From a virus (lineage: Duplodnaviria > Heunggongvirae > Uroviricota > Caudoviricetes), in IMG/VR virus record IMGVR_UViG_3300026512_000004, positions 20,653 through 84,652 of that record: DNA of 64,000 bases; one strand, 5' to 3'. Positions 1-64,000 of the stretch are shown one piece after another (positions within the stretch are counted from its first letter, which is position 1; each line of letters begins with the position of its first letter). Both the position numbers and the translations under genes were made by a program. Below the pieces are notes generated by a model that worked only from the letters and a program-made list of their open reading frames with translations, was not told where the DNA came from and did not search any database.

Positions 1-90
1 AAACCAGCTCCGGAGGTCAAAGTATAGAATTATTAAGAATACTTTTTAAAGCTATGGCACTTAAATTCTAGCAAGATATAGATATTTAAT

Positions 91-657
91 ATGATCTCAC
101 TTGTTGACATAGTTGACGAATACAGTATCGATACTATTACCTTTCTCGAGGACCAACGCGAGAAGGCAGACATTATAAATGCTGTTCTTGCTCAAGTGAA
201 GGAGTTTAAAGATTTGGGTATTGATCTTGTTTCTTCGTTGCCTTCTGACATCAAACAGGAAGCTCTTGATAATTTTTGGAGCTATATTTCAGATAAACAG
301 TACTTTGCTATTATTGATGATAGGTTTAAGTTACCGATATACATGTTTATGATAGTCGATAACTTTAGATACCTAGTACCTTCAATATTAGACCAGCCTA
401 ATCTTTACACACGTACCATTTTGATCAATAGATATAATAATGCAATCGATAAAATTTGTGAACGCATACTGAAGTTAAAAGCGTTAGCGAGATCACAAGA
501 CACGAAAGATAAACTTGATCAGATAATTGTACGATTTCAATTGTACAAGATATTTGTTAAAAACATTAACGATGAATACATTGAGTGGTTGAGTAAAGCA
601 GTGAACAAAAACTTAGACCAACTAATTTTGGCAAGTAGTGGTGGTTATGCAAACTGA
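91..657 (+). CDS. hypothetical protein
   Basis: 188-aa ORF, no recognisable motif; co-directional with early gene block. Confidence 0.45.
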   Translation: MISLVDIVDEYSIDTITFLEDQREKADIINAVLAQVKEFKDLGIDLVSSLPSDIKQEALDNFWSYISDKQYFAIIDDRFKLPIYMFMIVDNFRYLVPSILDQPNLYTRTILINRYNNAIDKICERILKLKALARSQDTKDKLDQIIVRFQLYKIFVKNINDEYIEWLSKAVNKNLDQLILASSGGYAN

Positions 658-1156
658 ACTTTTTGAGACAGTTTCAATTAACAAGGTAACTGAAACACCT
701 AGTGCAGATGCTGACAAGTCAACTTTAGATAAGTCACAAATCTTATCAGATGTCAAGGAGTACGTTAAATTAAGAGAGGAAATCAATAAATTAGACAAGA
801 AAAGTAAAGACATTAAAAATCGCATTGTTAGTGTACTTAAAGAACAACGTACTCGTAAAATTGAAGTCGAAGACGAACATGTTAGAGGAACTGTAACTCT
901 TGTTAAAAACCGTGACACGTATGGACTTGACGAAGAAAGATTCTGTTCCGAGTTGATTGATGAGTTTACTGGACTTGTTGATAAGTGGTTCGAGAAAATA
1001 GGAGAATATCTTAGAGAGAAGGGAATTGAGACTGAACTGCCTAAACCTCGTATCCAAATTATCGAAGATATAGTGTTTAAGACTCGTAAAAGATGTATAA
1101 AAATGGTAAGGAAAGGTGGAGAGCGTTTTGTTGTAACTCTCAAACCTAAGGTATGA
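638..1156 (+). CDS. hypothetical protein (Lys/Glu-rich)
   Basis: 172-aa ORF; overlaps the previous stop; charged, coiled-coil-like composition. Confidence 0.45.
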   Translation: MVVMQTELFETVSINKVTETPSADADKSTLDKSQILSDVKEYVKLREEINKLDKKSKDIKNRIVSVLKEQRTRKIEVEDEHVRGTVTLVKNRDTYGLDEERFCSELIDEFTGLVDKWFEKIGEYLREKGIETELPKPRIQIIEDIVFKTRKRCIKMVRKGGERFVVTLKPKV

Positions 1157-1449
1157 GGGCTATGAAAATTGCTGTTCTTTCTACCACAGACGGTAAGACG
1201 TACATCGGTCGAAAACGGCGTACAAAGAAGGGTGTTGTTCTTACAGATCCTGCTCTTCTCGATATTGACACTTTAGACATGCAACGTTTGCCTTTAGATA
1301 CTGTTCTAATACCTTACGATAAAATAGTCCTTTATGGCGACCCCAAACGTTCTATCGTGAATAACTATTACAACTTGTTTGCTAAGGTTAAGAAAACTGT
1401 ACGCAAAGAAAATAACATCATTTACTTACCATTAGCCGTGCACAGCTGA
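1153..1449 (+). CDS. hypothetical protein
   Basis: 98-aa ORF, ATGA-type overlap with upstream gene. Confidence 0.4.
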   Translation: MRAMKIAVLSTTDGKTYIGRKRRTKKGVVLTDPALLDIDTLDMQRLPLDTVLIPYDKIVLYGDPKRSIVNNYYNLFAKVKKTVRKENNIIYLPLAVHS

Positions 1450-1457
1450 GGACAACC

Positions 1458-1754
1458 ATGTCTGAACTCTTCTTAACACGTGAACAGCGTTTTAACATTG
1501 TGCAAAAAACAGCACCTTCGATACTTGACACTTACGGATACCAAATAAGTAACATTGATCGTGAACACAGTGTTATCGTCTTTTTTCGTGAAACACCGGT
1601 AAAATTTGAGACCGATAAAGAACGTGACGACTATGTGACTAAGATATCAAGTCAATTGTATCAAGCTTATTGTAAAGAGGTTGGAGGTAAAGATGCTACG
1701 TTAATATTGAGTGTCGAAGTAGATGGTCCAAAGCTGGAGATTAAAGTGTTATGA
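1458..1754 (+). CDS. hypothetical protein
   Basis: 98-aa ORF, overlaps the downstream start. Confidence 0.4.
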   Translation: MSELFLTREQRFNIVQKTAPSILDTYGYQISNIDREHSVIVFFRETPVKFETDKERDDYVTKISSQLYQAYCKEVGGKDATLILSVEVDGPKLEIKVL

Positions 1755-2413
1755 TCAAAGCGTTTAAAGGAACATCTACAGTTGATTATCCGGATAAGCT
1801 AGCTTCCGTTGTCTTTACAGGTGGATGTAATTGGCGTTGTCCTTTTTGTTACAACATTGATTTAGTTTTACCTGAAAGATTGAAACAATTATCCGATATA
1901 CCTGAAAATGAAATTATTAGTCAACTTAAACGACGCCAAGGATTTATACATGGTGTTGTCATAACTGGTGGTGAACCTACTATTTGGGGTGATCGTTTAA
2001 TCAGTTTTATTAAACGTGTTAGAAAAGAAACGAATTTACTTATCAAACTAGATACAAATGGTAGCAATCCAGATGTCGTACAAGAATTGCTTCCGTACCT
2101 AGATTACATAGCAATTGATTTTAAAACTGGTCCTGAAAAATACCATATACTCGGTGGTAATTTCGAGACAGTACAGAAAACGTTTTCTATTGTCCAAGAT
2201 GTGCCGCATGAAATACGTCTAACTCTTGCTATGATTACTGAAGAAGACCTAGAACAAATGCTACCGTACTTAGAAAATAAAGTAATTGCAGTACAAAAGT
2301 TTTTTCACGGTGTTAATACTTTAGACCCTAATTTTACACCTAGTAAGATATCGCCAGAATACGTTTGTGAACGAGTAGGCCAAGTAGCGAAAAAACTATT
2401 AAGGAGGTTGTAA
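1751..2413 (+). CDS. nrdG: radical SAM protein, anaerobic ribonucleotide reductase activase-like
   Basis: N-terminal GGCNWRCPFCYN (CxxxCxxC followed by YN as in NrdG: GCxHxCxGCYN); glycine-rich VVITGGEPT SAM-binding motif. Confidence 0.55.
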   Translation: MIKAFKGTSTVDYPDKLASVVFTGGCNWRCPFCYNIDLVLPERLKQLSDIPENEIISQLKRRQGFIHGVVITGGEPTIWGDRLISFIKRVRKETNLLIKLDTNGSNPDVVQELLPYLDYIAIDFKTGPEKYHILGGNFETVQKTFSIVQDVPHEIRLTLAMITEEDLEQMLPYLENKVIAVQKFFHGVNTLDPNFTPSKISPEYVCERVGQVAKKLLRRL

Positions 2414-2417
2414 CTAT

Positions 2418-3119
2418 ATGCAGATAGTAGCAAAAATGAGTCCCGCAGAATTCGACGAATTGCTCAAAGTACTTAAGATTTTTGCATCTAATAAGAGTTT
2501 GTCGGTGCGTCAGAATACTATTGTTCAGTCCATCGGGACTTCCATTGTTAAAGCTACTTGTTCAGTTAATGTTCCTGATTTAGACATTTCAGATTTAAGT
2601 ACTATTAAATTCTTAGAGAACTTGAAGAGAACTACAAATGATATCGAGTTCTACGATTTAGGTCCACTCTATCTTATCACGAATAATGAAATTAGTATCA
2701 AAATACCGAAAGCACATTCTACTGAGACACCTCCTGATTCGAAGATTGTTGGTGATATTTTGGATACCGTAAAAATAGATGATGTATTTGCTCAGGCTAT
2801 TGCGACTTATACTCGTGATATGGTAGCCAATATACATATTACTGAAGACGAGAAACTGTTAGGTATTAGTACCAATGAGGTTGATATTTTAATGCCTAGA
2901 TATATTGGCCAGATTCCTATAACACAAATGGAACAGCATACTAAGACCAAACTGAAATCTAAAACGTTTATGCCTGTGAGGATAAAGAGTACTTATACGT
3001 TTACCCTATTAAAGTCGAATAATAACTACTATCTACAGACTACTTGCACTATTGGTAATTCTACTATTGACGCGTATGAAGCACTGGAAAACATGGATTC
3101 ACTAGATGCAATAATCTAG
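2418..3119 (+). CDS. hypothetical protein; possibly sliding clamp (T4 gp45-like)
   Basis: 233 aa, similar in length to T4 gp45 (228 aa); weak N-terminal resemblance to gp45 (LLKxF/AxxxS); no motif proof. Confidence 0.25.
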   Translation: MQIVAKMSPAEFDELLKVLKIFASNKSLSVRQNTIVQSIGTSIVKATCSVNVPDLDISDLSTIKFLENLKRTTNDIEFYDLGPLYLITNNEISIKIPKAHSTETPPDSKIVGDILDTVKIDDVFAQAIATYTRDMVANIHITEDEKLLGISTNEVDILMPRYIGQIPITQMEQHTKTKLKSKTFMPVRIKSTYTFTLLKSNNNYYLQTTCTIGNSTIDAYEALENMDSLDAII

Positions 3120-3198
3120 GATATTTTGAGGGGTCCATTTGGACCCCGTATTAAAACTGCTATCTTAGACGCGTTATGCATAAATCTTCTCGTCTAAA

Positions 3199-4074
3199 GT
3201 GATCAAAGAGCGAATTCTTCAACACTTACAGTCCATTTCTACACTTCTCAAACAAGTTCGACCACACGAATATCAGCTCTTCTGTCCCTACTGTAACGAC
3301 GCTCACAGAAAGCCAAATCCCCGCCATGGACATTTATACGTTTTAATCGATACTGATACACACACCTATTTATTTCATTGTTTTCGCTGTGATGCGTCTG
3401 GTCATTTGACCAAACTTTTGCTAGACACAGGATTTACTGACCAAGAAGTACTTCAAGTTTTAAAGAAGAAAGGTAAGTTCACTGTCTCAACTAGATTAGT
3501 TTATCCAACTGAAAAGCGTTTTAAAACGAATTACAGTGTTTTCAGACAAACAATTCAGTATTTCTATCAAAGAACTGGTGTCCACCAATATTGGTATTTT
3601 GGTGTTCAGCCGATTGGACGTCAAGAACTATATGCACTAAACTTCTTTAATAGTCTTGGAATCCACGTGTGTACTCGTGAAATTAAAAAGAGACGATTTC
3701 ATAAATACGGCAGTTATTACTTCTTCCAAGAGCCGCATGAGATTATTTCAAGAAGTATAGTAATATGTGAGGGTCCATTTGATGCTATCAACGCAAAACT
3801 CTACCATTTTAGAGACAATTTTGTATTAGCGGCTTTAGGCAAAGCATCTTTCATTTCGTGTTTTGAATGGGTACTACAGACATTCTATTGTTACTTAAAA
3901 CCAGGAACAACAGTTAAATACGTGTTGGACTCTGATGTTAAACGTTGGAAACATTTAATACGTTATACACAACAATTATTTGACATTTATAATATTGAAG
4001 GACACGTAGAGATATATAGAAGTGAAAAAGACGACATAGCTGATTATGGGCTGCTAGAGAGACTTTACGGATAG
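3199..4074 (+). CDS. DNA primase (DnaG-type zinc finger + Toprim)
   Basis: CPYCNDAH...HCFRCDASGH resembles DnaG CPFH...HCFGCGAGG zinc-binding region; VICEGPFDAI Toprim-like EGxxD; GTG start with poor SD so the start is uncertain. Confidence 0.5.
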   Translation: MIKERILQHLQSISTLLKQVRPHEYQLFCPYCNDAHRKPNPRHGHLYVLIDTDTHTYLFHCFRCDASGHLTKLLLDTGFTDQEVLQVLKKKGKFTVSTRLVYPTEKRFKTNYSVFRQTIQYFYQRTGVHQYWYFGVQPIGRQELYALNFFNSLGIHVCTREIKKRRFHKYGSYYFFQEPHEIISRSIVICEGPFDAINAKLYHFRDNFVLAALGKASFISCFEWVLQTFYCYLKPGTTVKYVLDSDVKRWKHLIRYTQQLFDIYNIEGHVEIYRSEKDDIADYGLLERLYG

Positions 4075-4123
4075 TCCTTAATGACTCTAAGCTAAAGGAC
4101 ATTTAACTAGGCGGAAGTCTATA

Positions 4124-4348
4124 ATGAGAGACAAACTAGGCTGGTTAGGACTGATACTGTTAGTAGTGACATACATAATTTATGCGTTCATTAACAACTT
4201 ATTGTTGTTCACAATTAGCAATATAACTGCAACTACTGTACTAACAATTTACGCTTTTCTTAAACGTGATATCGTGTTTACATTAGTAAATGGGTTCATT
4301 GATGTTATGTTAGGAATTAAGTTATGCAAGTTGCTTCTAAATCTTTAG
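4124..4348 (+). CDS. small hydrophobic membrane protein
   Basis: 74 aa with two predicted TM stretches (LGWLGLILLVVTYIIYAFI, TVLTIYAFL). Confidence 0.35.
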   Translation: MRDKLGWLGLILLVVTYIIYAFINNLLLFTISNITATTVLTIYAFLKRDIVFTLVNGFIDVMLGIKLCKLLLNL

Positions 4349-4731
4349 AACAGTTGACAGATATTCTGGATAAGTATAAAGATAAGATAGAATGTGTTTC
4401 ACTATCAGGATCTACAATTGTACTAACTTTTGGAGATAACGTTGATGATATACCAAGTCATATACGTATTAAACTATTAAGTGGTGAAGACATTATTCGC
4501 TGTGTAGAATTGTTAGATAACATAGATTTGTTTGAGGGTACACTTACGATATGGTATAATGTGAAGCAGATAGACAGAGTTGAAGCAACTTGGAACGGCT
4601 ATATAATGTACTTTAGAAGTGGCAGGGCAGTTTTTCTCACAAGAGATCTTGTAGAGATGTATTTATATTATCATAAGAATACACGTTTAGCCCAATTTCT
4701 CCAACGTGCAATTTTGGAATATGAGTTGTGA
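4324..4731 (+). CDS. hypothetical protein
   Basis: 135-aa ORF. Confidence 0.4.
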   Translation: MQVASKSLEQLTDILDKYKDKIECVSLSGSTIVLTFGDNVDDIPSHIRIKLLSGEDIIRCVELLDNIDLFEGTLTIWYNVKQIDRVEATWNGYIMYFRSGRAVFLTRDLVEMYLYYHKNTRLAQFLQRAILEYEL

Positions 4732-4790
4732 TTAATATACAAAGAGTCACTTCTAACGAATTTAAAGACTATGTAGAGGTGTAATCGACT

Positions 4791-6065
4791 ATGTATAGAT
4801 TGCTTCATTTATATGCTGAATATGGACGATACATAACTTATAGACGTGGAATACCGTTTATTTATGATATGTTAGTTCCGGTACAACGTCGTATTCTCAT
4901 AGTTGCTTATGACGAATACAAACGTTCTAAATCACTTGTTCATTCTGCTAGTATTGTTGGTATGACACTTGCTAAATACCATCCTCATGGCGACCAAGCG
5001 TGTTATGAAGCATTAGTCAAATTAGCAAAACAAGGTTATCTGGAAGATCCAGGATGTTTTGGTTCTGAAGGGTTACAAGACACACCGCCTGCAGCTATGA
5101 GGTACACCGCAACACGTTTAAAAGATTGGGTAGCTGCTTTATGTTTTGAATATATCAAACACGTACCTACAGTTACACTTGAAAAAGAACCAGAACCTCT
5201 CTATTTACCTAGCCCTATTCCCTTGGGATTGATAGGTAAAGGATTCTTCCACGGCATTACTTTTCACAAGACAACTATTCCTAAATACACTATAGACGAT
5301 TTGTATAAACGACTTCTCTACTTGTTAGGTAAAGGTGAAAAATATGTACCAAAACCTAATCTGCCCGGTTGTGATATAGAGGCTACCGAAGAGCAATTAG
5401 AAAAAGTATTTACAGTTGGTAAAACTGACTTTACTATTTATCCTCACGTCGAGAAACACAATAAAGGTTCACTGATACTCGGTAAAAACCCGCTACGAAA
5501 GTTCGACGCACTTATAAAATACTGTAACGAAAACAAGATAGCAATACGAGATTTGTCTGGTAAAGATGTCGAAATATGGGTCAACCTGGATCCAGATACA
5601 GTCCGTAGTTTGACTAAAGCGGTAGCATACGTTGATGTACATGTCGTTGATAACTTTGATTACACAAAGCCTGTAAAAATAAGGACAGTACCTTTAGATA
5701 AAGTACTATTAACAGCTTACGAGAATTGGGTTAAAATTGTTCAAAAGGACATTAGTGATCAAATTAAAAGTGTTGAACAGAAGATTAACGAGTTACAATA
5801 CATACGGAAAATTCGTGACGTCTATCGCAAATATAAACCCGATTCTCTAAACGCTTTGTTAGATGTGTATAACAAAGTTTATCCGCAAGACAATGTGGAG
5901 GTAATTAGAGACATTTGTAAACGTTATAGTATTTCTACGTTATTAGATGTAGCTGTTAATCTGAATAACTGGACAGATAAATTGGAACAACTGAAAAACA
6001 TTAATTTGGGACAGTTTTGTCAGGATAAAATTAATGAATACTTGACTATTGCAGCTGGAAATTAG
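4791..6065 (+). CDS. type II DNA topoisomerase medium subunit (GyrA-like breakage-reunion domain, T4 gp52-like)
   Basis: AKYHPHGDQACYEALVKLAKQ matches the GyrA/ParC/gp52 KYHPHGD-S-YD active-site region; 424 aa, similar in size to T4 gp52 (442 aa). Confidence 0.75.
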   Translation: MYRLLHLYAEYGRYITYRRGIPFIYDMLVPVQRRILIVAYDEYKRSKSLVHSASIVGMTLAKYHPHGDQACYEALVKLAKQGYLEDPGCFGSEGLQDTPPAAMRYTATRLKDWVAALCFEYIKHVPTVTLEKEPEPLYLPSPIPLGLIGKGFFHGITFHKTTIPKYTIDDLYKRLLYLLGKGEKYVPKPNLPGCDIEATEEQLEKVFTVGKTDFTIYPHVEKHNKGSLILGKNPLRKFDALIKYCNENKIAIRDLSGKDVEIWVNLDPDTVRSLTKAVAYVDVHVVDNFDYTKPVKIRTVPLDKVLLTAYENWVKIVQKDISDQIKSVEQKINELQYIRKIRDVYRKYKPDSLNALLDVYNKVYPQDNVEVIRDICKRYSISTLLDVAVNLNNWTDKLEQLKNINLGQFCQDKINEYLTIAAGN

Positions 6066-6086
6066 TTTATTGTCTCAGATTGAGCT

Positions 6087-6884
6087 ATGTTTGTAGAGAT
6101 TGTCACAGACGAGGATAGACAATTGTTTCGACAATTGGTTGCCAATGTCCCTACAATATTGGAAAATACGGGTGTAAGTGCAAGAAGACAACGTCAACTC
6201 GCAGTAAGGCGGGACGTGCATATTAAACCATATTGTTTCCATCCTGTTGTTTGTACTTGTTGTTTCTTAGTTTCAGATAAGTATCCTAAGCGATGCCTAT
6301 GTGATATAAATGTAGATATTGTATTCACATCATGTAAGTCAGATACTTATTTGTTCGGTATGGTTCATCGGACACCGTTTACTTGTACTTTACTTTTAAA
6401 TAGGTCTAAAAAAGTTTATAAGGATCCTAATTACCTCGATCTAATGAGATATATAAACAAGTCTGCGATAGATACATTATATACGAATGCAGATTCACCT
6501 GTTGTTACATATTCTGTAAATCCGGTTATCACCACATGTCCCAGTGCTCTCTTTCTTAAAACAGTTAGATTAACAAGGTTGATAGATATACTTGAAAAGT
6601 GGACAATCGGCAACACACCAAAAACCGGTTCTTGTGTATCCTTTTGGCGGGAAGATTTTGATGTACCAGACGATTATAAAATACCGGATAACTGGGAATA
6701 TTGGATTAAAGTAGCTGAGAAACTTAAGTTAATTAAGTATACAAGCTTAGATACACTAGCAATGCTTAAGTTACCAAAGTACGGAACAATAGGTACAATA
6801 TGTCACTATGATAATGCAAGAGCGTGGTTCTATTGGATGTCGAAGTTAGGTTTAGATCGTAAAGTCCTGCAAAAAGAATTGTAA
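6087..6884 (+). CDS. hypothetical Cys-rich protein
   Basis: 265 aa; CTCCF...CLCD...C cluster. Confidence 0.4.
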   Translation: MFVEIVTDEDRQLFRQLVANVPTILENTGVSARRQRQLAVRRDVHIKPYCFHPVVCTCCFLVSDKYPKRCLCDINVDIVFTSCKSDTYLFGMVHRTPFTCTLLLNRSKKVYKDPNYLDLMRYINKSAIDTLYTNADSPVVTYSVNPVITTCPSALFLKTVRLTRLIDILEKWTIGNTPKTGSCVSFWREDFDVPDDYKIPDNWEYWIKVAEKLKLIKYTSLDTLAMLKLPKYGTIGTICHYDNARAWFYWMSKLGLDRKVLQKEL

Positions 6885-6916
6885 GACAATAAAACTAGTT
6901 CAAAGGAGGGTTACAA

Positions 6917-7204
6917 ATGGTAAGTGTTAGTTCTAAAGTTACCCGTGCATTAACTAGTAGACTTGGTGATGGTAGAACAGTTGATAAGAATATCTACAAT
7001 TTAGTCCATGGTACACTTAGAGAATTGCTTAATATCAAAAACAAATCAAGCGAAGATATTACTGCAGCCAAAGTAGTAATGTTACGTCATAATGGATTTA
7101 TGCTACACATTACCTGGAAAGATGGAAGTACTTCAAGAATCCCATTTGCAATTGATCTTGAAAGAGAACCCGTATCTTTTAAGTACAAATGGACTAATGC
7201 ATAG
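6917..7204 (+). CDS. hypothetical protein
   Basis: 95 aa; preceded by AAACTAGTTCAAAGGAGGG RBS motif. Confidence 0.45.
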   Translation: MVSVSSKVTRALTSRLGDGRTVDKNIYNLVHGTLRELLNIKNKSSEDITAAKVVMLRHNGFMLHITWKDGSTSRIPFAIDLEREPVSFKYKWTNA

Positions 7205-7334
7205 TTAACTATAGGTAAATCTTAAACTCAAGAAGACACTGTGGTGGCAACATTACACTCGGGGATACTGTTCTTTTTGTTCTTTTCTGTAAACGAGTTT
7301 CTGCACAACATTAAATTCGATAAAGGTGTTCATT

Positions 7335-10300
7335 ATGGAGAGGTTTGTCCGAAAACGCAAAGGAACTATTGTACCATTTGATCGTAATCGTATTCAAACA
7401 GCTATCGAAAAAGCATTTAATGCAACTGGTATTAAAGATGACAGAACCGTAGCGAAGGCAACAGACATCGTAGTTGACAAACTTGAACGCGATTTCTTTA
7501 GGTATGGTTCAATACCTCATGTAGAACAAATACAAGATATCGTAGAAAACACGTTGATGACATTGGGATGTACCGAAGTTGCTAAAGCTTACATACTTTA
7601 CCGTGAGAAAAGAAGACAAATACGCGAGCTGAGAGACGCCGAAGTTGATGCTATTAGTCTAATTGATGATTACTTACAACAAGTAGATTGGCGTGTAAGA
7701 GAGAACTCCAATATGACTTATAGTTTACAAGGATTGAATTTTCATATTTCTTCGTCTATTGTAGCAAGATATTGGTTACACAGGATATACCCAGAACGTG
7801 TTCGTTTGGCACATATAAATGGTGATGTACATGTACACGATCTCAATAGCTTGTCTTGTTATTGTAATGGATGGGATTTATATGACTTACTGCTACGCGG
7901 ATTTGGTGGAGTACACGGTAAGGTAGAAAGTAAACCGCCTAAACATTTTAGAACAGCTCTTGGTCAGCTAGTGAACTTTATGTATACTCTACAAGGTGAA
8001 TGTTATTCGGCTGATACTCAAGTGTTGACAGAAAGCGGCTGGAAATACTTTTGGAATGTGAGCATAAATGACAGAATCTATACGCTTAATCCAGAAACCC
8101 GGCAAATTGAACTCCAGAAACCAATAAAACTTTATGAATTTAATTATGACGGCGAACTCTACCATTTTGAAGGAGATGGATTTGACCTGTTGGTAACTCC
8201 AAACCACAATATGTTGGTTTGTGATGATTCACGTCGTCTTACATTTATCAAAGCTCATGAATTTGGACACGAACACAGTATTTTATGTTGTACAAATGGG
8301 GAAATAGATAAACAGTCTTACAGTAAAGCGTCCATTATTGAAAAAGTACCTTACAAAGGCAAAGTCTATTGTTTAGAAGTGCCTAACCATACACTTTGTG
8401 TTAGAAGAAATGGGAAAATTTGTTGGTGTGGTAATTCTGCCGGAGCGGTTGCCGTCTCCAATATAGATACACTTTTGGCTCCGTTTATCCGTTACGATGG
8501 TCTTAATTACGAGCAAGTTAAACAAGCAATACAAGAATTTATTTTCAACATGAATGTACCTACGCGTGTTGGCTTCCAAACCCCCTTTACTAATACCACT
8601 CATGACTTAGTTCCGCCCCCGACACTTAAGGACAACGCTGTTATCATTGGTGGTGAACCGCAAGATGCAACATACGGTGAATTTCAGGAAGAGATGAATA
8701 TGTTTAATCGTGCATTTTTCGAAGTAATGGCAGAAGGCGATGCAAAGGGCCGTCCATTTTCATTTCCAATACCGACTATCAACATAACTAGAGATTTTGA
8801 CTTTAACAATCCCAATTTAGACCCTTTGTGGGAAGCAACTAGACGTTTTGGTACTCCTTATTGGGCAAATTATGTTAACTCTGATATGAAACCTGAAGAT
8901 GCCAGAAGTATGTGTCTTGCACCTTCAACATGTGTGATGATTAAAGACGATAAAGACGAAATACATGTGGGACGTATTTATGAACTCTATAACAAGTTTG
9001 CTGGATGTAGCATAGAAGTACCTTATAATGGTCAATGGGTTCCTGCGAGATTTGTAAAGGTACCTTACAAACAACCGTTCTATCGTGTTAAGTTGAGTAA
9101 TGGCATCAGTCTTGATTTCACTGCCGATCATAAACATGTCACTATAGATGGAATAAAGTTAACTACTGAATTACAGCCTGGTGATTGTCTCGCATGGTCA
9201 ACGGAAATAACACCGTGGAATGGTCAAGTAGGTGATTTTGTTTATGGTTATAAACTAGCAAAAGAAAAAGGGTGTCTTAAACATTGGTTTAAACTGAGTA
9301 CAGATGCACTAGTTGGATTTCTTACATATATACTTACTGAGAACAATGGAGCTTATGGTACTTATGATAAAAATCAGGCATTACGTGTTGGATATATTGC
9401 GAATGTGTTCGGTTATTCGTATAAAATAGTCAGGATAAAAATACGTAGAGAGAATGGTGAAGAAAAAGACTTCTGGGTAACACGTATCTATAGGAACGAT
9501 AGATATGTCTTTGAAGATAAAGACCGATTTGGCTACGTGAAAATTGTAAGTATAGAGAAAATACGTAATAGATCCGGCAAAGCGTATTGTTTTGAAGTGT
9601 ATACAAATGACCACCTGTTTGAGTTACCTTGTGGACTAATAACACATAATTGTTGTAGATTACGACTTGACAATAGGGAACTGCGCAAGAGAGGAGGCGG
9701 ACTATTTGCATCTGCACCATTAACTGGGTCTATTAACGTTGTGACTATCAACATGCCGAGGATTGCTTATTTGTCTCATAGTGAAAAGGACTTCTTTGAA
9801 CGTCTTGAACAAGTTATGGAAATTGCAAAGTTGTGTCACGAAGTTAAACGCAAAGTTCTAGAAGATTTCACGGAAAAAGGTTTGTATCCGTATTCGTGTG
9901 TTTATCTAGATACTATTAAACAACGTACTGGATCCTACTGGTCAAACCACTTTTCCACTATTGGTATAGTTGGTATGCACGAAGCCTGTTTGAATTTTCT
10001 CGGAAAACCTATTTATGATCCGGAGGCAAAGAAATGGTGTATTAAAGTATTAGAGTTTATGCGTGAAAAAATATTGGAGTTTCAGGAAGAGACCGGCAAT
10101 CTGTACAACTTAGAGGCAACGCCTGCAGAATCCTGTTGTTATAGACTTGCAAAAATAGATAAGAAAAAATATCCTGGAATTATTACGTCTGGAACAGAGG
10201 AAGCACCTTATTATACCAATTCAGTACACTTACCTGTTGGCTATACGGATGATATATTTGAGATATTAGAGCACCAGGATGACCTTATGGTTCTTTTTAC

Positions 10301-10535
10301 CGGAGGATGTGTTGTACATTTGTTCGTAGGTGAGGAGATACCCAGTGTTGAAGTAGTTAAGGAGTTAGTGAAATCAATCTGTTGGAATTTTAGATTGCCA
10401 TACTTCTCTATAACACCTACATTTTCAATATGTCCAATACATGGATATATACCTGGTAAACATGAGTTTTGTCCTTATCCCCATACGGAGAAACAGTTAG
10501 CTAAATGGGGTGTTGAAGTTGAAATCGATGAGTAG
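7335..10535 (+). CDS. nrdD: anaerobic ribonucleoside-triphosphate reductase (class III, NrdD) interrupted by two inteins
   Basis: N-terminal ATP-cone (VRKRKGTIVPFDRNRIQTAIEKA). Motifs shared with the T4/E. coli NrdD sequence as recalled from memory: HVHDL...CYCNGWDL, INMPRIAYLS, EATPAESCCYRLAKID, FTGGCVVHL. Likely start is the ATG at 7335 (SD AAAGGTG); the ORF track starts at GTG 7326. Confidence 0.8.
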   Translation: MERFVRKRKGTIVPFDRNRIQTAIEKAFNATGIKDDRTVAKATDIVVDKLERDFFRYGSIPHVEQIQDIVENTLMTLGCTEVAKAYILYREKRRQIRELRDAEVDAISLIDDYLQQVDWRVRENSNMTYSLQGLNFHISSSIVARYWLHRIYPERVRLAHINGDVHVHDLNSLSCYCNGWDLYDLLLRGFGGVHGKVESKPPKHFRTALGQLVNFMYTLQGECYSADTQVLTESGWKYFWNVSINDRIYTLNPETRQIELQKPIKLYEFNYDGELYHFEGDGFDLLVTPNHNMLVCDDSRRLTFIKAHEFGHEHSILCCTNGEIDKQSYSKASIIEKVPYKGKVYCLEVPNHTLCVRRNGKICWCGNSAGAVAVSNIDTLLAPFIRYDGLNYEQVKQAIQEFIFNMNVPTRVGFQTPFTNTTHDLVPPPTLKDNAVIIGGEPQDATYGEFQEEMNMFNRAFFEVMAEGDAKGRPFSFPIPTINITRDFDFNNPNLDPLWEATRRFGTPYWANYVNSDMKPEDARSMCLAPSTCVMIKDDKDEIHVGRIYELYNKFAGCSIEVPYNGQWVPARFVKVPYKQPFYRVKLSNGISLDFTADHKHVTIDGIKLTTELQPGDCLAWSTEITPWNGQVGDFVYGYKLAKEKGCLKHWFKLSTDALVGFLTYILTENNGAYGTYDKNQALRVGYIANVFGYSYKIVRIKIRRENGEEKDFWVTRIYRNDRYVFEDKDRFGYVKIVSIEKIRNRSGKAYCFEVYTNDHLFELPCGLITHNCCRLRLDNRELRKRGGGLFASAPLTGSINVVTINMPRIAYLSHSEKDFFERLEQVMEIAKLCHEVKRKVLEDFTEKGLYPYSCVYLDTIKQRTGSYWSNHFSTIGIVGMHEACLNFLGKPIYDPEAKKWCIKVLEFMREKILEFQEETGNLYNLEATPAESCCYRLAKIDKKKYPGIITSGTEEAPYYTNSVHLPVGYTDDIFEILEHQDDLMVLFTGGCVVHLFVGEEIPSVEVVKELVKSICWNFRLPYFSITPTFSICPIHGYIPGKHEFCPYPHTEKQLAKWGVEVEIDE
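8001..8435 (+). mobile_element. mini-intein 1 inside nrdD (about 145 aa)
   Basis: Block A CYSADTQVL directly after extein YTLQGE; block B LLVTPNHNML; block F VYCLEVPNHTLCVRRNG; C-terminal boundary ambiguous (...KICWCGN/S at 8433-8435 or ...KICW/C at 8426), no canonical HN. Confidence 0.55.
8913..9650 (+). mobile_element. intein 2 inside nrdD (246 aa)
   Basis: Block A CLAPSTCVMIKDD; block B ISLDFTADHKHVT; blocks F/G YCFEVYTNDHLFELPCGLITHN followed by +1 Cys (CCRLRL); possible degenerate endonuclease insert (LVGFLTYILTENNGAYG). Confidence 0.7.
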
Positions 10536-10600
10536 TTTCATCAGGGAACACTTTGTATAATTGTTTGATACTTGTTTAAAGACAGCGGAGGTATAGATAT

Positions 10601-10759
10601 ATGTCAAAGAGACGTGTCAAATTGATACCATGCGAGGTATACAGTAGAGTGGTTGGATACTACAGACCAGTATCACATTGGAACACTGGTAAACAGCAGG
10701 AATTTAAGGAAAGGAAGACTGTGAAATTAAGCACGTATAAGAAAATCGGAGTAAGCTAG
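10601..10759 (+). CDS. stand-alone glycyl-radical domain peptide of NrdD (52 aa)
   Basis: MSKRRVKLIPCEVYSRVVGYYRPVSHWNTGKQQEFKERKTV matches the NrdD C-terminal RxxGYxxxxxxxNxGKxxExxxR glycyl-radical motif; own SD GCGGAGGT 8 nt upstream; different frame from nrdD, which stops at 10535; below the ORF-track size cut-off. Confidence 0.65.
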   Translation: MSKRRVKLIPCEVYSRVVGYYRPVSHWNTGKQQEFKERKTVKLSTYKKIGVS

Positions 10760-10772
10760 TCATGAAAATCCG

Positions 10773-10792
10773 GGTCCATCTGGGCCCGGGTA
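10773..10792 (+). other. GC-rich hairpin CCGGGTCCATCTGGGCCCGG
   Basis: Imperfect inverted repeat after the nrdD glycyl-radical ORF; related to the hairpin at 3129; no T-run. Confidence 0.3.
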
Positions 10793-10816
10793 TCATCTAG
10801 TTGCGAGGCTAAGCTT

Positions 10817-11815
10817 ATGATTACAGCTCAAGACGTTGCATGGTTTGAAAAGTACCGTCCAAACACCATAGACGATATGTTATTCGAATCCGAGGAACAA
10901 GAACGATTATGCCGTAATATAATAGAACAGGGACCTAAAGGCAACATATTACTGTACGGACCACCTGGTACGGGTAAAACTACTTTTGCACGCATAATTA
11001 TCAGAACCTTTATTAAGTCTGAACATGACATATTTAAATGCTCCAAAAGGTCAGTAACAGAGATTGACGAGGTTATAAAATGGATACCACGTGTACCTTT
11101 TCAATCCCCCTTCAAAATTGTATACATCGAGGAAATTGATAAACTCAGTAGAGAAGCACAGACAACACTTAAAGATGGTGCAATGGAACGTAACATTGTA
11201 CACACAAAGTTTATTGCTACTACTAACTGGGTGGAGAAGTTAGATGTTGCCTTAGTATCTCGTTTTGATACAAAACTACATTTCAGTGGTAAATACGATA
11301 AAGCGAAACTGAAAGTATTCCTTGGGAAGGTTCTACAGAACGAAAATGCTAAATATGATGAACAGAAACTAGAGGAGTTTATCAGTCGTCTTGGTGAAAA
11401 AGTTGACATGCGTTCCTTATTATCCAACTTGCAGATAGCGTATATTAAAGGTAATGGTAGTATCAATTTCGATGAGATACAGGCTGTAACTTGCTTAGAA
11501 GACGATGTAGTTAATTTAATACTTAAGATAGTTAAAAAAGTTAGCGATTTACCCCACAGTGATAGATACAGATGTTGTTTATATCCCATGTCATCTCCAA
11601 TAATGAATGAGTATTCTGAACTGGTAACAAGACTTAGCGAGAATCTGCAATACGAGACTATTTTCAGTGAACTGTATGACAGATTAACTTTGTTCCCATT
11701 GAAAGTCATAGTTGGTAAATACCAAAATGATATGTACAACAAACGACATTTAGACTTGCATCTGTTGGCATGTTTATACGAGTTATTAAGATGTTTGACA
11801 AGTTTGTTCGAATAA
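10817..11815 (+). CDS. clamp-loader AAA+ ATPase (RFC small subunit / T4 gp44-like)
   Basis: LLYGPPGTGKTTFAR Walker A; IVYIEEIDKLSREAQTTL RFC-box-like Walker B/sensor; VSRFD SRC-like motif. Confidence 0.7.
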   Translation: MITAQDVAWFEKYRPNTIDDMLFESEEQERLCRNIIEQGPKGNILLYGPPGTGKTTFARIIIRTFIKSEHDIFKCSKRSVTEIDEVIKWIPRVPFQSPFKIVYIEEIDKLSREAQTTLKDGAMERNIVHTKFIATTNWVEKLDVALVSRFDTKLHFSGKYDKAKLKVFLGKVLQNENAKYDEQKLEEFISRLGEKVDMRSLLSNLQIAYIKGNGSINFDEIQAVTCLEDDVVNLILKIVKKVSDLPHSDRYRCCLYPMSSPIMNEYSELVTRLSENLQYETIFSELYDRLTLFPLKVIVGKYQNDMYNKRHLDLHLLACLYELLRCLTSLFE

Positions 11816-11835
11816 TTTTGAAGTAGGTTGTTGAG

Positions 11836-12285
11836 ATGAATAATGAAGTCTTGCTTATATATTACCGTGATACTTATGCGAGGTACAACTGTTCCCATGT
11901 ATCACAAGTTGGTTTTCTGATACTAAGTGATAAGGTATATCAAATAAATCCGAATATTGTTCATGTACTTAGTAAACTTAGTCCTTTCAGCTCTGTTATA
12001 GAACCTGCTAATATAACTTATGGATACCACAACGGTGGAGATTCTTGTGCAATTAAGTTTAGACCGACTAATGTACACGATTTCGTAAAGTGGTGTCTTA
12101 GTGTAAGATCAAGTGAATTATCAACATATAAAGGTATTGCTGGCGAAACAAAGTCTTTCAAAGATTTACTGAACAAAATGTTGAAGAGTAAATTTGCCGA
12201 TTTTCACCTACAAGTATTACGTTTTGTACCAGACTTATTTGATAATCCGGATGTGAAGAAAACAATTATTAAGAGAAAATTATAA
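11836..12285 (+). CDS. hypothetical protein (clamp-loader small subunit position)
   Basis: 149 aa immediately downstream of clamp loader, as gp62 follows gp44 in T4; no motif. Confidence 0.3.
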   Translation: MNNEVLLIYYRDTYARYNCSHVSQVGFLILSDKVYQINPNIVHVLSKLSPFSSVIEPANITYGYHNGGDSCAIKFRPTNVHDFVKWCLSVRSSELSTYKGIAGETKSFKDLLNKMLKSKFADFHLQVLRFVPDLFDNPDVKKTIIKRKL

Positions 12286-12320
12286 TTTAAACACAAATCT
12301 TACCTTTCAAAGAACTGACT

Positions 12321-14069
12321 ATGGCAATTAAAGTTTTAGAAGCAATACAGCAAATCCAATTACACCCTGCAATGTGGATTGATGCTTACACACCAGAAGG
12401 TGTCATCCGTGAAGTAGTTGAAAACGCTGCCGATGAATTACTTAACCGTTATGGCGATAAGTTATATGTATATATACAGCCTTATGAAGATACTATACGA
12501 GTAACCGTTGCAGACAATGGACGTGGTATTCCTATCACTAAAGTTAAACTACCTAACAGTGATAAGGAAATTGACAGTGTCATAGCTATTTGTTGTCATT
12601 TGTTCTCTGGAGAGAAGTTCGACAAGGACACTTATCAACATTCCACGGGATTACACGGTGTTGGATTAGTTGTTGTAAATGCTTTATCACGTAAAATGAC
12701 TGTACAGGTTAAGAAAGGTGATAAATTATATCAGTACTACTTTGAAAAAGGACGTCTCATTGATAGAATTGTCGTTAGCGCAAAAGAAACTCATCCTTCT
12801 ACTCTAGTTTCTTTTATACCAGATCCCCAATACTTCGGGCAGGTGCCGCAGGAAGTAGATGCTTATGAACGCATCTACGACTTACTTAAACTGTTATCTA
12901 CTTACGGTTTCGATATCAGATTAAATGACCAGCAAATTAAATATACGTTACAGGAATTTTTGGCAGAAAAATTACCGGGCATAGAATTCACTGAATTTAA
13001 GTTTAGTACACGTGAATATACTTGTGAATATTACTTCTCTATCAGTGAAGATCCTGTAGAATATGTACACGGATACGTTAATTTACATAAATGTGGCGGT
13101 GAACACATCAAAGCGTTTAGAAGTGCTGTTGCTTCTGTTTGTAGTAAGATAACTGGATTATCTAGATACATCTTTGAACAGAGAGTACCGTTTGTTGGAT
13201 TTGTTTGGGCAAAAAGACCTAAGTTTGAATCACAGGCTAAAATTAACTTCGTAAACTCAGATTTTCAAAGTACGTTAAACAAAAAGATAGATATACTGAG
13301 TAAAGTAATTGAGAACAATTTCGGAAAAGTATTAGATGCAATAAAGGAGAAATATACCGCATCTAAATTAAGTAGACAAATTAAGAAGACAATCTCCGCT
13401 GATAACCCTTTGAAAGATTGCAGATTCCCTGATAAAGGTATATTGTATATCCTAGAGGGTGAATCTGCAGGTAGCGGATTTGCTCAGGTGAGAAATAAAG
13501 ATTATGAAGCTGTTATGATGTTAGGTGGTAAAGTTACTAACGTTTGGAAAGATCCTGATGCTGTTTTCAAGAAAGGTGGTGAAGTCAAAAAAGAATTAAA
13601 ATGGTTACTGGAGGCAGTAGGATGGACGCCTAAAGGAAAACCGAGATGGAGATATAAAGAGATTAAGATATTAACAGATCCGGATCCAGATGGTCAACAC
13701 ATCACAGTATTAGTTGTTCTGATATTGTACGAATATTGCAGACAACTGATAGAGGAAAAACGTGTTAAAATAATATTGACGCCAATCTATCTAGGCGTTA
13801 AAGGCAAGAATTATGTACCAATTTATCGGGTACAAGACAGAAATAAATTTTCCAAAGTGATAAGAATAAAGGGTCTGGCACAAATACCACCTAAAATACT
13901 GAGGGAAATATTAAATAATCCGTTAGAGTTTACGATTGGAATTCCAGAACATATTGAAGAGTTAAAAGCAATCCTACTTTCAAACGTGAAGACTGCGTTA
14001 TTGGAGAAAGAAACACTGGGGTTTATTTCCTTGTTAGAAAGTATTGTTGGTAACCGTAAAAACAGTTAG
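12321..14069 (+). CDS. type II DNA topoisomerase large subunit (GyrB-like ATPase + Toprim, T4 gp39/gp60-like)
   Basis: GHKL ATPase motifs (GLHGVGLVVVNALS, ADNGRGIP); Toprim EGESAGSG and DPDPDGQHI. Confidence 0.8.
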   Translation: MAIKVLEAIQQIQLHPAMWIDAYTPEGVIREVVENAADELLNRYGDKLYVYIQPYEDTIRVTVADNGRGIPITKVKLPNSDKEIDSVIAICCHLFSGEKFDKDTYQHSTGLHGVGLVVVNALSRKMTVQVKKGDKLYQYYFEKGRLIDRIVVSAKETHPSTLVSFIPDPQYFGQVPQEVDAYERIYDLLKLLSTYGFDIRLNDQQIKYTLQEFLAEKLPGIEFTEFKFSTREYTCEYYFSISEDPVEYVHGYVNLHKCGGEHIKAFRSAVASVCSKITGLSRYIFEQRVPFVGFVWAKRPKFESQAKINFVNSDFQSTLNKKIDILSKVIENNFGKVLDAIKEKYTASKLSRQIKKTISADNPLKDCRFPDKGILYILEGESAGSGFAQVRNKDYEAVMMLGGKVTNVWKDPDAVFKKGGEVKKELKWLLEAVGWTPKGKPRWRYKEIKILTDPDPDGQHITVLVVLILYEYCRQLIEEKRVKIILTPIYLGVKGKNYVPIYRVQDRNKFSKVIRIKGLAQIPPKILREILNNPLEFTIGIPEHIEELKAILLSNVKTALLEKETLGFISLLESIVGNRKNS

Positions 14070-14132
14070 GTCAGAACTACAGATATTTAACTCTGATCTG
14101 TAGATAAAAACTAACTTAAAGGAGGTTGGCGC

Positions 14133-14441
14133 ATGGATGCCGTAGTTAAACCCAAAAGATCCCCTTCTAAACCACTTACACAGGAAGAGATAATTGCGAT
14201 AATTGGATTGGCTAAAAAGGGATTTACAAATGCCGAAATAGCAGCCAAAGTAGGTTGTACAAAAGCGCAGGTGCAGAGAGTTATATACGATTACAAAAAG
14301 ATTTGCAAAGAGAAAGGTATACCACATGGAATACCTGAAAGGAAGGCTACTAAGAACGGTTCTGTAATTAAGAGCACACTTAGTCAGATTGCTAATGGTT
14401 CTGTCAATTTGGACGACGTTCTCAAAAAGTTCGGACTTTAA
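14133..14441 (+). CDS. small helix-turn-helix DNA-binding protein
   Basis: GFTNAEIAAKVGCTKAQVQRVIYD HTH; strong SD AAAGGAGGT; 8-bp hairpin upstream (14078-14104). Confidence 0.5.
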   Translation: MDAVVKPKRSPSKPLTQEEIIAIIGLAKKGFTNAEIAAKVGCTKAQVQRVIYDYKKICKEKGIPHGIPERKATKNGSVIKSTLSQIANGSVNLDDVLKKFGL

Positions 14442-14452
14442 ACCTTTGCAGG

Positions 14453-14499
14453 TGCGGGCTGTAGAACTCTAGGTATGGCCCGCGCCGACTTCTCTTTTT
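14453..14499 (+). terminator. rho-independent terminator candidate
   Basis: GTGCGGGC...GCCCGCGC stem with nested TAGA/TCTA, followed by TTCTCTTTTTG. Confidence 0.45.
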
Positions 14500-14526
14500 G
14501 CAAACGTGTCAAGAAAGGGGGCTTAT

Positions 14527-15216
14527 ATGCAACTTGAGGATGTGGTCCAGTTTATACCTAAAACTATTCAAGGAGAGGGTAAACGTGCTGGACATATTTG
14601 CACACTTTTACGGTTCAAGAAGTGTTTACGTTCCTGTCCATTTTGCGACACCACAGAGTTAATGAAACAGGAATGTTTACCCATCACTATTGACCGGGTT
14701 GCTGATGCAGTCAAGGATACGCATATGTTATTGATAACAGGTGGTGAACCATTAATCTACTTACCACAAATAGCACTATTAGTTCAGTATATTTCAATTT
14801 CACATTCAATTAAGGTTGATTTAGAAACTGCTGGACCGAAGAACAATAAAGCAGGTAAACTCAGTCTAACACAAATACACAAGTATTTACGTATTATAAA
14901 TCAGAACACAGATTTAAATATTGTATTTAGTCCAAAAATATTTAACGATAGAGACCTATGTGAAGCGTGTGATTTTCTACGTATCATTAAAGACTTCAAA
15001 TTTACCGTAAAAGTACTTGTGCCATTTACCAGTGACCATGTGAAGTATTTCTTGTATCATTATAAGACTATGTATTCAGAAGAAAATTTATACTTTATGC
15101 CCATGGGTCAAACGAAAGAAGAACTGGAGAAGAATATACCCGCCACATTAGAAACTGTTTACGAATATGGTGGCAATTTTACGCATAGACTACATTTACT
15201 AACTAATATGCCCTAA
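14527..15216 (+). CDS. queE: 7-carboxy-7-deazaguanine synthase (QueE-like radical SAM)
   Basis: IPKTIQGEGKRAGHICTLLRFKKCLRSCPFCDT closely parallels E. coli QueE FQTLQGEG...GCPVGCAWCDT; ITGGEPL motif; ATG 14527 preferred (SD AAAGGGGG) over GTG 14506. Confidence 0.75.
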   Translation: MQLEDVVQFIPKTIQGEGKRAGHICTLLRFKKCLRSCPFCDTTELMKQECLPITIDRVADAVKDTHMLLITGGEPLIYLPQIALLVQYISISHSIKVDLETAGPKNNKAGKLSLTQIHKYLRIINQNTDLNIVFSPKIFNDRDLCEACDFLRIIKDFKFTVKVLVPFTSDHVKYFLYHYKTMYSEENLYFMPMGQTKEELEKNIPATLETVYEYGGNFTHRLHLLTNMP

Positions 15217-15217
15217 A

Positions 15218-16513
15218 ATGAAGGCTATAAAACGTAAGAAACAGTCTGCTAGAACATACGAACTTCTACGACAAGTTACACAATATCTCACACGTCCCAA
15301 TTTACGCGAACGTCTTGATAATGTATTAGCAATAAATAAAGAACTAAAATTTGTAACACATAAACGTATTTGGTTGTATTTTCTGAAACGACCACAAATT
15401 ATCAAATGGGTTAACGAGTACATTAATGACAAGTATATTCATTATCAGCCAACAGAGGCATTAAAGACAGCTGCTTTTGTATGCGATCAACATAGACTAA
15501 CAAGCAACGATTTACATTATGCTCGCACACCAGAAATAGATGACACGATAGAAGAATTAAGACTACAGTTGACATCCGGACTTGAACTGAGGAACTCCTC
15601 TGATTTTTCAACGTTACAGTATTTACTCAATAATGTTGTCAAAGTTAAAACATTAGAGGAATTTATACAAGAAATACTACAAGATGTGGAAAATTGCAGG
15701 TCTAAATGTCCACTTGGCCAATTACAACGTCCCGTTGTTGTGTTAGATGGCAATATTGAATATGTTGGACCTGTAGATGTGATGTTTATTGGCTTGAATC
15801 CTGGTACTGAAGAGGCTAAACAGGGTAAACCGTTTGTTGGTCTTACCGGTATTAAACTGCGTGAATTTGTGGAAAATAACTTAGGTCATTTGAAGTACAT
15901 TTTTACTAATTGTATCTTGTGTTCTACAAGGAATGAAAGCGAAATCCCGGAGATACAGAAAGTAATAACACTATGTAGACAACATGTTACTAAGATTGTC
16001 CAAACATTTCAACCAAAGATAATCGTATTAGTTGGCGATAAAGCGTGTTCATCTTTTGGTATCACTGGTAAAATAAGTCAGATATCTGGAACTCTTATTA
16101 ATGATAAATACTTTCCATTGATACACCCTTCTGCTGTATCTAGGAACCCTCATTGGAAAGATTTGTGGGAAAGAAGTCTGGATAACTTGTTAATGGTTTT
16201 GGGTATTGAGAAAAAGAACAAGGTAGAGATTAAAGGCGGCAGTACAGTTACTTGGGATGATGTACGTGAAATGCAGTTAACCTTGTTCGACCTAAAGATA
16301 TTAGAAGGTCAAACTGCTATTTACATATTCTTGGATAACGAGGGTAAAAAGTATTACTTAGTTGAAGAACCGAAGCACAGGATATATATTAAGCGTGGTG
16401 AATTGCCGTTTCTAGCCTTAGTTGAAGATGAGTTCGATCAGTATGTTGATTTAACACCACGAGAGAAACATTTTCTTGTTGCCGAACTAAGAAAACGTAT
16501 TGCGCAGATTTGA
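15218..16513 (+). CDS. UDG-superfamily (family-4-like, Fe-S) domain protein with N- and C-terminal extensions
   Basis: Residues about 160-330 align motif by motif with family-4 UDGs. Fe-S Cys motifs: CRSKCPL, NCILC, LCRQH, ACSSF. Motif A: VMFIGLNPGTEEAKQGKPFVGLTGIKL, versus GEGPGeeEdxxGrPFvGkaG. Motif B: FPLIHPSAVSRNP. The catalytic-motif residue is Asn (GLNPG), as in MUG/TDG. The start overlaps the queE stop. Confidence 0.7.
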   Translation: MKAIKRKKQSARTYELLRQVTQYLTRPNLRERLDNVLAINKELKFVTHKRIWLYFLKRPQIIKWVNEYINDKYIHYQPTEALKTAAFVCDQHRLTSNDLHYARTPEIDDTIEELRLQLTSGLELRNSSDFSTLQYLLNNVVKVKTLEEFIQEILQDVENCRSKCPLGQLQRPVVVLDGNIEYVGPVDVMFIGLNPGTEEAKQGKPFVGLTGIKLREFVENNLGHLKYIFTNCILCSTRNESEIPEIQKVITLCRQHVTKIVQTFQPKIIVLVGDKACSSFGITGKISQISGTLINDKYFPLIHPSAVSRNPHWKDLWERSLDNLLMVLGIEKKNKVEIKGGSTVTWDDVREMQLTLFDLKILEGQTAIYIFLDNEGKKYYLVEEPKHRIYIKRGELPFLALVEDEFDQYVDLTPREKHFLVAELRKRIAQI

Positions 16514-17291
16514 GAATATGCTTACACGTATTCTTGAACGATACAGTCAACTAGATTTATCTGAAAGTATACGAGACAGAATTCAGTGGTATTTAGGTGA
16601 TGAACGGGATCAAATTGTCACCGCCTTGGACGTCGTCGAAGTGGATATGAAACAGGCATTTCTGCATTTAATTAAGTTAGATCCTAATTTAAGTCGAAAA
16701 TACGCAAAACATATTCCACGTTGGGAACAATTGGATAAACAAGCTCGTAACATTGAAATTGGTAAAACATTGTCTAGTGATGATGTACAATATCTGAATT
16801 TTCTATCCAAAGTATCTGTATTGACTTATATCGATATAGTTTTTGAACATTACACACTATTGGAACTGAAAAAAGACGGTGCATTAGTAGTAGCGGAAAA
16901 GAGGGAGAAGTTGTTACATCACCCGCTTTGTGACCAATTAGAGTTCAGATGTACCGTTTACGACTTCTACACTAGAATTTACAAAACGAGTTACTATTGG
17001 AATGGTGAACTAATTATCAAAGGACAGTATAAAGGATTACCAATAGGTTTACGGAAGTTGTTAGTGTGGTTTCTTAAGGATAAGCAAGATAAGGTGTTAG
17101 AAACAGCAAGACGAGTTTACCATATTGAATTCATGAGAAAGTATAAAGACCAGGTTGCAAAGTGGTACATGTTTGAGAACGGTAAAGTGTTAGATATAAC
17201 AGGTAAATTAGGAGACAAATGTCATCCCTTAGCATACACCATATGGATATTCAATCCAGTAATTACTGAAATTGTAAAAGCGGGGGTGTAA
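16500..17291 (+). CDS. hypothetical protein
   Basis: 263 aa ORF overlapping upstream stop. Confidence 0.45.
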   Translation: MRRFENMLTRILERYSQLDLSESIRDRIQWYLGDERDQIVTALDVVEVDMKQAFLHLIKLDPNLSRKYAKHIPRWEQLDKQARNIEIGKTLSSDDVQYLNFLSKVSVLTYIDIVFEHYTLLELKKDGALVVAEKREKLLHHPLCDQLEFRCTVYDFYTRIYKTSYYWNGELIIKGQYKGLPIGLRKLLVWFLKDKQDKVLETARRVYHIEFMRKYKDQVAKWYMFENGKVLDITGKLGDKCHPLAYTIWIFNPVITEIVKAGV

Positions 17292-17294
17292 ACA

Positions 17295-17570
17295 ATGCAA
17301 ACTTTAAACGGACCACAACAAATCAAGATTGACATTTCACAACTTGAAGATGTTAAATGTAAAAGATGTGGTGGCACTCTATTTGTACCAGTATTTCTAA
17401 TTAAACGTATATCACCTTTGTTGTCACCTACAGGACGTGAGGAGTTTATTACAATACCAGCTAGTTTAGCATGTTTACGTTGTGGAGAAGTATTACATGT
17501 GGACCCGAATAGCCAAGAAGGATCTGGACAAACTGTTGATACGTCATCCACGGTTGGAAAAGCTGATTAA
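17295..17570 (+). CDS. zinc-ribbon protein
   Basis: CKRCGG...CLRCGE two CxxC pairs. Confidence 0.4.
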   Translation: MQTLNGPQQIKIDISQLEDVKCKRCGGTLFVPVFLIKRISPLLSPTGREEFITIPASLACLRCGEVLHVDPNSQEGSGQTVDTSSTVGKAD

Positions 17571-18876
17571 TGATATCATCTTGATAGAAACATCTGAGTA
17601 CTATTATTTACCAAGACTTCTTTACAAGAAATATCCAGAAGTAGAATTAATTTGTAACAAACAGTTTACACCCAGAAGAATAGAAGTTGAGTTTAAAGGA
17701 CAATTACGTCCTGAACAAACTAATATTATCAGTCAGATTCTAGAACATTGGAAAACTAGTGATACACCAGGTGGTATCATAGAGGCGCCTCCTGGTACTG
17801 GTAAGACGGTTCTAGGTGTTTATCTAACGTGCATAACTAAATTGGCGACAATGGTTATTGTAGATAATCGTAAAATTGCAGATCAGTGGATTAATGAATA
17901 TCTTAAATTCAGTAATGTAAGTGAAAAAGATATTGACATTGTCAAACGCAAAGAACCAACACCAGGCAAAAAAGTGTATATAGCTTATGTGCAGACGCTG
18001 TTATCACGTATGAAAAAAGACATACGTAATATACGTGAATCAGTTAAACGTTGTGGTATTGGTTTAGTTCTCTACGACGAAGTTCATAGAATTGCTACCG
18101 GACAAAGATATGCTAAAGTGTCGGTCCTTTTTGACACGCCTTTGTTAATTGGCTTATCTGCCACTCCTTTCAGTCATGGTGTTCATGAATTTCTAATGTA
18201 CAATACTATAGGACCTGTGATAGCTAGTGGTGGTGAAATGATGCCTTGTCTTTTGAGACGTATTTTCTATAACTCTGGGTTATCTCAGTACGCTTCATCT
18301 ATACTGTCTATGGGTGACGAAACAAGAAGAAAAGCAAAGTATAACTCATTGATAACTCATTCTGATACGTGTAAACTCGTTATACGAGATCAGGTGGAAA
18401 AGCTCCTGAAAGAAGGTCGACAAGTTTTCGTAGTGGTTTTGACGGTTGACCATGCTGAAAGTTTAGCATCTTTTCTGCGTTCGAGTTTAGGAGTTCGTAC
18501 TGCTGCTTTACACCGTAAAAATCCAAATGTAACAGTTGATGACAAAGTAATAGTCAGCACTTACAAAATGGGATCACATGGGTTCAATATGCCAACATTA
18601 TCTGCAGCAATAATACCAATACTACTGGCAGGTAAAGTTAGTCTGAAACAAAGTATTGGTCGTATTGTTAGAAGATTACCTGGTAAACAGCAGCCTATTG
18701 TTGTTGATTTAGAAGATATGGATTTTCAGAATGTATTTAGGAAGCAGTTGATAGCAAAGAAAAATGTGTTGAAAACGTATTTACCTATCAAAAAATATGA
18801 GTTTTTAAAGGCGATTGTTGATGTCCAGAAACAAAAAGTGTGGTACACGAACATTAACACTTCCAACAGTTTTTGA
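17482..18876 (+). CDS. SF2 DNA/RNA helicase (DExH-box)
   Basis: Motif I APPGTGKT, motif II LYDEVH, motif III SAT; C-terminal RecA-like domain. Confidence 0.7.
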   Translation: MEKYYMWTRIAKKDLDKLLIRHPRLEKLINDIILIETSEYYYLPRLLYKKYPEVELICNKQFTPRRIEVEFKGQLRPEQTNIISQILEHWKTSDTPGGIIEAPPGTGKTVLGVYLTCITKLATMVIVDNRKIADQWINEYLKFSNVSEKDIDIVKRKEPTPGKKVYIAYVQTLLSRMKKDIRNIRESVKRCGIGLVLYDEVHRIATGQRYAKVSVLFDTPLLIGLSATPFSHGVHEFLMYNTIGPVIASGGEMMPCLLRRIFYNSGLSQYASSILSMGDETRRKAKYNSLITHSDTCKLVIRDQVEKLLKEGRQVFVVVLTVDHAESLASFLRSSLGVRTAALHRKNPNVTVDDKVIVSTYKMGSHGFNMPTLSAAIIPILLAGKVSLKQSIGRIVRRLPGKQQPIVVDLEDMDFQNVFRKQLIAKKNVLKTYLPIKKYEFLKAIVDVQKQKVWYTNINTSNSF

Positions 18877-19372
18877 GCAGATAAAAGTCATCAATCCTTT
18901 GTTTGCTAGTATGTGTACTTTGACCAGTTTAAAACAAGTTTTTGAACGTGAGATAGAACGTGCACAAGCTACGGAGTATGAACCATGGACAGAATATTTA
19001 GATAAAAGTAAAATAGATATAGTGGACCCATTAAAGATAAACATGTATCGTATTCTTCCACACGATGTTTATTATCTTTCTCGCAAGGTATTGTGCAGTA
19101 CTAATATGATATTCGTAGCATATAACAGCCACAAAGAATTAAGTCTAGTAATAACAACACCATCTATGAGTAAAACACGCGGACTAATCTATGACAGTAT
19201 AAAATCACGAGTTGGTTTAGTTGATTTAATTGATGAAGTAGTACTTTGGCACGAACTACAATACGCAGGGTTAGCCACTTTTTACCAAAATAAAACGGGT
19301 AAGTTAATTTATGTCGAAGACAAAATCAGGGAACTTACAGACGAATTTATCTTCGACAAAATTAACAGCTGA
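18815..19372 (+). CDS. hypothetical protein
   Basis: 185-aa ORF; start uncertain (overlap with helicase). Confidence 0.35.
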   Translation: MLMSRNKKCGTRTLTLPTVFEQIKVINPLFASMCTLTSLKQVFEREIERAQATEYEPWTEYLDKSKIDIVDPLKINMYRILPHDVYYLSRKVLCSTNMIFVAYNSHKELSLVITTPSMSKTRGLIYDSIKSRVGLVDLIDEVVLWHELQYAGLATFYQNKTGKLIYVEDKIRELTDEFIFDKINS

Positions 19373-19877
19373 ATTGATTAAAACAGTCATTAGTAGTACC
19401 AGTTATATACATCCAAGTTGTATTGAAATTTACACGGATGACGAAGTACATATAACTCGTTTCTTTAACTGTGTTGACAAATGTATTGTTCACGAAAATT
19501 ACAGATTAGATTGGTTCGTAAAGGGCATTACTGTTGAACGTAAACCGTACGTAAAGTTACCTATTGACGAACTCAAATATGGCGCGGTAATATCTGATCG
19601 TTGGGCGATATGTTCTGATATAACACCAGTACTACATGCTACTTTGGGAAAACGTATGTTAACGTTTTATGCTGTCGATTATTACAACTATGTTCTCATT
19701 GGTCGTTATCAACGTTTTCCTCAGATAAGTTGTCAAATATTAATGCGTACTGATGTACCTCTAATGATAGTGTTATTAGGACCTTTTTATTGTCAAAGAA
19801 TTCTTAGACTTTCAGCATCAGATTTTGATGAATTTGAACGTACAATAAAAAGAAAATTTCTAGAGGTAAGTCTATGA
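19311..19877 (+). CDS. hypothetical protein
   Basis: 188-aa ORF. Confidence 0.35.
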   Translation: MSKTKSGNLQTNLSSTKLTAELIKTVISSTSYIHPSCIEIYTDDEVHITRFFNCVDKCIVHENYRLDWFVKGITVERKPYVKLPIDELKYGAVISDRWAICSDITPVLHATLGKRMLTFYAVDYYNYVLIGRYQRFPQISCQILMRTDVPLMIVLLGPFYCQRILRLSASDFDEFERTIKRKFLEVSL

Positions 19878-20281
19878 GCGAATATGTAGTATTTTGCGAC
19901 GGGTCCTGTAGAGCTAACACAGCAGGTGGTTGGGCAGCTGTAATTATGGAAAAACGTACTCATCGTAAACATGTATTATCTGGTAGTAAAAAGAACTGTA
20001 CTAACAACGAAATGGAGTACATGGCAGTTCTTGAAGCAGTTAAATGGCTGCCATTAAACAGTAAAGCTGTTATTCAAACTGATAGTCAGTTAGTAGTTAA
20101 ACAGTTAAACGGCGAATATCAGACACGACATCCTAAGCTGAAAAAGCTGAAAGATGAAATAGATAACATTGTTCAGCAGAAGAATTTACAAGTGGAATAT
20201 AAGTGGGTTGGACGTGGATATAACGAGGAAGCTAATCGTATAACACAAGCTGAAAGCGCTAAATTGCTCGCAAAGAAGTAG
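19874..20281 (+). CDS. rnhA: ribonuclease HI
   Basis: VFCDGSCRANTAGGWAAVI (DGS..GxxGxGxG), TNNEMEYMAVLEAV, TDSQLVV match the RNase HI DEDD motifs; 135 aa. Confidence 0.7.
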   Translation: MSEYVVFCDGSCRANTAGGWAAVIMEKRTHRKHVLSGSKKNCTNNEMEYMAVLEAVKWLPLNSKAVIQTDSQLVVKQLNGEYQTRHPKLKKLKDEIDNIVQQKNLQVEYKWVGRGYNEEANRITQAESAKLLAKK

Positions 20282-20313
20282 AGATATTCACTCGAAACAT
20301 GAAAGGAGGTTGC

Positions 20314-20670
20314 ATGCGTAAACTGCTTGGTTTACTGACACTGGGATTCACAATGTTCGCATTTACAGCATGTGGTGGTGATCTTTGTCACAACAAACAG
20401 GTACAAGAAAAGGCAAAAGAGACATATGCTATTTATAGCAAAGAATTATTGTCTGCACTGGGGTATGATGTTTACACGGTTGATCAGATCATAGACATGT
20501 TGGACATTACTAAAGTCGTGAAAAGCAAAAAAGTTGGTAAAAATGAACAAATTTGCACTGTCGTTATTGAAGATGTAAGTGGTAGAAAAGCGAATTATAG
20601 TTTTAGAGTTACGGATAGAAACGGTCACTATAAAATAGACATTTTGGACATTGTGCCAATTGAGAAATAA
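20314..20670 (+). CDS. lipoprotein (candidate superinfection-exclusion/surface protein)
   Basis: MRKLLGLLTLGFTMFAFTACGG signal peptide + lipobox; SD AAAGGAGGT 5 nt upstream of ATG 20314. Confidence 0.55.
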   Translation: MRKLLGLLTLGFTMFAFTACGGDLCHNKQVQEKAKETYAIYSKELLSALGYDVYTVDQIIDMLDITKVVKSKKVGKNEQICTVVIEDVSGRKANYSFRVTDRNGHYKIDILDIVPIEK

Positions 20671-20680
20671 AGTCTCTGGT

Positions 20681-20711
20681 GGGCGTCGTTTAAGACGCCC
20701 GTTCTATTTTT
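20681..20711 (+). terminator. rho-independent terminator
   Basis: GGGCGTC-GTTTAA-GACGCCC hairpin followed by GTTCTATTTTTG. Confidence 0.7.
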
Positions 20712-20714
20712 GCC

Positions 20715-21395
20715 ATGGTTATCATAGGCCTTTTCGGGAAGAAGTATCACGGTAAATCGACATTTGCAAGACAACTACAAAAATTACTTAGACACTGTGA
20801 AATCGTATCGTTCTCACGGGTACTCAAACGTATTGTAGTCGAAATCCTACAGTTTCCAATTAAAGTTCCGTACACTGGACCATTAGACGATTCACCGTTG
20901 AAAAAGTCGCAAAAGACACCACAAGTAGATTGGAATCTTGCTGAACAAAAGCTACAAGAGAAGTTACAGGAATTTAATTTAGGTACTATGGACGACCTCG
21001 ACAAAAAAGTACTGAATTACTTACGTACTCTTAAGACGGAAGGTGAATTATATCGACGTGCACTGCAATTAATTGGTACTGAGATATTTCGTAGGAGACA
21101 AAAAGATATTTGGATACACAAGTTAGACGAAATAGTGCAGAGTTTATCAGTTAACTGGGTTATCATTGACGATTGTAGATTTCTCAACGAATTAGAATAT
21201 GTTAAGTCTAGAAATGGCATAGCAGTCGGTATTGTTAGACCAAATTTCGGAGACAATGATACGCACCAATCTGAAATTGAGGTTGATAAATGTTTACCAC
21301 AGTGTGATTATGTGTATGTATGTGAGTCACTGGAAAAGTTGTATGATGCAGCAAAAGAGCTAGCGGATATACTAACACATGGAAAAGAAGATTAA
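20715..21395 (+). CDS. P-loop nucleotide/nucleoside kinase-like protein
   Basis: N-terminal IIGLFGKKYHGKSTFA Walker A; size close to T4 dNMP kinase but no specific motif. Confidence 0.4.
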   Translation: MVIIGLFGKKYHGKSTFARQLQKLLRHCEIVSFSRVLKRIVVEILQFPIKVPYTGPLDDSPLKKSQKTPQVDWNLAEQKLQEKLQEFNLGTMDDLDKKVLNYLRTLKTEGELYRRALQLIGTEIFRRRQKDIWIHKLDEIVQSLSVNWVIIDDCRFLNELEYVKSRNGIAVGIVRPNFGDNDTHQSEIEVDKCLPQCDYVYVCESLEKLYDAAKELADILTHGKED

Positions 21396-21567
21396 GTTAG
21401 AAGAACCTCTACAGATAATCGATGTACTGAAACAATGTATTTGTGAACTTACAAATAGTATTAAACAAATACAAGAGATGTGTACTATGTTATCCGATAA
21501 AGTGAGTAAGCTTGAAACTCGTGTAAAAAGGTTAGAAAAAAGCAAGAAGAAAAATGGCAAAAATTAA
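21379..21567 (+). CDS. small coiled-coil protein
   Basis: 62 aa, heptad-like K/E-rich; may be spurious. Confidence 0.25.
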   Translation: MEKKIKLEEPLQIIDVLKQCICELTNSIKQIQEMCTMLSDKVSKLETRVKRLEKSKKKNGKN

Positions 21568-22336
21568 CGTCGTTCTATCAGGTAGTGGTGCTAATTTTAC
21601 GGTACACATCGGCGCCTTATACGCATTAACTAAAGAATTAGCATTCGATATAAATTCTATTACGTGTGTATCTGGTGGCGCGTTAATTGGTGGATTAGTT
21701 GCGGCCGGAATTTCATTGGAAGATTTGCTAGACGCAGTATTGCGTGTAGACTTACGGGAATTAATACAACCTGTGCCCTGGTGGAAACGTTTATTTGTTA
21801 AACACTTCTATGAGACGAACAAAGTTGCCGAGTACTTAAAATACTTAACAGGTAACTGTTCAATTAAAGAGTGTAAATACGATATAGCTATTGTAACCAC
21901 TGATTACATGAAATGTGATAGGAAAATCTTTACGAAAAACGATGATATAGAATTGTGGCGTGCTATACTTGCGTCTATGTCAGTGCCTATACTATTTCCA
22001 CCGGTAAAATGGCAGGGATATATTCTAAGAGACGGTGCAGTTGTAAACAATATGCCTATTGACATTGCTACTGAATTATTCGGAGAACCTGTTATTGGTA
22101 TAAAAGTAGTACCGCCGAAAACATACATAAAACCTGGTAGTTGGAAGTTTGAACTGATAAGTCTTATTGATAGTTTTATGACGGCTTTAGACAGAGAACA
22201 TATGGAGGAAAACGCGGACAAAGTAGTGTTCGTTAAGTGCGGTTGGCAAAGTTTTAACTTCGATATACCTATTGAAGTTAGAAGAGCACAGTTTGAGGCA
22301 GGTAGACAAGCTGTACTGCGCTACTATAATAAGTAA
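21554..22336 (+). CDS. patatin-like phospholipase
   Basis: VVLSGSGANFTVHIGALYA (oxyanion Gly-rich), GxSxG serine motif CVSGGAL, conserved D in DGAVVNN (catalytic dyad). Confidence 0.65.
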   Translation: MAKINVVLSGSGANFTVHIGALYALTKELAFDINSITCVSGGALIGGLVAAGISLEDLLDAVLRVDLRELIQPVPWWKRLFVKHFYETNKVAEYLKYLTGNCSIKECKYDIAIVTTDYMKCDRKIFTKNDDIELWRAILASMSVPILFPPVKWQGYILRDGAVVNNMPIDIATELFGEPVIGIKVVPPKTYIKPGSWKFELISLIDSFMTALDREHMEENADKVVFVKCGWQSFNFDIPIEVRRAQFEAGRQAVLRYYNK

Positions 22337-22826
22337 AAAGCAAGCTTCGGGTTGGGTTGTGTTGGAAACTGTGTTTGGTCGCAATAACTTCGAAAGATTT
22401 ACAATGACATACGCAACGTACAAATGGTTACACGGTGAACCTGAAGAACGTGCGTTTTTGATAGGTTTGGCGGCTGCTACAATGTTAGCTGCGCTGAAGG
22501 GTCGTACTGGTAGAAGGGCGAATAAGAAACAGAAAGTCAGTAGTACTGTAGCACTAACAAATAGTAATTGTAGGTTAATTGATGATTTCTGTGTGGGTAT
22601 TTATGAATGCGAAGATAAAATTGGTTGGGGTCATAACCCGTTTCACCCTGTTAAGCCAAATCATCTACTCTACGAACAATGGTTAAGATGGCGTGATAAC
22701 CTTGCAGTGTACTTGCGTAAAACCGGATTAGGACCTTATGAGTTTTACAAGATATATTTGAGAACTTGGCCGTCTAAACCGGTCACTTGGGAAGAGATTG
22801 AAAGTAGATTGATTCACATTGTATAA
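22272..22826 (+). CDS. hypothetical protein
   Basis: 184 aa; real start possibly at internal Met (22401). Confidence 0.35.
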   Translation: MKLEEHSLRQVDKLYCATIISKKQASGWVVLETVFGRNNFERFTMTYATYKWLHGEPEERAFLIGLAAATMLAALKGRTGRRANKKQKVSSTVALTNSNCRLIDDFCVGIYECEDKIGWGHNPFHPVKPNHLLYEQWLRWRDNLAVYLRKTGLGPYEFYKIYLRTWPSKPVTWEEIESRLIHIV

Positions 22827-22839
22827 GAAAAGGTAAGTC

Positions 22840-22878
22840 CAGACGGGGTTTTGCGGAGCCCCGTCTGTTTTTCTTTTG
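22840..22878 (+). terminator. rho-independent terminator
   Basis: CAGACGGGG-TTTTGCGGAG-CCCCGTCTG followed by TTTTTCTTTTG. Confidence 0.7.
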
Positions 22879-22907
22879 CAGTCCAAAAGTTCAATAGATA
22901 TTAACAA

Positions 22908-23777
22908 TTGGTCATGAACATACCAGCAGACTTTTACACACGAGTCGAAGATCCACGCTTTCTACATTATGTTCTATACGGTGATACTGACAGTTTGTTT
23001 TTGCATGTACCTTTTGTACACTACGAAACGACTAAAGAAGCAATTGAGAAAGCACAAAAAATCGCAAAGCAAATTAACGACAGAATCCAAGCGTACTTAA
23101 ATGTTGAAATGCTACCTAAAATGGGTGTCGACCCTAAATATAATTTTACTGACTTTAAAACAGAGCTAGTAATTAAGTCGTTAATGCTTCTCGAGGTCAA
23201 GAAAAATTATGCATTGAAAATAATTGCTGAAAAAGACGAGGTATTTTCTAGTCCAAAGATTAAGTACACGGGATTACCTATTGTTAAAGCAGATGTTGCT
23301 GCCTTAGCTAAACAATTCTTAAAAGAACTTGTAGACAACATTGTCTTAAATGAAGAAATCCCTCTGGAACAGAAACTGGATCATTGTGAACGTATACGTG
23401 AAGTGTATAAAAAACGTACAAAAGAAGCGTGCGATAACTTCCAAATACACCTAATAGGCAAACCTGCTAAGATGTCTAATACGGAAAGTAATGCTCATCA
23501 CATACAGGCAATGAAACGTTGGAACACGTGGTGGAGTAATGACTTCAAGTTAGGTACATCTGGTTATTTAGTGTACACAGATAGAGGTGAACTTGCGGTA
23601 CCATTTTGGTATGACGAACACATGGTCAAGAGAGCATTTGAAAAAATGCAACTGAAACTCGATATTAATGCTATTTGGAACAAATTTATCTACATCACGA
23701 TTACACAACGTATTATCAAACTATGTGCAAAATATTGCCAAGATCCGCTAAAACGTGTAAACTATGACGTACAATGA
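22908..23777 (+). CDS. family-B DNA polymerase, C-terminal fragment (palm motif C + thumb)
   Basis: YGDTDSLFL (motif C) 24 aa from N-terminus, KKNYALK (KKRY motif), GLPIVKAD; begins right after a terminator; TTG 22908 or ATG 22914. Confidence 0.8.
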   Translation: MVMNIPADFYTRVEDPRFLHYVLYGDTDSLFLHVPFVHYETTKEAIEKAQKIAKQINDRIQAYLNVEMLPKMGVDPKYNFTDFKTELVIKSLMLLEVKKNYALKIIAEKDEVFSSPKIKYTGLPIVKADVAALAKQFLKELVDNIVLNEEIPLEQKLDHCERIREVYKKRTKEACDNFQIHLIGKPAKMSNTESNAHHIQAMKRWNTWWSNDFKLGTSGYLVYTDRGELAVPFWYDEHMVKRAFEKMQLKLDINAIWNKFIYITITQRIIKLCAKYCQDPLKRVNYDVQ

Positions 23778-25707
23778 GTTAATACGTGAGATACGTGAAG
23801 GTCGATTAAACTACTACAATATCTACAACGCAATTTCAACACACACTTACTTAACCACAAAGTACTATAACGAATTCACACATGATACAATCGATAAACC
23901 ACAAAAAGTATCTGTTTTGTATTTAGATATTGAGGTTTATATACCAAGTAAAAACAGAAGCCCTGATCCGCAAAAAGATCCTATTTGTGCTTTCTCTATT
24001 GTCTACGAAAGAAACGCCTATCTTTTTGGATTAATACCACCTGGTAAAGCACGTGAAGAATTACCTAGTAAAGAAGAGTTGGAAGAGTTAGTCGCAAGAC
24101 ATGTTGGTAAAAAGTATAGTATAGAGGTAAGATACTACGATAATGACGCAGATTTACTAAAAGGTGTTTGGCGAAAGATACGTGAATTAGACCCCTGTTT
24201 GTTGAGTGGATGGAACATAGACGGATTTGACATACCTTATATTATTGAAAGGATGCAAGTGTTATTACCAAATGAATGGCAGCGGGTAATTTCACGTTTT
24301 GGACGTGTCACTAAAGAACAGGGATATTGGCAGATTCCAGAATATTCACGATATGACTTATATTACTTCTACAAGCCTAGAGATGAAGGTGGTATGAATT
24401 ATGGATCAAAAGAACCGAGTTACACTTTAGATTTCATTGCTAGTAAACTGCTTAATGTTACTAAAGTTCACCATGAAACTGACTTACATACAATGTTTGA
24501 AGAGAAGACACGCGAGTTATTTGTCTATAACGTAGTGGATACTATCCTCTGCCAAATGTTAGATGAAAAGCTCAAATTTTGGGATTTGCACAATACAGTA
24601 AGACGTAAAATGGGTGTAGGATTTTCGGCATCATTACGTGGTTGGTCTGTTATGTATGAGGCTTATGTGATTAAAACATTGAAAGACAAGAAAATTAGAT
24701 TTGGTTATCTGGAAGAACTAGATTTTGAAGTCGACCAGTATAGTAAACAAGATGTGAGAAAAGTAACGCGTCGATATATGGGTGCTTACGTCAAAGAACC
24801 TCGTGAGGGTATTTATATTGATGGATTATTGATGGATTTAGATGCTTCACGTCTATATCCGTCTATGATTATGCAGTTTAACATATCGTTTGATACTTTG
24901 TACGGCATAATTATAGATCCTGTATGTTATAACGCAATGACTTCTCTAAGTCAAATGATGAACTCTACTGGTGAAAGAAGACAACAAATTGCTGCGAAAA
25001 TTAAACTAGCTATTGAGAAGACATTTGAACAGATTTTCGGAACCACTTCAAAAGGCAAAACCTCTTACCGTAAGGAAGATCGTGCTTTTCTGACAGTTAT
25101 TTCTGCTATTGTGGATAGACTCTGTGAGAGTGGATTATCGTTTCAAGAAATATGCACACCTACAACACCAAAAGGTTATGTGTATTTGAGGCGATACTTT
25201 ATACCACTTTTAGATATGATTAAGTATGTAAAATATAGTACTCTTGAGTATAATACATTCGCATACGATTACGTATTCGATGAACCTAAGGTGAACAGCG
25301 TATACGTTCTTATTAACTGTGATAGTAAACCGCTAAAAATAGACAAATGGAGCGTCGAATATCTGAAGAAAAGGTTGGACGAAGACTTAGTTTTAACATG
25401 TACTGGTTGTTTGTTTTATAAACATGACGTTAAACGCGGATTGTTCTTCGAGTTCTTACAAGAATTGGGGAAAATGCGTAAAGATTTCGAAAGGAAAGCA
25501 TTACAAGTCGACGACGAAGAACTTAAAAACATATACAGAAGAAATGCAAAAACGTGTAAGGTTATTATGAACACGTGTTACGGGTTGTACGGACTACCAA
25601 CGTTTACATTTTCTAATCAGTGGTTAGCGTCTACAATTACATTACAAGGTAGAATAAGTGTTAAATTAGCACAGTTAATTGCGGATCAAGTTATCAGTGA
25701 ACTATGA
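23764..25707 (+). CDS. family-B DNA polymerase, N-terminal fragment (3'-5' exonuclease + palm motifs A/B)
   Basis: Exo I VLYLDIEV, Exo II SGWNIDGFDIPYI, Exo III YNVVDT; motif A DLDASRLYPSMIM; motif B KVIMNTCYGLYG...TITLQGR; ORF ends about 20 aa after motif B; overlaps upstream ORF by 14 nt. Confidence 0.85.
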   Translation: MTYNELIREIREGRLNYYNIYNAISTHTYLTTKYYNEFTHDTIDKPQKVSVLYLDIEVYIPSKNRSPDPQKDPICAFSIVYERNAYLFGLIPPGKAREELPSKEELEELVARHVGKKYSIEVRYYDNDADLLKGVWRKIRELDPCLLSGWNIDGFDIPYIIERMQVLLPNEWQRVISRFGRVTKEQGYWQIPEYSRYDLYYFYKPRDEGGMNYGSKEPSYTLDFIASKLLNVTKVHHETDLHTMFEEKTRELFVYNVVDTILCQMLDEKLKFWDLHNTVRRKMGVGFSASLRGWSVMYEAYVIKTLKDKKIRFGYLEELDFEVDQYSKQDVRKVTRRYMGAYVKEPREGIYIDGLLMDLDASRLYPSMIMQFNISFDTLYGIIIDPVCYNAMTSLSQMMNSTGERRQQIAAKIKLAIEKTFEQIFGTTSKGKTSYRKEDRAFLTVISAIVDRLCESGLSFQEICTPTTPKGYVYLRRYFIPLLDMIKYVKYSTLEYNTFAYDYVFDEPKVNSVYVLINCDSKPLKIDKWSVEYLKKRLDEDLVLTCTGCLFYKHDVKRGLFFEFLQELGKMRKDFERKALQVDDEELKNIYRRNAKTCKVIMNTCYGLYGLPTFTFSNQWLASTITLQGRISVKLAQLIADQVISEL

Positions 25708-26723
25708 GCATGGAACATTCAACGATTAATACACGACCAAATGATATAATAACTTGTTCTCAAGAATCGTGTGTAGACTTTTTGTACGCTTCATATGTTC
25801 ACAGATACGGATTATCTTGTGCGTACGATTATGCTATATACAAGTTGAAAGTAGATGAGTTCTTACGCGGTTTAGGTAGTTGTGTAAAAATGATATACGT
25901 GGGTTTCAAATACGGTTTTGGTATTGTTGATGTACATAATGTTGTATTTGGCGTAGTATGGTCATCTCGTGGTATTTCTTTATATGCTCAATCATCTGCC
26001 GAGGTTAATCGCGTCCTAGAAATACTACACCCTTATTTGGAGACAGTTCGTGATAATGTCGTTGTATTTAAAGTCTGGTCTTATGCGCAGGGATTATCTT
26101 ATGAACACATAGACGTTACAACTGATGAATTACTTATGAATATAGATGTAAATTTGTTTAAATATGCTGGGGCGGATGTAGATGACTTACTGAATTTCTT
26201 CAAGTCCAGGGAATCACTGTTATTAATAACAGGCATACCTGGTACGGGTAAAAGCAAACTTTGTGCAGCACTGATTGCGTTAGCGAGACAACAAGGATTA
26301 ATTGGTGATTATATAGAATTTGTCAAAGGACGCGAAGTTATTAAAGCCTTATTGTCGCATCCGGACAACTTCTTGAAGCCAAAAATTTGGTTGTTCGACG
26401 ATCTAGACGTAATTAGTGGTGAATTTAGTAGGGATACTTCAGATGAACTTGCACAGGACTTCATATCCATGCTGTTGACAATGAGTGACGGTGTCATACC
26501 CCAAAAATCTAAATTTATCGTAACAACAAATATACCGTTGAAAGCAATTGATGAAGCATTGTTACGACCTGGTCGTTTGTACGAATCCGTCGAGTTGAAA
26601 AAGTTCAATGCGAGAAATGCTGGGTTAGATATTGATAAAGAAGTTACTTTGGCAGAATTTATGGCATTACGCGAAAAACAACGTATTGATAGACATCGTC
26701 CAACTAGGAAGATTGGATTTTAG
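25704..26723 (+). CDS. P-loop ATPase (DnaC/IstB-like AAA+ candidate)
   Basis: LLITGIPGTGKSKLCAALIALA Walker A; IWLFDDLDVISG Walker B (DDLG-like); 170-aa N-terminal extension. Confidence 0.45.
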   Translation: MSMEHSTINTRPNDIITCSQESCVDFLYASYVHRYGLSCAYDYAIYKLKVDEFLRGLGSCVKMIYVGFKYGFGIVDVHNVVFGVVWSSRGISLYAQSSAEVNRVLEILHPYLETVRDNVVVFKVWSYAQGLSYEHIDVTTDELLMNIDVNLFKYAGADVDDLLNFFKSRESLLLITGIPGTGKSKLCAALIALARQQGLIGDYIEFVKGREVIKALLSHPDNFLKPKIWLFDDLDVISGEFSRDTSDELAQDFISMLLTMSDGVIPQKSKFIVTTNIPLKAIDEALLRPGRLYESVELKKFNARNAGLDIDKEVTLAEFMALREKQRIDRHRPTRKIGF

Positions 26724-26787
26724 CTCTTAATCATTAAGGTAATAGCACACAGTATCACTTAAAAGACTCTTCTAAGGAGGTTGTAAT

Positions 26788-27540
26788 ATGGAGAAAGTAC
26801 GTTGCGGAAAATGTGGTAGATATGTTCCTAAGAGTTCTTGTCTTCCGTATCGGACTAAAAGAGGCAAATATGCAGGCAGACCTAGTTGGATCTGTTTTGA
26901 GTGTTACATTACATGCGAAGATGATATAGAACTTCTGACACCAGATTGGAATAAGATACAAAATAAGATACAAGAACTTATAGATATTTTACATGAAGAA
27001 TTAGGTTGGTTTAATAGTGAAGAATTAAAAAATACCGCTAGAAGAATTGCTAATTTCTACAAAGAATGGGCAAGTAATCAATCGTTTAAGTTTACCACGT
27101 TTGAACGTGATTTAGTTGAAAGTAAATTAGACCAGCTAATAGTATATCGGGATATCAAGTTCTTTAGTATGTGTAGTCATCATATGTTGCCATTCTATGG
27201 TGTTTGTCATGTTGCTTACTTACCCCGTGACGAAGTTGCTGGAGCATCTAAAATTGCCAGAATGGTAGTTGCTAAAGCCAGTAAACCACAAATACAGGAA
27301 AAACTGACAGATGAGATTTGTAGAGAATTGTTCGATACACTTAAAGCTAAGTTCGTTATGGTAGTAATGGAGGCGACACATTTATGTATGGTTTGTAGAG
27401 GGATAAAACAGTATGGCAGTAAGATGGTAACATCTTCTATTAGATACGATAAAGAAGCACAGGAGTCAGGTGAGATAGATTGGAAAACCTTGAAAGAGGA
27501 AAGTTTAATTTTGTTCAGGGGATTGAGACAAGACTTTTAA
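26788..27540 (+). CDS. folE: GTP cyclohydrolase I (FolE) with N-terminal Cys4 zinc-ribbon extension
   Basis: FFSMCSHHMLPFYGVCHVAYLPRDEVAGASKIARMV...QIQEKLTDEI matches FolE CEHHLVPF...GLSKLARIV...QVQERLT; N-terminal CGKCGR...CFEC. Confidence 0.8.
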   Translation: MEKVRCGKCGRYVPKSSCLPYRTKRGKYAGRPSWICFECYITCEDDIELLTPDWNKIQNKIQELIDILHEELGWFNSEELKNTARRIANFYKEWASNQSFKFTTFERDLVESKLDQLIVYRDIKFFSMCSHHMLPFYGVCHVAYLPRDEVAGASKIARMVVAKASKPQIQEKLTDEICRELFDTLKAKFVMVVMEATHLCMVCRGIKQYGSKMVTSSIRYDKEAQESGEIDWKTLKEESLILFRGLRQDF

Positions 27541-27770
27541 CTAAGAAGACGCTCTAAGTCCCCTTCCTTACGGAAGGGGATGCGGAACGATGTCGTAAAA
27601 TGCCGTTATTGACAGGTATTAGATAGGGAACTCCTTACGAGTCTTCTGGATGGAGAAACTGGTCCTCTACTAGAAACTCCGTCTGGAGCGGAGTAGTTCA
27701 CTCTGAAGCAGTACATATATCACTATTATTTTGACGTGTCTAGCATCCGTTGTTACCCTGGAGTTAACGT
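27541..27770 (+). other. structured non-coding region (candidate small RNA / regulatory leader)
   Basis: 230 nt without an ORF, containing several inverted repeats. Confidence 0.25.
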
Positions 27771-28076
27771 ATGCGGTTTGTTCGACGTTCAACATTGGCT
27801 GTAACCAAACGTACAATACGTACTCGACGGATACCAGAAGTTTTACGATCTGATGCTCGTTGTTCTCTACAACAATATCGTTATCTACTTACTGTACTCG
27901 ACAAGTACAAACACGCGTTTATGATAAATACTGCATGTGATAACTGGATTATGTGTTTAACGTCTGATCCTATGGATGCGTTTTACTGGGGTGTTACGCC
28001 ACAAAATGAAATTTGGGCCTCTTGTACGATGAATATTATGGATAAATTTACTCTAGGAATGCAAACAGAACTATAG
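27771..28076 (+). CDS. hypothetical protein
   Basis: 101 aa ORF. Confidence 0.4.
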   Translation: MRFVRRSTLAVTKRTIRTRRIPEVLRSDARCSLQQYRYLLTVLDKYKHAFMINTACDNWIMCLTSDPMDAFYWGVTPQNEIWASCTMNIMDKFTLGMQTEL

Positions 28077-28111
28077 ATATTTCAACTAAACGAAGTAGAG
28101 TGAGGTTTAGA

Positions 28112-28993
28112 ATGAAGTTGTATGACTTATTAGCACAGGTGTTAGAGACAAAATACGACATATCCAAATTTCAGATATTCCCAGAAAACATAGACGCATA
28201 TGCTAATATAGACACATCTTTACCATTACGAGTTTATCTGGAGAGTACACGGATAGATGGATACTATGATTACAAATTATCTGATTCATTTTCGATAATC
28301 GATAATATATTCAGCAAAACACCTAACAACGACAAAGCATTTCAACTGTTTGTAAAATATATCAGAAAACGAATTGTACCGAAACTAATTACAAAAAGAA
28401 GTAAACAACATTATCCTGGAGAAATAACCGTTATAGGACTAGGAGGTGTCGGGTTCAACCTTTTATATAACTTATATCGTTTAAGGAAATTTAGTCTTAC
28501 CAAATGGAATCCTAAGATTAAGGTATACGAAGACGATTGTTTGGAGTGGCATAACATACCTAGACTACCTATACAATATCCTGTGTTTGATAGCGAACAT
28601 TGTAAAATTGAATATGCGAAATATCTCAAAGAGTATTTAAATATTCGGTTCTACAAGAAAAGATGGTCATTAAAAGACTATGATGGTAGTATAGTGATCG
28701 GCGCTCCTGATCTTAGAACGCGTCGTGAGATTGTTGAAAACAATATACCGCATCTCTTTATCCTGCATCAGAATGATGAGTTCTATATCAAACGCTATAA
28801 AACTTACCATGCTTTACCGATTACAGAAACATATGGAACTATTGACGTTTGTGTTCTCGCGTTCGGTGTATTAATAGCGACATTATTATTACCGTACCTT
28901 TTCAAGAAAGAAGATGTAGATATCACATATAAACCACGCGAACTGTTTGGTAAAATTGTTGAAATAGAAGGTTATAAATTCGAACTGGAGTAA
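28112..28993 (+). CDS. ThiF/MoeB/E1-like nucleotide-binding protein
   Basis: ITVIGLGGVGFNL Rossmann GxGxxG followed by KIKVYEDDCLEWHNIPRL (parallels E1/ThiF D-x-D-x-V-E-x-S-N-L-N-R); ATG 28112 preferred (SD GAGGT). Confidence 0.5.
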   Translation: MKLYDLLAQVLETKYDISKFQIFPENIDAYANIDTSLPLRVYLESTRIDGYYDYKLSDSFSIIDNIFSKTPNNDKAFQLFVKYIRKRIVPKLITKRSKQHYPGEITVIGLGGVGFNLLYNLYRLRKFSLTKWNPKIKVYEDDCLEWHNIPRLPIQYPVFDSEHCKIEYAKYLKEYLNIRFYKKRWSLKDYDGSIVIGAPDLRTRREIVENNIPHLFILHQNDEFYIKRYKTYHALPITETYGTIDVCVLAFGVLIATLLLPYLFKKEDVDITYKPRELFGKIVEIEGYKFELE

Positions 28994-28996
28994 GAA

Positions 28997-29821
28997 ATGC
29001 TGCAAGAGTGGTTAAAGGATTTAGTACTAAATATGATAAAAAATGATAGTCTTGTTATTGATAAATGGTATACTACCAGTTGGAATGGTACTTTGCCACT
29101 ACATGATGTTTCAGATTGTATTAGTATATTTCCAATTGACAAATTCACAATTAAGAAAGTAGACAACGTTAATTTGGAGTGGCTAATAAACAAAATAACA
29201 CATCCAAATGTGTACGGTATCTTAATTGCTGATGACTCTAAACTACAATATGTAAATCCCTTAACTGATCTCTATTTCTACCCGGATAGAATTTTACAAA
29301 GGAGATATCAAACCTGTTACATCTACTATTTGAAGAATGAAATTAAAGCAGATAAAACAAGTATGCAAATTGCTAATTCTATCGTAGAGTTTATGAAAAC
29401 ATTACTATACAAAGAAGATAAGCTAAAAACACATCAATTTGATCCAAATACACCGCTTAAGAAATTAATAGAGGAAGAAATTGAACTCTTATCTGATGAT
29501 GAGAATGTTGTTCTTCCTGTGTCTATTACCGTATGGAGTGGTATAGTTACACCCTGGTATAGCATGTATATGATTCGGAGAGAAAAAGATAAATATCGCG
29601 GGTACAGAATATGTGGATATTTGACAGGTAACATTTCTTCAGAGGATCATGAGGTTTGTTTCGGCAGTAGAATGCCAACGAACAAATCAGATATTATAGA
29701 TATCATGAGAAAACAAAACTACGACAGTGTCTATTTCACACGCGTTTTACCTGAAAACTGGGATACAATCTTAGCAGCATTTAAAATCGCAGCTTTGAAA
29801 ATTTTGGAAGATGCGGTATAA
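28997..29821 (+). CDS. hypothetical protein
   Basis: 274 aa; HPNV and later ...EDHEVCFG; no firm assignment. Confidence 0.4.
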   Translation: MLQEWLKDLVLNMIKNDSLVIDKWYTTSWNGTLPLHDVSDCISIFPIDKFTIKKVDNVNLEWLINKITHPNVYGILIADDSKLQYVNPLTDLYFYPDRILQRRYQTCYIYYLKNEIKADKTSMQIANSIVEFMKTLLYKEDKLKTHQFDPNTPLKKLIEEEIELLSDDENVVLPVSITVWSGIVTPWYSMYMIRREKDKYRGYRICGYLTGNISSEDHEVCFGSRMPTNKSDIIDIMRKQNYDSVYFTRVLPENWDTILAAFKIAALKILEDAV

Positions 29822-30707
29822 CGTCTCTGCTATTACAAAAGAGATACAACTCGCTAGGAAAATACAACGTGTCAAAGATGAATACAGTGAGGACAGAGTT
29901 ATAATATGTGTTCAGAAAGATACAGTATTAGACGAAATACAGAACTTGGTAGAACCGAGGGTTGGCGATGCGGAGTTTCAAGTACATGGACACACACTAC
30001 ACATACCGATAGACCGTATAGATGTAATAATACCTATTTATTACTTCAGTATTCCACAGACGTGTTCACATTCGAACATCGAATATTCGTTAGATGATCT
30101 TAGAGTGAGGATACAAGATACAAAAGAGTTAGCTAAAGAATATGTAAAAAAACTAGATTTAGGCCTTACATGCAGATTGATAGTCGATGGTATCTCTATA
30201 CACAAACATCCTGGTCGATTTGGATTTTCATCGACTGATCTGTCAAAAACATTAGATCCCGCGAGCGTAGTTTACAGATCTGAAAAAGCGGATGACAAAA
30301 TACAAGTTGACTGTATTCTCGCAGAAGGAGAGATATATACTGCAGAAGGAAAAGTTGTAAATGTTAGACCTACAGATGATGATAACGTCGAAGGTACTTA
30401 TATGTGGTATCCTACTATAAATGCTACGTATTGTGGACAATATCACCCAATTCTGGGCAAGTTGGAAGATGTATACGGTAAATATAACTTAACATTTTAT
30501 CGATTAAAACCTACAAGATACGCACGACTCACACAAATTCTTGACTTTATAAGTGAAATCATAGATAAAATAGATCCGATAATTGACGTAAATCCAGAGG
30601 ATTACGATAGGAAGACATATAGCTATCTGTATGATGACGATGATGACGATGAGGACACAATATTTCCAAAACCAAAAACTATCAAAAGGACCTCCTTCAA
30701 TCTATAG
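29811..30707 (+). CDS. hypothetical protein with poly-Asp tail
   Basis: 298 aa; VHGHTLHIPIDRID; C-terminal DDDDDDED; stop codon lies inside repeat copy 1. Confidence 0.4.
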   Translation: MRYNVSAITKEIQLARKIQRVKDEYSEDRVIICVQKDTVLDEIQNLVEPRVGDAEFQVHGHTLHIPIDRIDVIIPIYYFSIPQTCSHSNIEYSLDDLRVRIQDTKELAKEYVKKLDLGLTCRLIVDGISIHKHPGRFGFSSTDLSKTLDPASVVYRSEKADDKIQVDCILAEGEIYTAEGKVVNVRPTDDDNVEGTYMWYPTINATYCGQYHPILGKLEDVYGKYNLTFYRLKPTRYARLTQILDFISEIIDKIDPIIDVNPEDYDRKTYSYLYDDDDDDEDTIFPKPKTIKRTSFNL

Positions 30708-30946
30708 GAACACATTTCCTATAGATTTCAGAAGTCCTGCGCCAGGACGACCCTGGGCAACCCCTCGCAGTCCCATGGACAATCTGTCCAGAGGGGACTG
30801 GAGGCTTATCAGATTGCGGAAGACAATTGGATTATGTAGTTTTACTATAACACACAGGTGAGATTTATAGTCTTACATACAACGGCTACACGAGATAAAG
30901 ATATGAGACTTTATTAAACAACAACTAGTTCAAAGGAGGTTGGCGT
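30686..30946 (+). repeat. structured intergenic module, copy 1 (about 260 nt)
   Basis: Shares near-identical blocks with 41121-41356: GGACCTCCTTCAATCTATAGG, an 88-nt core at 30735-30822 that contains two hairpins, then TGTAGTTTTACTAT...ACATACAACGGCTACACGAGAT...AACTAGTTCAAAGGAGGT ending at the ATG. Confidence 0.7.
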
Positions 30947-31111
30947 ATGGCTGGAGGACTTAGAGACTTAATTAAACAAAAGATTACTGAAATCCTCGAA
31001 GAAGAACTCAAGGAAGCTCTTGAAGAGGTGCTTACTGAAGAGTCTAGCGAACCCGAAGAGGTAGAGTGTACACCTGCTAAGGGTGATGCAGCTTCTGGAT
31101 TTGTAGCCTAA
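30947..31111 (+). CDS. small acidic protein (54 aa)
   Basis: Strong SD AAAGGAGGT 7 nt upstream; MAGGLRDLIKQKITEILEEELKEALEEVLTEESSEPEEVECTPAKGDAASGFVA; followed by a terminator. Confidence 0.5.
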   Translation: MAGGLRDLIKQKITEILEEELKEALEEVLTEESSEPEEVECTPAKGDAASGFVA

Positions 31112-31122
31112 ACGTATAACAT

Positions 31123-31155
31123 GGGCGGACCATCGGGTCCGCCTCTTTGTCTTTC
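31123..31155 (+). terminator. rho-independent terminator
   Basis: GGGCGGACC-ATC-GGGTCCGCC followed by TCTTTGTCTTTC. Confidence 0.7.
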
Positions 31156-31257
31156 AAACTATATACATGTTACTTTTCGTATTGATAGATCTTGTGTTAG
31201 ACAACTTATTCGTATGTACCAAAAAGTACGATTAATCTTTTTTGTCTGTATTAAAAG

Positions 31258-31524
31258 ATGGAAGAGATTTGGCCGAAAATAGAGGAACGATATCGTAAAG
31301 ACTCGTACTTAAGACGTCTAGCAATTTTATATCATATTCGTGAATTGTACGTTAAAGAAGAGGCAGCTTTATTAAAAGACAGTTGTGCATTTAGAGAAGA
31401 AGCTTGGTTAAAGGAATTAGCGGATTTGTACATATTGCTGCAAATGCATGCAAAATTCGATCAAAAGTTCGCTGAATTAGTTGAAAAACGTAAAATACGT
31501 TTTGTTGAAAAAATATTCAGCTGA
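31258..31524 (+). CDS. hypothetical protein
   Basis: 88 aa ORF. Confidence 0.4.
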   Translation: MEEIWPKIEERYRKDSYLRRLAILYHIRELYVKEEAALLKDSCAFREEAWLKELADLYILLQMHAKFDQKFAELVEKRKIRFVEKIFS

Positions 31525-31532
31525 AGTAGAAC

Positions 31533-32474
31533 ATGAGTAGTCTAAATGAACGATTTCACATTAAATCGATACTGAAAATTTTCTGTATAATATCTGTGTT
31601 AATAATAATGGCCACAGGATGTGTACGCGTAATCGAATCAGGTAAAACAGGTATCCGTGTTATACTAGGTAAATACAGTAAGAACGAATTAAACCCAGGT
31701 ATCCATCCCTGGATACCTATCATCTACGACATAAAAATAGTTGATACACGTGTTCATACTATCAACTATAAAGAAGTACCCGACAATAAAGGTCATGGTG
31801 TTATCAATCACAAACCAATTACTGTGTTAGATCAACGTGGTTTGCCCATCCAGGTGGAACTAACTGTTCAATATCGATTAGTACCTGATCATGCATCCGA
31901 AATGTTACAAGAATGGGGCGATAATTGGGAAGAGAAGTTAATTAATCCTATTTGTCGTGAAGTTATCAGAGATGTAATCGGTACTTACCCTGCAGAAATA
32001 ATACCCACTAAAAGACCTGAAATTGCTGCGAGAATTCAAAAAGATATAACCAGGAAAGTACAAGAACAGTCCAAAGGCGCTGTCCAAGTAATTGGTGTAC
32101 AGTTGAGAAACGTACATTTGCCACCCGAAATTGAAAAGAAAATTAAGGATGTACAGTTAGCTAAACAAGAGGCACAAAGAATGAAATATGTTGAAGAACA
32201 AGCTAAAAGACGTCAAGAAGTTAAAAGAATAGAGGCTGAAACTAAGAAAATTCAGAAAGTAATTGCAGCTCAAGCTGAAGCTGAAGCAACTCTGAAAAGA
32301 GCAGAAGCGATCGCTGAAGCGAATAGAAAACTGGCACAGACTATTACACCTAACTTGTTAAAGTGGAAAGAGTTAGAAGTACAGAAACAAATCGCAGAAA
32401 GTCTTGAGAAGAATCCGAATGTTAAATTGTTCTTAAACACACCTGCTGGAAATTTTTCACATGTGGTTAGATAG
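31533..32474 (+). CDS. SPFH/band-7 (stomatin/prohibitin/HflKC-like) membrane protein
   Basis: N-terminal TM (ILKIFCIISVLIIMATG), SPFH-like core, C-terminal Ala/Glu coiled coil (AQAEAEATLKRAEAIAEANRKLAQ). Confidence 0.65.
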   Translation: MSSLNERFHIKSILKIFCIISVLIIMATGCVRVIESGKTGIRVILGKYSKNELNPGIHPWIPIIYDIKIVDTRVHTINYKEVPDNKGHGVINHKPITVLDQRGLPIQVELTVQYRLVPDHASEMLQEWGDNWEEKLINPICREVIRDVIGTYPAEIIPTKRPEIAARIQKDITRKVQEQSKGAVQVIGVQLRNVHLPPEIEKKIKDVQLAKQEAQRMKYVEEQAKRRQEVKRIEAETKKIQKVIAAQAEAEATLKRAEAIAEANRKLAQTITPNLLKWKELEVQKQIAESLEKNPNVKLFLNTPAGNFSHVVR

Positions 32475-32493
32475 TGATAAGTAGTAAATCAGT

Positions 32494-32527
32494 CAGACGG
32501 GCTTTTATGCCCGTCGTTCTGTTTTGG
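32494..32527 (+). terminator. rho-independent terminator
   Basis: GACGGGC-TTTTAT-GCCCGTC followed by GTTCTGTTTTGG. Confidence 0.7.
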
Positions 32528-32742
32528 TAAATGGAACTATAGATATTTTCGGTAAACTTTACAAAAGAAGAACTCAAAGTATACTTGATAATCTTTATAC
32601 TTTGCTGGTAAAGTGGTAGATGGAGATACTCTCGGTATAGATTTGAGATTTAATTGTCGGCTAACTGTACGCACCCGTATGAAAGGTTGTGATACAGGAC
32701 AATAAACCTATATTAAAATTGAGCACTCTAACAATAGGAGCA

Positions 32743-33063
32743 ATGAGTCAAAAACTTCTAGTCGGTGGATTAAACAACCCGCTGATATCGTTACCATGCA
32801 TGTATTGTGATAAGTTTCGTATCTTTTCCAAAGCGTTAAAACAGACAGTACAAGAAGAAGACTTTAGTGCAGATTTAGCATTGAACAACATTACAGACTA
32901 CGAGAATTTTTGGTTCTGTGAAAAGTTATATGAACAGGGTAAAATGTGTATTATTTGTTACTCTGTATTGTGTGACAAAGGTTGTTACAACGAACACGAA
33001 AAAGTGCAGCTAACAGAATTAGGCAATACTATCAAAATGAAAGGAAGTTGTGCGTCAACATGA
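32743..33063 (+). CDS. Cys-rich zinc-finger protein
   Basis: CMYCDKF...CEKLYEQGKMCIICYSVLCDKGCYNEHE; ATG 32743 (SD AGGAG) preferred over GTG 32689. Confidence 0.4.
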   Translation: MSQKLLVGGLNNPLISLPCMYCDKFRIFSKALKQTVQEEDFSADLALNNITDYENFWFCEKLYEQGKMCIICYSVLCDKGCYNEHEKVQLTELGNTIKMKGSCAST

Positions 33064-33584
33064 TTTACAAAATCACTAAATACGACTTGACACAACCCGA
33101 TACTCCAGATAGTGTAATCGAGCAATTAAGCCAGGATTTGGAGAAAACATTAGATCGTGCTATATTGTACACCAATGTACCAAGTGTAGTCGAAATAGCG
33201 GGGATAAAGGATAGTGGCAATGACTGGATAACAAAATGGAGAGGGAATTTATATCTAAAAGCAAACGGAGTAAAAGGTAAGTTTATAAGTTCTGTTGATG
33301 GTGCACTTTTTGAAACAATTTATCAAATACAACTAATAGTACGATATGGTACATCTTTTGACTTAATCAGTAGAAATTATTTACAGATTTTCAACCTTGT
33401 AGATCCTCAAGACGTTAAATATGGTGACAATGAAATACTTGTTAACGGTATATTCCACCGTGTGATACTGAGGCCACTACCTGGACATCAACTGACATCT
33501 AGTATGTCATTTCAGTTTAGAATTAATACGTCAAATATAACCCTGATTGTTGACCCGAACAAGAAATTTTCGATAACCGTGTAA
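33060..33584 (+). CDS. hypothetical protein
   Basis: ATGA overlap with upstream stop (translational coupling); track ORF starts earlier at 32982. Confidence 0.45.
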   Translation: MIYKITKYDLTQPDTPDSVIEQLSQDLEKTLDRAILYTNVPSVVEIAGIKDSGNDWITKWRGNLYLKANGVKGKFISSVDGALFETIYQIQLIVRYGTSFDLISRNYLQIFNLVDPQDVKYGDNEILVNGIFHRVILRPLPGHQLTSSMSFQFRINTSNITLIVDPNKKFSITV

Positions 33585-33608
33585 AAATAAAAAAGGAGGA
33601 AAGTGAAA

Positions 33609-34064
33609 ATGGCCAATTTTAATGATCAAATGAATGACAAAATTGCCAATTACATTGTCGACTTAACATTAGCAGAACAAAAAGAAGACGTACAAAAAAT
33701 TGTAGACAATATTCTAAACGAAGAAAATGCGAGAGAATACCTAACAGAACTACTGTTCAACATTCTTCCTATACACAACAAACCAAAGTTCAACCACAGT
33801 AAAGACAACTTCTTCGAAGCATGTGGTGTAGACAAAGATAAGGTAGTAAATCTTGCCAATAATATAGCCGATAAAATTGAGAACGATTGTCAATGGTCTC
33901 AAGTAGCTGAGGATATTTATAATTTTCTATATAGACAATCCGGTACATCTACATTAGAAAGAGTAGTTGCTTTGACAATGGTATTGCGTTCACTGTACAA
34001 AGATGCTGACGCAATACTAAAAAGTATAGTAGGAACGCTCCAGGAATATAAAAGTACAGATTAA
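33609..34064 (+). CDS. hypothetical protein
   Basis: SD AAAAAGGAGGAAAG; 152 aa. Confidence 0.45.
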   Translation: MANFNDQMNDKIANYIVDLTLAEQKEDVQKIVDNILNEENAREYLTELLFNILPIHNKPKFNHSKDNFFEACGVDKDKVVNLANNIADKIENDCQWSQVAEDIYNFLYRQSGTSTLERVVALTMVLRSLYKDADAILKSIVGTLQEYKSTD

Positions 34065-34070
34065 TTAGAG

Positions 34071-34100
34071 AAAAGGGGTCCCTATAGGACCCCTTTTTTG
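34071..34100. terminator. bidirectional terminator between convergent genes
   Basis: AAAAGGGGTCC-CTAT-AGGACCCCTTTTTTG: perfect hairpin flanked by A-run and T-run. Confidence 0.7.
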
Positions 34101-34119
34101 TTTGTCAGGACTGGTCAAA

Positions 34120-34887
34120 CTAACCTTGTATTGTGGCCATCATTCTGTCATAAGGATCATGTATACTGTACCCTTCAATGATAGATTCCGCGTATTTCTT
34201 TACCTGGTCATCAATAGAAGCGGTTATTGGCCATCCATCAAAGTGAAAAGTTACAGAATGTGTAACAAGGGCAGTTGTATTTATATCTTCATTACCAGCA
34301 GTATCCAAGGGTTCATTTTCAGGGAATACACCGTCGAAATAGAATGCGTCTTCTATTTCTGGTTTGTAATTTGAGTTAGCACCAATTGGTTTTATCAGAG
34401 CGACAATACAGGAACCTTTGTATTTTAAGGCTGTTAACTTATCTAAGGGACTGAACCCGCTGTAGGGTTCTAATACACTAGTCCATTTACGAATGATATT
34501 ATAGATACGAAGATACTCGTATTCACGGAATACTAAAGTGAAAGTACGTGTAATATTCTGGCCAACCACAAAATCAGCAGAAACTCCACCGATACCAGGT
34601 ACCGTATCCACGTTTAAAGTTCTAGTGGGTGGGGTAAACTGTTCACAAGTACAAGATAACCAAAGTTCGGCATCCTGTTTATCCTTACCAAAAATAGCCT
34701 CGGGTAACCGAAAGCAAACGAAGAAGTAACCCGTTACACGAGGGTGACTATCAAAAAGGGAACCACCAGCAAATCTGTTAAAGATACTGGGTTTCGTATA
34801 TTTAGACTCTTTATTACCGTCTGCTGTGCGGGCAATTACGCCTTGATTTTCAAGTGCTTCAAAAATGCTATTACCATTTAATGCCAT
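34120..34887 (-). CDS. tail tube protein (candidate)
   Basis: 255-aa gene immediately downstream of sheath gene on same strand, the canonical sheath-tube order; no motif. Confidence 0.45.
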   Translation of the reverse strand: MALNGNSIFEALENQGVIARTADGNKESKYTKPSIFNRFAGGSLFDSHPRVTGYFFVCFRLPEAIFGKDKQDAELWLSCTCEQFTPPTRTLNVDTVPGIGGVSADFVVGQNITRTFTLVFREYEYLRIYNIIRKWTSVLEPYSGFSPLDKLTALKYKGSCIVALIKPIGANSNYKPEIEDAFYFDGVFPENEPLDTAGNEDINTTALVTHSVTFHFDGWPITASIDDQVKKYAESIIEGYSIHDPYDRMMATIQG

Positions 34888-34957
34888 TGTAAATCCTCGT
34901 CATTTTTATAAATAAGTCTCAAACAAAAAGACGGGGTCAAACGACCCCGTTATAAAC

Positions 34958-37828
34958 TTATGCAACCTGGATATTAACAACAATTCTTTCAATCACACCA
35001 TAAGGTCTAATTGTAAGTGTGACATAAAGTGTACCAGAATCTTGGTCCGGTACTACGTTTACACTAAAAGACTGTAAAATTGACCATCTTTGATTAGACG
35101 GATCATATAAGAACTTATTCATAAACTTGTTAACACGAGCTTGGGCCTCATTTACCCAATAAGGAGTCATCCTTCTGTGCAAAATGCCTTTGAGCAACTT
35201 AGGTATCCACTTCTTGATAAAATGTACAAACTTCGCAACATTTTGGTACTTAAGTTTGGAAAGACGTTTCCAAGTGGTATACTGTTGGATAAAGTATTTA
35301 CCATCAGGTTCAACAATTGTCGGGTTTAACTGTTTCTCAATTAAATCACCAATTTCAGTTAAAGTTGGTCTGTAAGCTAGTTCTATCTTTTCTTCAATTG
35401 CGCCTTTTTCGATACCTGCTACAGGCTCACAAAGACCATAAACTTCATCAACATAAAGATGACGCTGTATAGCATGGTAAACAGGAGTTATCCAGATTTC
35501 TTTACCTGTGTGTTTATCGAAAATCTTACGATATTGAACATAAAGAGCACCATTGAAACTATTCCAAGGCACATCGTTTAAACGTGCATCAAGATCCTGT
35601 TGTGCAGACCAATTAAATCCGGTATCACCAAGAACAAGCATATCTTGACGCATATTTGCTAAAGTAATAGCCGCATTCTGGATGTTTGCGTTGTAACCAC
35701 CTACGAGGACATAATCGAACTCGTACCAAGGATAAATCGCTTGACGTATTAACTCAACGGACCCGTCTACAGAAATCAGAGTTCCTTCGTACGCTTTAGC
35801 AATAAGACCTATAATCTTATCGCTGGCAAGATTGACCATTCCATTAGACAAGTACAAAATACCATTACTACCCTTATTTAATCTAATTTCGTCAGCAACC
35901 GGGACATTATTAGTACCTACAGGAGAAGCAGGTGTCATTGAAAGTAACAGCATTAACCTATCTTTTTCGCTCTTAACAAGATTTTCTACCTCTAAAGTAC
36001 CAGCTTTACAACGGAGGTACTTAGACCTTTCATTGACCACAGTTTCTATATAAAGAGATTTACCAGAAGTTGGATCAACTACTTTAACCTTTTGACCACT
36101 ATAGTAAACATAAGGTGTTAAAGATACAGTCCACGGACCTTCTAACAGTTTGTGATTACCATCTTCACCAATCCTATAAATATAGAGATCCCAGAAGAGA
36201 TACTTGTACATCGGCTCACCATTATCATCTGTATAAAGCTTTTCATATTCCACATTACGGACAGCACGTATACGAATATTATTGTACCAATCACCAACAC
36301 CGACTGCATAAAAGTAGAAATAAACATTGGGCAGTTGCGCATCTAACTCGTCTTCACCGTTGACGAAGTCAACTGAAAGGGTTGTAACCGGTGTAGTTTT
36401 AATAGCAGTTCCAGATCCTTCTGTTCCAGTATATTTTTCGTCGAGATAAAGGTAGTAAACTGAACCATCAGTATACTTCTTAACAACTTGTCTTATATAA
36501 TCAAGTCCATCTGCCTGAGCTGCAATCCAATCGCCTTCAGAAACCTGATCATACTCGGTCTTAGAGGCACAGATGACAACTTTAGGATCCCAATCAGATC
36601 CATAGAACTGTGCATTCGAATCCGCAGCATCAACTACATTGGACACAGTAATCGTAGTAGATTCAGACACAACACCAGAATCACCTGTTCCAACAACACC
36701 GCAATAATCCCAATCAAGTATTGAAGTAGTGGTACCTTCATATGCGTCTTCGAGAATAAGTTTATACACCTGAGCAGTATCGTCATAATCGAATCCAACA
36801 ACCCTCACTGCTGCTTCTATACCATCGCCCCAAGAGTTGGATCCTGCTTTAAAGATCCAGAAATAGTTAGAACGGAGCACATTGTTTTTCCTATCTACGA
36901 AAACATCAAATTCCGCAGCAGACTTACAAATGACTATTTTACTGCCTTTGGTAAAACGATACCCTTTAGAACGAACACCAGCAGGTGCAGCATCTGCCCA
37001 TTGACGTATTCTAGTTAAGTACTGTGAATCACTTGTATTACCTGTATAAGTCTTCTCGAGTACAAGTTTGCCAGCAGTAATATCTATATCTACAACACGT
37101 ACAGCGTATTGTCTTGGGTCTGTGGTAGTTCCATCGTCCCACAGAATAAGATCGCCAATACGAAAATTCTGTATAACAGAAGGATCAGTACAGACAACAG
37201 CAGTGTTATTATCAGTGAACTGAAACGTATTATCTGAACCTGCGTCAATTCTCGTGGCAAGTTCTGCAACTTTAACAGAACCAGTCCCGGATGTTCCTTG
37301 ATAATCTCCGTCTAATACATATCGATCACTCTCTACTTGAACAACTTTCTTAGCATATTTCAAAGAGTCAAAACTTGTAGTACTCCCTTTTACGACAAAA
37401 GCATTCTCTAACTCAACAAGAGGTGAAGAAGTAGAAACTATAGAACGATCTTTATCGACTCTAAAAGTGTAGGTGCCACTGAGTGTCTCGTAATTAGTAG
37501 ATCTAGCAAGTACAACATTTGCTAAAGTAGCAGATTCTGTTTCGGAAAAGCCGTTATCAGGTGTAGGAGCAACACGACATACATATAACTTTTGTGCATA
37601 AAGAAGAAACGCATAAGCAAGGTAATGTCCGTAACCAGTCTTGTTAATATCAGGTGGTCCAAATAACTCAACAAATTGATCCCAGGAAGTTACCTCAACA
37701 ATCCTATTGTGAGGACCACGATCGCTTGTAATAACAACATAACCACTACGACCAGTTTCTAAAGCAGGTTCTAAGTAAGAAACATCTTCAATAAAAACGT
37801 AAACACCAGGCACTCTCATGTCAGGCAT
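34958..37828 (-). CDS. contractile tail sheath protein
   Basis: N-terminal MPDMRVPGVYVFIEDVSY (sheath PGVY motif), 956 aa with insertion domains, conserved C-terminal sheath-like region. Confidence 0.75.
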   Translation of the reverse strand: MPDMRVPGVYVFIEDVSYLEPALETGRSGYVVITSDRGPHNRIVEVTSWDQFVELFGPPDINKTGYGHYLAYAFLLYAQKLYVCRVAPTPDNGFSETESATLANVVLARSTNYETLSGTYTFRVDKDRSIVSTSSPLVELENAFVVKGSTTSFDSLKYAKKVVQVESDRYVLDGDYQGTSGTGSVKVAELATRIDAGSDNTFQFTDNNTAVVCTDPSVIQNFRIGDLILWDDGTTTDPRQYAVRVVDIDITAGKLVLEKTYTGNTSDSQYLTRIRQWADAAPAGVRSKGYRFTKGSKIVICKSAAEFDVFVDRKNNVLRSNYFWIFKAGSNSWGDGIEAAVRVVGFDYDDTAQVYKLILEDAYEGTTTSILDWDYCGVVGTGDSGVVSESTTITVSNVVDAADSNAQFYGSDWDPKVVICASKTEYDQVSEGDWIAAQADGLDYIRQVVKKYTDGSVYYLYLDEKYTGTEGSGTAIKTTPVTTLSVDFVNGEDELDAQLPNVYFYFYAVGVGDWYNNIRIRAVRNVEYEKLYTDDNGEPMYKYLFWDLYIYRIGEDGNHKLLEGPWTVSLTPYVYYSGQKVKVVDPTSGKSLYIETVVNERSKYLRCKAGTLEVENLVKSEKDRLMLLLSMTPASPVGTNNVPVADEIRLNKGSNGILYLSNGMVNLASDKIIGLIAKAYEGTLISVDGSVELIRQAIYPWYEFDYVLVGGYNANIQNAAITLANMRQDMLVLGDTGFNWSAQQDLDARLNDVPWNSFNGALYVQYRKIFDKHTGKEIWITPVYHAIQRHLYVDEVYGLCEPVAGIEKGAIEEKIELAYRPTLTEIGDLIEKQLNPTIVEPDGKYFIQQYTTWKRLSKLKYQNVAKFVHFIKKWIPKLLKGILHRRMTPYWVNEAQARVNKFMNKFLYDPSNQRWSILQSFSVNVVPDQDSGTLYVTLTIRPYGVIERIVVNIQVA

Positions 37829-37894
37829 TATATTAACCCCCTAAAATTTGCAGAAATATCAATCCCAACACGATACAATCGCATAAAGTTTGTT

Positions 37895-38605
37895 TTAACT
37901 AAGTATGTGCCATTCAATGGTCAAAGTACCAGTTGCGACGGGCTTCCACACAGGAGCAAACGTAACATGCGCAAACACTTCTACAGGTGTTACAGTACTA
38001 CTTGCGGAGTGATAAGCATTATCCTCCCAAGTTCCTAGGATTAACCAGGCCTCGTCAATTTTAGCATAGTCGTCTGTTATATAGGGTTCATTAGGTTCTA
38101 CCACACACTTTAAAACTACTTCTGTCTTTCTACCAGTTACATTATTAGTAGTAATCAACATGTTATCAGGATTGGTAGTGTCAAATTGCCTAACATATTG
38201 AATCCATTTACCAGCTCCTATCACACCGTTAACTGTAACATATTTCGGTTGGATCTCAGAACTATGTAATTGGTATGCACGTGTACTGGTTATCTGAGCA
38301 ATACTATCTTCAGAAGTAGGTGGATAAATAGTCGGGTCACCTCCGGATATAACGGATCCTTGTTTACCTACCACAAAATGGGAAATAATCGCATCCTTAT
38401 ATTCCAATTTAGGAGGCCCTTGACTATCGGTAAGATAAAAAATACGGGGTAAAACATACTCACGTCCTGTGTAAACAACCATGTTTTTTGATTCTCGTAT
38501 TAAGACACCATCTAAGAGAACACGTACAAATCCTCTAATTCTGGATACATGGTCTCTACCTATAAAGTCTTTAAAGCCCATTTTACTGTTCACAATACGT
38601 TTCAT
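37895..38605 (-). CDS. hypothetical structural protein
   Basis: 236 aa, upstream of sheath in tail operon. Confidence 0.4.
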   Translation of the reverse strand: MKRIVNSKMGFKDFIGRDHVSRIRGFVRVLLDGVLIRESKNMVVYTGREYVLPRIFYLTDSQGPPKLEYKDAIISHFVVGKQGSVISGGDPTIYPPTSEDSIAQITSTRAYQLHSSEIQPKYVTVNGVIGAGKWIQYVRQFDTTNPDNMLITTNNVTGRKTEVVLKCVVEPNEPYITDDYAKIDEAWLILGTWEDNAYHSASSTVTPVEVFAHVTFAPVWKPVATGTLTIEWHILS

Positions 38606-40257
38606 ACACTTCCCCCATTATTGTTTTTTGAAGTTAGCTCGACTCTTGCCCAAGATGCCAAACATAGTACTTCGTAAGACTTGTTTACTATATAGTCATT
38701 ACGACTAGTTAAAAAGTTAACTACTGACACATGACATAAATTAGCCGCAAGTTTGGGTGTACTACTAAACGGTATCTGACTATTAGGAGGTGACGTAATT
38801 ACGTCTGACGTATTCGCAGAGCTAGTTAACATTAGAAATTCTTTGACATTATGGTTAACACACAATTGCATTTGGTCAATCTGAAAAACAGACGACAAAA
38901 ATTTAACCACATTATCTGTACCAATCTGACTTACTAAACATAGACTATCAAAAGGATCCTCCAATAGAACACCTGTGAACATACTAGTATCAGTTAACAA
39001 CATGACGTGGTAAGGCTTCATGTGGTAAAAGAAAGCATACGTAGACATTTTATCAGGCTGTATTGCCTTACCAAAAAGAATGGACGCGAACAAATACTTG
39101 TACTTATTGTAAATGGCAGAAGATGGATTTTGTGATGCGAGAAAACATGTGAACAATTGTTCCAATGTATCATCGATACGATCCGGATGATTAACCACAA
39201 TATCCTTGAGTATCTCTGCAAAACGGTTGTTGTTTGTACTTAACCACACATATATATCGTCACTGTTTACATCAAGTTCCTGTACAGTACCACATAGAGG
39301 TGTCAACCATTTGTCTGTAAAGTTGTCCAAAAGCTTTCGTCTTTCCTCAGGATCTGTAGCTAAAGTTAAACCTTTATAATCCGCAACTAAATCTTTAAAC
39401 TTCTCTTCGGTGTTCCATCCAAGCGCATCGAAAGTACTTATGTTCGCCACATACCCAATACGTGGATCAATATGGTAGGTCAGATTACCACGTTTAGTAT
39501 TTAAATACCAAACTGCTAAAACTAAGTCTAACAACGTGATGTTAACAGGATCATACCCTTCAAGTGTAAAAAGGAGAACAATATTTCGGAATATTGTATA
39601 ATACATGACAAAAATCAAATCAGATATTACAGAAATCCGCACATTCTGTGTTACGAAAAGAATAATGTGTGACTGCAGTGGTAAAACTAATTGACCATTA
39701 TTGTATAGACTGTCTAATACCGTCTTATCGACAAGAAGTTCTGGAACACGTTGATAGACATCATCATAAGATATGACATCGCCATCTCTACTAGGACTTA
39801 TAGACTCATGCTCATAAATCTTCTTAGCGACAAATACCCAATCGTCTTCCTTCCTTGTAATAAGCAACTCATAAATACCTAAAGGTTCATTGAGATCACG
39901 TGCAATACGGTAAAATAAACTAACACTACCTTTAATACGGGCCAAATCTCCGTAACACTTTAGTATAATCGATTTATCGGAATAAGTGAGATTATCAAGA
40001 AGATCCTGTGGCAGTCCAGCAGACACTAAAATATGGTCAATAAGAGATTCTGGAACTTCCTTGTTTTCTACCAGTAATTTTAAATCACCAGGCACTTGAT
40101 TGTAAATCTGATCAATGTACACATCCAGAAGGTATCGAAGAATAATACCATAAAGTTCGTCATCGCGGTAAGGTAAATGGTCGAAAAGATAGCGTTCAAA
40201 ATAGTCCTGTATTTGATCACGAGTTATTGCCATAGAGGTAACCTCGTAATTGTTCAA
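38602..40257 (-). CDS. hypothetical structural protein
   Basis: 551 aa; overlapping stops/starts with neighbours. Confidence 0.4.
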   Translation of the reverse strand: MNNYEVTSMAITRDQIQDYFERYLFDHLPYRDDELYGIILRYLLDVYIDQIYNQVPGDLKLLVENKEVPESLIDHILVSAGLPQDLLDNLTYSDKSIILKCYGDLARIKGSVSLFYRIARDLNEPLGIYELLITRKEDDWVFVAKKIYEHESISPSRDGDVISYDDVYQRVPELLVDKTVLDSLYNNGQLVLPLQSHIILFVTQNVRISVISDLIFVMYYTIFRNIVLLFTLEGYDPVNITLLDLVLAVWYLNTKRGNLTYHIDPRIGYVANISTFDALGWNTEEKFKDLVADYKGLTLATDPEERRKLLDNFTDKWLTPLCGTVQELDVNSDDIYVWLSTNNNRFAEILKDIVVNHPDRIDDTLEQLFTCFLASQNPSSAIYNKYKYLFASILFGKAIQPDKMSTYAFFYHMKPYHVMLLTDTSMFTGVLLEDPFDSLCLVSQIGTDNVVKFLSSVFQIDQMQLCVNHNVKEFLMLTSSANTSDVITSPPNSQIPFSSTPKLAANLCHVSVVNFLTSRNDYIVNKSYEVLCLASWARVELTSKNNNGGSV

Positions 40258-41089
40258 ATATTGCCAAAAATGACTCCTGTGGTTGTAATCCAGTTAGGTC
40301 AATAGTGTTGCCTGACTTATCGATATCATTAGAATAATTGAAAATACCATAAGGACGTGGTAGAGTCGAAAGTAACGGAAAAGAGAATCCTTTGGTGTAG
40401 AATTCAAGACAATCATAAATGATACGATTATAGTACTGTGAAGCCGCTACAATCGTTTGTTCGTTATACTGGTCACCATATGTGAAAAAATACAGTTCAA
40501 ATGTACTGTCAAAATGTGACTCTATTTCAGATGCAATAGACTCCAGGGTTTGCAACAGATTGATGATGTTTTCGTACACATCTAATGTGACATATTGGTT
40601 AGCAAAAAAGACATAATGGTTTTGTATGTTTAAATTCTTGATATGTTCATATTGTATATTAGCTGGTTCAACGTCTATCTCATAAATCGTTTTATCTTCA
40701 ATAGTGTGCGGTGTAACACGCATATTAGTCACACGAACACCAGTACTATTCAAAGGGCTGAAGAAAAAGATTAAGTCGTTTATTTTCGGTTTCAAAGTAG
40801 CAATATGAAGAACACCTGTGAAGTAGAGGATAGCACCGTATTGCATTTCTGTTGTAGTCGCGGCAAAAGGAGTTGCGTAAATCAGAGGAGTTAAGTCATA
40901 AAGTGTATACTTACAATGAGGTGAGGTCCAGAAAGCAGTACTATCTTCAAATGTAGAGGTAGTTTCTAGAGAGAAGTATCTAACAGGTAAAGATTGTATG
41001 CGATAGTTTTTATACTGATCGAGTTGACGTAAGTACTCTTCTAAATAACGATAAGAAAGTTGTGGACTAGAAAGACTTGATAACTGCAT
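40217..41089 (-). CDS. hypothetical structural protein
   Basis: 290 aa. Confidence 0.4.
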   Translation of the reverse strand: MQLSSLSSPQLSYRYLEEYLRQLDQYKNYRIQSLPVRYFSLETTSTFEDSTAFWTSPHCKYTLYDLTPLIYATPFAATTTEMQYGAILYFTGVLHIATLKPKINDLIFFFSPLNSTGVRVTNMRVTPHTIEDKTIYEIDVEPANIQYEHIKNLNIQNHYVFFANQYVTLDVYENIINLLQTLESIASEIESHFDSTFELYFFTYGDQYNEQTIVAASQYYNRIIYDCLEFYTKGFSFPLLSTLPRPYGIFNYSNDIDKSGNTIDLTGLQPQESFLAIFEQLRGYLYGNNS

Positions 41090-41120
41090 TTTCTGTAGTA
41101 TAGATATTTATGAAAAATCT

Positions 41121-41356
41121 GAAAGGACCTCCTTCAATCTATAGGTTCCAGAGGTCCTGCGCCAGGACGACCCTGGGCGATCCCTCGTAGTCCCATGGAC
41201 AATCTGTCCAGAGGGGACTGGAGGCTTGTCAGATTACGGAAGTGTAGTTTTACTATGATGCATATGAACATGATTCAGTTTTACATACAACGACTATACG
41301 AGATGAAAAATGTGGAACTTTACTAAACAATAACTAGTTTAAAGGAGGTACGAACT
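41121..41356 (+). repeat. structured intergenic module, copy 2 (about 235 nt)
   Basis: Direct repeat of 30686-30946. The core at 41155-41242 differs from copy 1 only at a few positions, including a C-to-U change that keeps the stem as a G-U wobble. Copy 2 lacks the 25-nt hairpin insert of copy 1 and ends with AACTAGTTTAAAGGAGGT plus an ATG. Confidence 0.7.
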
Positions 41357-42163
41357 ATGCGAACTAGTACTCACTACATCACTACACCAGACAAAAACAG
41401 GTTTCTAGGGTTGATAGTGTACGAGAAGGATAATAATACAAGGGTACTTAGAATTGTAGGTTCAGCAGTACTAGAAAATGGTAAATTAATATCCGACTTA
41501 AATGACCTACCTGTTAGGACAACTTTGAATAGAGTCAAAAAGATAGCAATGTATGCACCTATCAGGTATGTAGTGGATGAGAAGATCCAAATCTTTCCAT
41601 TTGACAAAGTAAATGAAGAGGTTGAATTAGAAGGCGAGGATGGCAAATTATTTATAGACTATTGTATCCAGCAGGATATGTCAACAGGTAAATCGGAGAT
41701 TATTTCTATTCGCGCGTATCAAATGGAAGAAGATGTTAAAACATGGTACTTACTGAATGCTATAGACACAGATATAGTCAGAGATAGATTGAAAGTTTTC
41801 GCCGTAGATGTCGAACTAGATATGTTTCCGCCTCTGGTAATCTGTGATCCGGTGGAAAAAGTTCTCTATGTCGAAATTGGTCATAATGGCTATATAGGTA
41901 GTTTTCACGGTAGGAAATTAGAAACAATTACTAGAGCATTTGCGGTATGGCCGGAGTTTATGTGCAAGCTGACAGGAACAATTACTAGAGGCTCACACAC
42001 GCCTGGTGCTCAAGGAGGATTCTATGGAAAACTGTATACGGGATTAGTTAATCATCTAGACGATTGGACACCTGGTCTATATAAGTTATATCGCGTGATG
42101 GATGATAGAGTAGAAATTAGTAGAATAGCTGAACGAATAGAGGTTATAGAGGAAGAAGAGTAA
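41357..42163 (+). CDS. hypothetical protein (strongly translated, late-region island)
   Basis: 268 aa; strong SD; flanked by repeat module and bidirectional terminator. Confidence 0.5.
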   Translation: MRTSTHYITTPDKNRFLGLIVYEKDNNTRVLRIVGSAVLENGKLISDLNDLPVRTTLNRVKKIAMYAPIRYVVDEKIQIFPFDKVNEEVELEGEDGKLFIDYCIQQDMSTGKSEIISIRAYQMEEDVKTWYLLNAIDTDIVRDRLKVFAVDVELDMFPPLVICDPVEKVLYVEIGHNGYIGSFHGRKLETITRAFAVWPEFMCKLTGTITRGSHTPGAQGGFYGKLYTGLVNHLDDWTPGLYKLYRVMDDRVEISRIAERIEVIEEEE

Positions 42164-42172
42164 GTCATCTAA

Positions 42173-42200
42173 GAGGGGTCCTACGGGCCCCTTTTTTTGT
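42173..42200. terminator. bidirectional terminator between convergent genes
   Basis: AGGGGTCC-TAC-GGGCCCCTTTTTTTG. Confidence 0.6.
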
Positions 42201-42216
42201 TTTCTAGGACTGAACA

Positions 42217-43032
42217 TTAGTATACCTTACATTTCAAGCCTAACTTTGCAATATTCATTTTAGCAATTGTTAGTAATTCAGGCTTCAAAACACGTACTTC
42301 ACGTGGTTGCATATCCATAACACGTATTAAAGCATCTAAGACATCCACTTCATCCAAATACAGATAAGTAAATCCCTGACTATAGATTACGCGCTTATTT
42401 GTCAGCATCTGGTCAACACTAAGAGTTATACCTATGAATGCGTCAAGAAAAATTGCAAGTATTGATGTTAGTTCGTATACTAGGGATAAATGAATATCTT
42501 CTTCGTCTAAACATAACTTGTTGAATTTATCGTATAACCATATGCGACCAACTTCACTGTGTATTTTTGTCGCGTACTCAGTAATTTCTTTTCCTTTATC
42601 AGACAAAACAGTTGCTAACTTTTTCTTGACTTTACTTGCTTTAATAACTAACTCATTAAAAGATTGCTTCAGAAATTCTACACAATTGACACATCGTTCA
42701 TCTCGTAACGCAAGAAATCGATTCCACGCGGCTATAACCTTAAACCAATTTAGGACAAGGTCTATGCCTATATCTATAAGGTAAAGAGTGCTAGAGTGGA
42801 AAAATAAAGTACTGGCATAAACTTGGCGCATAATCTCAGATTTCAAAGAATAAAAATGTGCTAAACTGGAAGATGTAGCAGACGAAAGATGTGCTAAACG
42901 TTTAAACTTCCCGTTATCTACTTCAACAGATGGAACTATAACATCTTCATTGAGAAACTCGAAGTATTTTGTTACGTATTCTGATAAGTCAATAGGAAGA
43001 CAATGTCTTCCACATTCCTTACACAGTTGCAT
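42217..43032 (-). CDS. hypothetical protein
   Basis: 271 aa; N-terminal CKECGRHC. Confidence 0.4.
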   Translation of the reverse strand: MQLCKECGRHCLPIDLSEYVTKYFEFLNEDVIVPSVEVDNGKFKRLAHLSSATSSSLAHFYSLKSEIMRQVYASTLFFHSSTLYLIDIGIDLVLNWFKVIAAWNRFLALRDERCVNCVEFLKQSFNELVIKASKVKKKLATVLSDKGKEITEYATKIHSEVGRIWLYDKFNKLCLDEEDIHLSLVYELTSILAIFLDAFIGITLSVDQMLTNKRVIYSQGFTYLYLDEVDVLDALIRVMDMQPREVRVLKPELLTIAKMNIAKLGLKCKVY

Positions 43033-43139
43033 AATTACTTCCCCCGGCAGTTGTCGTTTTCAAAGTCTTTAATCGTTGTATTCTCAACCCTTTGGTCCAA
43101 ATCGCTTGTCGACTTCTAGAGAGTTAGATGAAGATTATT

Positions 43140-43454
43140 TTAGAGCGATCCAAAAGTCGTTCTTGAGAACATATTACGAACTTCACGTATATCTTGTTTT
43201 ATTTCGCGCAAAAGTCCTAAAATCTGTTCATAACGCATCTTATCCAGTTCTGTCGTATTGTTCAACTGCTGCTCTAAATTAGCTATTTTGTTAGTAACGT
43301 CATCAAGCTTATCGTTGACACGTATTCGATCATCGTTGTTCTGTTTAACAACTCCACGCAGTGAAATGACAAGTAAAATAAATAAGGCTAACGAAATAGT
43401 ACCAATAAGAGGATGCTTGTCTAAGAATGATATCAGTAACTGTAATTCTTCCAT
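43140..43454 (-). CDS. membrane-anchored coiled-coil protein
   Basis: 104 aa; TM (ISLALFILLVISL) then coiled coil. Confidence 0.35.
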   Translation of the reverse strand: MEELQLLISFLDKHPLIGTISLALFILLVISLRGVVKQNNDDRIRVNDKLDDVTNKIANLEQQLNNTTELDKMRYEQILGLLREIKQDIREVRNMFSRTTFGSL

Positions 43455-43472
43455 TTATACAACCTCGTGTGA

Positions 43473-44441
43473 CTAGAAAACCTCACCCTTGTACACAGTT
43501 TTAATAGTAGCTCTAAATCTACCTCTATCGTCGTAACGTATAATAGCAAACCCTTGAGTCCAATTGTTTAATAACGCGTACTCAAAACTAGTAGCCAAAT
43601 GGCCAACAGCTCCACCCCAGTATAGTTCACCGTCTATACGTTTAAACACCTTTTCTTGATTTCTATGGAAGTGTCCTACAATGAAATGGTCGTGTACATA
43701 CTTCCAGATAACGTTTGTTATATGCTCTGGCTGATAACTGCCAACACGTTCGTGACCATGTAAATGCCATAGTTTACCAATACGAAAAGGTTCTGTATAG
43801 ACGGTTATGTTTAGTTCTTTAACATTTAACCTAACTTCTAGGAGATCCTGAACTAAATCGTAGATTTCTTGAGCGTTATCAGCTATATAACGTGTTAAAC
43901 GTTGTTCATGGTTGCCATAAAGATAGAAAATTCTAGCATCTGGATATTTATTGCGCAAGAAATTGAGAAAGTTGCGCGCTTCATCTATCTCTTGACGAAC
44001 GGATTTGCGAGTAGGGTCTTTCGAAAAACGTGAAATTTTATAAAAATCAATTAAATCACCAAGTATTGTTATAATAGTAGGCGTAATATGTTCAGTATCA
44101 AGATAATCAAAAACAGTATTAACAGCAAGTTGATCGTGATAAGGTATATGAAGGTCAGCAAGGACTAACTCTATATCTTTTTGTTCTGAAACAATCTGAG
44201 ATTTTAAGGTGAAAACATGCTGATTGCGAATAGCAAAAAGAAGTCCACGTGCAAGTGATTCACTAATTCCGAGCACATCTGCCAACTTTCTTCTGCCAAT
44301 AGGCTTACCAGTCGTTTTTAAATGCTTCTCGTATATAAGACAGGCATTGTGCCAGAGTGATGGTGTAATCAAAGACGACAACTGTAAGACCTCGGATATG
44401 ATTAAAAGTGTTAAGCAGACGACAAAGTGATCTTTTTCCAA
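43473..44441 (-). CDS. calcineurin-like metallophosphoesterase with N-terminal HTH
   Basis: Motifs ADLHIPYHD (DxH), ILGDLIDFY (GDxxD), LYGNHEQ (GNHE), LHGHE, VGHFH; N-terminal RRKLADVLGISESLARGLL HTH. Confidence 0.6.
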   Translation of the reverse strand: MEKDHFVVCLTLLIISEVLQLSSLITPSLWHNACLIYEKHLKTTGKPIGRRKLADVLGISESLARGLLFAIRNQHVFTLKSQIVSEQKDIELVLADLHIPYHDQLAVNTVFDYLDTEHITPTIITILGDLIDFYKISRFSKDPTRKSVRQEIDEARNFLNFLRNKYPDARIFYLYGNHEQRLTRYIADNAQEIYDLVQDLLEVRLNVKELNITVYTEPFRIGKLWHLHGHERVGSYQPEHITNVIWKYVHDHFIVGHFHRNQEKVFKRIDGELYWGGAVGHLATSFEYALLNNWTQGFAIIRYDDRGRFRATIKTVYKGEVF

Positions 44442-44585
44442 AATAGATTCATTTAGCCTACATCAGTCAAATAATTTTACTCAAAAGAAACTACAGTAAC
44501 TTACCAAACTTCCACCAAGAGGGTGGATTGGGATAAGGTGGATGTTCTGCTTTAAGTAAACTCGTTTCATATTAGAAACCTCTTA

Positions 44586-45065
44586 CTAACTCTGTTTAGG
44601 AGTGTAATTGGCAATTTCTTGCCTTATCTGTTCAAGCTCCTCTGTAGTTGTAGCTGATTGTATTCTTCTCTCTAAATCGTCATTCCACTGCCTTATAGCG
44701 TCTCTCTGCTGAAGTTGAGAGTTGTAATAAGATATGAGTTCTTCATATTTAGAGGTATCCCCTTTGATTTGAGCTTCCTGAATCTTTGTGATTATGTAGT
44801 CGGTTTTGGACAATAAGCTTGCTACCTTTGCTTTTCTCTCATTATGAACTATTGTTCTCAACTCATCTAAAGAAGGTGGAGATGGAGTATACTCAACAAC
44901 TTCTTTCTTTTCAAAGTCCCATCTTCTTCTACCTTGATTGTTTATGAACTCAAGCCACTGTTCATCTGATATAGGAATTGCTTCTTTAGGAATGTTGTCT
45001 CCGTGGATGTCTGGAGAGTAAAATGCTTTAGGAAAACCTTTCTCGTCAAAAATTGCATATTTCAT
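44586..45065 (-). CDS. hypothetical protein
   Basis: 159 aa. Confidence 0.4.
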   Translation of the reverse strand: MKYAIFDEKGFPKAFYSPDIHGDNIPKEAIPISDEQWLEFINNQGRRRWDFEKKEVVEYTPSPPSLDELRTIVHNERKAKVASLLSKTDYIITKIQEAQIKGDTSKYEELISYYNSQLQQRDAIRQWNDDLERRIQSATTTEELEQIRQEIANYTPKQS

Positions 45066-45077
45066 GGTTGTCCTCCT

Positions 45078-45794
45078 TTAGTAACCTATTGCTACCCACC
45101 ACAAACGACCCTTTCCGTTCGGAGGGGTATTTCCAGCTACGTCCCATACCTTTACACCGACCCCAGATGTTGAAAAGTTGCTTAATGTTCCATCTAAATT
45201 TTGTCTTACCGCAACCCCGAAATGAAATGCTCCATTGTTCTCGTCTGTTCCTGGTGAAATCGCACAAGCAAACGAAAGTAAAACTGTTGGAAATGAAATC
45301 GGAAATATTATATCAAATTTTTCACCATGAACGAACGGACTACTTTTTTCATAAACTCCCCACTGTATAATCAACCCATTCGGAAACTTTATATACCCAG
45401 ACGATGACAACAACTGAGCTACATCTCCTTGATGCCAAACTTTATGATCCAAAAACTTTAAGCTTCCATTATCACTATATAGTATATTAGTTGAATATCT
45501 TGCACAATAAATGCGAAACTCGCCCCCACGGGTACTGCTGTACTCCACACGTTTACTCGTATCCTTATCAGGATACAAAGCAAGCCCAACACTGTCGAAT
45601 GAATTATTGGAATCAGACGTCCCCGAAATCACTAATGGATAGAAGTTATTGTCAACCTGAATGGTACTTGGTACATCTGTCCTTACGAACTTGTTTGGAG
45701 ACAACCCTCTCAACAAATCAGCATCCAATCCACTCCCTTCACCATCAACCGTCTTCAACGCTTCTAACAGTCCCTTAGCAGTTCTGTAGCTCAT
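45078..45794 (-). CDS. hypothetical structural protein
   Basis: 238 aa, downstream of fibre genes. Confidence 0.4.
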   Translation of the reverse strand: MSYRTAKGLLEALKTVDGEGSGLDADLLRGLSPNKFVRTDVPSTIQVDNNFYPLVISGTSDSNNSFDSVGLALYPDKDTSKRVEYSSTRGGEFRIYCARYSTNILYSDNGSLKFLDHKVWHQGDVAQLLSSSGYIKFPNGLIIQWGVYEKSSPFVHGEKFDIIFPISFPTVLLSFACAISPGTDENNGAFHFGVAVRQNLDGTLSNFSTSGVGVKVWDVAGNTPPNGKGRLWWVAIGY

Positions 45795-45810
45795 ACTCTA
45801 CTCACCTCCT

Positions 45811-46194
45811 TTAAATAATCCACCAATTAGATCCGTCACAAATCAACGTATAAGAGTCATTTTGATTTTCAATTTGAACAAACTCCTGACCATCAATCAA
45901 TCCACTCTCAGATTGAACTCTAACATAATTCACTGTATCATCAACCTTCTTAATAACTACAATCCTATCTTTAGCGTTCTTTAGTGTTATAGTAACATTG
46001 TTTGCGGAAGCATCTATCGGATAGAACTTGTTTCCTGTTTCTAACTCGGTGAAGTCGGAAGTCACAGTAGATTGAACTTGAATTTCGTTTTGTAGGATTT
46101 GCTGTTGTAAGTATGCTATAGATGGTGTAGCTATATCAGCTTTAGTAGGTTGTTTTTGTAGTTTGTGAGTGGATAATTTACGTATAATGGGCAT
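45811..46194 (-). CDS. hypothetical protein
   Basis: 127 aa. Confidence 0.35.
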   Translation of the reverse strand: MPIIRKLSTHKLQKQPTKADIATPSIAYLQQQILQNEIQVQSTVTSDFTELETGNKFYPIDASANNVTITLKNAKDRIVVIKKVDDTVNYVRVQSESGLIDGQEFVQIENQNDSYTLICDGSNWWII

Positions 46195-46217
46195 GATTTA
46201 AGCCTCCGTGTTTAAAG

Positions 46218-47921
46218 TTAGAGTTCGGCGTCAGCTACAACTTTAAATGGATTAGTAGTGTACTGACTCCCACCACCTCCAACCAAATCAAAAGCACTAG
46301 CATCTCCAACATTAAGAACGACATAGGTTCGCGAAGATACAATAGAAATACTCCCTGGTATTTGCCAACTACCAGCTCTGAATATCAAAACATTTTCATA
46401 CTTTATTGTAGGAGTAACTCTTTTCACAACTTTAAATGGTAAATAAACTTTTTCATTGTACTTATCGCAATCATCACTGTAACTTCCTTCCAAAACTTCA
46501 TAATACCTCATACATCTCATAAGTTGAATCTCATAAGGAACATACTCAAACTCTGTTGCTCTATCGCCCTCTTCCAACTGAACCCTTCTTATCCTAAACC
46601 AATCACCTTTCTGCCACTGATTTGTTCCTGTTAAGAAGTGGTAGTCTACACCGGTATGCAAACCTTCACTTGGTGCTTCATAGTTTTTATCGTTAGAGCC
46701 GATTATAAGTTCAAATCCTACATTCTCGTCATTTTCAAATCTCTTAGGGAATTCAGACAAGTCAAAAGTGAACTCAAATCTTTGAAACTCTCCATCTCCA
46801 TTATAGGTAAACTTTTTGATATAACTGTCAGTAACTCCACGAGTACAGTTTCTAAACGATAAAGAGTAATCTCCATTCTTATTTGATGCAAACTCAAACG
46901 AAAGTGTCACCTTCTTTCCTTGAATAGCTAAGTCGTATAAGTGTTGACCTTCAAAGCGATAAACAAATGAATGAATATGGCGATTGGAATTTGAAGTATC
47001 TTCGTCTTCAATCTTGTAGTAAAGAAAGTAAGTAGGAGACTCTTTGTAGTGATTGGATTCGGTGTAGAGAATCTTGATTTCGTCGTCTGTTAATGCACGG
47101 TTGAAGATGCGGACTTGGTCGATGAAGCCCTTAAAATAACTAGCACTTTCTACATGAGAACCGTCATAGTTATACATAACCCCCATATACCATTGAGCTA
47201 CATCAGCTAAGGTATTACTATTGATGTCTCTCTCATACAGCTTATTTCCGTCCAAATATAGGGTAGCAAGAGATGGTTGTAACTTCAGTATAACATTGTG
47301 CCATACTCCATCAGATACAAGGGTACGGGAATAATAGTAGTCTTCAACACCTAAGCCTAAGAAAGTGCCTATATAACCATCTTTTATTTCAATCCCAAAG
47401 TCATTGCTAGCGTCGCCTGCGGTTGCGAAACCTATTAGAGTTGGGTTATTCCAATATGTTGATCCATGAGCTGTTTGAGTCGTTTTAAACCATAAACTTA
47501 TTGAAGCGGGTAAACTCGTTAGAGGAGACGGTATTGCCATATAACTACTCCCATCAAACTTCGCACATTGACCAAACTTACCTATATCATACTGTTCATT
47601 TCCGCTCCAAGTTCCGTTGTAGTTTCCTGACAAATCATTAGCATTCCCGTCAAAAGTATATGTTGCAATGCAAGAACCATCACCGAAAATATCCAAAGTA
47701 TTAACCAAACTGCCTTCATCTAGAGCATAAACCTTATCTCTCCGTAAACCCACCGTATATCCCTCTACATTAGAAAATACTCTATCTATTGTATACCTAG
47801 CCTCATTCTCTAACCTAAAACTCTCACCCCTTTGAGCTACAGAGAAGTCTCCATTGATTATTCTATTTTTGAATTGACCGACTTCCTTTATAAATCTTGC
47901 ATCTAACTTATTCATCTCCAC
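46218..47921 (-). CDS. tail fibre / receptor-binding protein with LamG (concanavalin-like) domain
   Basis: LamG signature (WHNVILKL...LYLDGNKLYE...QVRIFNRALTDDEIKILY); N-terminus KNRIINGDFSVAQRG and C-terminal EFEYVPYEIQLMRCMRYYEV...DAEL shared with 48490-49635. Confidence 0.6.
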   Translation of the reverse strand: MEMNKLDARFIKEVGQFKNRIINGDFSVAQRGESFRLENEARYTIDRVFSNVEGYTVGLRRDKVYALDEGSLVNTLDIFGDGSCIATYTFDGNANDLSGNYNGTWSGNEQYDIGKFGQCAKFDGSSYMAIPSPLTSLPASISLWFKTTQTAHGSTYWNNPTLIGFATAGDASNDFGIEIKDGYIGTFLGLGVEDYYYSRTLVSDGVWHNVILKLQPSLATLYLDGNKLYERDINSNTLADVAQWYMGVMYNYDGSHVESASYFKGFIDQVRIFNRALTDDEIKILYTESNHYKESPTYFLYYKIEDEDTSNSNRHIHSFVYRFEGQHLYDLAIQGKKVTLSFEFASNKNGDYSLSFRNCTRGVTDSYIKKFTYNGDGEFQRFEFTFDLSEFPKRFENDENVGFELIIGSNDKNYEAPSEGLHTGVDYHFLTGTNQWQKGDWFRIRRVQLEEGDRATEFEYVPYEIQLMRCMRYYEVLEGSYSDDCDKYNEKVYLPFKVVKRVTPTIKYENVLIFRAGSWQIPGSISIVSSRTYVVLNVGDASAFDLVGGGGSQYTTNPFKVVADAEL

Positions 47922-48465
47922 CCTCCCACTTTATCCTACAAACAGAGTCAAAATCTGTAGCTGCATCCACTTGCTTCTCCAAATCCCACTTCTTCTGGAA
48001 AAGTTGAGCATGATAGGCAATCAACTCAGTAATCAAGGTTTTAAGCTGGTCAACTGTGATTGTGTGGTATTCGTTATTGTAATCTCGAATAGTAATTTTC
48101 TCTTGCTTCGTAGCTTCAGCAAGTTCTAACGCTCCTTTAAAGTTAAGCAAGTCCTCTTTCTTACAATCCACTTTTATGCCAAGTGTGGGAGAGGTGTAGC
48201 CTTGATTGAAAGCTTGGAGAAAGGCAGATTTGATTTCAAACTTCTTTAGTCGTTTTACTTCCTCTAAGGTGTAAGATGGGTCAGGTTCGTTACCGTGTTT
48301 CAACCACTCTTGATACTCCTGATAGTGACGGTTTGCTAGGTCAAGAGGGATGAACATATTAGTCTCGTTGTCTTTGATTCCTATAATGTTAGGTTCGTAT
48401 CTCGTAGTTCCATCTTCAAGTTTGATTTCTTTGATTCCGTCGGCTACGAGTTTGTATTTAGCCAT
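47908..48465 (-). CDS. tail-fibre assembly/chaperone-like protein (paralog of 57389-57943)
   Basis: 185 aa located just 3' of a fibre gene; conserved ...IRDYNNEYHT...KKWDLEKQVD... with 57389-57943. Confidence 0.4.
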   Translation of the reverse strand: MAKYKLVADGIKEIKLEDGTTRYEPNIIGIKDNETNMFIPLDLANRHYQEYQEWLKHGNEPDPSYTLEEVKRLKKFEIKSAFLQAFNQGYTSPTLGIKVDCKKEDLLNFKGALELAEATKQEKITIRDYNNEYHTITVDQLKTLITELIAYHAQLFQKKWDLEKQVDAATDFDSVCRIKWEGGDE

Positions 48466-48489
48466 CGCTTGTAACCTCCTTTGTTTGGT

Positions 48490-49635
48490 TTAGAGTTCGG
48501 CGTCAAAAATTATATATCCGTCTTGTGCAACCTCTCTACAAAATCCAAACAAAGTAGCAAAATTTGTCCTGGTAGACGTAGTTGTAGCGTGGAATTGAAA
48601 CCTATATGAGTATGTCGATGATACACCAACAAGGGAGTCTATATATACAGGTCCTCCACTATACTCTACTACAAGTCTATTTAAATCAGGACCATAAGAC
48701 ATAGAAGGCGGAACCCTCTTAGGCACTTTGAAGAAATAAGTAACCCAGCCACAATCGCCAGAATACCACTTTCCGTTCCCTATCGGAGTATCACTCCCTT
48801 CATCTCTTAGCACCTCGCAATACCTCATACACCTCATAAGTTGAATTTCATATGGAACATACTCAAACTCAGTCGCAACTTCACCTTCTTCTAGCTGCAA
48901 CTGAGCTATCTCTATGTAATTACCAGCTTGAGCTGCCCAGTTGGTATAATCTGAAACACAGTAAGGGTCTATACCACTAGAATTCTTTCCCACCCACTGA
49001 TTTTCCTGTCCCGGGTCGCACCTATTACTATCACCAATAAGTCCGATGTTCAGAACAAATCCGCGGTTATTATCGTTTCGTGGAGGTTGAAGCCAGTTGT
49101 GATCCAACGGTATAGTAACTGTAACCCTCTGTACTTCATCATTTCCGTTGCTAACAAAACTAGTCACATAATTTTCATATTTTGACTCGTCAGGTATACT
49201 AGTTTGATTGTGTAAACTTATGGATATTTTACCTGTTACATTAGACCTCCATAAAAACGATATTGTTACACTTCCCTTTTTTATAGCAATATCGTATAAA
49301 TGAGAGCCTTCGAAATGGTAGGTAAACGGATCCCAACATCGAGTATTAGAACCATCCCAAGATAAGTTTTCTGGTGGTGTATCTACTACAACTTTATACG
49401 AAGGCAACCCATTTAGACTTCCTCTGGATACGGTAAATTTACCACCAGCCCTTACATTAGATGCCCAAATTCTATCCGCACTTTTATATCCTTGATCTAT
49501 AGTTAACGCATCGGCGTCACTACTATAACTAGCACTAGTTCCTCTCTGCCATATCGCAAAGTCTCCGTTAATTATCCTGTTCTTAAACAACTTGTTATAT
49601 TGTGTATCGTTTAGAAACGCATATCTAGTTCCCAT
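48490..49635 (-). CDS. tail fibre / receptor-binding protein (paralog of 46218-47921 lacking LamG insert)
   Basis: Shares KNRIINGDFAIWQRG N-terminus, FEGSHLYDIAI block and EFEYVPYEIQLMRCMRYCEV...DAEL C-terminus; DNA near-identical over the shared blocks. Confidence 0.6.
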   Translation of the reverse strand: MGTRYAFLNDTQYNKLFKNRIINGDFAIWQRGTSASYSSDADALTIDQGYKSADRIWASNVRAGGKFTVSRGSLNGLPSYKVVVDTPPENLSWDGSNTRCWDPFTYHFEGSHLYDIAIKKGSVTISFLWRSNVTGKISISLHNQTSIPDESKYENYVTSFVSNGNDEVQRVTVTIPLDHNWLQPPRNDNNRGFVLNIGLIGDSNRCDPGQENQWVGKNSSGIDPYCVSDYTNWAAQAGNYIEIAQLQLEEGEVATEFEYVPYEIQLMRCMRYCEVLRDEGSDTPIGNGKWYSGDCGWVTYFFKVPKRVPPSMSYGPDLNRLVVEYSGGPVYIDSLVGVSSTYSYRFQFHATTTSTRTNFATLFGFCREVAQDGYIIFDAEL

Positions 49636-49636
49636 A

Positions 49637-51139
49637 CTATAACTCCTCCACTACGAGGTTTCTATTTTCTACATACAGCTTAACCAACGCTCCGTCAGCT
49701 TGGTCTCTCAAAACGAGGTAATCTGCAACATTGTCAGTCCAGTGAGGGACTAAAGAGTTCAGTTTGCTTTGATTCTCCACACTTGTGTCTACATAACCAT
49801 ACTTCTGTATAAAGACTAAAGTATCACCTGCAGCTAAATCAATATTCAGCTTTATAGTTCTACTATCAACTTCCTCGAAATCAACTCCATTCACCAACCT
49901 AACTCTGTTCAAGTAAACTTCCAACGACTTACCATCAGGAGTATAGACCATATTATTAGGAAGTGTAATAGTAATCGGAGCAGTCTGGTCAGAGGTAACA
50001 TTCATAATTTCAAATGCTTGGACATCAGTAACATAGGAATAACCTGTTTCTTTATAAAGAACACCAAAATTATAAACTTTACCAGACCCATTCCAAACTA
50101 TTTTGATATCCAAACTTGTAAATCCGTTTTCAACTAAAATAATCTTATCCAAATCACCAGATGTCCAAGTATTGCCTCCGTCAATAGAGTACTCTAAACT
50201 AGGCGCAACCGCATCGTCTGCTTCCACATGAACTAGAAATTTGTAGTATGTTTCGGATCCAGAAACAACCGTCGCAGTGAAATAGGCTCCTGTATCGCCC
50301 TGTAAACACGTACCTCGCTGATCATGAGTTAACCCATTAAGCGTTAGGTCATCTATATCATCCAATATATTATAGTAACAATATTCAAAGCTACTATTGT
50401 CTAATAGTATCATATATAGTGTATCTTCAAAACCACCTTCAGCAGCAACTTTACCTGCAGTCCATTTATCACCATCCCACACCAATCCATAACCTATAGT
50501 AGGATTCATATTATCATCTACATCACCCAAATCTTTAATAGATGATCCGTCTTTACTTATGTCAGTCCAAACATGACTATGCGCTATGATACTAGCAGGT
50601 TTTACACGTACCTGTAGTTGTTCACCGTTAATAGTTATAGAAGTTGTTTCAGTTAAAACAAGAGCACCATTTGAATCACGTGATATTTTCAACGCATAGA
50701 GTATTGATTTGTCAAGTTCAGGTATATACAGATCGAAATCAGATTTCGCGACACCATCCTCGTCTACGTAAACAATGGCGATCTTAAACGGATTTGGAGA
50801 AAGATCTCCAGAATACTTAAACCTGGTAAAAATACAAAGATAACCAGAAGTATAACCTGTTAAGTCAACGTCAAACTCAAATGGTTGAGTCAACTCCAAA
50901 AGCGTGATATCTTGAATACATTTACCAGGTGATAAAGTGAAATGTACAGTATCGCCAGAAATAGTGTATGTGACATCTAAACCATAGATAATGACGTTAT
51001 CCTGACCAAGAGTTAAAGCTTTTAACAGATTATTTGTATAACGGGAAATAAAGATTTTGGAGTCGGCTGTGCCATACTGGAAAATCTGCTGCCCGTAAGG
51101 AGATAAATATTGTTGTTGAAAAGGTGGTGTCAATGCCAT
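49637..51139 (-). CDS. hypothetical structural protein
   Basis: 500 aa, beta-rich composition. Confidence 0.4.
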   Translation of the reverse strand: MALTPPFQQQYLSPYGQQIFQYGTADSKIFISRYTNNLLKALTLGQDNVIIYGLDVTYTISGDTVHFTLSPGKCIQDITLLELTQPFEFDVDLTGYTSGYLCIFTRFKYSGDLSPNPFKIAIVYVDEDGVAKSDFDLYIPELDKSILYALKISRDSNGALVLTETTSITINGEQLQVRVKPASIIAHSHVWTDISKDGSSIKDLGDVDDNMNPTIGYGLVWDGDKWTAGKVAAEGGFEDTLYMILLDNSSFEYCYYNILDDIDDLTLNGLTHDQRGTCLQGDTGAYFTATVVSGSETYYKFLVHVEADDAVAPSLEYSIDGGNTWTSGDLDKIILVENGFTSLDIKIVWNGSGKVYNFGVLYKETGYSYVTDVQAFEIMNVTSDQTAPITITLPNNMVYTPDGKSLEVYLNRVRLVNGVDFEEVDSRTIKLNIDLAAGDTLVFIQKYGYVDTSVENQSKLNSLVPHWTDNVADYLVLRDQADGALVKLYVENRNLVVEEL

Positions 51140-51256
51140 ACATGTCCTCCTGCAATCGATTTGCTATTTTCCGAAGCACTTTAGTGAAATAAAACTAGAA
51201 GTCGCTTAGAATTAATCCGATACAAAACTTCTAAAACGACGGTTTTATAGAAAAAC

Positions 51257-51478
51257 TTAAATCAAGGTACTTAATCCACCTGCTAAAGCACCAATTGCAA
51301 ACTGCTTTAAAGCGTGTCTACGTTCCTTCGGTGACTTAACAAAAGCCGACTTCTTCTTACCAACTGTAGTAGCTGCTAAACTTGATCCACCCCAAATAGC
51401 TGCTTGTTTAGCTGCTTTTCGTACCAATTCGTCGTCAAAATCGATTTCGGTTAACACTAGTTTATAAGCTTGTAACAT
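51257..51478 (-). CDS. hypothetical small protein
   Basis: 73 aa. Confidence 0.3.
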   Translation of the reverse strand: MLQAYKLVLTEIDFDDELVRKAAKQAAIWGGSSLAATTVGKKKSAFVKSPKERRHALKQFAIGALAGGLSTLI

Positions 51479-51852
51479 TAGAAGAACTCACTGTTAATGT
51501 TTACAAAAATGTCTAAAGTCCCTGGGTTACTCAAATCGGAACCTATATAATCTATATGAAAACGAAAAATATCAGCTGGACGTGGAAATGGTACCGGTAA
51601 AACAAACTTATCAAAAGACCCATCAAACTCAGGCTGCCAAGGTGTGTAATCATCTAGGAGAAGCAAATAGTACTTATTGGAGTTGTCAAAATGATCACGC
51701 ACATAGAAAGAGAAGCGTATTTTATCCTCGGTACCACGTTGGTAATCAACATAGAGATAAATACCGTTGCACATACGCACATCTACATCATAAGTTGTTT
51801 CATCGATTTTGGTTGCCTTGTTTGGTCTCCAGGTGCGAACTGTAATTGGCAT
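51478..51852 (-). CDS. hypothetical protein
   Basis: 124 aa. Confidence 0.35.
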   Translation of the reverse strand: MPITVRTWRPNKATKIDETTYDVDVRMCNGIYLYVDYQRGTEDKIRFSFYVRDHFDNSNKYYLLLLDDYTPWQPEFDGSFDKFVLPVPFPRPADIFRFHIDYIGSDLSNPGTLDIFVNINSEFF

Positions 51853-52895
51853 TAGATACGTGAAGAGGGTATAGAACGCAGATGTGTCCTAGGTGGATGG
51901 GTTTGATCACAACGTGTAAACGGAAGCGGACGAAGTTCTACAGAAGGTTGTCCACCTCCTTCACACGGACCAAAGACAATCTCGAACTCCCAAGCTTTCG
52001 TAGAAGAAGCATTATCCTGATCCCAAACGGTTAACACTATTTTATACTGACCTTCATACTGAAACTGATATTCGTAAACAGGATTAGAAGAACGGTCCTG
52101 TTGATCAATAAGTTCATAATGATCGCCTATCCAACGATATAACTCCCATTTGTACTCAAGAAGATTATCGTCACCATCTATATCGTAGGAATAATGGTCG
52201 CTGGATAAATTACGTGCATCAAACTTATACCGTGGACAACAATAACCAGACTCTTCTACATCAAAGTCTGCCACAGGTGGTACATTAGACATGTGAATTG
52301 TTTTTACTTTATCAACAACTTGTGTTTGCCACCCATCATTATAGTAAACGATTTGTCGTACATTGACATCATGTTTTTCAGTGAAATTGTACCAAAATTC
52401 GTCCGTTTTGGACAAATTTGTCTTATCTGGTATATGATCGTTGTCAGTATCTAGTTCATCGACAGTACCATCGTCATAGATATCAAAATTAACATACTCT
52501 ACTTTACCATAAGCGGAATCTTCGTCGCGACTGTCATCAATTTGTTGAGCAAAGTGAACATAATCAGTAACAGTCGGTTCTTCTGGATCCCAGACGAAAT
52601 CAATGACAGGAGGATCATAAGGAGTAGGATGAACCGTTATCTGTACAGTCTTCTGGTAGATGTTGCCCCATCCATCATCGAAATAAATAACAGCACGCAC
52701 AATACGATCACCAGGACTGTGATAAACATGATAAATTACGTCATCAGGTGATTTATTTGTATGAGTAACACTTACATCATTACCATCTAAGTCATAGTCT
52801 TCTATATACCAATCAACGTACTGTATAGCTGGACATTTGTCAGTGTAGGATAAATGGTAGGCTACTTTTTCTTGACCATAAATTGTACAAGACAT
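51852..52895 (-). CDS. PKD-like domain structural protein
   Basis: Contains WYIEDYDLDGNDVSV...HVYHSPGDRIV and other W/D/Y-rich segments similar to the repeats of 52899-55760. Confidence 0.45.
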   Translation of the reverse strand: MSCTIYGQEKVAYHLSYTDKCPAIQYVDWYIEDYDLDGNDVSVTHTNKSPDDVIYHVYHSPGDRIVRAVIYFDDGWGNIYQKTVQITVHPTPYDPPVIDFVWDPEEPTVTDYVHFAQQIDDSRDEDSAYGKVEYVNFDIYDDGTVDELDTDNDHIPDKTNLSKTDEFWYNFTEKHDVNVRQIVYYNDGWQTQVVDKVKTIHMSNVPPVADFDVEESGYCCPRYKFDARNLSSDHYSYDIDGDDNLLEYKWELYRWIGDHYELIDQQDRSSNPVYEYQFQYEGQYKIVLTVWDQDNASSTKAWEFEIVFGPCEGGGQPSVELRPLPFTRCDQTHPPRTHLRSIPSSRI

Positions 52896-52898
52896 AGT

Positions 52899-55760
52899 TT
52901 AATGATTATAGTTATCAACGTTACATTCATACCAAATAGAAGCAGAAATTTCACAAGGTCGTGCCTCATAAGTCTTCGTTTTACTCGTAAAAGCTTGGTC
53001 TATCCACCCATCATCATAACGTACTGTCAAAGTAACCTGTTTATTCGGGTTACAACTAGTTGCGCCATTATCTGCTGAAAAAGGTTTGCGTGACGGATAT
53101 TGCCACGTGTAGAACTGATGTTCATCTGGTGGACGATCATTACGCTCTTCTACTGCTTTGTCATCTGAAATACCAGATGGATCTACGAATTTCCAATTCA
53201 CATCCAATTGTCGGTTATAAGGATCAGAAGTTGTGTTTATGAACTCTATTTCTCGTTGACCGACCCAGTAGTGACAATCACAGTCTTCGTCATAATCAGG
53301 TAAAGGATTTTCTGTAAAATCAGCCTGTAGAACATACTTATCAGTTGTTAAAGTCTTAGTAATATCTACGTATCTCTCCGCAAAACCATCATCATAATAG
53401 TAGCGCATTGTAACATTATGAGAACCGTAACTCTGGAAATAATGTGTTGGAGTGAAATCTCTAGATTTGTGAATGAAGGAAGTAGAGTTGTCTGGCGTAG
53501 AATTACCATAATCCGGATTATCTGGATTGTAGAGGTCATAATAATCAGAAATTTGCCAATCTAAATAACGACATCTGTTGTTAGGGTCAGAAGTATTGTC
53601 GTGGAAGGTCACCAAAGTATCACGACTAATAGGATGTTCTGGTGTCCAATAGAAATCAGGTGTTGGTGCAGGATAGGTCTGAGGATGGACTGTTTTGGTG
53701 ATTTCTCTACGTTCCCTCTGCCATCCATTATCAAAGTAAATAACAAGAGTAATATCGTGGTCATCTGGTGATTGAAAGTGATGACAAATTTGCGTGTCAG
53801 GTGGAACACCTAGAAGTTCTTCTGAATTATCCGTTTTCTGACCAGGATTAGGGTTATCTAAATTATCGACACTGTAATAGTCTTCAATATGCCAATCTAT
53901 AAAATACTGGAGGTTATCAGGATCATGAGTTGTATTAGTAAAACAAACTTTCTCTTCACGTCCTAGCGGATTCCAATTAGTGGCAGTAAAATCAGGATCT
54001 AATTCGTATTTACATTTGTTGACCGTTTTAGTTATGCTCTTTGTTACGTACTGCCAACCGTCCCAATATGTAATAGTAAGCGTAACATCAGTAGGATCTG
54101 GTGTATGGTATTTGATAGTCGGATATTGTGTGTCTTCTATGTGATAAGTGTTATCTACTTGTTGTGTGTTGTCAGGTGAACCTTCTCCAAACTTAGATGT
54201 CTCATCTTGTGAAAATGTGTAAAAATCAGGTAAAGAAGAAGGTGGCCAATAGTCCACTATAACCCAATCATATCGACTAATTTTATCCGTATCACCATAA
54301 GTACTATCAGGGTTAAAAGTAACATCTTGTGCACGGTTAATAGGACAATCGGGTGTCCAGGTGAAATCGGGAACTATGTTGAAAGGATAGATTTGTAAAG
54401 TTTTCTCGACCTCTTTGGTATGATCATACCACCCATCGTTCCAATAACAGAGCAATTTAACCGTTTTAGTTCCAGGTGACTGGAAAGCATGTTGTGGTTG
54501 ATACGTATGATCGACGTTATCGTAAATTTTAGTGTTGTCGGTACCGTCTAAAAGAGTATCCTCTATAGTCCATTTGTATGTATAGACGTCTGTGGAACGG
54601 TCGTAAGGATCTGAAGTATCATTGATAAAAGTTATCAATTCCTGCCCTTTTAACCGAGGCCCTTCCCAATCATTAGTATAAGTAGGTGTCCAGTGGAAAT
54701 CAACATCAGGTTCTGGATAGGTTTGAATAACTATTTGTTTCGTGACGGAAGTTTCCTGCCACTCTATACCATCAAACCACTTACATGTGAGCGTTATATT
54801 TTTAGTTCCAGGTGTTGCAAAAACATGTTGAGGTTGAAATGACCACTTGACATCTTCGTAAGTCTGTGTGTTATCGGATCCATCTTTGTTGGTATCTTCT
54901 ATAGTCCAGGTGTATGTATATTCGGTTCGACTACGGTTATCTAGGTCAGTGGTATCATTGATAAAAGTAACGGTAATAGGACCAACAACGGGATCTGGTG
55001 TCCAGTGAAAATCGACATTTGGTGGATTATAGCGGACGTTAACTTCTTTACAAATAACTTGTTCTGTATTCCATTTCTGTTTAATGTAGATACAAATAGT
55101 CTTCTTACCACCTTCAGTATAAACGTGAGACGCTGAAGTAGAATTTGTTCCATCAATAACAGTAGCAGGAATAGTATCTTGTGTTCCGTCACCCCAGTCG
55201 TAAACTGTTTCTAAAAGGACGTGACCAGGAAAGATCTCTACAAGATCGTACGTGTACTTCTGAGAAAGATCAGGGGTAGAAACGCAAGGATTTGATACCC
55301 AAGAATAATCAGGATAAGACGTTTCAGAAGCAGTATAGGTATGTTTCGTCAATAATTCATCAGGAGGCAAACTATAGGAGTCAACAATAGGTTTACGTTT
55401 TGGTAAAAGAGTTACGTCGATACGATAAACATCAACACCTTTCTGTATTAAATGTGTTACAAAACAACAATGAGTAAACGTTAATGATGTTCTATCTTCA
55501 TCACTAGGATCATCTTCGTTATAAACGTACGCTATATAGATTTTATCAATACCAGGTTTAAAAACTCCATCTACACCAAGAAACTGGGTATCGTTAAGGT
55601 TAAAGCTATAGTAACCATGGGTATCTATCTGATATGGCTCATCGGCCCATTTAGAAGGACTAGAGTTAGAATCTACCTGTTTAAAATAGGGGTAAACTTT
55701 ACCATGTTTTACCGGATTACAGTCAGGTCCATAAACGTATCCATATACACAATATCCCAT
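52899..55760 (-). CDS. large structural protein with tandem PKD/Ig-like domains
   Basis: At least five tandem repeats of about 95 aa, e.g. DFHWTPDP...TFINDTTDLDNRS...YTYTWTIEDT..DGSDNT...QPQHVF..PGTK.ITL.C.W.DG (PKD pattern F...V.F.D.S...Y.WDFGDG....H.Y..PG.Y.V.L), with matching DNA-level periodicity. Confidence 0.6.
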   Translation of the reverse strand: MGYCVYGYVYGPDCNPVKHGKVYPYFKQVDSNSSPSKWADEPYQIDTHGYYSFNLNDTQFLGVDGVFKPGIDKIYIAYVYNEDDPSDEDRTSLTFTHCCFVTHLIQKGVDVYRIDVTLLPKRKPIVDSYSLPPDELLTKHTYTASETSYPDYSWVSNPCVSTPDLSQKYTYDLVEIFPGHVLLETVYDWGDGTQDTIPATVIDGTNSTSASHVYTEGGKKTICIYIKQKWNTEQVICKEVNVRYNPPNVDFHWTPDPVVGPITVTFINDTTDLDNRSRTEYTYTWTIEDTNKDGSDNTQTYEDVKWSFQPQHVFATPGTKNITLTCKWFDGIEWQETSVTKQIVIQTYPEPDVDFHWTPTYTNDWEGPRLKGQELITFINDTSDPYDRSTDVYTYKWTIEDTLLDGTDNTKIYDNVDHTYQPQHAFQSPGTKTVKLLCYWNDGWYDHTKEVEKTLQIYPFNIVPDFTWTPDCPINRAQDVTFNPDSTYGDTDKISRYDWVIVDYWPPSSLPDFYTFSQDETSKFGEGSPDNTQQVDNTYHIEDTQYPTIKYHTPDPTDVTLTITYWDGWQYVTKSITKTVNKCKYELDPDFTATNWNPLGREEKVCFTNTTHDPDNLQYFIDWHIEDYYSVDNLDNPNPGQKTDNSEELLGVPPDTQICHHFQSPDDHDITLVIYFDNGWQRERREITKTVHPQTYPAPTPDFYWTPEHPISRDTLVTFHDNTSDPNNRCRYLDWQISDYYDLYNPDNPDYGNSTPDNSTSFIHKSRDFTPTHYFQSYGSHNVTMRYYYDDGFAERYVDITKTLTTDKYVLQADFTENPLPDYDEDCDCHYWVGQREIEFINTTSDPYNRQLDVNWKFVDPSGISDDKAVEERNDRPPDEHQFYTWQYPSRKPFSADNGATSCNPNKQVTLTVRYDDGWIDQAFTSKTKTYEARPCEISASIWYECNVDNYNH

Positions 55761-55769
55761 AGAAAAAGC

Positions 55770-56669
55770 CTAACGGTACGTAATAATAATACCGACACTA
55801 TCACCAATTGTTTCTATACCCTGAAGTATTCTCATTTGTATACCACGGATATACTGTTTGCCCAATTCGTCCTCAACAATCAAAGCAAAGTTGTTATAAT
55901 TGTCTTCCGGTGTCACGGATGGTATGTAGGAGAGAAACATTCCTCGTTCTTCATCAAAACACTGCATATACTTTATATAGTTACGTATCCAGTTTGGGTC
56001 AGAGGGATCATTCCAAACAAGATTGTATCTGTAGCATACTGCCTTGGCTAGGTCAGAAGCCCGCGCTAGACGTGTTTTCGTTGGATCTTGAACCCATTGA
56101 CCAGTTGCCATATCAAAGTACGAATATTTATTACCCTGAAAACCAAAAGTAGCATAACCAACGTCAAAGAAGTTCTCGTCAGCAAGCAAAACCCCGCCTC
56201 CGCCTCCGCCTTGCCCTGTATCTCCACACGTGTAGGGTAATTTCAGTGTAATAAGGCCTACGTTTTCTATGTCATAAAATGATAAGTCTTGTGAAGCGGG
56301 TGAGACGTAGTAGAACCCGTGTCCTATCTCTACAAATTGGCCTTGGTCTAACTGTGTTCCATCTGTAACTGAAATCTGTCTGTAGTTAATTGTCTGTCCT
56401 TCTTGTCCTAAATACCCTATAACCAGCGGAGGCGGGTTTCCCACTCGTAAAATTTCACACGCGTCACCCCAAAGCAAAAAGAGAAAATAGTCAGAATTCT
56501 CTGTATTAACTTTAATGCGGTAGTATTCTCCTATTGTTTCTACTGCTGGGAACTCGAGTTCTTGTATTCCGTCTACCAGGTCAAACTTGAAAAGTCTTCT
56601 AGGTTCCTCGTTCTTATCGTTGATAACGTAGAAAGATGCTAGTTTAGGTACAAAATTAGTATGTCTCAT
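55770..56669 (-). CDS. hypothetical structural protein with poly-Gly linker
   Basis: 299 aa; GQGGGGGGV encoded by a (GGC/GGA) run at about 56190-56215. Confidence 0.4.
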   Translation of the reverse strand: MRHTNFVPKLASFYVINDKNEEPRRLFKFDLVDGIQELEFPAVETIGEYYRIKVNTENSDYFLFLLWGDACEILRVGNPPPLVIGYLGQEGQTINYRQISVTDGTQLDQGQFVEIGHGFYYVSPASQDLSFYDIENVGLITLKLPYTCGDTGQGGGGGGVLLADENFFDVGYATFGFQGNKYSYFDMATGQWVQDPTKTRLARASDLAKAVCYRYNLVWNDPSDPNWIRNYIKYMQCFDEERGMFLSYIPSVTPEDNYNNFALIVEDELGKQYIRGIQMRILQGIETIGDSVGIIITYR

Positions 56670-56711
56670 ATTTTAAAGGGCCACTACCGCGTAAGTTATA
56701 TTTAATAAATT

Positions 56712-57299
56712 TTAAGCAATAACTTTCATTACTCTGGTTGCACCGAGAGAGTTAAGTCCTTCGTCAAGTCTCTGGTAAATATCGTCGTCATCATGTTCAA
56801 CAACTTCTACTTTCACTGTTGCATGGCCCATATCGGGATGATGAAAGTTCACAAAATAATCGCCAAGATCGTCAATCTGAATGGGATACCTATAGATACC
56901 AGTATTACCAACTGTGTCAAGTTCAGTATTAGCGGAGAGATTTGCCTTTACACCACCTTTTACATACACTTTGTCTTTCGCTTGTGAAACGTCAGTTACA
57001 TAGTAAATAATGTTATTCGTAGGATCCTTAATTCTATCGCCAGGCACTACAGTACAACTTGAAGGATCCACTGTGAAGTAAGCATCACCCTCAAGTGCAT
57101 CATTTGTTAAAGTGCAAGAATGTCCGGGATTAGTCCACATGATTTCTTCAAAAGTCGGGCTAGGATATTTGTTTTCATACTGAGAACCAGTATCAGCGGC
57201 TACGATCTCTGCAGAAAAACTATCAGCATCATCGAAAACGTCGAACTCAGTATCTACAGCGATCCAAGATGGTTGTCCCTTCTTAATCTTTACAGCCAT
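56712..57299 (-). CDS. hypothetical structural protein
   Basis: 195 aa. Confidence 0.4.
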   Translation of the reverse strand: MAVKIKKGQPSWIAVDTEFDVFDDADSFSAEIVAADTGSQYENKYPSPTFEEIMWTNPGHSCTLTNDALEGDAYFTVDPSSCTVVPGDRIKDPTNNIIYYVTDVSQAKDKVYVKGGVKANLSANTELDTVGNTGIYRYPIQIDDLGDYFVNFHHPDMGHATVKVEVVEHDDDDIYQRLDEGLNSLGATRVMKVIA

Positions 57300-57388
57300 A
57301 TACCCTCCTATTGACTTGTTACGCGGTAGTGGCCCACTTGTTCAAGTTTACTTAAGTGTAAACCCTCTTTAATAGCTCGGAAGCAAAC

Positions 57389-57943
57389 TTATTTCTGTTC
57401 GTCGCTATACCAAGTTATTGTCTTTACTTCATCAACATCTTGTGCTTGATCGACACGTGCTTGTAAGTCCCATTTCTTCTTAAAACAGTTAAGAATATGT
57501 TCTCCCAGTTCCAAAACCATTTTTTCAAACTCGGAGACAGAAACTGTGTGAACTTGATTATAGTAATCCCTTATTACCACCTCTTCTAAATTCTTCACCT
57601 TAGCGTAATCTAAACTCGCTCTAAAGTTGTGTAAGTCTTCCAGTTTGCTATCAAGAGTTATCCCTGAAGACGTAGTAAAGCCTCTTGACAAAGTGTCAAG
57701 AAATGCTTGTTTAATTTCCTCTTTCTTTTTCTTCTTCCACAATTCAAGTTCTTTCTCCACATCCACCTCAATTTGTTGAGTATCTGGGTTGTATTTGTAA
57801 AAACCGAAGTCAGACTTAGGTGGGTTATCGACTTTAACATATGTAACATCGTAAAATTTTTGAGACAAGAAATAATCCTCTTTCTCTTTTGGAATATTGA
57901 CGGGTCTGACATTGTTGTATCTATCAATTCTAAAAATGGCCAT
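57389..57943 (-). CDS. tail-fibre assembly/chaperone-like protein (paralog of 47908-48465)
   Basis: 184 aa directly 3' of the 680-aa fibre; shared VIRDYYNQVHT...KKWDLQARVD. Confidence 0.4.
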   Translation of the reverse strand: MAIFRIDRYNNVRPVNIPKEKEDYFLSQKFYDVTYVKVDNPPKSDFGFYKYNPDTQQIEVDVEKELELWKKKKKEEIKQAFLDTLSRGFTTSSGITLDSKLEDLHNFRASLDYAKVKNLEEVVIRDYYNQVHTVSVSEFEKMVLELGEHILNCFKKKWDLQARVDQAQDVDEVKTITWYSDEQK

Positions 57944-57959
57944 TGTCTTTTCTCCTTTA

Positions 57960-60002
57960 CTACGTAGTCGTTATAGAATAGGTAAGGTCTTGTTTAGCAT
58001 ATTTCCTAACTCTAATCCAATGAAAGTTCCATATTGTAACACCCCAAGCAGGTCTCCAAGCACCAATAATTAGCCTCTTCCAAGCTTGATTCTTAAATGT
58101 AGAATCCTCCCTGGTATGATCTACCTCTAGACTGTTATCGGTTGTGGGTTTAAAATGGTATAGAACACTACCGTCATAAGCACCAGCAATATGATAAGAC
58201 ACGCCAGTTTGAGGCCCATAAAAACCAGAATATTGACCGTTGTCTGTGTTTGCATAATTTGAATTGACTATAGTTCTCATAAAATGAGCATCTCCACTAT
58301 AACCCCACCATCCCCAATCATATCCATTTTTCAAGATATCATCTGTATTCCCTGAACTACCCAAAGTCTCCTCTGTAGATAAACCAAATAAAACACATTC
58401 TCCTGTTGACTTTGCACTAACTATAGCTTCAATAATTACACTATTGGGTAAAGATAAAACTGGAGACTGGTAAAAAGCAATACCTGTAAGTTGCATCTTG
58501 CCATCTTGCAATGATCCGCTTCCGTAAATTACGCTAAATTTAGTACTACCGTTAAAATCATCGTAGAAATCAAAAATATCGTCACCGGAAACAGCTGTTT
58601 CAACACTACTCGGCATTATGCGTAAAACTACATCGCCACCAGCAGATATCGAGGGTATTTTAATCCATACCAAAGTAGTATCCCATTCTGTTTTGGTGTC
58701 AGTGACTTCACCATCCGACTTTTCGTAGGCAAAAGGTATAATAGTGTTATCTCCAGTTACAATCTTAAAATAAGGCCAAGAATCAATAGTAGACTTAATA
58801 CCACTTAAATCAATTTTCATTTGGAAATCTGATAAATTACAAGAATTTGGATTGTATATTTGCAACTTAATCTTGGTAGATAACTCATCATACAGCTGTG
58901 CTACTTCAGAGGCTGATAATTGTTTTGAAAATACTCTAATATGGTCTATACGTATATTTGAACAAGGAAAATCTCCACCAGTAGGATTACCAGAACCAAA
59001 CAGCAAATAATCACGTGGTTCACTATTAGCAGAACTTCCAATATTAGACGTTCCAGCAAAACTACCATTAAGATACACATCAACCGCATCGCTTCCATTC
59101 CAAACTAAACAGATATGGTGCCAAGCATTAGCTGTTAGTCCGATATCAATAGATTGACCAGGACAAATACCAGTCCTACCGCAAGAAACTTTCAAATCTT
59201 GGTGAACTAAAAAGTTCCAATGTCCGTTAGGACCAGACATAACTACACAATAACTCGCGGGGATGTTATTATCAATGTAAATCCAAAAAGACGCACTTTT
59301 ACAGTTAACAGGCCCCGTTATCTTAACCGTTTGGTTACCAGTAAACTTAACCGCTTTATTCTTTTTACCATCGACAAAACTGGGGTTATTATATATAGAA
59401 ACACTATGTCCTTCCAAATCGTCAAAACTTCCATCCAATGGCATAAATACTTCTTCACTACCGTCTTTGAAGAAATCAACTGCATAAGGACCAACAACTG
59501 TCCCCAATTGACCAATCCACTTGTTCATATTATAACTATTGTCTACACAAACGAAGATCTCACCGGTAGTGGTATTGACCCAAGAAGCACCTACACTATC
59601 CGGATTAACGTCAACTGAAGGATTAGAAGGATACGAATAATCGAAACCACCCCCACCACCAGTAGTTATAGCAGTAAACTCAAGTCCGGTACCCTCAGCA
59701 TTAACTCTTACAAATCTACCTGCTTGTCCCTTGTAGGAAGAAGGTGTATCAGCTAGATCTAAGAATGTACAGGATTTCTTTACTTTGAGTTTGTGTGTGT
59801 CAACATCTACTGTAATAGTTTCGTCATCAACTTTATCAGAAAGATAACCAGCAGTAGGATCAGACGTGTCAGCCTTTACCTTCTCATCCGAACCTTCACA
59901 AGAAACAGGCTCACCATCAACTAAAAGTTCACCACTCTCGTCAATAGTAAGAATATGATTATTTATTTCAAGTCCAGTTACTGGTAACTCGTTTGCCATC
60001 AA
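57960..60002 (-). CDS. tail fibre / receptor-binding protein with LamG domain
   Basis: WHHICLVWNGSDAVDVYLNGSF...HIRVFSKQLSASEVAQLY LamG signature; 680 aa. Confidence 0.6.
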   Translation of the reverse strand: MMANELPVTGLEINNHILTIDESGELLVDGEPVSCEGSDEKVKADTSDPTAGYLSDKVDDETITVDVDTHKLKVKKSCTFLDLADTPSSYKGQAGRFVRVNAEGTGLEFTAITTGGGGGFDYSYPSNPSVDVNPDSVGASWVNTTTGEIFVCVDNSYNMNKWIGQLGTVVGPYAVDFFKDGSEEVFMPLDGSFDDLEGHSVSIYNNPSFVDGKKNKAVKFTGNQTVKITGPVNCKSASFWIYIDNNIPASYCVVMSGPNGHWNFLVHQDLKVSCGRTGICPGQSIDIGLTANAWHHICLVWNGSDAVDVYLNGSFAGTSNIGSSANSEPRDYLLFGSGNPTGGDFPCSNIRIDHIRVFSKQLSASEVAQLYDELSTKIKLQIYNPNSCNLSDFQMKIDLSGIKSTIDSWPYFKIVTGDNTIIPFAYEKSDGEVTDTKTEWDTTLVWIKIPSISAGGDVVLRIMPSSVETAVSGDDIFDFYDDFNGSTKFSVIYGSGSLQDGKMQLTGIAFYQSPVLSLPNSVIIEAIVSAKSTGECVLFGLSTEETLGSSGNTDDILKNGYDWGWWGYSGDAHFMRTIVNSNYANTDNGQYSGFYGPQTGVSYHIAGAYDGSVLYHFKPTTDNSLEVDHTREDSTFKNQAWKRLIIGAWRPAWGVTIWNFHWIRVRKYAKQDLTYSITTT

Positions 60003-60009
60003 TTTACCC

Positions 60010-60402
60010 CTACGCTATTATCTTAATTCTTTTACCTGTAGACGTTATAAGACTTGTTTGTTCCTCCTCTTCTGTCATAAGTTCATTAATATTTGCTTCT
60101 ACACTCATTAGTCGCAATCGTATCTCCTTTAGTAATCCACAAACATCACAATCAAAAACGGGACTCTTTTTTCGTAGATATAAATTCCCATCTATAACTG
60201 CCAAAACATATTCCTCTCCAGTAGCTGTATCTATAAGTGGAGGATTATTCTCCGGTTCTGTGTCCTCTTCTATTAGAATTAAATTGCCATCTAATACAGT
60301 TAAACGCCACAAAACATCTAAAACGTCATCGGCGATTATATAATCGAAATCCCAAGTATCATCAACCCATTCTAAAATTCCATTAGTTACTTGAAGTGCC
60401 AT
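60010..60402 (-). CDS. hypothetical protein with CDVC motif
   Basis: 130 aa; FDCDVCGLLKEI shared with 61378-62058. Confidence 0.35.
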   Translation of the reverse strand: MALQVTNGILEWVDDTWDFDYIIADDVLDVLWRLTVLDGNLILIEEDTEPENNPPLIDTATGEEYVLAVIDGNLYLRKKSPVFDCDVCGLLKEIRLRLMSVEANINELMTEEEEQTSLITSTGKRIKIIA

Positions 60403-60404
60403 AG

Positions 60405-60728
60405 CTAATATCCAAGTATTTTCTTTTCTATTCGCGCAAGTTTTATATTGTTATTCCTCAAGAAATCAAGGTAGGGCACAACCTCTATAGTAGCGAACAT
60501 TGGACGTATCTTATTGTTCTGCTCCACAACTTTCAAGAGAACTTTTCCCACAAAATCAAAAGAATGTTTGAGAACGTAAGTGTAATCATCTAATTTAACG
60601 AAGGATTTATCTAGTTTGGTGAAACCACTGTCACCCACTCTACGATAATAAGCCTCAAACTCATAATCCCCAGGTGTATTAACAATAACTACTATCTCGT
60701 TCTCTCTACCTCTTTCCCAAATAGCCAT
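60405..60728 (-). CDS. hypothetical protein
   Basis: 107 aa. Confidence 0.35.
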   Translation of the reverse strand: MAIWERGRENEIVVIVNTPGDYEFEAYYRRVGDSGFTKLDKSFVKLDDYTYVLKHSFDFVGKVLLKVVEQNNKIRPMFATIEVVPYLDFLRNNNIKLARIEKKILGY

Positions 60729-60741
60729 TGTTGTGACCTTA

Positions 60742-61368
60742 CTACACTATAAGTCTACCAGATAATGTTGCGCCTCCACCACTACCAAGATTATTTAGAA
60801 CTTCATCAAGCTTATTATTTACAATAGAATCGTGTGTAGCAATTTGGTCTGAAATAGTACGTAAGTCCTTGTCCACTACGTACACCTTAGTGCTCTCATT
60901 TAACAGTCCAATAGACGGATTGTTCACAATTAGTATGTACTGTCCTACTGAGTTAAGGGTAAGCTTTCTTTCGTAGATACCAGTATTACCCACTTGTACT
61001 ACAGAAGATCCAGAACTATAATCTGTTTTGAGAGGACGTCTAAATATAAGTTTGTTATTTACTGTATCGACTCCCGCTACATACTTTATTTCACTGTTAG
61101 CAATCTTGACTCTCATACCAACGGTAAAAGCTGAAGCATCACTAACAACTATTTCAGTACTTCCAGCGGAAGCATTACTTGCTAAGGTCGTAGACACAGG
61201 CGAACTTATCGCTTCAATAACTTCGGTGAAATCTCCCTCAACTGGTGTAGCTTCAGTAGCGTCCTTTTCCTTAATCAAGAGTTGAAAACCAGAAGCCCCA
61301 TAAATATCATAGGGTGATAAATCTATTGCGAGTAGTTGTTCTTCTCCTACCATCCAAGTCTGTGCCAT
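60742..61368 (-). CDS. hypothetical structural protein
   Basis: 208 aa. Confidence 0.4.
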   Translation of the reverse strand: MAQTWMVGEEQLLAIDLSPYDIYGASGFQLLIKEKDATEATPVEGDFTEVIEAISSPVSTTLASNASAGSTEIVVSDASAFTVGMRVKIANSEIKYVAGVDTVNNKLIFRRPLKTDYSSGSSVVQVGNTGIYERKLTLNSVGQYILIVNNPSIGLLNESTKVYVVDKDLRTISDQIATHDSIVNNKLDEVLNNLGSGGGATLSGRLIV

Positions 61369-61377
61369 AGATTCCCC

Positions 61378-62058
61378 CTAGACAATAAATCTAGCCGTTA
61401 TCCTCTCCTCAGTTGTATTTTCTTGAGGCTGTGGCATCGTCTTTTCTGTAGCTTTCCGGTGTTGCTTCAGTTCACTATATATGTCTTCTAATAACTTGCA
61501 TACATCACAGTTAAAGATCTGATTACCTGTTTCACCACTAAACTGTTGCATATATGTCTCTGGATCACTTACTTCCAGTGTATCTACTGTAACAGTCAAA
61601 CTAGTTTCATCGCTCAAAGGCACAAATAGGTAATCTGTTTGCTCGTTAACACTTAACATATCTGTATCATCTAGGTGAAATACGTCACACGGGTATAAAA
61701 TAAATAATCTCGTACTGTTCTGCTGATGAGATATGGATAATAGCTGAGTACAACACATGGAATCTCTACTAACAATAGGTTGAGTTGACTTGTTCGATAG
61801 TTTAGCTACAAAAAGACCAGCTACATTAGAATACACATCTGACAGCCCTCGAACCAAAAGCTGATTATGAACATCAGGTTTAGTGAAACCAGAAATCAGA
61901 TTAACAGTAGTACATGTCTTGACACTAGTGTGATGCCAACTACAACTAACAGCATTGTCAACTTTTAAAACAGCATCATCGGATACAAAGAACGTTGTTC
62001 GCTTTCCAACATCGACTTCTAAGTAATCCTCATCATATACCCTATTTCCTATAAACAT
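61378..62058 (-). CDS. hypothetical protein with CDVC motif
   Basis: 226 aa; FNCDVCKLLEDI. Confidence 0.4.
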   Translation of the reverse strand: MFIGNRVYDEDYLEVDVGKRTTFFVSDDAVLKVDNAVSCSWHHTSVKTCTTVNLISGFTKPDVHNQLLVRGLSDVYSNVAGLFVAKLSNKSTQPIVSRDSMCCTQLLSISHQQNSTRLFILYPCDVFHLDDTDMLSVNEQTDYLFVPLSDETSLTVTVDTLEVSDPETYMQQFSGETGNQIFNCDVCKLLEDIYSELKQHRKATEKTMPQPQENTTEERITARFIV

Positions 62059-62059
62059 C

Positions 62060-63562
62060 CTATACCCTTACTCCCTTGACATAAATCATACCAGGACCAA
62101 GAACTTTAACATCTACCAAAACATCGTTATTCGTAGAGGTAGTTACAGTTTGCACTAACGTATCTCCATCCTTAGTTGGAAAGACAGCATTACCACTTTC
62201 AATAGTAAGCTTAACATCCACTGCAACTCTATTGTTAAACAAATCGTAAGCAGAAACAGCAACTTGTGTAGTAATAGGTTCACCTTGCCATGTAACCTCT
62301 TTTTCCACAAAACGTACGTCTATTCTATCTACATCAAATAATGGAGTAAAGTAAACATCTCTATTCGCATCAGCAAACCACAAACGACCCAAAGAATCTT
62401 GTCCGACTGCAAGACAAGACATACTAAACGTTTTCACCAAATCAAATGTATTATCTGTAGAATTAAACTTGCGCATTTCAACTTTTGAATCGTAGATGAC
62501 CAAAATTAGGTCACCTGTATCATTCAGCTTCAAATAACCACGAGCACGATCGGGTAATTGAGTTCTGTTAAGTAAAACTATAGAATCGTCACTACGTGAA
62601 AAAACATAAATAGCAAAAACATTGAGGTTATTTTTACTCGTCTGTGTGGATTCAAAAGTGCCAAGTGCCAATTTATCACCAGGAAGGATCCAAGGGAATA
62701 AATTGCTTTGTGCATCACGATAATTAAAATGTGTCATAGTGTGTCCGTTTAAGTCAGTAGCGATCTGCGTAACAGTACAAGAAGCTCCATCATCAATATC
62801 CACTTTGTAGAAATTAAATCTATCTGTTGCAGGATAGGGTATATAGAAAGTTTTGACACCGTTATTGACAACTGGATTGGAAGCTATAGTATTGCATTTA
62901 TAAGCCGCTGTTTTGTCCGAAATAACAGTGTGTGTATTCGTGCTAACATCAAATTTAACAATCAGTACCCGATTTGTGCGATAATGATTGGAAATGTAGA
63001 AGAAAATTGTGTTGCCAACTAACGTAAGAAAACCACCAGTTGACCAATCACAACACTGAGCATCTAAAATTTTCCCTAAGTTAGAATTGAGTTTACCGGC
63101 ATAGTAAAATCTCGCCCTATAACTATTTTCAGCACAATATACTATTTGGTTACTTTGAGGAATATAATATACGGGAATCCATCTTGTATTTGAATCGCCG
63201 CCACCGTAACAACCAACAAGTCTGCCTTCTCCATCAGATGAGTACTTCCTAACAATGTCCCTACAAGGATAAGCAATAACGTGGCCATCATCTAGTTTTA
63301 TGTACATGGGAGACTTATCGTGTTCTGGCATGTATCTATGAGAAAGATAATCAACGTAATAGTTTTTATACTTCATCCATAATTTATGAAGAACAAGCAT
63401 TGGTGTTTCGGGTAGAAAGGGTAATAAGGCTGAACGAAATTTTGGGGCAAACGTAAACTTATCGTGACCGGCACCGTAGAAATACATCATATCTTCAGTT
63501 TCTATTACAGCGGGACATCCACCACCTCCACATTTGTATCTATTTTCGAGAAATATCTCCAT
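62060..63562 (-). CDS. hypothetical structural protein (first gene of tail/baseplate operon in window)
   Basis: 500 aa; a 190-nt non-coding gap upstream (63563-63749) could hold a promoter. Confidence 0.4.
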   Translation of the reverse strand: MEIFLENRYKCGGGGCPAVIETEDMMYFYGAGHDKFTFAPKFRSALLPFLPETPMLVLHKLWMKYKNYYVDYLSHRYMPEHDKSPMYIKLDDGHVIAYPCRDIVRKYSSDGEGRLVGCYGGGDSNTRWIPVYYIPQSNQIVYCAENSYRARFYYAGKLNSNLGKILDAQCCDWSTGGFLTLVGNTIFFYISNHYRTNRVLIVKFDVSTNTHTVISDKTAAYKCNTIASNPVVNNGVKTFYIPYPATDRFNFYKVDIDDGASCTVTQIATDLNGHTMTHFNYRDAQSNLFPWILPGDKLALGTFESTQTSKNNLNVFAIYVFSRSDDSIVLLNRTQLPDRARGYLKLNDTGDLILVIYDSKVEMRKFNSTDNTFDLVKTFSMSCLAVGQDSLGRLWFADANRDVYFTPLFDVDRIDVRFVEKEVTWQGEPITTQVAVSAYDLFNNRVAVDVKLTIESGNAVFPTKDGDTLVQTVTTSTNNDVLVDVKVLGPGMIYVKGVRV

Positions 63563-63749
63563 AGGATCCTCCTATACCGGAACTTATCCTTCTTTTCTGT
63601 ATGAATACTGAAGACCCTTCTAGTACAAACAATCAGAGCTTTAAGACTAGGAGTTACTATTCTAAGGTTATGTCCGTGTGCTTACGTCCTTAGACCACTT
63701 TGGGAACAAATGATAGAAGAGGAAATAGGTGTTCCTAAGGATTAGAAAA

Positions 63750-63995
63750 CTATTGTATGTTTTGGTGCATAAAATCTTGTATATCATGATAAAACTGTTT
63801 CATAGTAGTCAAATACTTGTTTAAAGCATCAAAATCGGCAGTGCCTTCAAGGGACCAACATAATTCATCATAAGCACACAAAACGGCTATTTGGAGTGCA
63901 CGTAGTATCCAATACTTGATGTTATTGTTTGGGGCTTCATATTTAGAGAAAACGGTGTTATAATAATCTTCTAGAGTAGTTTTACCTGCTATCAC
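63750..63995 (-). CDS. hypothetical protein
   Basis: 81 aa, near window edge. Confidence 0.3.
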   Translation of the reverse strand: MIAGKTTLEDYYNTVFSKYEAPNNNIKYWILRALQIAVLCAYDELCWSLEGTADFDALNKYLTTMKQFYHDIQDFMHQNIQ

Positions 63996-64000
63996 ATTAC

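Follow-up and report, generated by a model that had tools for sequence, protein, structure and literature searches.

A phage gene for an anaerobic ribonucleotide reductase (nrdD) that is invaded by two inteins, one of them with an unusual C-terminal junction, raises the question of whether both inteins splice and whether the gene still yields a working enzyme. The gene lies in a 64,000-nucleotide stretch of a Caudoviricetes record that was analyzed as a whole (hereafter named the window). A single uninterrupted ORF runs there on the plus strand from 7326/7335 to 10535 (ORF list). Its likely start, judging from the encoded protein (MERFVRKR..., matching homologs), is the ATG at 7335, with AAAGG read in the sequence 9 nt upstream. 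The gene and its surroundings are organized as follows.

1751-2413, plus strand: nrdG, anaerobic ribonucleotide reductase activating enzyme, radical SAM, CNWRCPFC (TIGR02495 NrdG2, 157 bits, cutoff 131.15)
7335-10535, plus strand: nrdD precursor, class III ribonucleotide reductase catalytic subunit with two inteins, 1066 aa plus stop
7335-8000, plus strand: extein segment 1, residues 1-222, C-terminal motif QGE (alignment A1)
7344-7616, plus strand: ATP-cone allosteric domain in the N-extein (PF03477, E=2.5e-23, residues 7-97 of the 1069-aa reading frame)
8001-8435, plus strand: intein 1, a 145-aa mini-intein without endonuclease domain
8001-8003, plus strand: Cys1 of intein 1
8196-8207, plus strand: block B TxxH of intein 1 (Thr66/His69)
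8370-8372, plus strand: Cys124 of intein 1 (F:4)
8388-8390, plus strand: His130 of intein 1
8430-8435, plus strand: Gly144-Asn145 of intein 1
8436-8912, plus strand: extein segment 2, 159 aa, from the +1 Ser nucleophile (8436-8438) to RSM (alignment A1; gap-free spliced-product alignment)
8913-9650, plus strand: intein 2, 246 aa, canonical termini (Pfam, TIGR01445, alignment A3, AF2/Foldseek)
9225-9497, plus strand: remnant half LAGLIDADG homing-endonuclease domain in intein 2, residues ~105-195, including LVGFLTYILTENNG
9651-10532, plus strand: extein segment 3, 294 aa, from the +1 Cys of the finger-loop motif CCRLRL to ...CPYPHTEKQLAKWGVEVEIDE
10587-10591, plus strand: GGAGG, Shine-Dalgarno-like, 9 nt upstream of the small-ORF ATG (sequence read)
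10601-10759, plus strand: 52-aa ORF, NrdD glycyl-radical domain (CEVYSRVVGYYRPV...)

The host protein is an NrdD, as initially annotated: the ORF matches Pfam NRDD (E=4.9e-162) and ATP-cone (E=2.5e-23), as well as NCBIfam PRK08270 (955.8 bits, cutoff 548) and TIGR02487 (473.7 bits, cutoff 326). Once both inteins are taken out, the conceptual spliced NrdD measures 675 aa, for which a mass of about 77 kDa is estimated from the length. It aligns with the intein-free NrdDs P0021, P0026 and P0027 over 673-674 residues with zero gaps and 71-72% identity. Close NrdD homologs of 670-720 aa number 61; since the spliced product aligns to the best ones without gaps, these homologs are devoid of both segments. 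QGE[A/S/V]AGA and RSMCCRL are uninterrupted in the intein-free homologs (alignment A1). In the same alignment, Q220, G221 and E222 are invariant, and so is the AGA that follows the intein 1 site. Intein 1 is therefore a precise in-frame insertion within a conserved motif, QGE/SAGA, and its removal gives a colinear host protein. The initial annotation had placed both inteins correctly. They span 8001-8435 and 8913-9650, and the motif coordinates were verified for intein 1 (YTLQGE to 8000, CYSADTQVL from 8001, TPNH at 8196-8207, VYCLEV at 8364-8381, KICWCGN at 8415-8435, SAGAVAVSNID from 8436) and for intein 2 (CLAPSTCVM from 8913, GLITHN to 9650, CCRLRL from 9651). Its 246 aa for intein 2 stand, while its 142-145 aa for intein 1 and its roughly 680 aa for the spliced protein become exactly 145 and 675 aa. 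The GC content of the inteins (0.36) resembles that of the exteins (0.38-0.41) and of the window (0.369), giving no compositional signal of recent intein acquisition. Megablast of the nrdD gene against 50,697 phage records returned no match. A peptide-pattern scan of IMG/VR based on a single NrdD protein also returned none, whereas the scan based on alignment A1 did give matches.

Both segments have the hallmarks of inteins. Intein 2 scores above the cutoffs of PF14890 (Intein_splicing; E=3.6e-9; 52 bits for the whole protein, 37 bits for the isolated segment, cutoff 35.8) and TIGR01445 (E=1.9e-6, 28.8 bits, cutoff 24.5). It combines this profile match with the residues of a class 1 intein: Cys1, Thr70/His73 in the TxxH of block B and His245-Asn246, followed by a +1 Cys. 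It also has Cys226 at F:4 and His234 at F:13, and its termini are canonical, as the initial annotation had said. Its AF2 model is of moderate confidence (pLDDT 75), and the Foldseek matches are inteins. The profile search suggested with the initial annotation was less favorable to intein 1, which alone reaches 26.0 bits and thus stays below the Pfam gathering score of 35.8. Nevertheless, its sequence matches PDB 6zgq (E=2.5e-9 and 3.4e-11), and its AF2 model (pLDDT 96.4, pTM 0.90) adopts a HINT fold: all 50 Foldseek PDB matches listed are inteins or other HINT-superfamily domains, with 6zgq, the AceL NrdHF intein, at the top (TM 0.89, rmsd 1.8 Å). The reading of the two segments as native NrdD domains, which the initial annotation had itself considered, is practically excluded by the intein-free homologs, by the gap-free alignment of the spliced product with the best 670-720-aa proteins and by the HINT fold with intein profile or structure matches for both segments; nothing was found in its favor. 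Neither the Cys at F:4 in both inteins nor the kinship of intein 1 with the AceL NrdHF intein appeared in the initial annotation.

The C-terminal junction of intein 1 reads Gly144-Asn145/Ser, so that the penultimate His (G:6) is indeed absent, as first noticed. The other class 1 features that sequence and model can show are present (HINT fold, Cys1, block B TxxH, Asn145 followed by Ser +1, precise insertion), and the penultimate His is typical of class 1 rather than obligatory. Among the best 120 NrdD homologs, 44 hold an intein at the same site. These end in WCGN (38), WSGN (5) or WGGN (1) and are followed by Ser (30) or Cys (14), and paralogous inteins at two further sites end in WSGN/S and ITGN/T. 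A word-index protein search with intein 1 alone gave 4 word-sharing candidates and no homolog, which reflects a limit of the index for a short query, the full protein being in the database. An exhaustive profile search was used in its place. At E<=1e-3 the profile, built from 14 mini-inteins, matches 16,618 cluster representatives, of which 10,360 remain at E<=1e-10. Residues of the wider family were counted among the listed proteins that the profile matched locally. Among these listed matches, position 1 is Cys in 382/382 copies, the penultimate residue is Gly in 349/364, the last residue is Asn in 355/355, and +1 is occupied by Ser (239), Thr (68) or Cys (47) in 354/355. Among the same matches, F:4 is Cys in 351/393 copies (89%), this Cys being invariant in the 14 mini-inteins; about 10% have Ser there or else Asp, which class 1 inteins normally carry at this position. 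Across the family, the block B His is invariant and the Thr/Ser nearly so. Overall, sequence comparison indicates that the Gly-Asn/Ser end is no lesion but the hallmark of a very large intein family, whose members combine Cys1, a TxxH block B and Cys at F:4 with a Gly-Asn end before Ser, Thr or Cys. The junction termed non-canonical in the initial annotation does lack the His, although it is the norm of its family and not an oddity.

This bears directly on the worry that intein 1 is decaying and splicing-dead, leaving a non-functional nrdD copy. Such a view could draw on the missing penultimate His, on the score under the Pfam gathering threshold and on the lack of an endonuclease that would maintain the intein. 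It is nonetheless very improbable, as intein 1 retains all family-invariant residues and deviates only once, and conservatively (Ala to Ile), from the columns conserved at 90% or more. In addition, the ORF is intact over 3.2 kb and the phage keeps both nrdG and the glycyl-radical ORF, pointing to selection for function, and selection should act strongly against a dead intein at this site, which interrupts an invariant motif. Experimental precedents exist as well. About 5% of functional inteins have no G:6 His (PMC4031507). The class 1 intein of mycobacteriophage Bethlehem gp51 (RDF), also a phage intein with a penultimate Gly, though located in a different host protein and equipped with an active endonuclease, splices to completion, and restoring the His makes it slower (Kelley et al. 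2016, PMC5050341). Comparison largely removes the doubt about splicing, the Gly-Asn end being both family-wide and experimentally precedented, and both inteins most likely splice.

We therefore consider it likely that the phage makes a working class III ribonucleotide reductase from this locus, its catalytic subunit being translated as a 1066-aa precursor from which two inteins splice out in cis. Both insertion sites fall within invariant motifs of the active-site region: QGE/SAGA for intein 1 and the RSM/CCRL finger loop for intein 2. We infer that intein 1 splices by the standard class 1 route. Cys1 would carry out an N-S acyl shift at Glu-1, and Ser+1 would take over the acyl group. Asn145 would then cyclize without a penultimate His, assisted by other residues (His130 of block F, the one at block B:11, or both) in the manner of the characterized relative; an O-N shift would finally restore QGE-SAGA. 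Intein 2 would splice with its canonical Cys1...His-Asn/Cys set. The mature 675-aa NrdD would then work together with the separately translated 52-aa glycyl-radical peptide and the phage NrdG.

The closest characterized relative of intein 1 follows another route. The AceL NrdHF-1-1 intein (PDB 6zgq; Hoffmann et al. 2020) is a naturally split, atypical class 3 intein encoded on a phage-like contig from an Antarctic lake, with Gly145-Asn146/Ser, Glu-1, Met at B:12 and Cys124 at F:4, and it is devoid of both catalytic His (PMC7891396). It splices with a half-time of ~3.8 min, its activity is abolished by G145H, and an Arg at B:11 helps Asn cyclization (PMC7891396). Intein 1 shares with it the HINT fold, the length of ~145 aa, Glu -1, Ser +1, the xPNH block B, Met at B:12, Cys124 at F:4, the Gly-Asn end without penultimate His, and a ribonucleotide reductase of a probable phage as host. 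On the other hand, the AceL intein starts with Ala, is proven class 3, is split over two genes and has Thr at G:5, Arg at B:11 and no F:13 His, whereas intein 1 starts with Cys, is contiguous and has Cys at G:5, Asn at B:11 and His130; the identity is only 23%. The host proteins also differ, a class Ib beta-subunit fusion (NrdHF) in one case and NrdD in the other. Asn at B:11, found in only 53 of ~400 family copies among the matches listed, suggests that the C-terminal chemistry of intein 1 may differ from that of its relative.

Could intein 1 then splice by a class 3-like or dual route, in which Cys124 attacks the N-terminal scissile bond to form an internal branched thioester, Cys1 being redundant or an alternative? 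The best structural and sequence match (TM 0.89; E=2.5e-9), the shared Met B:12, Cys124, Gly-Asn/Ser and Glu-1, and the Cys at F:4 in 89% of the family copies listed are all consistent with it. However, Cys1 occurs in 382/382 of these copies while F:4 is Asp or Ser in ~10%, the pattern expected if Cys1 is obligate and F:4 replaceable. Moreover, Cys is frequent at F:4 in inteins generally, being the second commonest residue there (PMC4031507), and G:5 is here Cys or Ser, as opposed to the Thr of class 3. We judge this route quite improbable. Filing intein 1 as class 3, considered because of the 6zgq match, was likewise rejected: Cys124 does provide the F:4 Cys of that class, but position 1, which by the working definition of class 3 must not be Cys (PMC7891396), is an invariant Cys, and Met71 at B:12 and Cys143 at G:5 stand where the WCT triplet has W and T. 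Since the nearest characterized relative is class 3 via Cys124, the class 1 assignment rests on the invariance of Cys1. A further idea is that the lineage of intein 1 (Cys1, Cys F:4, Met B:12, Gly-Asn) is a Cys1-bearing sister of AceL NrdHF in which either nucleophile could be used, or in which Cys1 and Cys124 could form a disulfide switch. We hold it to be distinctly unlikely; if true, the switch would keep the oxygen-sensitive NrdD from maturing before conditions become reducing.

More generally, splicing of one or both inteins could be redox-gated, with a disulfide forming under oxidizing conditions so that NrdD matures only in a reducing or anoxic cell. This would add to the class 1 mechanism rather than replace it. 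Cys1 is paired with a Cys at F:4 in both inteins, intein 1 has the additional Cys141 and Cys143, and in AceL NrdHF the F:4 thiol lies 3.0 Å from the N-scissile carbonyl. Disulfides of catalytic Cys make other inteins redox-sensitive (PMC4031507; PMC6195587); in particular, DnaB of M. smegmatis carries two inteins, one of them class 3 and experimentally redox-regulated (Kelley et al. 2018, PMC6195587). In DnaB as in the window NrdD, an essential protein of nucleic-acid metabolism carries two different inteins, one being a mini-intein and both using Cys chemistry. Unlike in DnaB, both window inteins start with Cys, and their splicing is predicted. Members of the same Cys1/Cys-F:4 family also reside in glycosyltransferases and portal proteins, hosts without a connection to oxygen, and we regard redox gating as unlikely.

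In intein 2, the initial annotation had seen a LAGLIDADG-like stretch, LVGFLTYILTENNG. Indeed, its counterpart in homologous inteins is their second LAGLIDADG motif (alignment A3). Relative to the 318-345-aa homologs in the same alignment, intein 2 has lost ~80 aa of the endonuclease core, and with them the first LAGLIDADG helix. The model shows a single alpha/beta module in place of the two LAGLIDADG helices and two alpha-beta-beta-alpha-beta-beta-alpha half-domains that an intact enzyme has in one chain, and the half-endonuclease reading rests mainly on the alignment because this model is only moderately confident. PF14528 is present in the homologs, but neither it nor any other LAGLIDADG profile matches intein 2 at E<=10, and phmmer of the insert (residues 95-205) against all fetched proteins finds only itself; the remnant is too diverged for single-sequence detection. 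Judged by alignment, intein 2 thus retains half an endonuclease, a remnant and not an intact enzyme. It is presumably inactive as an endonuclease, and the intein is probably immobile.

The two-intein architecture itself is real but ordinary. NrdD inteins at the intein 1 insertion point (site b, QGE/[S/C]AGA) occur in uncultured bacteria, archaea and viruses (e.g. P0003, P0025, P0034, P0056; viral contig L005), with the same blocks and a W[C/S]GN end. Their identity to intein 1 is 44-61%; intein 1 is thus a distinct sequence, at most 61% identical to these inteins, which are known from sequence alone. Twelve are mini-inteins of 141-183 aa like intein 1, whereas 32/44 retain a LAGLIDADG endonuclease (344-402 aa). 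A second intein at RSM/CCRL is also found in P0003, P0004 and P0018. Phage nrdD is likewise a target of self-splicing elements in Clostridium phage c-st, Lactococcus phage 949 and the Jug phages (PMC3653736, PMC12880540); those are single putative inteins, introns or fragmented genes, as opposed to two in-frame inteins in one intact ORF here. Multi-intein genes account for 4/78 viral NrdD ORFs, so that two inteins in one phage nrdD are uncommon, not unique. Ribonucleotide reductase inteins, proteins with several inteins, inteins with a penultimate Gly and Cys at F:4 are already documented. The census of the NrdD subfamily counts at least seven insertion sites, with as many as four inteins in a single protein; it marks the subfamily as an intein hot spot and is of modest value. 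The Cys1/Cys-F:4/Gly-Asn lineage comprises more than 10,000 clusters with only one characterized relative; as this relative is class 3, the lineage is a natural place for testing the origin of class 3 splicing. It may also supply compact 145-aa mini-inteins with Ser+1 for protein engineering.

Another split affects the 3' end of the gene. Extein segment 3 is devoid of the glycyl-radical motif and ends in ...CPYPHTEKQLAKWGVEVEIDE; the motif (RxxGY, SRVVGYYRP) is carried by the separate 52-aa ORF at 10601-10759. This ORF matches positions 533-560 of the 562 of Pfam NRDD (E=3.8e-10, 39.5 bits, cutoff 26.2), as well as the C-terminal positions of NCBIfam NrdD. A group I intron, for which T4 nrdD is a precedent, or another RNA element in or after nrdD was considered and rejected, with no Rfam match at E<=0.1 in 6800-11000. 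An intron between nrdD and the glycyl-radical ORF was rejected as well, the 65-nt spacer being too short and carrying the ribosome binding site. Promoter and terminator scans gave counts at or under the shuffled expectation. The locus should thus be annotated as one nrdD with two inteins and a separate glycyl-radical ORF, neither a fusion nor a pseudogene. The glycyl-radical domain on its own downstream ORF and the phage's own nrdG were both absent from the initial annotation. The separate ORF is an arrangement also seen in cellular relatives: Thermodesulfatator indicus has the same two-gene layout, with nrdD and a separate glycyl-radical ORF.

The nrdD precursor is encoded by one uninterrupted frame:

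7326 (GTG) to 10535, + strand, nrdD precursor, single open reading frame

Translation probably starts at the ATG at 7335, since homologs open with MEPLVRKR and the window protein with MERFVRKR, and since AAAGG lies 9 nt upstream. The 1066-aa product matches Pfam NRDD (E=4.9e-162) and an ATP-cone (E=2.5e-23), as well as NCBIfam PRK08270 'ribonucleoside triphosphate reductase' (955.8 bits, cutoff 548) and TIGR02487 NrdD (473.7 bits, cutoff 326). The NRDD match is split into three stretches, which signals two insertions. The window derives from a tailed phage, as indicated by PHROG matches to tail sheath, tail fibre, DNA polymerase and helicase, among others. Megablast found no close relative of the nrdD gene in 50,697 deposited phage genomes, and no RNA family, group I introns included, was detected in 6800-11000.

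The insertions were delimited by aligning the window NrdD with 12 homologs. Intein-free homologs of about 690 aa (P0045 from Thermodesulfatator indicus, P0027 and P0021; 70-72% identity to the window NrdD) run uninterrupted through ...YTLQGE-[A/S]AGAQAFSN... and ...DARSM-CCRLRLD.... At these two junctions, the window protein carries additional residues:

8001-8435, + strand, intein 1, 145 residues at QGE/SAGA
8913-9650, + strand, intein 2, 246 residues at RSM/CCRL

The conceptual spliced NrdD has 675 aa, of which 673-674 align to P0021, P0026 and P0027 with zero gaps and 71-72% identity; the segments are therefore insertions with exact junctions. That they could be native NrdD domains is ruled out by the colinearity of the intein-free homologs with the spliced product. 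The two inteins that the initial annotation described in this phage nrdD are confirmed, with every motif it quoted in place, and its interpretation is supported. In the alignment, intein 1 interrupts the invariant residues Q220, G221, E222 / A369, G370, A371, and intein 2 interrupts S525, M526 / C773, C774, R775, L776. The motif interrupted by intein 2 is the double-cysteine finger loop of class III RNRs (PMC9669993).

Intein 2 is canonical, as had been proposed. It exceeds the cutoffs of Pfam Intein_splicing (52 bits within the whole protein and 37 bits alone, cutoff 35.8) and of TIGR01445 (28.8 bits, cutoff 24.5), and shows textbook key residues: Cys1, T70-A-D-H73 (block B), Cys226 (F:4), His234 and a terminal His245-Asn246 followed by Cys. 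Its AF2 model (pLDDT 75) resembles both mini-inteins and endonuclease-bearing inteins, such as PI-PfuI (TMq 0.61), TliVMA and PI-SceI. The LAGLIDADG-like character attributed to LVGFLTYILTENNG stands in part. In an alignment with eight inteins (318-345 aa) located at the identical NrdD site, this segment pairs with their second LAGLIDADG motif (EFRxGxLxGxxxTDG). However, about 80 residues covering the first LAGLIDADG helix (LGxxLGxYxGxG) and the core after it are absent, and intein 2 matches no LAGLIDADG profile even at E<=10. A phmmer search with the insert found no homolog among the fetched proteins. The insert would thus correspond to half of a homing endonuclease; intein 2 should still be able to splice, and its mobility has probably been lost. 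Despite the canonical termini, block F:4 (AYCFEV) holds Cys226 (9588-9590) and not Asp. Each intein of this oxygen-sensitive enzyme combines Cys1 with a second active-site Cys.

The intein profile search that had been suggested as a check recovers intein 2 but not intein 1, which alone scores 26 bits, under the Pfam threshold. Nevertheless, the sequence of intein 1 matches the AceL NrdHF-1-1 intein (6zgq; E=2.5e-9), a bacterial intein-like domain and the Pho RadA intein. An all-beta AF2 model obtained from 14 family members (pLDDT 96.4, pTM 0.90) retrieved from the PDB with Foldseek only inteins or other HINT-superfamily domains (50/50 matches listed), the top match listed being 6zgq (TM 0.89, rmsd 1.8 Å).

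An intein occupies the same insertion point, QGE/[S/C]AGA (site b), in 44 of the 120 best NrdD homologs; 12 are mini-inteins (141-183 aa) and 32 retain a LAGLIDADG domain. Their last four residues are WCGN (38), WSGN (5) or WGGN (1), followed at +1 by Ser (30) or Cys (14). Paralogs are found at two further NrdD sites, PLTG/CYSSDT...WSGN/SIGV and GFQ/CLSEDT...ITGN/T. Intein 1 retains all residues invariant among 14 mini-inteins (C1, S3, D5, T6, L9, T10, G13, W14, K15, L64, H69, I113, Y118, G120, C124, N129, R136, G144 and N145), and departs from the site-b columns conserved at >=90% only by an Ala to Ile change. The profile of the 14 mini-inteins, run against 1.84 billion cluster representatives, matched 16,618 proteins at E<=1e-3, of which 10,360 remain at E<=1e-10. 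Among the host proteins are, besides NrdD, group 1 glycosyltransferases and a Mu-type portal protein.

Residues at key positions of the mini-intein profile family, among the matches listed
Position 1: Cys in 382/382 copies
B:10: His in 401/407
F:4: Cys 351, Asp 19, Ser 19 (n=393)
Penultimate: Gly in 349/364
Last: Asn in 355/355
+1: Ser 239, Thr 68, Cys 47

Given this near-universal Gly-Asn end, at site b and in the wider family, the lack of a penultimate His that had raised doubt about intein 1 is, as judged from sequence conservation, a signature of the lineage, kept by purifying selection, rather than a lesion. The lineage is huge and little studied, and its single characterised relative splices fast. 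The best profile matches (P0121-P0267) include proteins of up to 3,693 aa, in which the Cys1/Cys-F:4/Gly-Asn intein is present in up to four full copies and the profile matches as many as ten stretches.

That relative, AceL NrdHF (146 aa; Hoffmann et al. 2020), has Ala1, Ser65/His68, Arg69, Met70 (B:12), Cys124 (F:4), Thr144 and Gly145-Asn146/Ser+1, with Glu at -1. It lacks both the F:13 His and the G:6 His, for which Arg69 is a partial stand-in, and splices to near completion (t1/2 ~3.8 min), while G145H abolishes its activity (PMC7891396). [quoted passage not shown] 2016, PMC5050341). According to a review (PMC4031507), a residue other than His stands at G:6 in about 5% of functional inteins, and Cys is the commonest F:4 residue after Asp. 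The absence of the penultimate His is therefore a documented, functional variant. By analogy, intein 1 and intein 2 very probably both splice.

For intein 1, we propose a class 1 route, in which Cys1 would perform an N-S shift, the acyl group would move to Ser+1, Asn145 would cyclise without a G:6 His, and an O-N shift would end the reaction. This proposal is based on the constancy of Cys1 and on the variation at F:4, where about one tenth of the copies have either Ser or Asp, the latter being usual there in class 1 inteins. Alternatively, Cys124 could act as the first nucleophile in a class 3 route, as in AceL NrdHF, which shares with intein 1 Met at B:12, Cys at F:4 and the Gly-Asn/Ser end. 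However, class 3 inteins are defined by the absence of a position 1 nucleophile, and intein 1 has Cys1 where AceL NrdHF has Ala1; intein 1 also lacks the W and T of the WCT triplet. Redox gating of splicing through the adjacent thiols is another possibility, both inteins carrying Cys1 and Cys at F:4; precedents are described in PMC6195587 and in references cited by PMC4031507. We consider it rather improbable that the intein 1 lineage, as a Cys1-bearing sister of AceL NrdHF, can use either nucleophile or forms a Cys1/Cys124 disulfide switch.

The NrdD body ends in ...CPYPHTEKQLAKWGVEVEIDE and has no glycyl-radical motif, which is encoded by a separate small ORF; the phage also has its own nrdG:

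1751-2413, + strand, nrdG, activase (TIGR02495 157 bits, cutoff 131; radical-SAM motif CNWRCPFC)
10587-10591, + strand, RBS (GGAGG) preceding the 52-aa ORF
10601-10759, + strand, 52-aa glycyl-radical domain ORF, 65 nt past the nrdD stop, encoding ...CEVYSRVVGYYRPVSHWNTGKQQEFKERK...

The 52-aa ORF corresponds to the last 28 positions of Pfam NRDD (E=3.8e-10, 39.5 bits, cutoff 26.2) and matches the C-termini of three NCBIfam NrdD models. Thermodesulfatator indicus has an identical two-gene layout, in which 15 nt separate a 690-aa NrdD from a downstream 58-aa ORF that matches NRDD (4589-4765 of its locus, L001). The C-terminal RxxGY[Y/L]R motif is absent from 93 of the 120 homologs, and 63 of these 93 show a CPYPH signature; in the remaining 27 of the 120, a glycyl-radical domain with CPKC...C is fused to NrdD. 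A non-exhaustive search of the RNR literature turned up no account of a class III RNR that is naturally split in this way. Taken together, an unbroken precursor ORF and the presence of both nrdG and the glycyl-radical ORF point to an enzyme that is in use, in which case both inteins must splice. nrdG lies 5 kb upstream of nrdD and does not adjoin it. A GC-rich hairpin with one mismatch (10770-10789, + strand; CCGGGTCC-ATCT-GGGCCCGG) lies 11 nt past the glycyl-radical ORF. No T-tract accompanies it, and the terminator scan made no call there. The hairpin may mark the end of a transcript or a processing site ahead of the gene at 10817.

The NrdD subfamily of the window is an intein hot spot, with at least 7 insertion sites and up to 4 inteins per protein in the best 120 homologs. 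In several of them (P0003, P0004, P0018, P0020), a site-b mini-intein occurs together with another intein. Within the same subfamily, the best 80 IMG/VR loci yielded 78 NrdD ORFs, with no large insertion in 60, one in 14, two in 3 and three in 1; in one viral contig (L005), a mini-intein at site b ends in WCGN. Inteins or introns in phage nrdD genes have been reported before (PMC3653736; PMC12880540), and a two-intein phage nrdD is of a known kind, not novel as an arrangement. Intein GC (0.36) is in line with that of the exteins and the window, hence there is no sign of recent acquisition; this fits inteins whose endonucleases are lost or being lost.

Inteins with unusual ends occur at the NrdD sites GPY/.../CVGW (P0007, P0016, P0089, P0115) and RSM/.../CCRL (P0046, P0082, P0083). 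One type apparently starts with Thr (TYYGKE...MWNHN/C); the second starts with Ala, ends with Gln (AILG...ITHQ/C) and has Asn at F:4. Both may be non-class-1 or otherwise atypical.

Around nrdD, two type II topoisomerase subunits are encoded 6 kb apart on the + strand, a GyrA/ParC-like PF00521 protein (4791-6065) and a GyrB-like HATPase+Toprim protein (12321-14069). Between them lie nrdD, the glycyl-radical ORF and a clamp-loader-like AAA+ gene (10817-11815). Further on, a QueE-like radical-SAM protein is encoded (14506-15216, + strand; CLRSCPFC), with a sub-cutoff match to TIGR03963 (E=1.1e-14). It is a hint that the phage modifies its DNA through a 7-deazaguanine pathway.

Follow-up and report, generated by a model that had tools for sequence, protein, structure and literature searches.

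Traces of oxygen destroy glycyl radical enzymes because the polypeptide chain is cut at the radical glycine, and the sole known repair is that of pyruvate formate-lyase by GrcA/YfiD (PMC8683613). Only two glycyl radical spare parts have been validated, both for pyruvate formate-lyase and one of them phage-encoded, and reviews treat such replacements for the other glycyl radical enzymes as no more than conceivable (PMC8683613). The E. coli protein GrcA/YfiD and the phage T4 protein Y06I are small stand-alone glycyl-radical-loop proteins, each activated by its cognate radical-SAM activase, whose loop is inserted into a large body without an intact one. [quoted passage not shown]

Canonical NrdD, as known from phage T4, Thermotoga maritima, and Prevotella copri (PDB 1H79, 4U3E/4COI, and 8P23), is a single chain. 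The window system shares with it the barrel, the finger-loop cysteines, the ATP-cone, a knuckle followed by an RVxGY loop, and NrdG. The zinc site of the canonical enzymes is of the form CxxC...CxxC or CxxH...CxxC, whereas the window core has a CxxH...CxxxH knuckle followed by a helix-strand tail.

Reductase catalytic subunits in two pieces have been described in other classes. In Pseudomonas aeruginosa, the class II catalytic subunit NrdJa/NrdJb lies on two adjacent genes, and the small C-terminal piece bears a zinc-finger or cysteine element needed for turnover (PMC9669993). The division over two adjacent genes is like that in the window, but NrdJa/NrdJb belongs to the adenosylcobalamin class, and its separate piece delivers reducing equivalents and carries no radical, unlike the putative radical peptide of the window. 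The class Ia large subunit NrdA of Aeromonas phage Aeh1 is split by the homing endonuclease gene mobE, and its two polypeptides reassemble. That split results from an inserted mobile gene and falls within the enzyme body, whereas the split in the window consists of a 65-nt spacer with no inserted gene, is ancient and common to cellular lineages, and lies at a domain boundary. In the open-access literature and bioRxiv, neither a split class III reductase nor an NrdD-type autonomous radical peptide was found to be described, although an earlier description may exist.

Division of NrdD between two genes

The features of the locus are as follows.

1751 to 2413, plus strand: nrdG, radical-SAM activase
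[quoted passage not shown]
8001 to 8435, plus strand: intein 1 in nrdD (aa 226-370, 145 aa; C...GN then S), inserted in the TLQGE/SAGA region
8913 to 9650, plus strand: intein 2 in nrdD (aa 530-775, 246 aa; C...HN then C), directly before the conserved Cys-Cys of SMCCRLRL
10431 to 10484, plus strand: Cys/His knuckle CPIH-x9-CPYPH at the end of the core, taking the place of the CxxH...CxxC zinc-ribbon element of one-piece relatives
10485 to 10535, plus strand: clade-specific 16-residue C-terminal tail after the knuckle, TEKQLAKWGVEVEIDE, with the stop codon
10536 to 10600, plus strand: non-coding spacer (65 nt) between the two cistrons; ribosome-binding site GGAGG at 10587-10591
10601 to 10759, plus strand: glycyl-radical peptide gene, 52 aa, with its own ATG and GGAGG and in a frame different from that of nrdD
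10768 to 10791, plus strand: G+C-rich hairpin of 10 bp directly 3' of the peptide gene, T-run absent

The nrdD ORF opens with GTG at 7326, closes with the TAG stop at 10533-10535, and encodes 1069 aa including two inteins, the removal of which leaves a mature core of 678 aa. Its true start is probably the ATG at 7335 (MERFVRKRKG...), at which the Thermodesulfobacterium protein begins when the two are aligned. The core is 69% identical to the NrdD of Thermodesulfobacterium sp. TA1 and has the barrel of class III NrdD above curated family thresholds, matching Pfam NRDD (PF13597; E 4.9e-162, 540.9 bits, cut-off 26.2) up to position 530 of 562 and NCBIfam NF006126 (955.8 bits, cut-off 548) to position 652 of 684, as well as the Pfam ATP-cone (E 2.5e-23).

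Both inteins, which went unmentioned in the first-pass annotation, were recognized by alignment with the TA1 enzyme. For intein 1, the evidence is a stretch inserted with respect to the TA1 NrdD, which is intein-free, and the intein boundaries rest on this pairwise alignment, since the better of the two stretches of the core matched by Pfam Intein_splicing (aa 550-775) belongs to intein 2. For intein 2, the alignment is joined by this Intein_splicing match and by TIGR01445 (intein N-terminal region) at aa 530-603. The extein without intein 2 reads ...EDARSM-CCRLRLDNREL, in the same register as SMCCRLRLDKREL of the TA1 enzyme. Going by published NrdD structures, the Cys-Cys of CCRLRL is the finger loop that receives the radical, and the core carries the finger-loop cysteines of a class III enzyme.

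What the core does not carry is the RVxGY segment, which in class III NrdD lies on the same polypeptide as the barrel. The main ORF ends in ...SICPIHGYIPGKHEFCPYPHTEKQLAKWGVEVEIDE, contains no RxxGY motif, and stops at position 660 of a 703-position profile HMM that we built from 38 one-piece NrdDs. The missing segment is found in the 52-aa ORF, the translation of which is MSKRRVKLIPCEVYSRVVGYYRPVSHWNTGKQQEFKERKTVKLSTYKKIGVS; it begins at the ATG at 10601, 9 nt after GGAGG. The peptide matches the C-terminal end of three NrdD profiles, well outside what chance would give: positions 533-560 of 562 in Pfam NRDD (E 3.8e-10), 551-580 of 581 in TIGR02487, and 651-682 of 684 in NF006126. On our own HMM, the core covers positions 8-660 and the peptide positions 662-699 (E 1.6e-19), and the two ORFs thus divide the NrdD profile between them with neither overlap nor gap. 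No second copy of the peptide segment was found elsewhere in the window with this HMM. The peptide has a basic N-terminus (MSKRRVKLIP) and a helical C-terminal part (GKQQEFKERK), and the radical glycine is predicted to be Gly19 of RVVG19Y, encoded at 10655-10657.

The first-pass annotation, made from the DNA letters, had placed the end of nrdD at 10535 and, after a 65-nt gap, a 52-aa ORF in another frame with its own Shine-Dalgarno sequence, and all of these positions are correct. Its reading of the peptide as the C-terminal segment of NrdD is upheld by the Pfam NRDD and HMM matches given above, and its description of a core that keeps a Cys/His knuckle and has no radical motif agrees with both profiles; a canonical radical motif in the main ORF, which it named as one finding that would overturn the idea, is absent from the core. 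Of the two Pfam families that it suggested for the peptide, NRDD is matched, whereas Gly_radical is not at E up to 1.

The peptide gene is followed by a strongly folding region (10755-10820; -26 kcal/mol, z -3.1), and the hairpin stem within it, identical in L167 and L168 (described below), is probably a transcript end or stabilizer. A consensus promoter and terminator scan of 10300-10900 gave nothing above expectation. TATAAT at 10556-10561 was considered as a promoter and rejected: it has no -35 partner and reads TACAAT in the sister strain. The nrdG gene, which supplies a cognate activase near the peptide gene, matches TIGR02495 (NrdG2; E 3.6e-46, 157 bits, cut-off 131) and encodes the cluster motif CNWRCPFC, and its product is the expected source of the glycyl radical on the peptide.

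The split in a sister strain and in cellular genomes

Metagenomic assemblies can contain indels, and an indel at the junction was the other finding that the first-pass annotation regarded as fatal to its claim. A split of this kind might also arise by a recent nonsense mutation that truncates nrdD and leaves a small ORF over. The junction is, however, identical in a different assembly (L167), and in a diverged sister strain (L168) the stop of the core and the start of the peptide are both preserved; because independent assemblies and the sister strain agree, the split is no indel artifact. Between the window and L168, substitutions are mainly synonymous in both ORFs, with the core differing by 1.3% (9 synonymous, 3 non-synonymous changes) and the peptide gene by 0.6%, a single synonymous change, as compared with 1.5% in the next gene (13 synonymous, 1 non-synonymous). 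Divergence in the spacer amounts to 12.3%, counting the +1 and +4 nt indels by which it lengthens from 65 to 70 nt, and it behaves as non-coding DNA. The same layout, with its dedicated conserved tail, recurs across dozens of taxa and in a cultured bacterium whose genome is complete. Together, these observations make an artifact or a decaying gene exceedingly improbable.

The cultured bacterium is Thermodesulfobacterium sp. TA1 (CP043908.1), whose complete genome has the same conserved tail, short spacer, and peptide gene: a 686-aa core ending ...CPLPHTEEDLKKFGVEIE..., a 37-nt spacer with AAGGAGGTG as ribosome-binding site, and a peptide gene of 58 aa. We counted 34 split-adjacent calls in cellular genome loci, a number that includes false ones: in 4 (L021, L025, L027, L070) the NrdD is complete and the peptide gene is an additional one, and in 2 (L035, L083) masked bases or the end of a contig interrupt a one-piece gene. 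Spacers in this set range from -14 to +124 nt, and frame offsets of 0, 1, and 2 are all present. The gene order in the cellular split loci is core, peptide, and then nrdG directly, and each peptide ORF starts at an ATG of its own, which in most cases is preceded by a Shine-Dalgarno-like motif. In a few loci, whole genes lie between the two parts. In L016 this is an IS630-like transposase and in L171 nrdG itself, and in the viral contig L086 the two parts are separated by 1.37 kb that holds other ORFs.

The closest relatives of the core point to a feature that accompanies the split. Of the 120 closest core homologs, 80 keep the pattern C-x2-H...C-x3-H in place of CxxC...CxxC or CxxH...CxxC; a radical domain is absent from 75 of these and present in 5. 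Among the homologs with the CxxC form, 30 have a radical domain and 4 do not. By these alignments, the split state correlates with the dedicated tail (75 of 80 CxxxH homologs without the radical domain, 30 of 34 canonical CxxC homologs with it), and the tail motif H[TS]E..L..[FYW]G.E.E is kept in TA1 and in about 75 homologs. Since the one-piece form with the same tail exists in 5 of 80 relatives, the CxxxH tail does not by itself enforce splitting. Split forms occur with at least two types of tail, CxxxH and CxxC. The C/H/C/H knuckle would be predicted to bind metal.

On this sequence evidence, a large clade of cellular NrdDs has the split as its standard layout, and the split is not phage-specific; the layout in the window would have been inherited from this clade and would not be a phage invention. 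The first-pass annotation proposed a check of related phages for the same split, which is present in L167, L168, and the viral contig L086 and was not seen among deposited phages. The phage genomes in INPHARED have no DNA similarity to 9700-11000, and the protein matches of two peptides are few, those inspected (MT835493.1 and an Oceanotoga phage) being one-piece NrdDs and those in ANMV-1 and PhiF1 carrying an NrdD annotation, so that no cultured or deposited phage in this collection shows the split.

If the two ORFs were joined during translation by programmed recoding, whether by a frameshift, stop-codon read-through, or a hop of the T4 gene 60 type, a single NrdD chain would still result. 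The ORFs are neighbors on one strand, in the order found in the one-piece protein, a GAG codon precedes the stop (10530-10532) and another lies in the peptide frame (10634-10636), and translational bypassing is used by T4-type phages. Such a mechanism calls for a conserved frame, spacing, and signals, and this is not what is seen. In-frame stops close frames 0 and 2 inside the spacer, the spacer RNA has no significant structure (fold z -0.25), and the +1 and +4 nt indels mean that the frame offset is not kept even within the phage (65 nt in the window versus 70 nt in L168). The variable offsets and spacer lengths of the cellular relatives, the genes interposed in L016, L086, and L171, and the retention by each peptide ORF of an ATG of its own all argue in the same direction. 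We consider recoding very unlikely, and the comparative evidence bears out the initial view of the glycyl-radical segment as a separate, independently initiated small gene, the two cistrons being independent of one another.

A mature single chain could also be restored by a self-removing element between the ORFs, either a group I intron or a split intein acting by protein trans-splicing. T4 nrdD contains a group I intron, and two inteins already reside in the window nrdD, but an Rfam scan of 7000-11500 found no intron or other family even at E up to 10, a single chance lncRNA match apart. The gap is 65 nt, and the entire non-homologous stretch, at only about 140 nt and unstructured, is far below the size of any group I intron, so the structured self-splicing RNA of the T4 sunY type is missing. 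Nor are there N- and C-terminal intein halves at the broken ends: no intein profile matches anything besides the two internal inteins, and the 16-residue tail and 10-residue leader are too short for such halves and vary in length among relatives. Splicing of either kind thus seems highly improbable, and we continue with the reading of two separate chains.

Proposed assembly of the two-chain enzyme

Where the split falls with respect to structure can be judged from an AlphaFold model of the C-terminal 275 residues of a natural one-piece relative (P0187; pLDDT 85), in which the glycine loop (residues 248-252) is modeled at low confidence, with pLDDT below 50. The model agrees with solved NrdD structures at TM-scores of 0.6-0.66. 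It shows the helix EENYSKY, the strand IEV, the turn NS, and the strand RKQ, and the split position falls exactly in the predicted beta-hairpin turn IEV-NS-RKQ. For the tail of the window core, the prediction is a short helix followed by a beta-strand, which would pair with the first strand of the peptide. The radical domain of Prevotella copri NrdD is mobile and can be fully disordered while the barrel is folded, as seen by cryo-EM and HDX (PMC11226230).

We therefore regard it as highly probable that the locus encodes a two-polypeptide class III reductase in which beta-hairpin complementation docks the peptide to the core and the phage NrdG activates it. The large chain would comprise the ATP-cone, the catalytic barrel with its Cys-Cys finger loop, the CPIH...CPYPH knuckle, and the helix and beta-strand tail. 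The small chain, translated separately from its own ribosome-binding site, would supply everything that normally comes after the knuckle: the beta-strand VKLIPCEVY, the radical loop SRVVG19YYRP, and a short helix. The tail strand of the core and the first strand of the peptide would act as two arms of a hairpin that is continuous in one-piece relatives, and this non-covalent docking would place the glycine loop of the peptide in the barrel beside the finger-loop cysteine. NrdG would then remove a hydrogen from Gly19, and the radical would pass to the cysteine and return with every turnover.

If assembly proceeds in this way, a cut by oxygen at the radical glycine would cost the virus a 6-kDa peptide that could be exchanged and re-activated rather than an entire 80-kDa enzyme. 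Such replaceability of the putative peptide after oxygen damage is plausible, and it requires that both fragments of the cleaved peptide leave the barrel.

The comparison with GrcA/YfiD, which the first-pass annotation had drawn, is useful as a working analogy. With 52 aa and its own start and ribosome-binding site, the peptide is a small stand-alone radical-loop protein as GrcA is, but it belongs to another sequence family, GrcA falling into IPR011140 and Gly_radical (PF01228), whereas the peptide matches only PF13597 NRDD at E up to 1. GrcA, at roughly 14 kDa, serves pyruvate formate-lyase, whereas the peptide, at about 6 kDa, serves ribonucleotide reductase. GrcA also backs up an enzyme with its own radical domain, whereas the peptide is the sole radical domain available; since the window core has none of its own, the peptide there is an obligate subunit and not a spare. 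Arrangements resembling that of a spare are found instead among relatives, as an additional peptide gene next to a complete NrdD in L021, L025, L027, and L070 and as orphan copies in viral contigs.

Extra and orphan copies of the radical peptide

The peptide belongs to a sizeable group for which PHROGs, Pfam, and NCBIfam have no dedicated family. PHROGs gave weak matches only, to the C-terminus of the full-length NrdD family, and a PDB sequence search with the peptide gave no match at E up to 1. There are 541 database relatives, the best 120 of which are all 43-86 aa in length, and in an exhaustive scan 149 of the 150 best cluster representatives were of 49-106 aa. Across 25 stand-alone relatives, 18 positions are invariant, among them E12, Y14-Y20, R22, P23, W27, N28, G30, and K31.

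Not all of these peptides accompany a core without a radical domain. In candidate-phyla bacteria, relatives occur as an extra copy beside a complete NrdD. In L021, L025, L027, and L070, the complete NrdD is followed by a 92-99 aa ORF that combines a zinc ribbon with the radical loop. In viral contigs, 69 of the 80 best matches have neither an NrdD body nor nrdG within 5 kb. To re-examine the orphans, all ORFs in the six frames of each locus were compared with a profile built from 38 full-length NrdDs, and the matches within these loci never extended beyond the final ~40 positions of that profile.

The abundance of these orphans bears on a further explanation, namely that the peptide, although made separately, is a regulator or decoy that titrates NrdG or plugs the host NrdD, and that the phage core is inactive or has another radical source. 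Most virus-borne relatives have no core or nrdG nearby, so that these orphans must target host proteins and could conceivably serve to manipulate the host. In the window and in the cellular split loci, however, the radical-domain-less core is under purifying selection and stands in an operon with the peptide and nrdG. The peptide also preserves every radical-loop and flank residue conserved in one-piece enzymes, and the 75 of 120 closest homologs that have the tail and no radical domain would have no radical site unless a separate peptide supplied one. For the window peptide, a decoy role is thus improbable, and the docked radical subunit is the reading that we retain.

It is possible, though we put this forward only tentatively, that NrdD-type radical mini-proteins form a widespread and undescribed class of exchangeable radical cofactors, acting as obligate subunits in split NrdDs, as spares beside complete NrdDs, and as viral orphans that re-arm or take over the host reductase. 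If this is true, the spare-part principle, validated only for pyruvate formate-lyase, would reach DNA precursor synthesis. The essential anaerobic ribonucleotide reductase of a whole microbial clade and of this phage has its radical loop encoded as a separate ~6-kDa peptide, and relatives of the peptide are also found as additional or orphan genes, above all in viral contigs. Genome annotation needs correction, since the cores look truncated and the peptides are mostly labeled hypothetical or left unnamed. The cultured Thermodesulfobacterium offers a natural system in which the exchange of a radical cofactor on ribonucleotide reductase could be tested, and the peptide a minimal substrate for studies of NrdG recognition and activation. 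The orphan viral peptides are candidates for a new type of viral auxiliary gene acting on the dNTP supply of the host.

The nrdD gene of the window

The family model of NrdD, the anaerobic (class III) ribonucleotide reductase, is split cleanly over two ORFs of the window, a large core and a 52-aa peptide, by each of three profiles. Pfam NRDD (562 positions) follows the core up to position 530 (E 4.9e-162) and resumes in the peptide at 533-560 (E 3.8e-10), NCBIfam NF006126 (684 positions) covers the core up to 652 and the peptide over 651-682, and an HMM built from 38 one-piece NrdDs (703 positions) matches 8-660 in the core and 662-699 in the peptide (E 1.6e-19). The last of these found no further copy in the window.

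Features of the nrdD region and activase gene in the window
1751-2413, + strand: nrdG, the radical-SAM activase (TIGR02495, 157 bits; cut-off 131)
7326-10535, + strand: nrdD core ORF, GTG 7326 to TAG 10533-10535, probable start ATG 7335
8001-8435, + strand: intein 1 (core aa 226-370), a 145-aa mini-intein ending in GN, followed by S
8913-9650, + strand: intein 2 (core aa 530-775), 246 aa, ending in HN, followed by C
10536-10600, + strand: 65-nt spacer between core and peptide, with GGAGG at 10587-10591
10601 onward, + strand: peptide ORF, 52 codons from ATG 10601, in a frame other than that of the core; sequence MSKRRVKLIPCEVYSRVVGYYRPVSHWNTGKQQEFKERKTVKLSTYKKIGVS

The probable start codon of the core, ATG 7335, lines up with the beginning of the Thermodesulfobacterium protein, and removal of both inteins, the second inserted directly 5' of the conserved Cys-Cys in SMCCRLRL, leaves a mature core of 678 aa. 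The core ends, in translation, with ...SICPIHGYIPGKHEFCPYPHTEKQLAKWGVEVEIDE, which includes a putative C/H/C/H metal site (the knuckle CPIH-x9-CPYPH). The first-pass annotation had described a main ORF without a clear RxxGY, followed 65 nt downstream by a separate ORF with its own Shine-Dalgarno motif in another frame that encodes the C-terminal glycyl-radical segment; the layout proved exact, the three profiles bear out the assignment, and no RxxGY motif was found in the core. By every test the enzyme is an NrdD, except that its radical segment lies on a second chain and its fourth metal ligand pattern is altered. Immediately 3' of the peptide gene, at 10768-10791, is a strong 10-bp G+C hairpin with no T-run (−26 kcal/mol for 10755-10820, z −3.1), the stem of which is kept in a sister strain of the phage.

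An indel artefact fusing the two frames, which that annotation had named as a possible refutation, was not found. The junction is identical in the metagenomic contig L167 (ENA assembly), and in L168 (Logan assembly), the sister strain, changes within ORFs are mostly synonymous. Between window and L168 the core has 9 synonymous and 3 non-synonymous changes (1.3% difference), the peptide gene a single synonymous one (0.6%), and the clamp-loader-like gene downstream 13 synonymous and 1 non-synonymous (1.5%). The 65-nt spacer differs by 12.3%, a figure that counts insertions of 1 and 4 nt, and therefore evolves like non-coding sequence; core and peptide do not keep a constant frame relation even within this phage, which excludes frameshifting or hopping. 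Spacer frames 0 and 2 are closed by stops, and no significant RNA structure was found in the spacer (z −0.25). An intron between the ORFs was rejected for want of an Rfam intron match, and a split intein because nothing at the broken ends could serve as one, intein profiles matching the two internal inteins only. Neither sequencing error nor intron nor recoding accounts for the split, and core and peptide are independent cistrons.

Elsewhere in the window, a family-B DNA polymerase apparently lies in two ORFs of permuted order, the upstream 289-aa ORF (22908-23777) matching Pfam DNA_pol_B positions 220-413 of 453 and the following 647-aa ORF (23764-25707) both DNA_pol_B positions 93-197 and an exonuclease domain; the polymerase may be a further enzyme encoded in pieces. 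The replication module encodes GTP cyclohydrolase I (26788-27540, E 1.9e-49), a weakly matched radical-SAM protein (14506-15216) and a 431-aa uracil-DNA-glycosylase-superfamily protein (15218-16513), which could form a base-modification pathway, for example to 7-deazaguanine. G+C content is 36.9%, and no tRNA genes were found in 1-64000. No deposited phage genome has DNA similarity to window 9700-11000, so the phage has no close sequenced relative except the contigs L167 and L168.

Split NrdDs in cellular genomes

The split architecture extends across a whole clade and is not confined to this phage. A database search with the peptide returned 541 relatives, the best 120 all being 43-86 aa long with an NRDD domain and including Thermodesulfobacterium isolates and MAGs, Thermosulfidibacter takaii and archaea. 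The cultured Thermodesulfobacterium sp. TA1, which has a complete genome (CP043908.1), encodes a 686-aa NrdD that is 69% identical to the intein-free window core and ends ...CPLPHTEEDLKKFGVEIELPVDLIQKFSIAQA; a 37-nt gap that includes AAGGAGGTG separates its gene from a 58-aa ORF, MKEKQKVKVVSCEVYSRVVGYFRPV... Among the 120 closest homologs of the core C-terminal part, 75 have the knuckle and tail CP.HGY...C...H[TS]E..L..[FY]G... and end without a radical domain, and 5 have them fused to the radical segment; canonical CP.HGY...CP.C(x4-5)CEVYSRVVGY forms occur 30 times with the domain and 4 times without. Scanned exhaustively with HMMER against 1.84 billion cluster representatives, a peptide profile gave 5027 matches at E up to 1e-3, and 149 of the best 150 were 49-106 aa long.

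Among the best 80 loci from a scan of one genome per species, the gene was called one-piece 47 times, and 34 calls placed a short peptide ORF beside a core. A few of these 34 are script artefacts, due to second peptide ORFs beside a complete NrdD (L021, L025, L027, L070) or to masked bases or a contig end interrupting a one-piece gene (L035, L083). Spacers in these 34 calls run from −14 to +124 nt with all three frame offsets present. At split loci each peptide has its own ATG, most have a Shine-Dalgarno-like motif upstream, and nrdG directly follows the peptide gene. The pieces can also lie further apart: an IS630-like transposase separates them in a Spirochaetota genome (L016, 2330-3397), 1.37 kb with small ORFs does so in a 95.7-kb viral contig (L086), and locus L171 (1752-4703) has four separate genes in the order ATP-cone, barrel, nrdG and 46-aa radical peptide. 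The two-gene NrdD, standard in this large clade, was probably inherited by the phage from hosts related to Thermodesulfobacteria.

A predicted hairpin at the junction

We predicted the structure of P0187, a natural one-piece relative 73% identical to the window core C-terminal part, with the junction ...CPYEHSEENYSKYGIEVNSRKQIPCEVYSRVVGYF... The model (68-sequence alignment, mean pLDDT 85) has solved NrdDs as its best structural matches (TM-scores 0.6-0.66). After the Cys/His knuckle it places a helix (EENYSKY), a strand (IEV), the two-residue turn NS and a second strand (RKQ), followed by the EVY strand, the glycine loop and the helix GKQQEFK. Stop, spacer and start of the window map exactly onto the NS turn, so that the core ends with one arm of the predicted hairpin (VEVEI) and the peptide opens with the other (RVKLI).

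In the mechanism that we consider most likely, the peptide would be translated separately from the core and would dock by completing this hairpin, placing Gly19, the predicted radical glycine of its RVVGY motif, beside the finger-loop cysteine, and NrdG would activate it. In a one-piece NrdD the radical domain has been shown to be a mobile unit, at times fully disordered with the barrel intact (PMC11226230), which makes a detachable version physically reasonable.

Spare parts, orphans and oxygen

The first-pass annotation had likened the peptide to GrcA/YfiD, the E. coli spare part for pyruvate formate-lyase. Together with T4 Y06I, this autonomous glycyl radical cofactor holds as a working analogue, but the peptide is not a family member, matching Pfam NRDD but not Gly_radical, and it is the sole radical domain in the window rather than a spare. 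The closest layout to a true spare part is that of candidate-phyla genomes (Paceibacterota/Minisyncoccales), where the gene for a complete one-piece NrdD precedes a second ORF of 92-99 aa (L021 3653-3937; L025 3640-3918; L027 3637-3915; L070 3637-3915) that has its own CxxC...CxxC ribbon and ETEVYSRVVGY loop and is succeeded by nrdG.

Among IMG/VR viral contigs (loci L084-L163, which may include some misclassified DNA), 69 of the 80 best peptide matches are short ORFs, each beginning at a start codon of its own, and within about 5 kb either side, the span to which their orphan status applies, neither an NrdD body nor nrdG was found. Counted from stop to stop, their open frames have 41-263 codons (50-100 in most cases) and comprise the radical loop region only, several groups with lineage-specific N-terminal extensions (examples are L095 4986-5138, L100 4440-4664, L105 5001-5192 and L133 4980-5123; also L003 5001-5183). 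The full-length NrdD profile matches the orphan loci only at positions ~640-701, mostly ~655-700, and their neighbours are phage genes (for example tail, portal-like, ligase, helicase and lysis genes). The split is present in the metagenomic contigs L167 and L168 and in the viral contig L086; no split or orphan copy was found in INPHARED deposited phage genomes.

The class Ia ribonucleotide reductase of phage Aeh1 is split by a homing endonuclease gene. A class II split, NrdJa/NrdJb, is also known (PMC9669993). In both, unlike the window NrdD, the radical-bearing element stays unseparated. Full-text searches of open-access papers and bioRxiv found neither a class III enzyme described as split nor an autonomous peptide of the NrdD type. 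A 2021 paper states that the two spare parts of pyruvate formate-lyase are the only validated ones and considers equivalents for other glycyl radical enzymes possible (PMC8683613); a 2026 superfamily review mentions spare parts in the pyruvate formate-lyase context only.

The original interpretation was essentially right, and the finding is real and broader than it supposed. We raise tentatively the possibility that exchangeable NrdD radical peptides, virus-borne orphans included, form a general system. The radical glycine is the site at which oxygen cleaves the chain of glycyl radical enzymes (PMC8683613, PMC12288474); such cleavage would cost a split enzyme no more than its small peptide, a plausible selective advantage.

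Follow-up and report, generated by a model that had tools for sequence, protein, structure and literature searches.

A UDG-like phage protein encoded next to a QueE-like gene is probably one subunit of a three-piece, T4-like family-B DNA polymerase

The gene at 15218-16513 likely encodes a subunit of the phage's replicative DNA polymerase, a T4-like (gp43-type) family-B enzyme divided into three polypeptides, and its glycosylase domain is most likely active or at least a base-flipping sensor. Sequence comparison establishes the identity of the domains, the splitting of the polymerase, the synteny and the pairing of the genes; assembly of the subunits, catalysis, substrate and a functional tie to QueE are inferred. 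The whole stretch of DNA analysed, called the window in the following, spans 64 kb of a 122-kb contig, and the genes described below between 14527 and 27540 are on the plus strand. No DNA near-identical to the window was found among GenBank phages. Moreover, no full-length relative of the 431-aa product of 15218-16513 was found among about 50,000 deposited phage genomes. A tblastn search with this protein against GenBank phages returned matches to the UDG domain only, with a coverage of at most 47% and mostly located within polymerases.

The protein consists of three domains. Residues 1-160 (15218-15697) form an all-helical domain in which residues 109-140 are predicted to be disordered. A family-4-type Fe-S UDG domain follows (15698-16207). 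The C-terminal domain (residues 346-431; 16253-16510) consists of four beta-strands, one more strand and then a helix. HMM and alignment equate this domain with the N-terminal segment of gp43-type PolB, approximately residues 1-75. An earlier note on this DNA had described extensions of 180 aa and 90 aa. The extensions are present, measuring ~160 aa at the N-terminus and ~100 aa at the C-terminus. Neither is an accessory domain on a free enzyme. The C-terminal extension represents the strand/helix segment from the N-terminus of the family-B polymerase that this phage itself encodes.

The closest structures to the alpha/beta fold of the UDG domain are those of family 4. Direct reading of the sequence gives C160-x3-C164-PL, FIGLNPGTEEAKQGKPFVGLTG, TNCILC235, C253 and IHPSAVSRNP, the last containing the HPS of motif B. 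Motif A (nt 15791-15805) reads GLNPG and not GE[AG]PG as in family 4, and in HMM alignments L193-N194 take the place of E-[A/G]. The earlier description of the motifs holds, in that the scaffold is of the family-4 Fe-S type and Asn occupies the catalytic position of MUG/SMUG. The same note had counted a CxxxC pair plus three further Cys; the conserved putative 4Fe-4S ligands total four (C160, C164, C235 and C253) and are kept in 98/100 family members. MUG/TDG (family 2) and SMUG (family 3) likewise have Asn as third residue of motif A (G[IM]NPG), where it is the water-positioning residue. The features of family 2 as a whole, G[IL]NPG on a MUG-type scaffold without Fe-S cluster and a motif B without His, are not found here. 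Unlike family-4 UDGs (T. thermophilus UDGA 1ui0, T. maritima TM0511 1l9g/1vk2, S. tokodaii 4zbx) and UdgX, the window protein has GLNPG for GE[AG]PG and two extra domains, and no KRRIH loop can be seen in its sequence. NCBIfam scores stay far below the cut-offs (59.3 bits against 125.3 for TIGR00758, 66.8 against 250 for NF040953, 45 against 190 for the UdgX model). The family of this protein comprises 157 clusters at E<1e-30. Since motif A differs from the family-4 GE[AG]PG, activity and substrate cannot be read off it. With the pocket intact (Asn194 in GLNPG, Phe206, Asn231 and His303), the tethered domain most likely works as a glycosylase, or failing that as a base-flipping sensor. The closest relatives, P0002-P0004, also keep every pocket residue.

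The remaining parts of the polymerase are encoded by two further ORFs. A 289-aa palm/thumb fragment (22908-23777) begins just before motif C (YGDTDS) and covers positions 220-413 of the Pfam DNA_pol_B profile. A 647-aa exonuclease plus N/palm/fingers fragment (23764-25707), identified by Pfam and by RB69 gp43 as closest solved relative (1e-18), contains Exo I-III, motif A (DLDASRLYPS) and motif B (KVIMNTCYG) and terminates right after motif B. The gp43-type motifs LYLDIEV, DLDASRLYPS, KVIMNTCYG and YGDTDS are thus all present across the two ORFs. Since the palm/thumb fragment is encoded upstream of the exonuclease fragment, the gene order is permuted.

Uncultured phages encode single-chain UDG-PolB proteins of 1080-1300 aa, whose first 260-430 residues correspond to the entire UDG-like protein. 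The three window proteins map onto these fusions in order and without overlap (in P0152, for example, residues 1-257, 322-779 and 801-1003 for the UDG-like protein, the exonuclease fragment and the palm/thumb fragment, respectively). Pfam finds UDG, DNA_pol_B_exo1 and DNA_pol_B in one chain in P0139, P0144, P0147 and P0153. P0148 matches the same three models, P0130 and P0142 match UDG and DNA_pol_B, and these three proteins terminate after motif B, at the same point as the window's exonuclease fragment. An HMM of the C-terminal domain matches the segment between UDG and exonuclease in the fusions (P0153 27.7 bits, P0148 26.4, P0151 23.0), the best of 5000 decoys reaching 11.6 bits. The start of the exonuclease fragment corresponds to RB69 residue 92 minus about 28. 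The fragment has no equivalent of the first ~60 gp43 residues, and a contiguous N-terminal segment (~1-75) is not present on it. Residue 26 of S-B43 gp43 aligns to residue 235 of P0144, so that canonical gp43 enters the inter-domain segment; a MAFFT block gives the same result. A link of the C-terminal domain to canonical PolB was not returned by a profile search against PDB sequences, nor by Pfam on a concatenate of this domain and the exonuclease fragment. Against one cyanophage gp43 the HMM matched the correct place with 4.4 bits, which is not significant. No UDG-PolB covering at least 80% of the fused query P0144 was found among 50,697 GenBank phage genomes.

The order UDG-like gene, helicase, palm/thumb fragment, exonuclease fragment is kept in four related loci (L001, L005, L007 and L012, of which L007 stops before the exonuclease gene). 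In these loci the helicase gene directly follows the UDG-like gene. A fifth locus (L011) has the UDG-like gene, then the exonuclease part before the C-terminal part, and no helicase match. In the window the SF2 (ResIII/SNF2-like) helicase is encoded at 17482-18876 (Pfam ResIII 1.3e-22). Two ORFs precede it. The first, of 263 aa (16500-17291), matches no Pfam, NCBIfam or PHROG family and is absent from this position in the relatives; L012 has a homologue elsewhere in the module. The second, of 91 aa (17295-17570), contains two CxxC pairs, possibly a zinc ribbon, has no family match and is an insertion relative to these loci. Clamp-loader-like AAA+ genes are apparently located at 10817-11815. 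Structural genes were found in the 10 kb to the right of the window (L008). A promoter and terminator scan around the genes gave results at chance level.

Based on the colinearity and the domain comparison, we propose that the UDG-like subunit combines a helical N-terminal domain, a 4Fe-4S family-4-type UDG and a stretch of ~75 residues with which the N-terminal domain of the polymerase begins. By means of this ~75-residue segment, exactly the one missing from the exonuclease subunit, it would dock onto the exonuclease/fingers subunit. Addition of the palm/thumb subunit would then rebuild the single-chain UDG-PolB architecture. At the fork, the tethered UDG domain would screen the template or the nascent DNA for uracil-type bases in the manner of phage UDG-PolA, and it may add processivity as poxvirus D4/E4 does.

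Phage UDG-PolA proteins (SPO1, SP-10/SP-15, YerA41/phiLo [PDB 9qhs], N4-like, T5, PaBG) also carry a family-4 UDG N-terminally on a replicative polymerase, and PDB 9qhs is a direct sequence and structure match of the window protein. The classes of UDG-PolA are described in PMC10201439. Some are active and others inactivated, and an enrichment is seen in phages whose DNA is modified (PMC10201439; bioRxiv 10.1101/2025.03.26.645540; PMC7412058). An active UDG-PolA examines the template in front of the polymerase (bioRxiv 10.1101/2025.03.26.645540). In contrast to these proteins, the polymerase in the window is of family B (gp43-like) and not of family A, its UDG is a separate polypeptide with a polymerase N-terminal piece and an extra helical domain, motif A contains Asn ([GA][LE]NPG), and a QueE-like gene is a conserved neighbour. 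The poxvirus holoenzyme (E9/F8 PolB, A20/A22, D4/E4 UDG) belongs to an unrelated virus lineage; D4 is a family-1 enzyme without Fe-S cluster, is bridged by A20 and shares no polymerase segment. T4/RB69 gp43, RB69 gp43 being the closest solved PolB, has the same Exo I-III and polymerase motifs A, B and C. Some T4-like phages have a split gp43, annotated as two genes e.g. in cyanophage ACG-2014f, whereas the split in the window is three-way, with permuted order (N-module, then C-part and exo-part) and with the UDG and a helical module added.

The most serious alternative, although unlikely, is that the protein is the same polymerase subunit with a catalytically inert UDG domain, serving as DNA-binding, processivity or Fe-S structural module. 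Conservation within the family lends some weight to it. Among 100 three-domain relatives the Asn of motif A is present in 63, His303 in 62 and Phe206 in 61; only 37 retain the whole set of four pocket residues, as against the near-invariant Fe-S cysteines. Degenerate forms of motif A such as GLSPS, NLFPS and GEHPI are common. With only 37 keeping the full set, catalysis is dispensable for a large part of the family. In the N4-like UDG-PolA the catalytic residues are lost (PMC10201439), and the hypothesis of a processivity role is found in PMC3201878. An inert module of this kind has been proposed for the N4-, T5- and SPO1-type UDG-PolA, and poxvirus D4 acts in this way in its holoenzyme. The window protein and P0002-P0004, however, keep the whole pocket. 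Moreover, [AS]ENPGK, PL[IV]G, TNxVLC and HPS are kept in 28/29 members of the fused [AS]ENPG clade that is linked to QueE, which indicates purifying selection on the pocket. A separate processivity device also appears less needed, because the phage appears to have the clamp-loader-like AAA+ genes at 10817-11815. We favour a polymerase subunit with a working glycosylase or sensor domain.

Directly upstream of the UDG-like gene lies a gene for a QueE-like radical-SAM protein of 229 aa (14527-15216), belonging to what we call the 'SPKIFN' subgroup. Its ATG is at 14527 with AAAGGGGG just ahead, and its stop codon TAA (15214-15216) is separated by 1 nt from the ATG of the UDG-like gene at 15218, as had been noted before. 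The product matches PHROG 2076 'QueE-like' over its full length (1e-27). In an alignment with bacterial and phage QueEs the invariant residues are kept: QGEG at the N-terminus, R29, C33/C37/C40 (CxxxCxxC) followed by DT, TGGEP, E100, SPK and H223, including the conserved Arg, Glu, Lys and His. The best GenBank phage matches are annotated QueEs with 23-32% identity. NCBIfam QueE models match the N-terminal half only and stay under the cut-off; the best score is 54.7 bits for TIGR03963 against 260, below equivalog level. The enzyme probably still makes 7-carboxy-7-deazaguanine.

The pairing of the two genes recurs in IMG/VR, where dozens of large, uncultured phages have it. The 'SPKIFN' subgroup is found at most 1.3 kb downstream in 27 of 30 evaluable, independent UDG-PolB loci of the [AS]ENPG type. 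Searched from the QueE side, the subgroup lies directly downstream of UDG-PolB in about 30/34 loci. In the window the adjacency survives despite another gene order and a split polymerase. Five related loci had first suggested an adjacency specific to the window, an idea that was dropped as the contexts on the QueE side show recurrence. The adjacency is not accidental, and in regarding the QueE neighbourhood as meaningful the earlier note was right. A role limited to uracil repair does not account for the near-obligate pairing within the [AS]ENPG clade. As the QueE-linked loci belong to a single clade, with 43-65% identity to P0144, much of the association can be inherited synteny. No QueE was found within 4-10 kb of the five closest three-domain lineages, nor near four UDG-PolB fusions of the AEAPG type. 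Other deazaguanine-pathway genes are mostly not near the UDG-PolB/QueE loci. In some loci PolB and QueE are separated by ORFs, which were tested as a possible third partner; these are heterogeneous, homing endonuclease- or ThyX-like, and have no homologue in the window.

The gene for GTP cyclohydrolase I, FolE, lies at 26788-27540 (Pfam 2e-49), and its product has an N-terminal extension rich in Cys, so that QueE and FolE are both present as first described. A deazapurine cluster around the UDG-like gene was not found: only queE adjoins it, and folE lies 10 kb from it with replication genes in between. The nearest relatives of this FolE subtype are in canonical QueE-QueD-FolE phage clusters. 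QueC, QueD and DpdA are unrecognisable in the window, in agreement with the first reading. The motifs SGGxDS and CxxxHGH are absent from every frame, and no window ORF of at least 100 aa has a Pfam match to QueC, PTPS or TGT (PF01702), a search in which remote proteins of the DpdA3/DpdA4 type may escape notice. PHROGs and NCBIfam, run on part of the unassigned plus-strand ORFs, added no QueC, QueD or DpdA. The ORFs at 28100-30707 (after folE) and 16500-17291, considered as hidden QueD, QueC or DpdA, have no Pfam, NCBIfam or PHROG match and none to the pathway proteins of L057, a locus with a canonical QueF-QueC-QueD-QueE-FolE cluster. By tblastn neither QueD nor QueC was found in the 10 kb to the right of the window. 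The pathway absence thus covers the 64-kb window and 10 kb rightward of the 122-kb contig.

From these genes one might read the polymerase-tethered UDG and the QueE-like enzyme as a DpdA-independent 7-deazapurine system, in which guanine or an unmodified base is excised or exchanged at the fork, or incorporation of deazapurine nucleotides is policed. We consider this quite improbable. The recurrent pairing, the intact QueE residues, the unrecognisable DpdA, QueC and QueD, the deazaguanine-cluster subtype of FolE and a motif A departing from the uracil-specific family-4 motif are consistent with it. The single clade of QueE-linked loci and the missing QueE near the closest lineages and the AEAPG-type fusions argue against it. 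The residues that correspond to the uracil-reading pocket of family 4 (Phe206, Asn231 and His303) are retained, without any sign of a purine-sized pocket. To our knowledge no base-exchange enzyme of the UDG fold has been described. Phage 7-deazaguanine clusters (FolE-QueD-QueE-QueC with DpdA1-4) share QueE-like and FolE genes and the FolE subtype with the window, whereas in the window QueD, QueC and DpdA are not detected, the genes are dispersed, and the QueE subgroup is tied to UDG-PolB and not to the rest of the pathway. Deazaguanine genes lie beside polymerase genes in phiST (PMC10516641), and beside UDG-PolA in L057. There, the UDG-PolA gene adjoins a 338-aa ORF that is a candidate DpdA by its sequence alone, without Pfam match and without counterpart in the window. 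Since this candidate is part of the same cluster, the UDG in L057 would accompany a transglycosylase and does not obviously replace it. Published work reports that no 7-deazaguanine phage is left without a DpdA when HHpred is used to look for the remote families DpdA3 and DpdA4 (PMC10516641), and such a gene may lie in the other ~48 kb of the 122-kb genome. The earlier suggestion of a DpdA substitute acting by base exchange remains low-probability speculation, because the five closest lineages have no QueE within 4-10 kb and because of the arrangement in L057.

In bacteria, a UdgX-family domain, which is family-4-like, and a radical-SAM protein of 'DNA modification/repair' form a genetic pair (TIGR03914/TIGR03916), which we take as a lead only. 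TIGR03914 matches the UDG-like protein weakly, but the radical-SAM partner there is larger, of another family and not QueE-like, and the polymerase context is missing.

That the protein is a free-standing repair or anti-restriction uracil/mismatch glycosylase, placed in the replication module by chance, is most improbable: many phages encode a UDG in trans and standalone GLNPG/GINPG proteins of 180-215 aa appeared in the same search (among them P0085, P0097, P0100 and P0110), but both flanking domains are conserved with and colinear to the UDG-PolB fusions, D358, K378 and Y380 of the C-terminal domain are better conserved than the catalytic residues, and the exonuclease fragment is without the matching N-terminal segment.

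Taken together, our data suggest that a polymerase-borne UDG domain is not restricted to family A. Fusions of UDG and replicase were previously known for family-A polymerases, and the coupling of base surveillance to replication is only now being shown. Family-B T4-like polymerases carry the same solution, in at least 157 protein clusters. The UDG module can moreover be separated as a subunit of its own that takes a piece of the polymerase along, resulting in a natural three-piece, order-permuted PolB. For annotation, this guards against classing the gene with stand-alone repair UDGs or with new enzymes of DNA modification. In one clade the glycosylase pocket is conserved and a QueE-like gene almost always follows, which provides a testable link between deazapurine metabolism and the replisome. 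A DpdA-independent, co-replicative system, if true, would contradict the view of 7-deazaguanine DNA modification as always post-replicative and DpdA-dependent.

Only four relatives of the 431-aa UDG-like protein were found by word-indexed search, whereas an exhaustive profile search (E<1e-30) yielded 157 clusters. Some 110 of them consist of proteins 450-560 aa long that share the three-domain make-up of the window protein. A dozen matches of 775-1300 aa are single chains in which Pfam places UDG first, DNA_pol_B_exo1 second and DNA_pol_B last, and some of them also carry the N-terminal helical domain. Three proteins of the window align in order and without overlap along these UDG-PolB chains (BLASTP). 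On the fused protein P0152, residues 150-390 of the UDG-like protein map to residues 1-257, the exo/fingers ORF (23764-25707) to 322-779 and the palm/thumb ORF (22908-23777) to 801-1003. The same colinear mapping is seen on P0139, P0144, P0147 and P0153. The family-B polymerase of the window is divided between motifs B and C, the palm/thumb ORF beginning shortly before YGDTDS; P0130, P0142 and P0148 stop directly past motif B, i.e. at the same end point as the exo/fingers ORF. The order is permuted, since the C-terminal part is located upstream of the exo part, which it overlaps by 14 nt. The gp43 of cyanophage ACG-2014f is annotated as two CDS with two small ORFs between them (NC_047714.1 118686-121702, locus L015), hence a split gp43 also occurs in cultured T4-like phages.

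The structure model folds residues 346-431 into four beta-strands and, after these, one more strand and a long helix. An HMM of this C-domain matches fused proteins between their UDG and exonuclease domains with 27.7, 26.4, 23.0 and 21.6 bits, while the top score among 5000 shuffled decoys was 11.6 bits. The nearest solved polymerase to the exo/fingers ORF is RB69 gp43, residue 29 of the ORF aligning to RB69 residue 92, and a cyanophage gp43 has ~60 additional N-terminal residues relative to this ORF. For Synechococcus phage S-B43, canonical gp43 can be aligned to fused P0144 starting at gp43 residue 26, equivalent to P0144 residue 235, and this point falls within the C-domain HMM match. In the multiple alignment, "LTLFDLKILEGQTAIYIFLDNEGKKYYLVEE...IYIK" of the window is aligned on "FYTNIQVVGNNFLVRGYENG...TLFVK" of gp43 and the 431-aa protein ends just past the first gp43 helix. 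Searched directly on its own, the C-domain gave no match among PDB sequences or in Pfam, thus its link to canonical PolB depends on the fusions as intermediates. We conclude that the 431-aa protein is the putative N-terminal subunit of a gp43-type polymerase made in three pieces.

The UDG-like gene is immediately upstream of the same SF2 helicase in four independent relatives (L001-4, L005/6, L007 and L012), followed by the PolB C-part and then the exo part where the contig extends that far. L001-4 comes from a 334-kb contig, and the short contig of L007 stops ahead of the exo part. In a fifth lineage, L011, the UDG-like gene is accompanied by the exo part and then the C-part, without a helicase match. 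Relative to these loci the window has two extra plus-strand ORFs ahead of the helicase (16500-17291 and 17295-17570). Inteins are common in the PolB parts of the relatives, and among L001, L005, L007 and L012 it is often the C-part that has one.

In the window (GC ~36%), a plus-strand block for replication and nucleotide metabolism (~1 to 34 kb) is followed by a minus-strand structural block. The plus-strand queE starts with ATG at 14527, preceded by a Shine-Dalgarno-like AAAGGGGG, and ends with TAA at 15214-15216; the UDG-like ORF extends on the same strand from ATG 15218 to 16513. A GC-rich inverted repeat (GCGGGC...GCCCGC) with a T-run between an HTH gene (14133-14441) and queE may be a terminator (14441-14526), which the consensus terminator scan did not call because the loop is too long. 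The window also encodes a 1069-aa anaerobic ribonucleotide reductase NrdD (7326-10535) with an intein at residues ~550-775 (Pfam Intein_splicing) and its activase-like radical-SAM gene (1751-2413). A patatin-like phospholipase (21554-22336) and an SPFH/Band-7 protein (31533-32474) are likewise encoded in the early region.

The central domain of the 431-aa protein belongs to the UDG superfamily (Pfam UDG 1.7e-17, residues 186-318); NCBIfam family-4 models match at 1e-16 to 1e-18, under the model cut-offs. The family profile matches the solved family-4 enzymes 4zbx, 1l9g/1vk2 and 1ui0 as well as UdgX and 9qhs, the UDG domain of a phage PolA. Direct reading recovered every motif which an earlier note had listed for the ORF, and in alignments GLNPG indeed stands where family-4 enzymes have GE[AG]PG. 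The motif-A Asn, typical of PolB-associated UDGs ([GA][LEI]NPG), occupies the site of the water-positioning Asn in MUG and SMUG. The proposed Fe-S site holds as to its Cys ligands, their count being corrected to four (160, 164, 235 and 253).

These cysteines are conserved in 98 of 100 three-domain relatives and D358, K378 and Y380 of the C-domain in at least 90%. Of the pocket residues, Asn194 is kept in 63, His303 in 62 and Phe206 in 61, and the full set including Asn231 in only 37. Hence fold, cluster and polymerase-docking part are constrained more strongly than catalysis across the family, as would be expected if the UDG domain were an inert structural module. The window protein and its nearest relatives, however, have the complete pocket set, and in the fused QueE-linked clade [AS]ENPGK, PL[IV]G, TNxVLC and HPS are conserved in 28 of 29.

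All functional statements made here are inferred from sequence. The best-supported reading is a docked, uracil-inspecting subunit with a possible processivity role. The 431-aa protein would dock on the exo/fingers subunit via the gp43 N-terminal segment, so that its family-4-type UDG domain with the Fe-S site would stay at the replisome and may inspect DNA there for uracil-type bases. Such inspection was demonstrated structurally and biochemically for UDG-PolA of the SP-15/YerA41 type (bioRxiv 10.1101/2025.03.26.645540). The subunit may also add to processivity, a role proposed for SPO1/T5 and performed by poxvirus D4/E4 (PMC3201878, PMC11912389).

The QueE-like protein has kept those residues that do not vary across bacterial and phage QueEs, and its top GenBank phage matches are annotated QueEs from phages with deazaguanine clusters. 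Its adjacency to the UDG-like gene first appeared specific to the window, as the five closest UDG-like lineages have no nearby QueE; the QueE-side loci overturned this. The nearest QueE homologues, P0157 and P0158, adjoin single-chain UDG-PolB genes. Scanning IMG/VR with the QueE subgroup placed UDG-PolB immediately upstream in ~30 of 34 loci (gaps 11-998 nt). The reverse scan with UDG-PolB, which bears out the co-occurrence raised earlier, found a QueE-like gene ≤1.3 kb downstream in 27 of 30 evaluable loci; both counts are drawn from related metagenomic contigs. The neighbour is absent at four AEAPG-type fusions and five three-domain relatives. The QueE-linked loci form a single clade (43-65% identity to P0144), thus inherited synteny explains much of the count. 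Left over from this explanation is the window itself, which is more distant, has its QueE upstream and its polymerase split, yet keeps the pairing.

Longer gaps contain unrelated ORFs, either Zn-finger/homing-endonuclease-like (L034, L035, L036, L039, L052, L018) or ThyX-looking (L049), and mobile insertions appear to have a hotspot at this junction. Genes for ribosomal protein S21, a Cpn10/GroES-like protein and thymidylate synthase come after the QueE-like gene in the QueE-linked UDG-PolB phages (L018 10675-13478; L020 6484-7980), with a T4-type portal nearby. They look like large marine/freshwater T4-like phages known from metagenomes alone.

The pairing would also suit a less likely rival, a deazapurine-directed enzyme working with QueE. 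FolE (26788-27540) is a solid assignment and of the pathway type, since its nearest relatives sit in canonical QueE-QueD-FolE or QueC-QueE-QueD-FolE clusters. Its N-terminal extension of ~55 aa (26788-26950), absent from standard FolE, contains two CxxC pairs (CGKCG...CFEC) and is possibly a zinc ribbon. In agreement with the earlier note, no QueC, QueD or DpdA was recognised in the 64 kb: SGGxDS and CxxxHGH are missing from every frame, none of the QueC, PTPS and TGT Pfam models matches an ORF of ≥100 aa, and a subset of the plus-strand ORFs left unassigned, run against PHROGs and NCBIfam, added nothing. The search covered the window and 10 kb to its right out of a 122-kb contig; tblastn of L057 pathway proteins against these 10 kb, which carry structural genes, found no QueD, QueC or DpdA. 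Within 8-10 kb of the UDG-PolB/QueE pairs, FolE, QueD and DpdA-like genes were not found and QueC occurs in a few loci.

A published study reports a DpdA for all phages with 7-deazaguanine DNA, provided that HHpred is used to look for the remote families DpdA3 and DpdA4, and has Campylobacter phages and phiST ending at CDG without QueC (PMC10516641). Hence a hidden DpdA or QueD is quite possible in this phage. Three consecutive ORFs of 274-298 aa (28100-30707), downstream of folE after a 101-aa ORF (27771-28076), have no match in Pfam, NCBIfam or PHROG. VIGLGGVGF in the first is a motif of Rossmann type that recalls ThiF/E1 enzymes; the three ORFs could encode an E1-like system or pathway enzymes that have escaped recognition.

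A further case of deazaguanine genes adjoining a UDG-polymerase is L057 (IMGVR_UViG_3300031111_000227, 8106-16714), reading QueF-QueC-QueD-QueE-x-x-FolE-x-DpdA-like with UDG-PolA (GEAPA motif, DnaQ-type exo) directly after. If its 338-aa candidate, DpdA-like by its sequence only and without Pfam match, is called correctly, UDG-polymerases can accompany rather than replace a transglycosylase. On present evidence the 431-aa protein is no new DNA-modification enzyme; fusions and C-domain lead us to read it as a PolB subunit. The same features speak against a free-standing repair enzyme.

Family-A UDG-polymerase fusions are already known (PMC10201439, PMC7412058), and so is a UDG subunit on the family-B replicase of poxviruses. 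Our literature search found no paper on UDG-PolB fusions in phages, nor one on a split form. None of 1572 matching GenBank phage records covers ≥80% of the fused query, and no full-length relative of the 431-aa protein was found in GenBank phages. New here are thus the family-B version of the fusion, its three-way split with permuted gene order and the conserved QueE-like partner.
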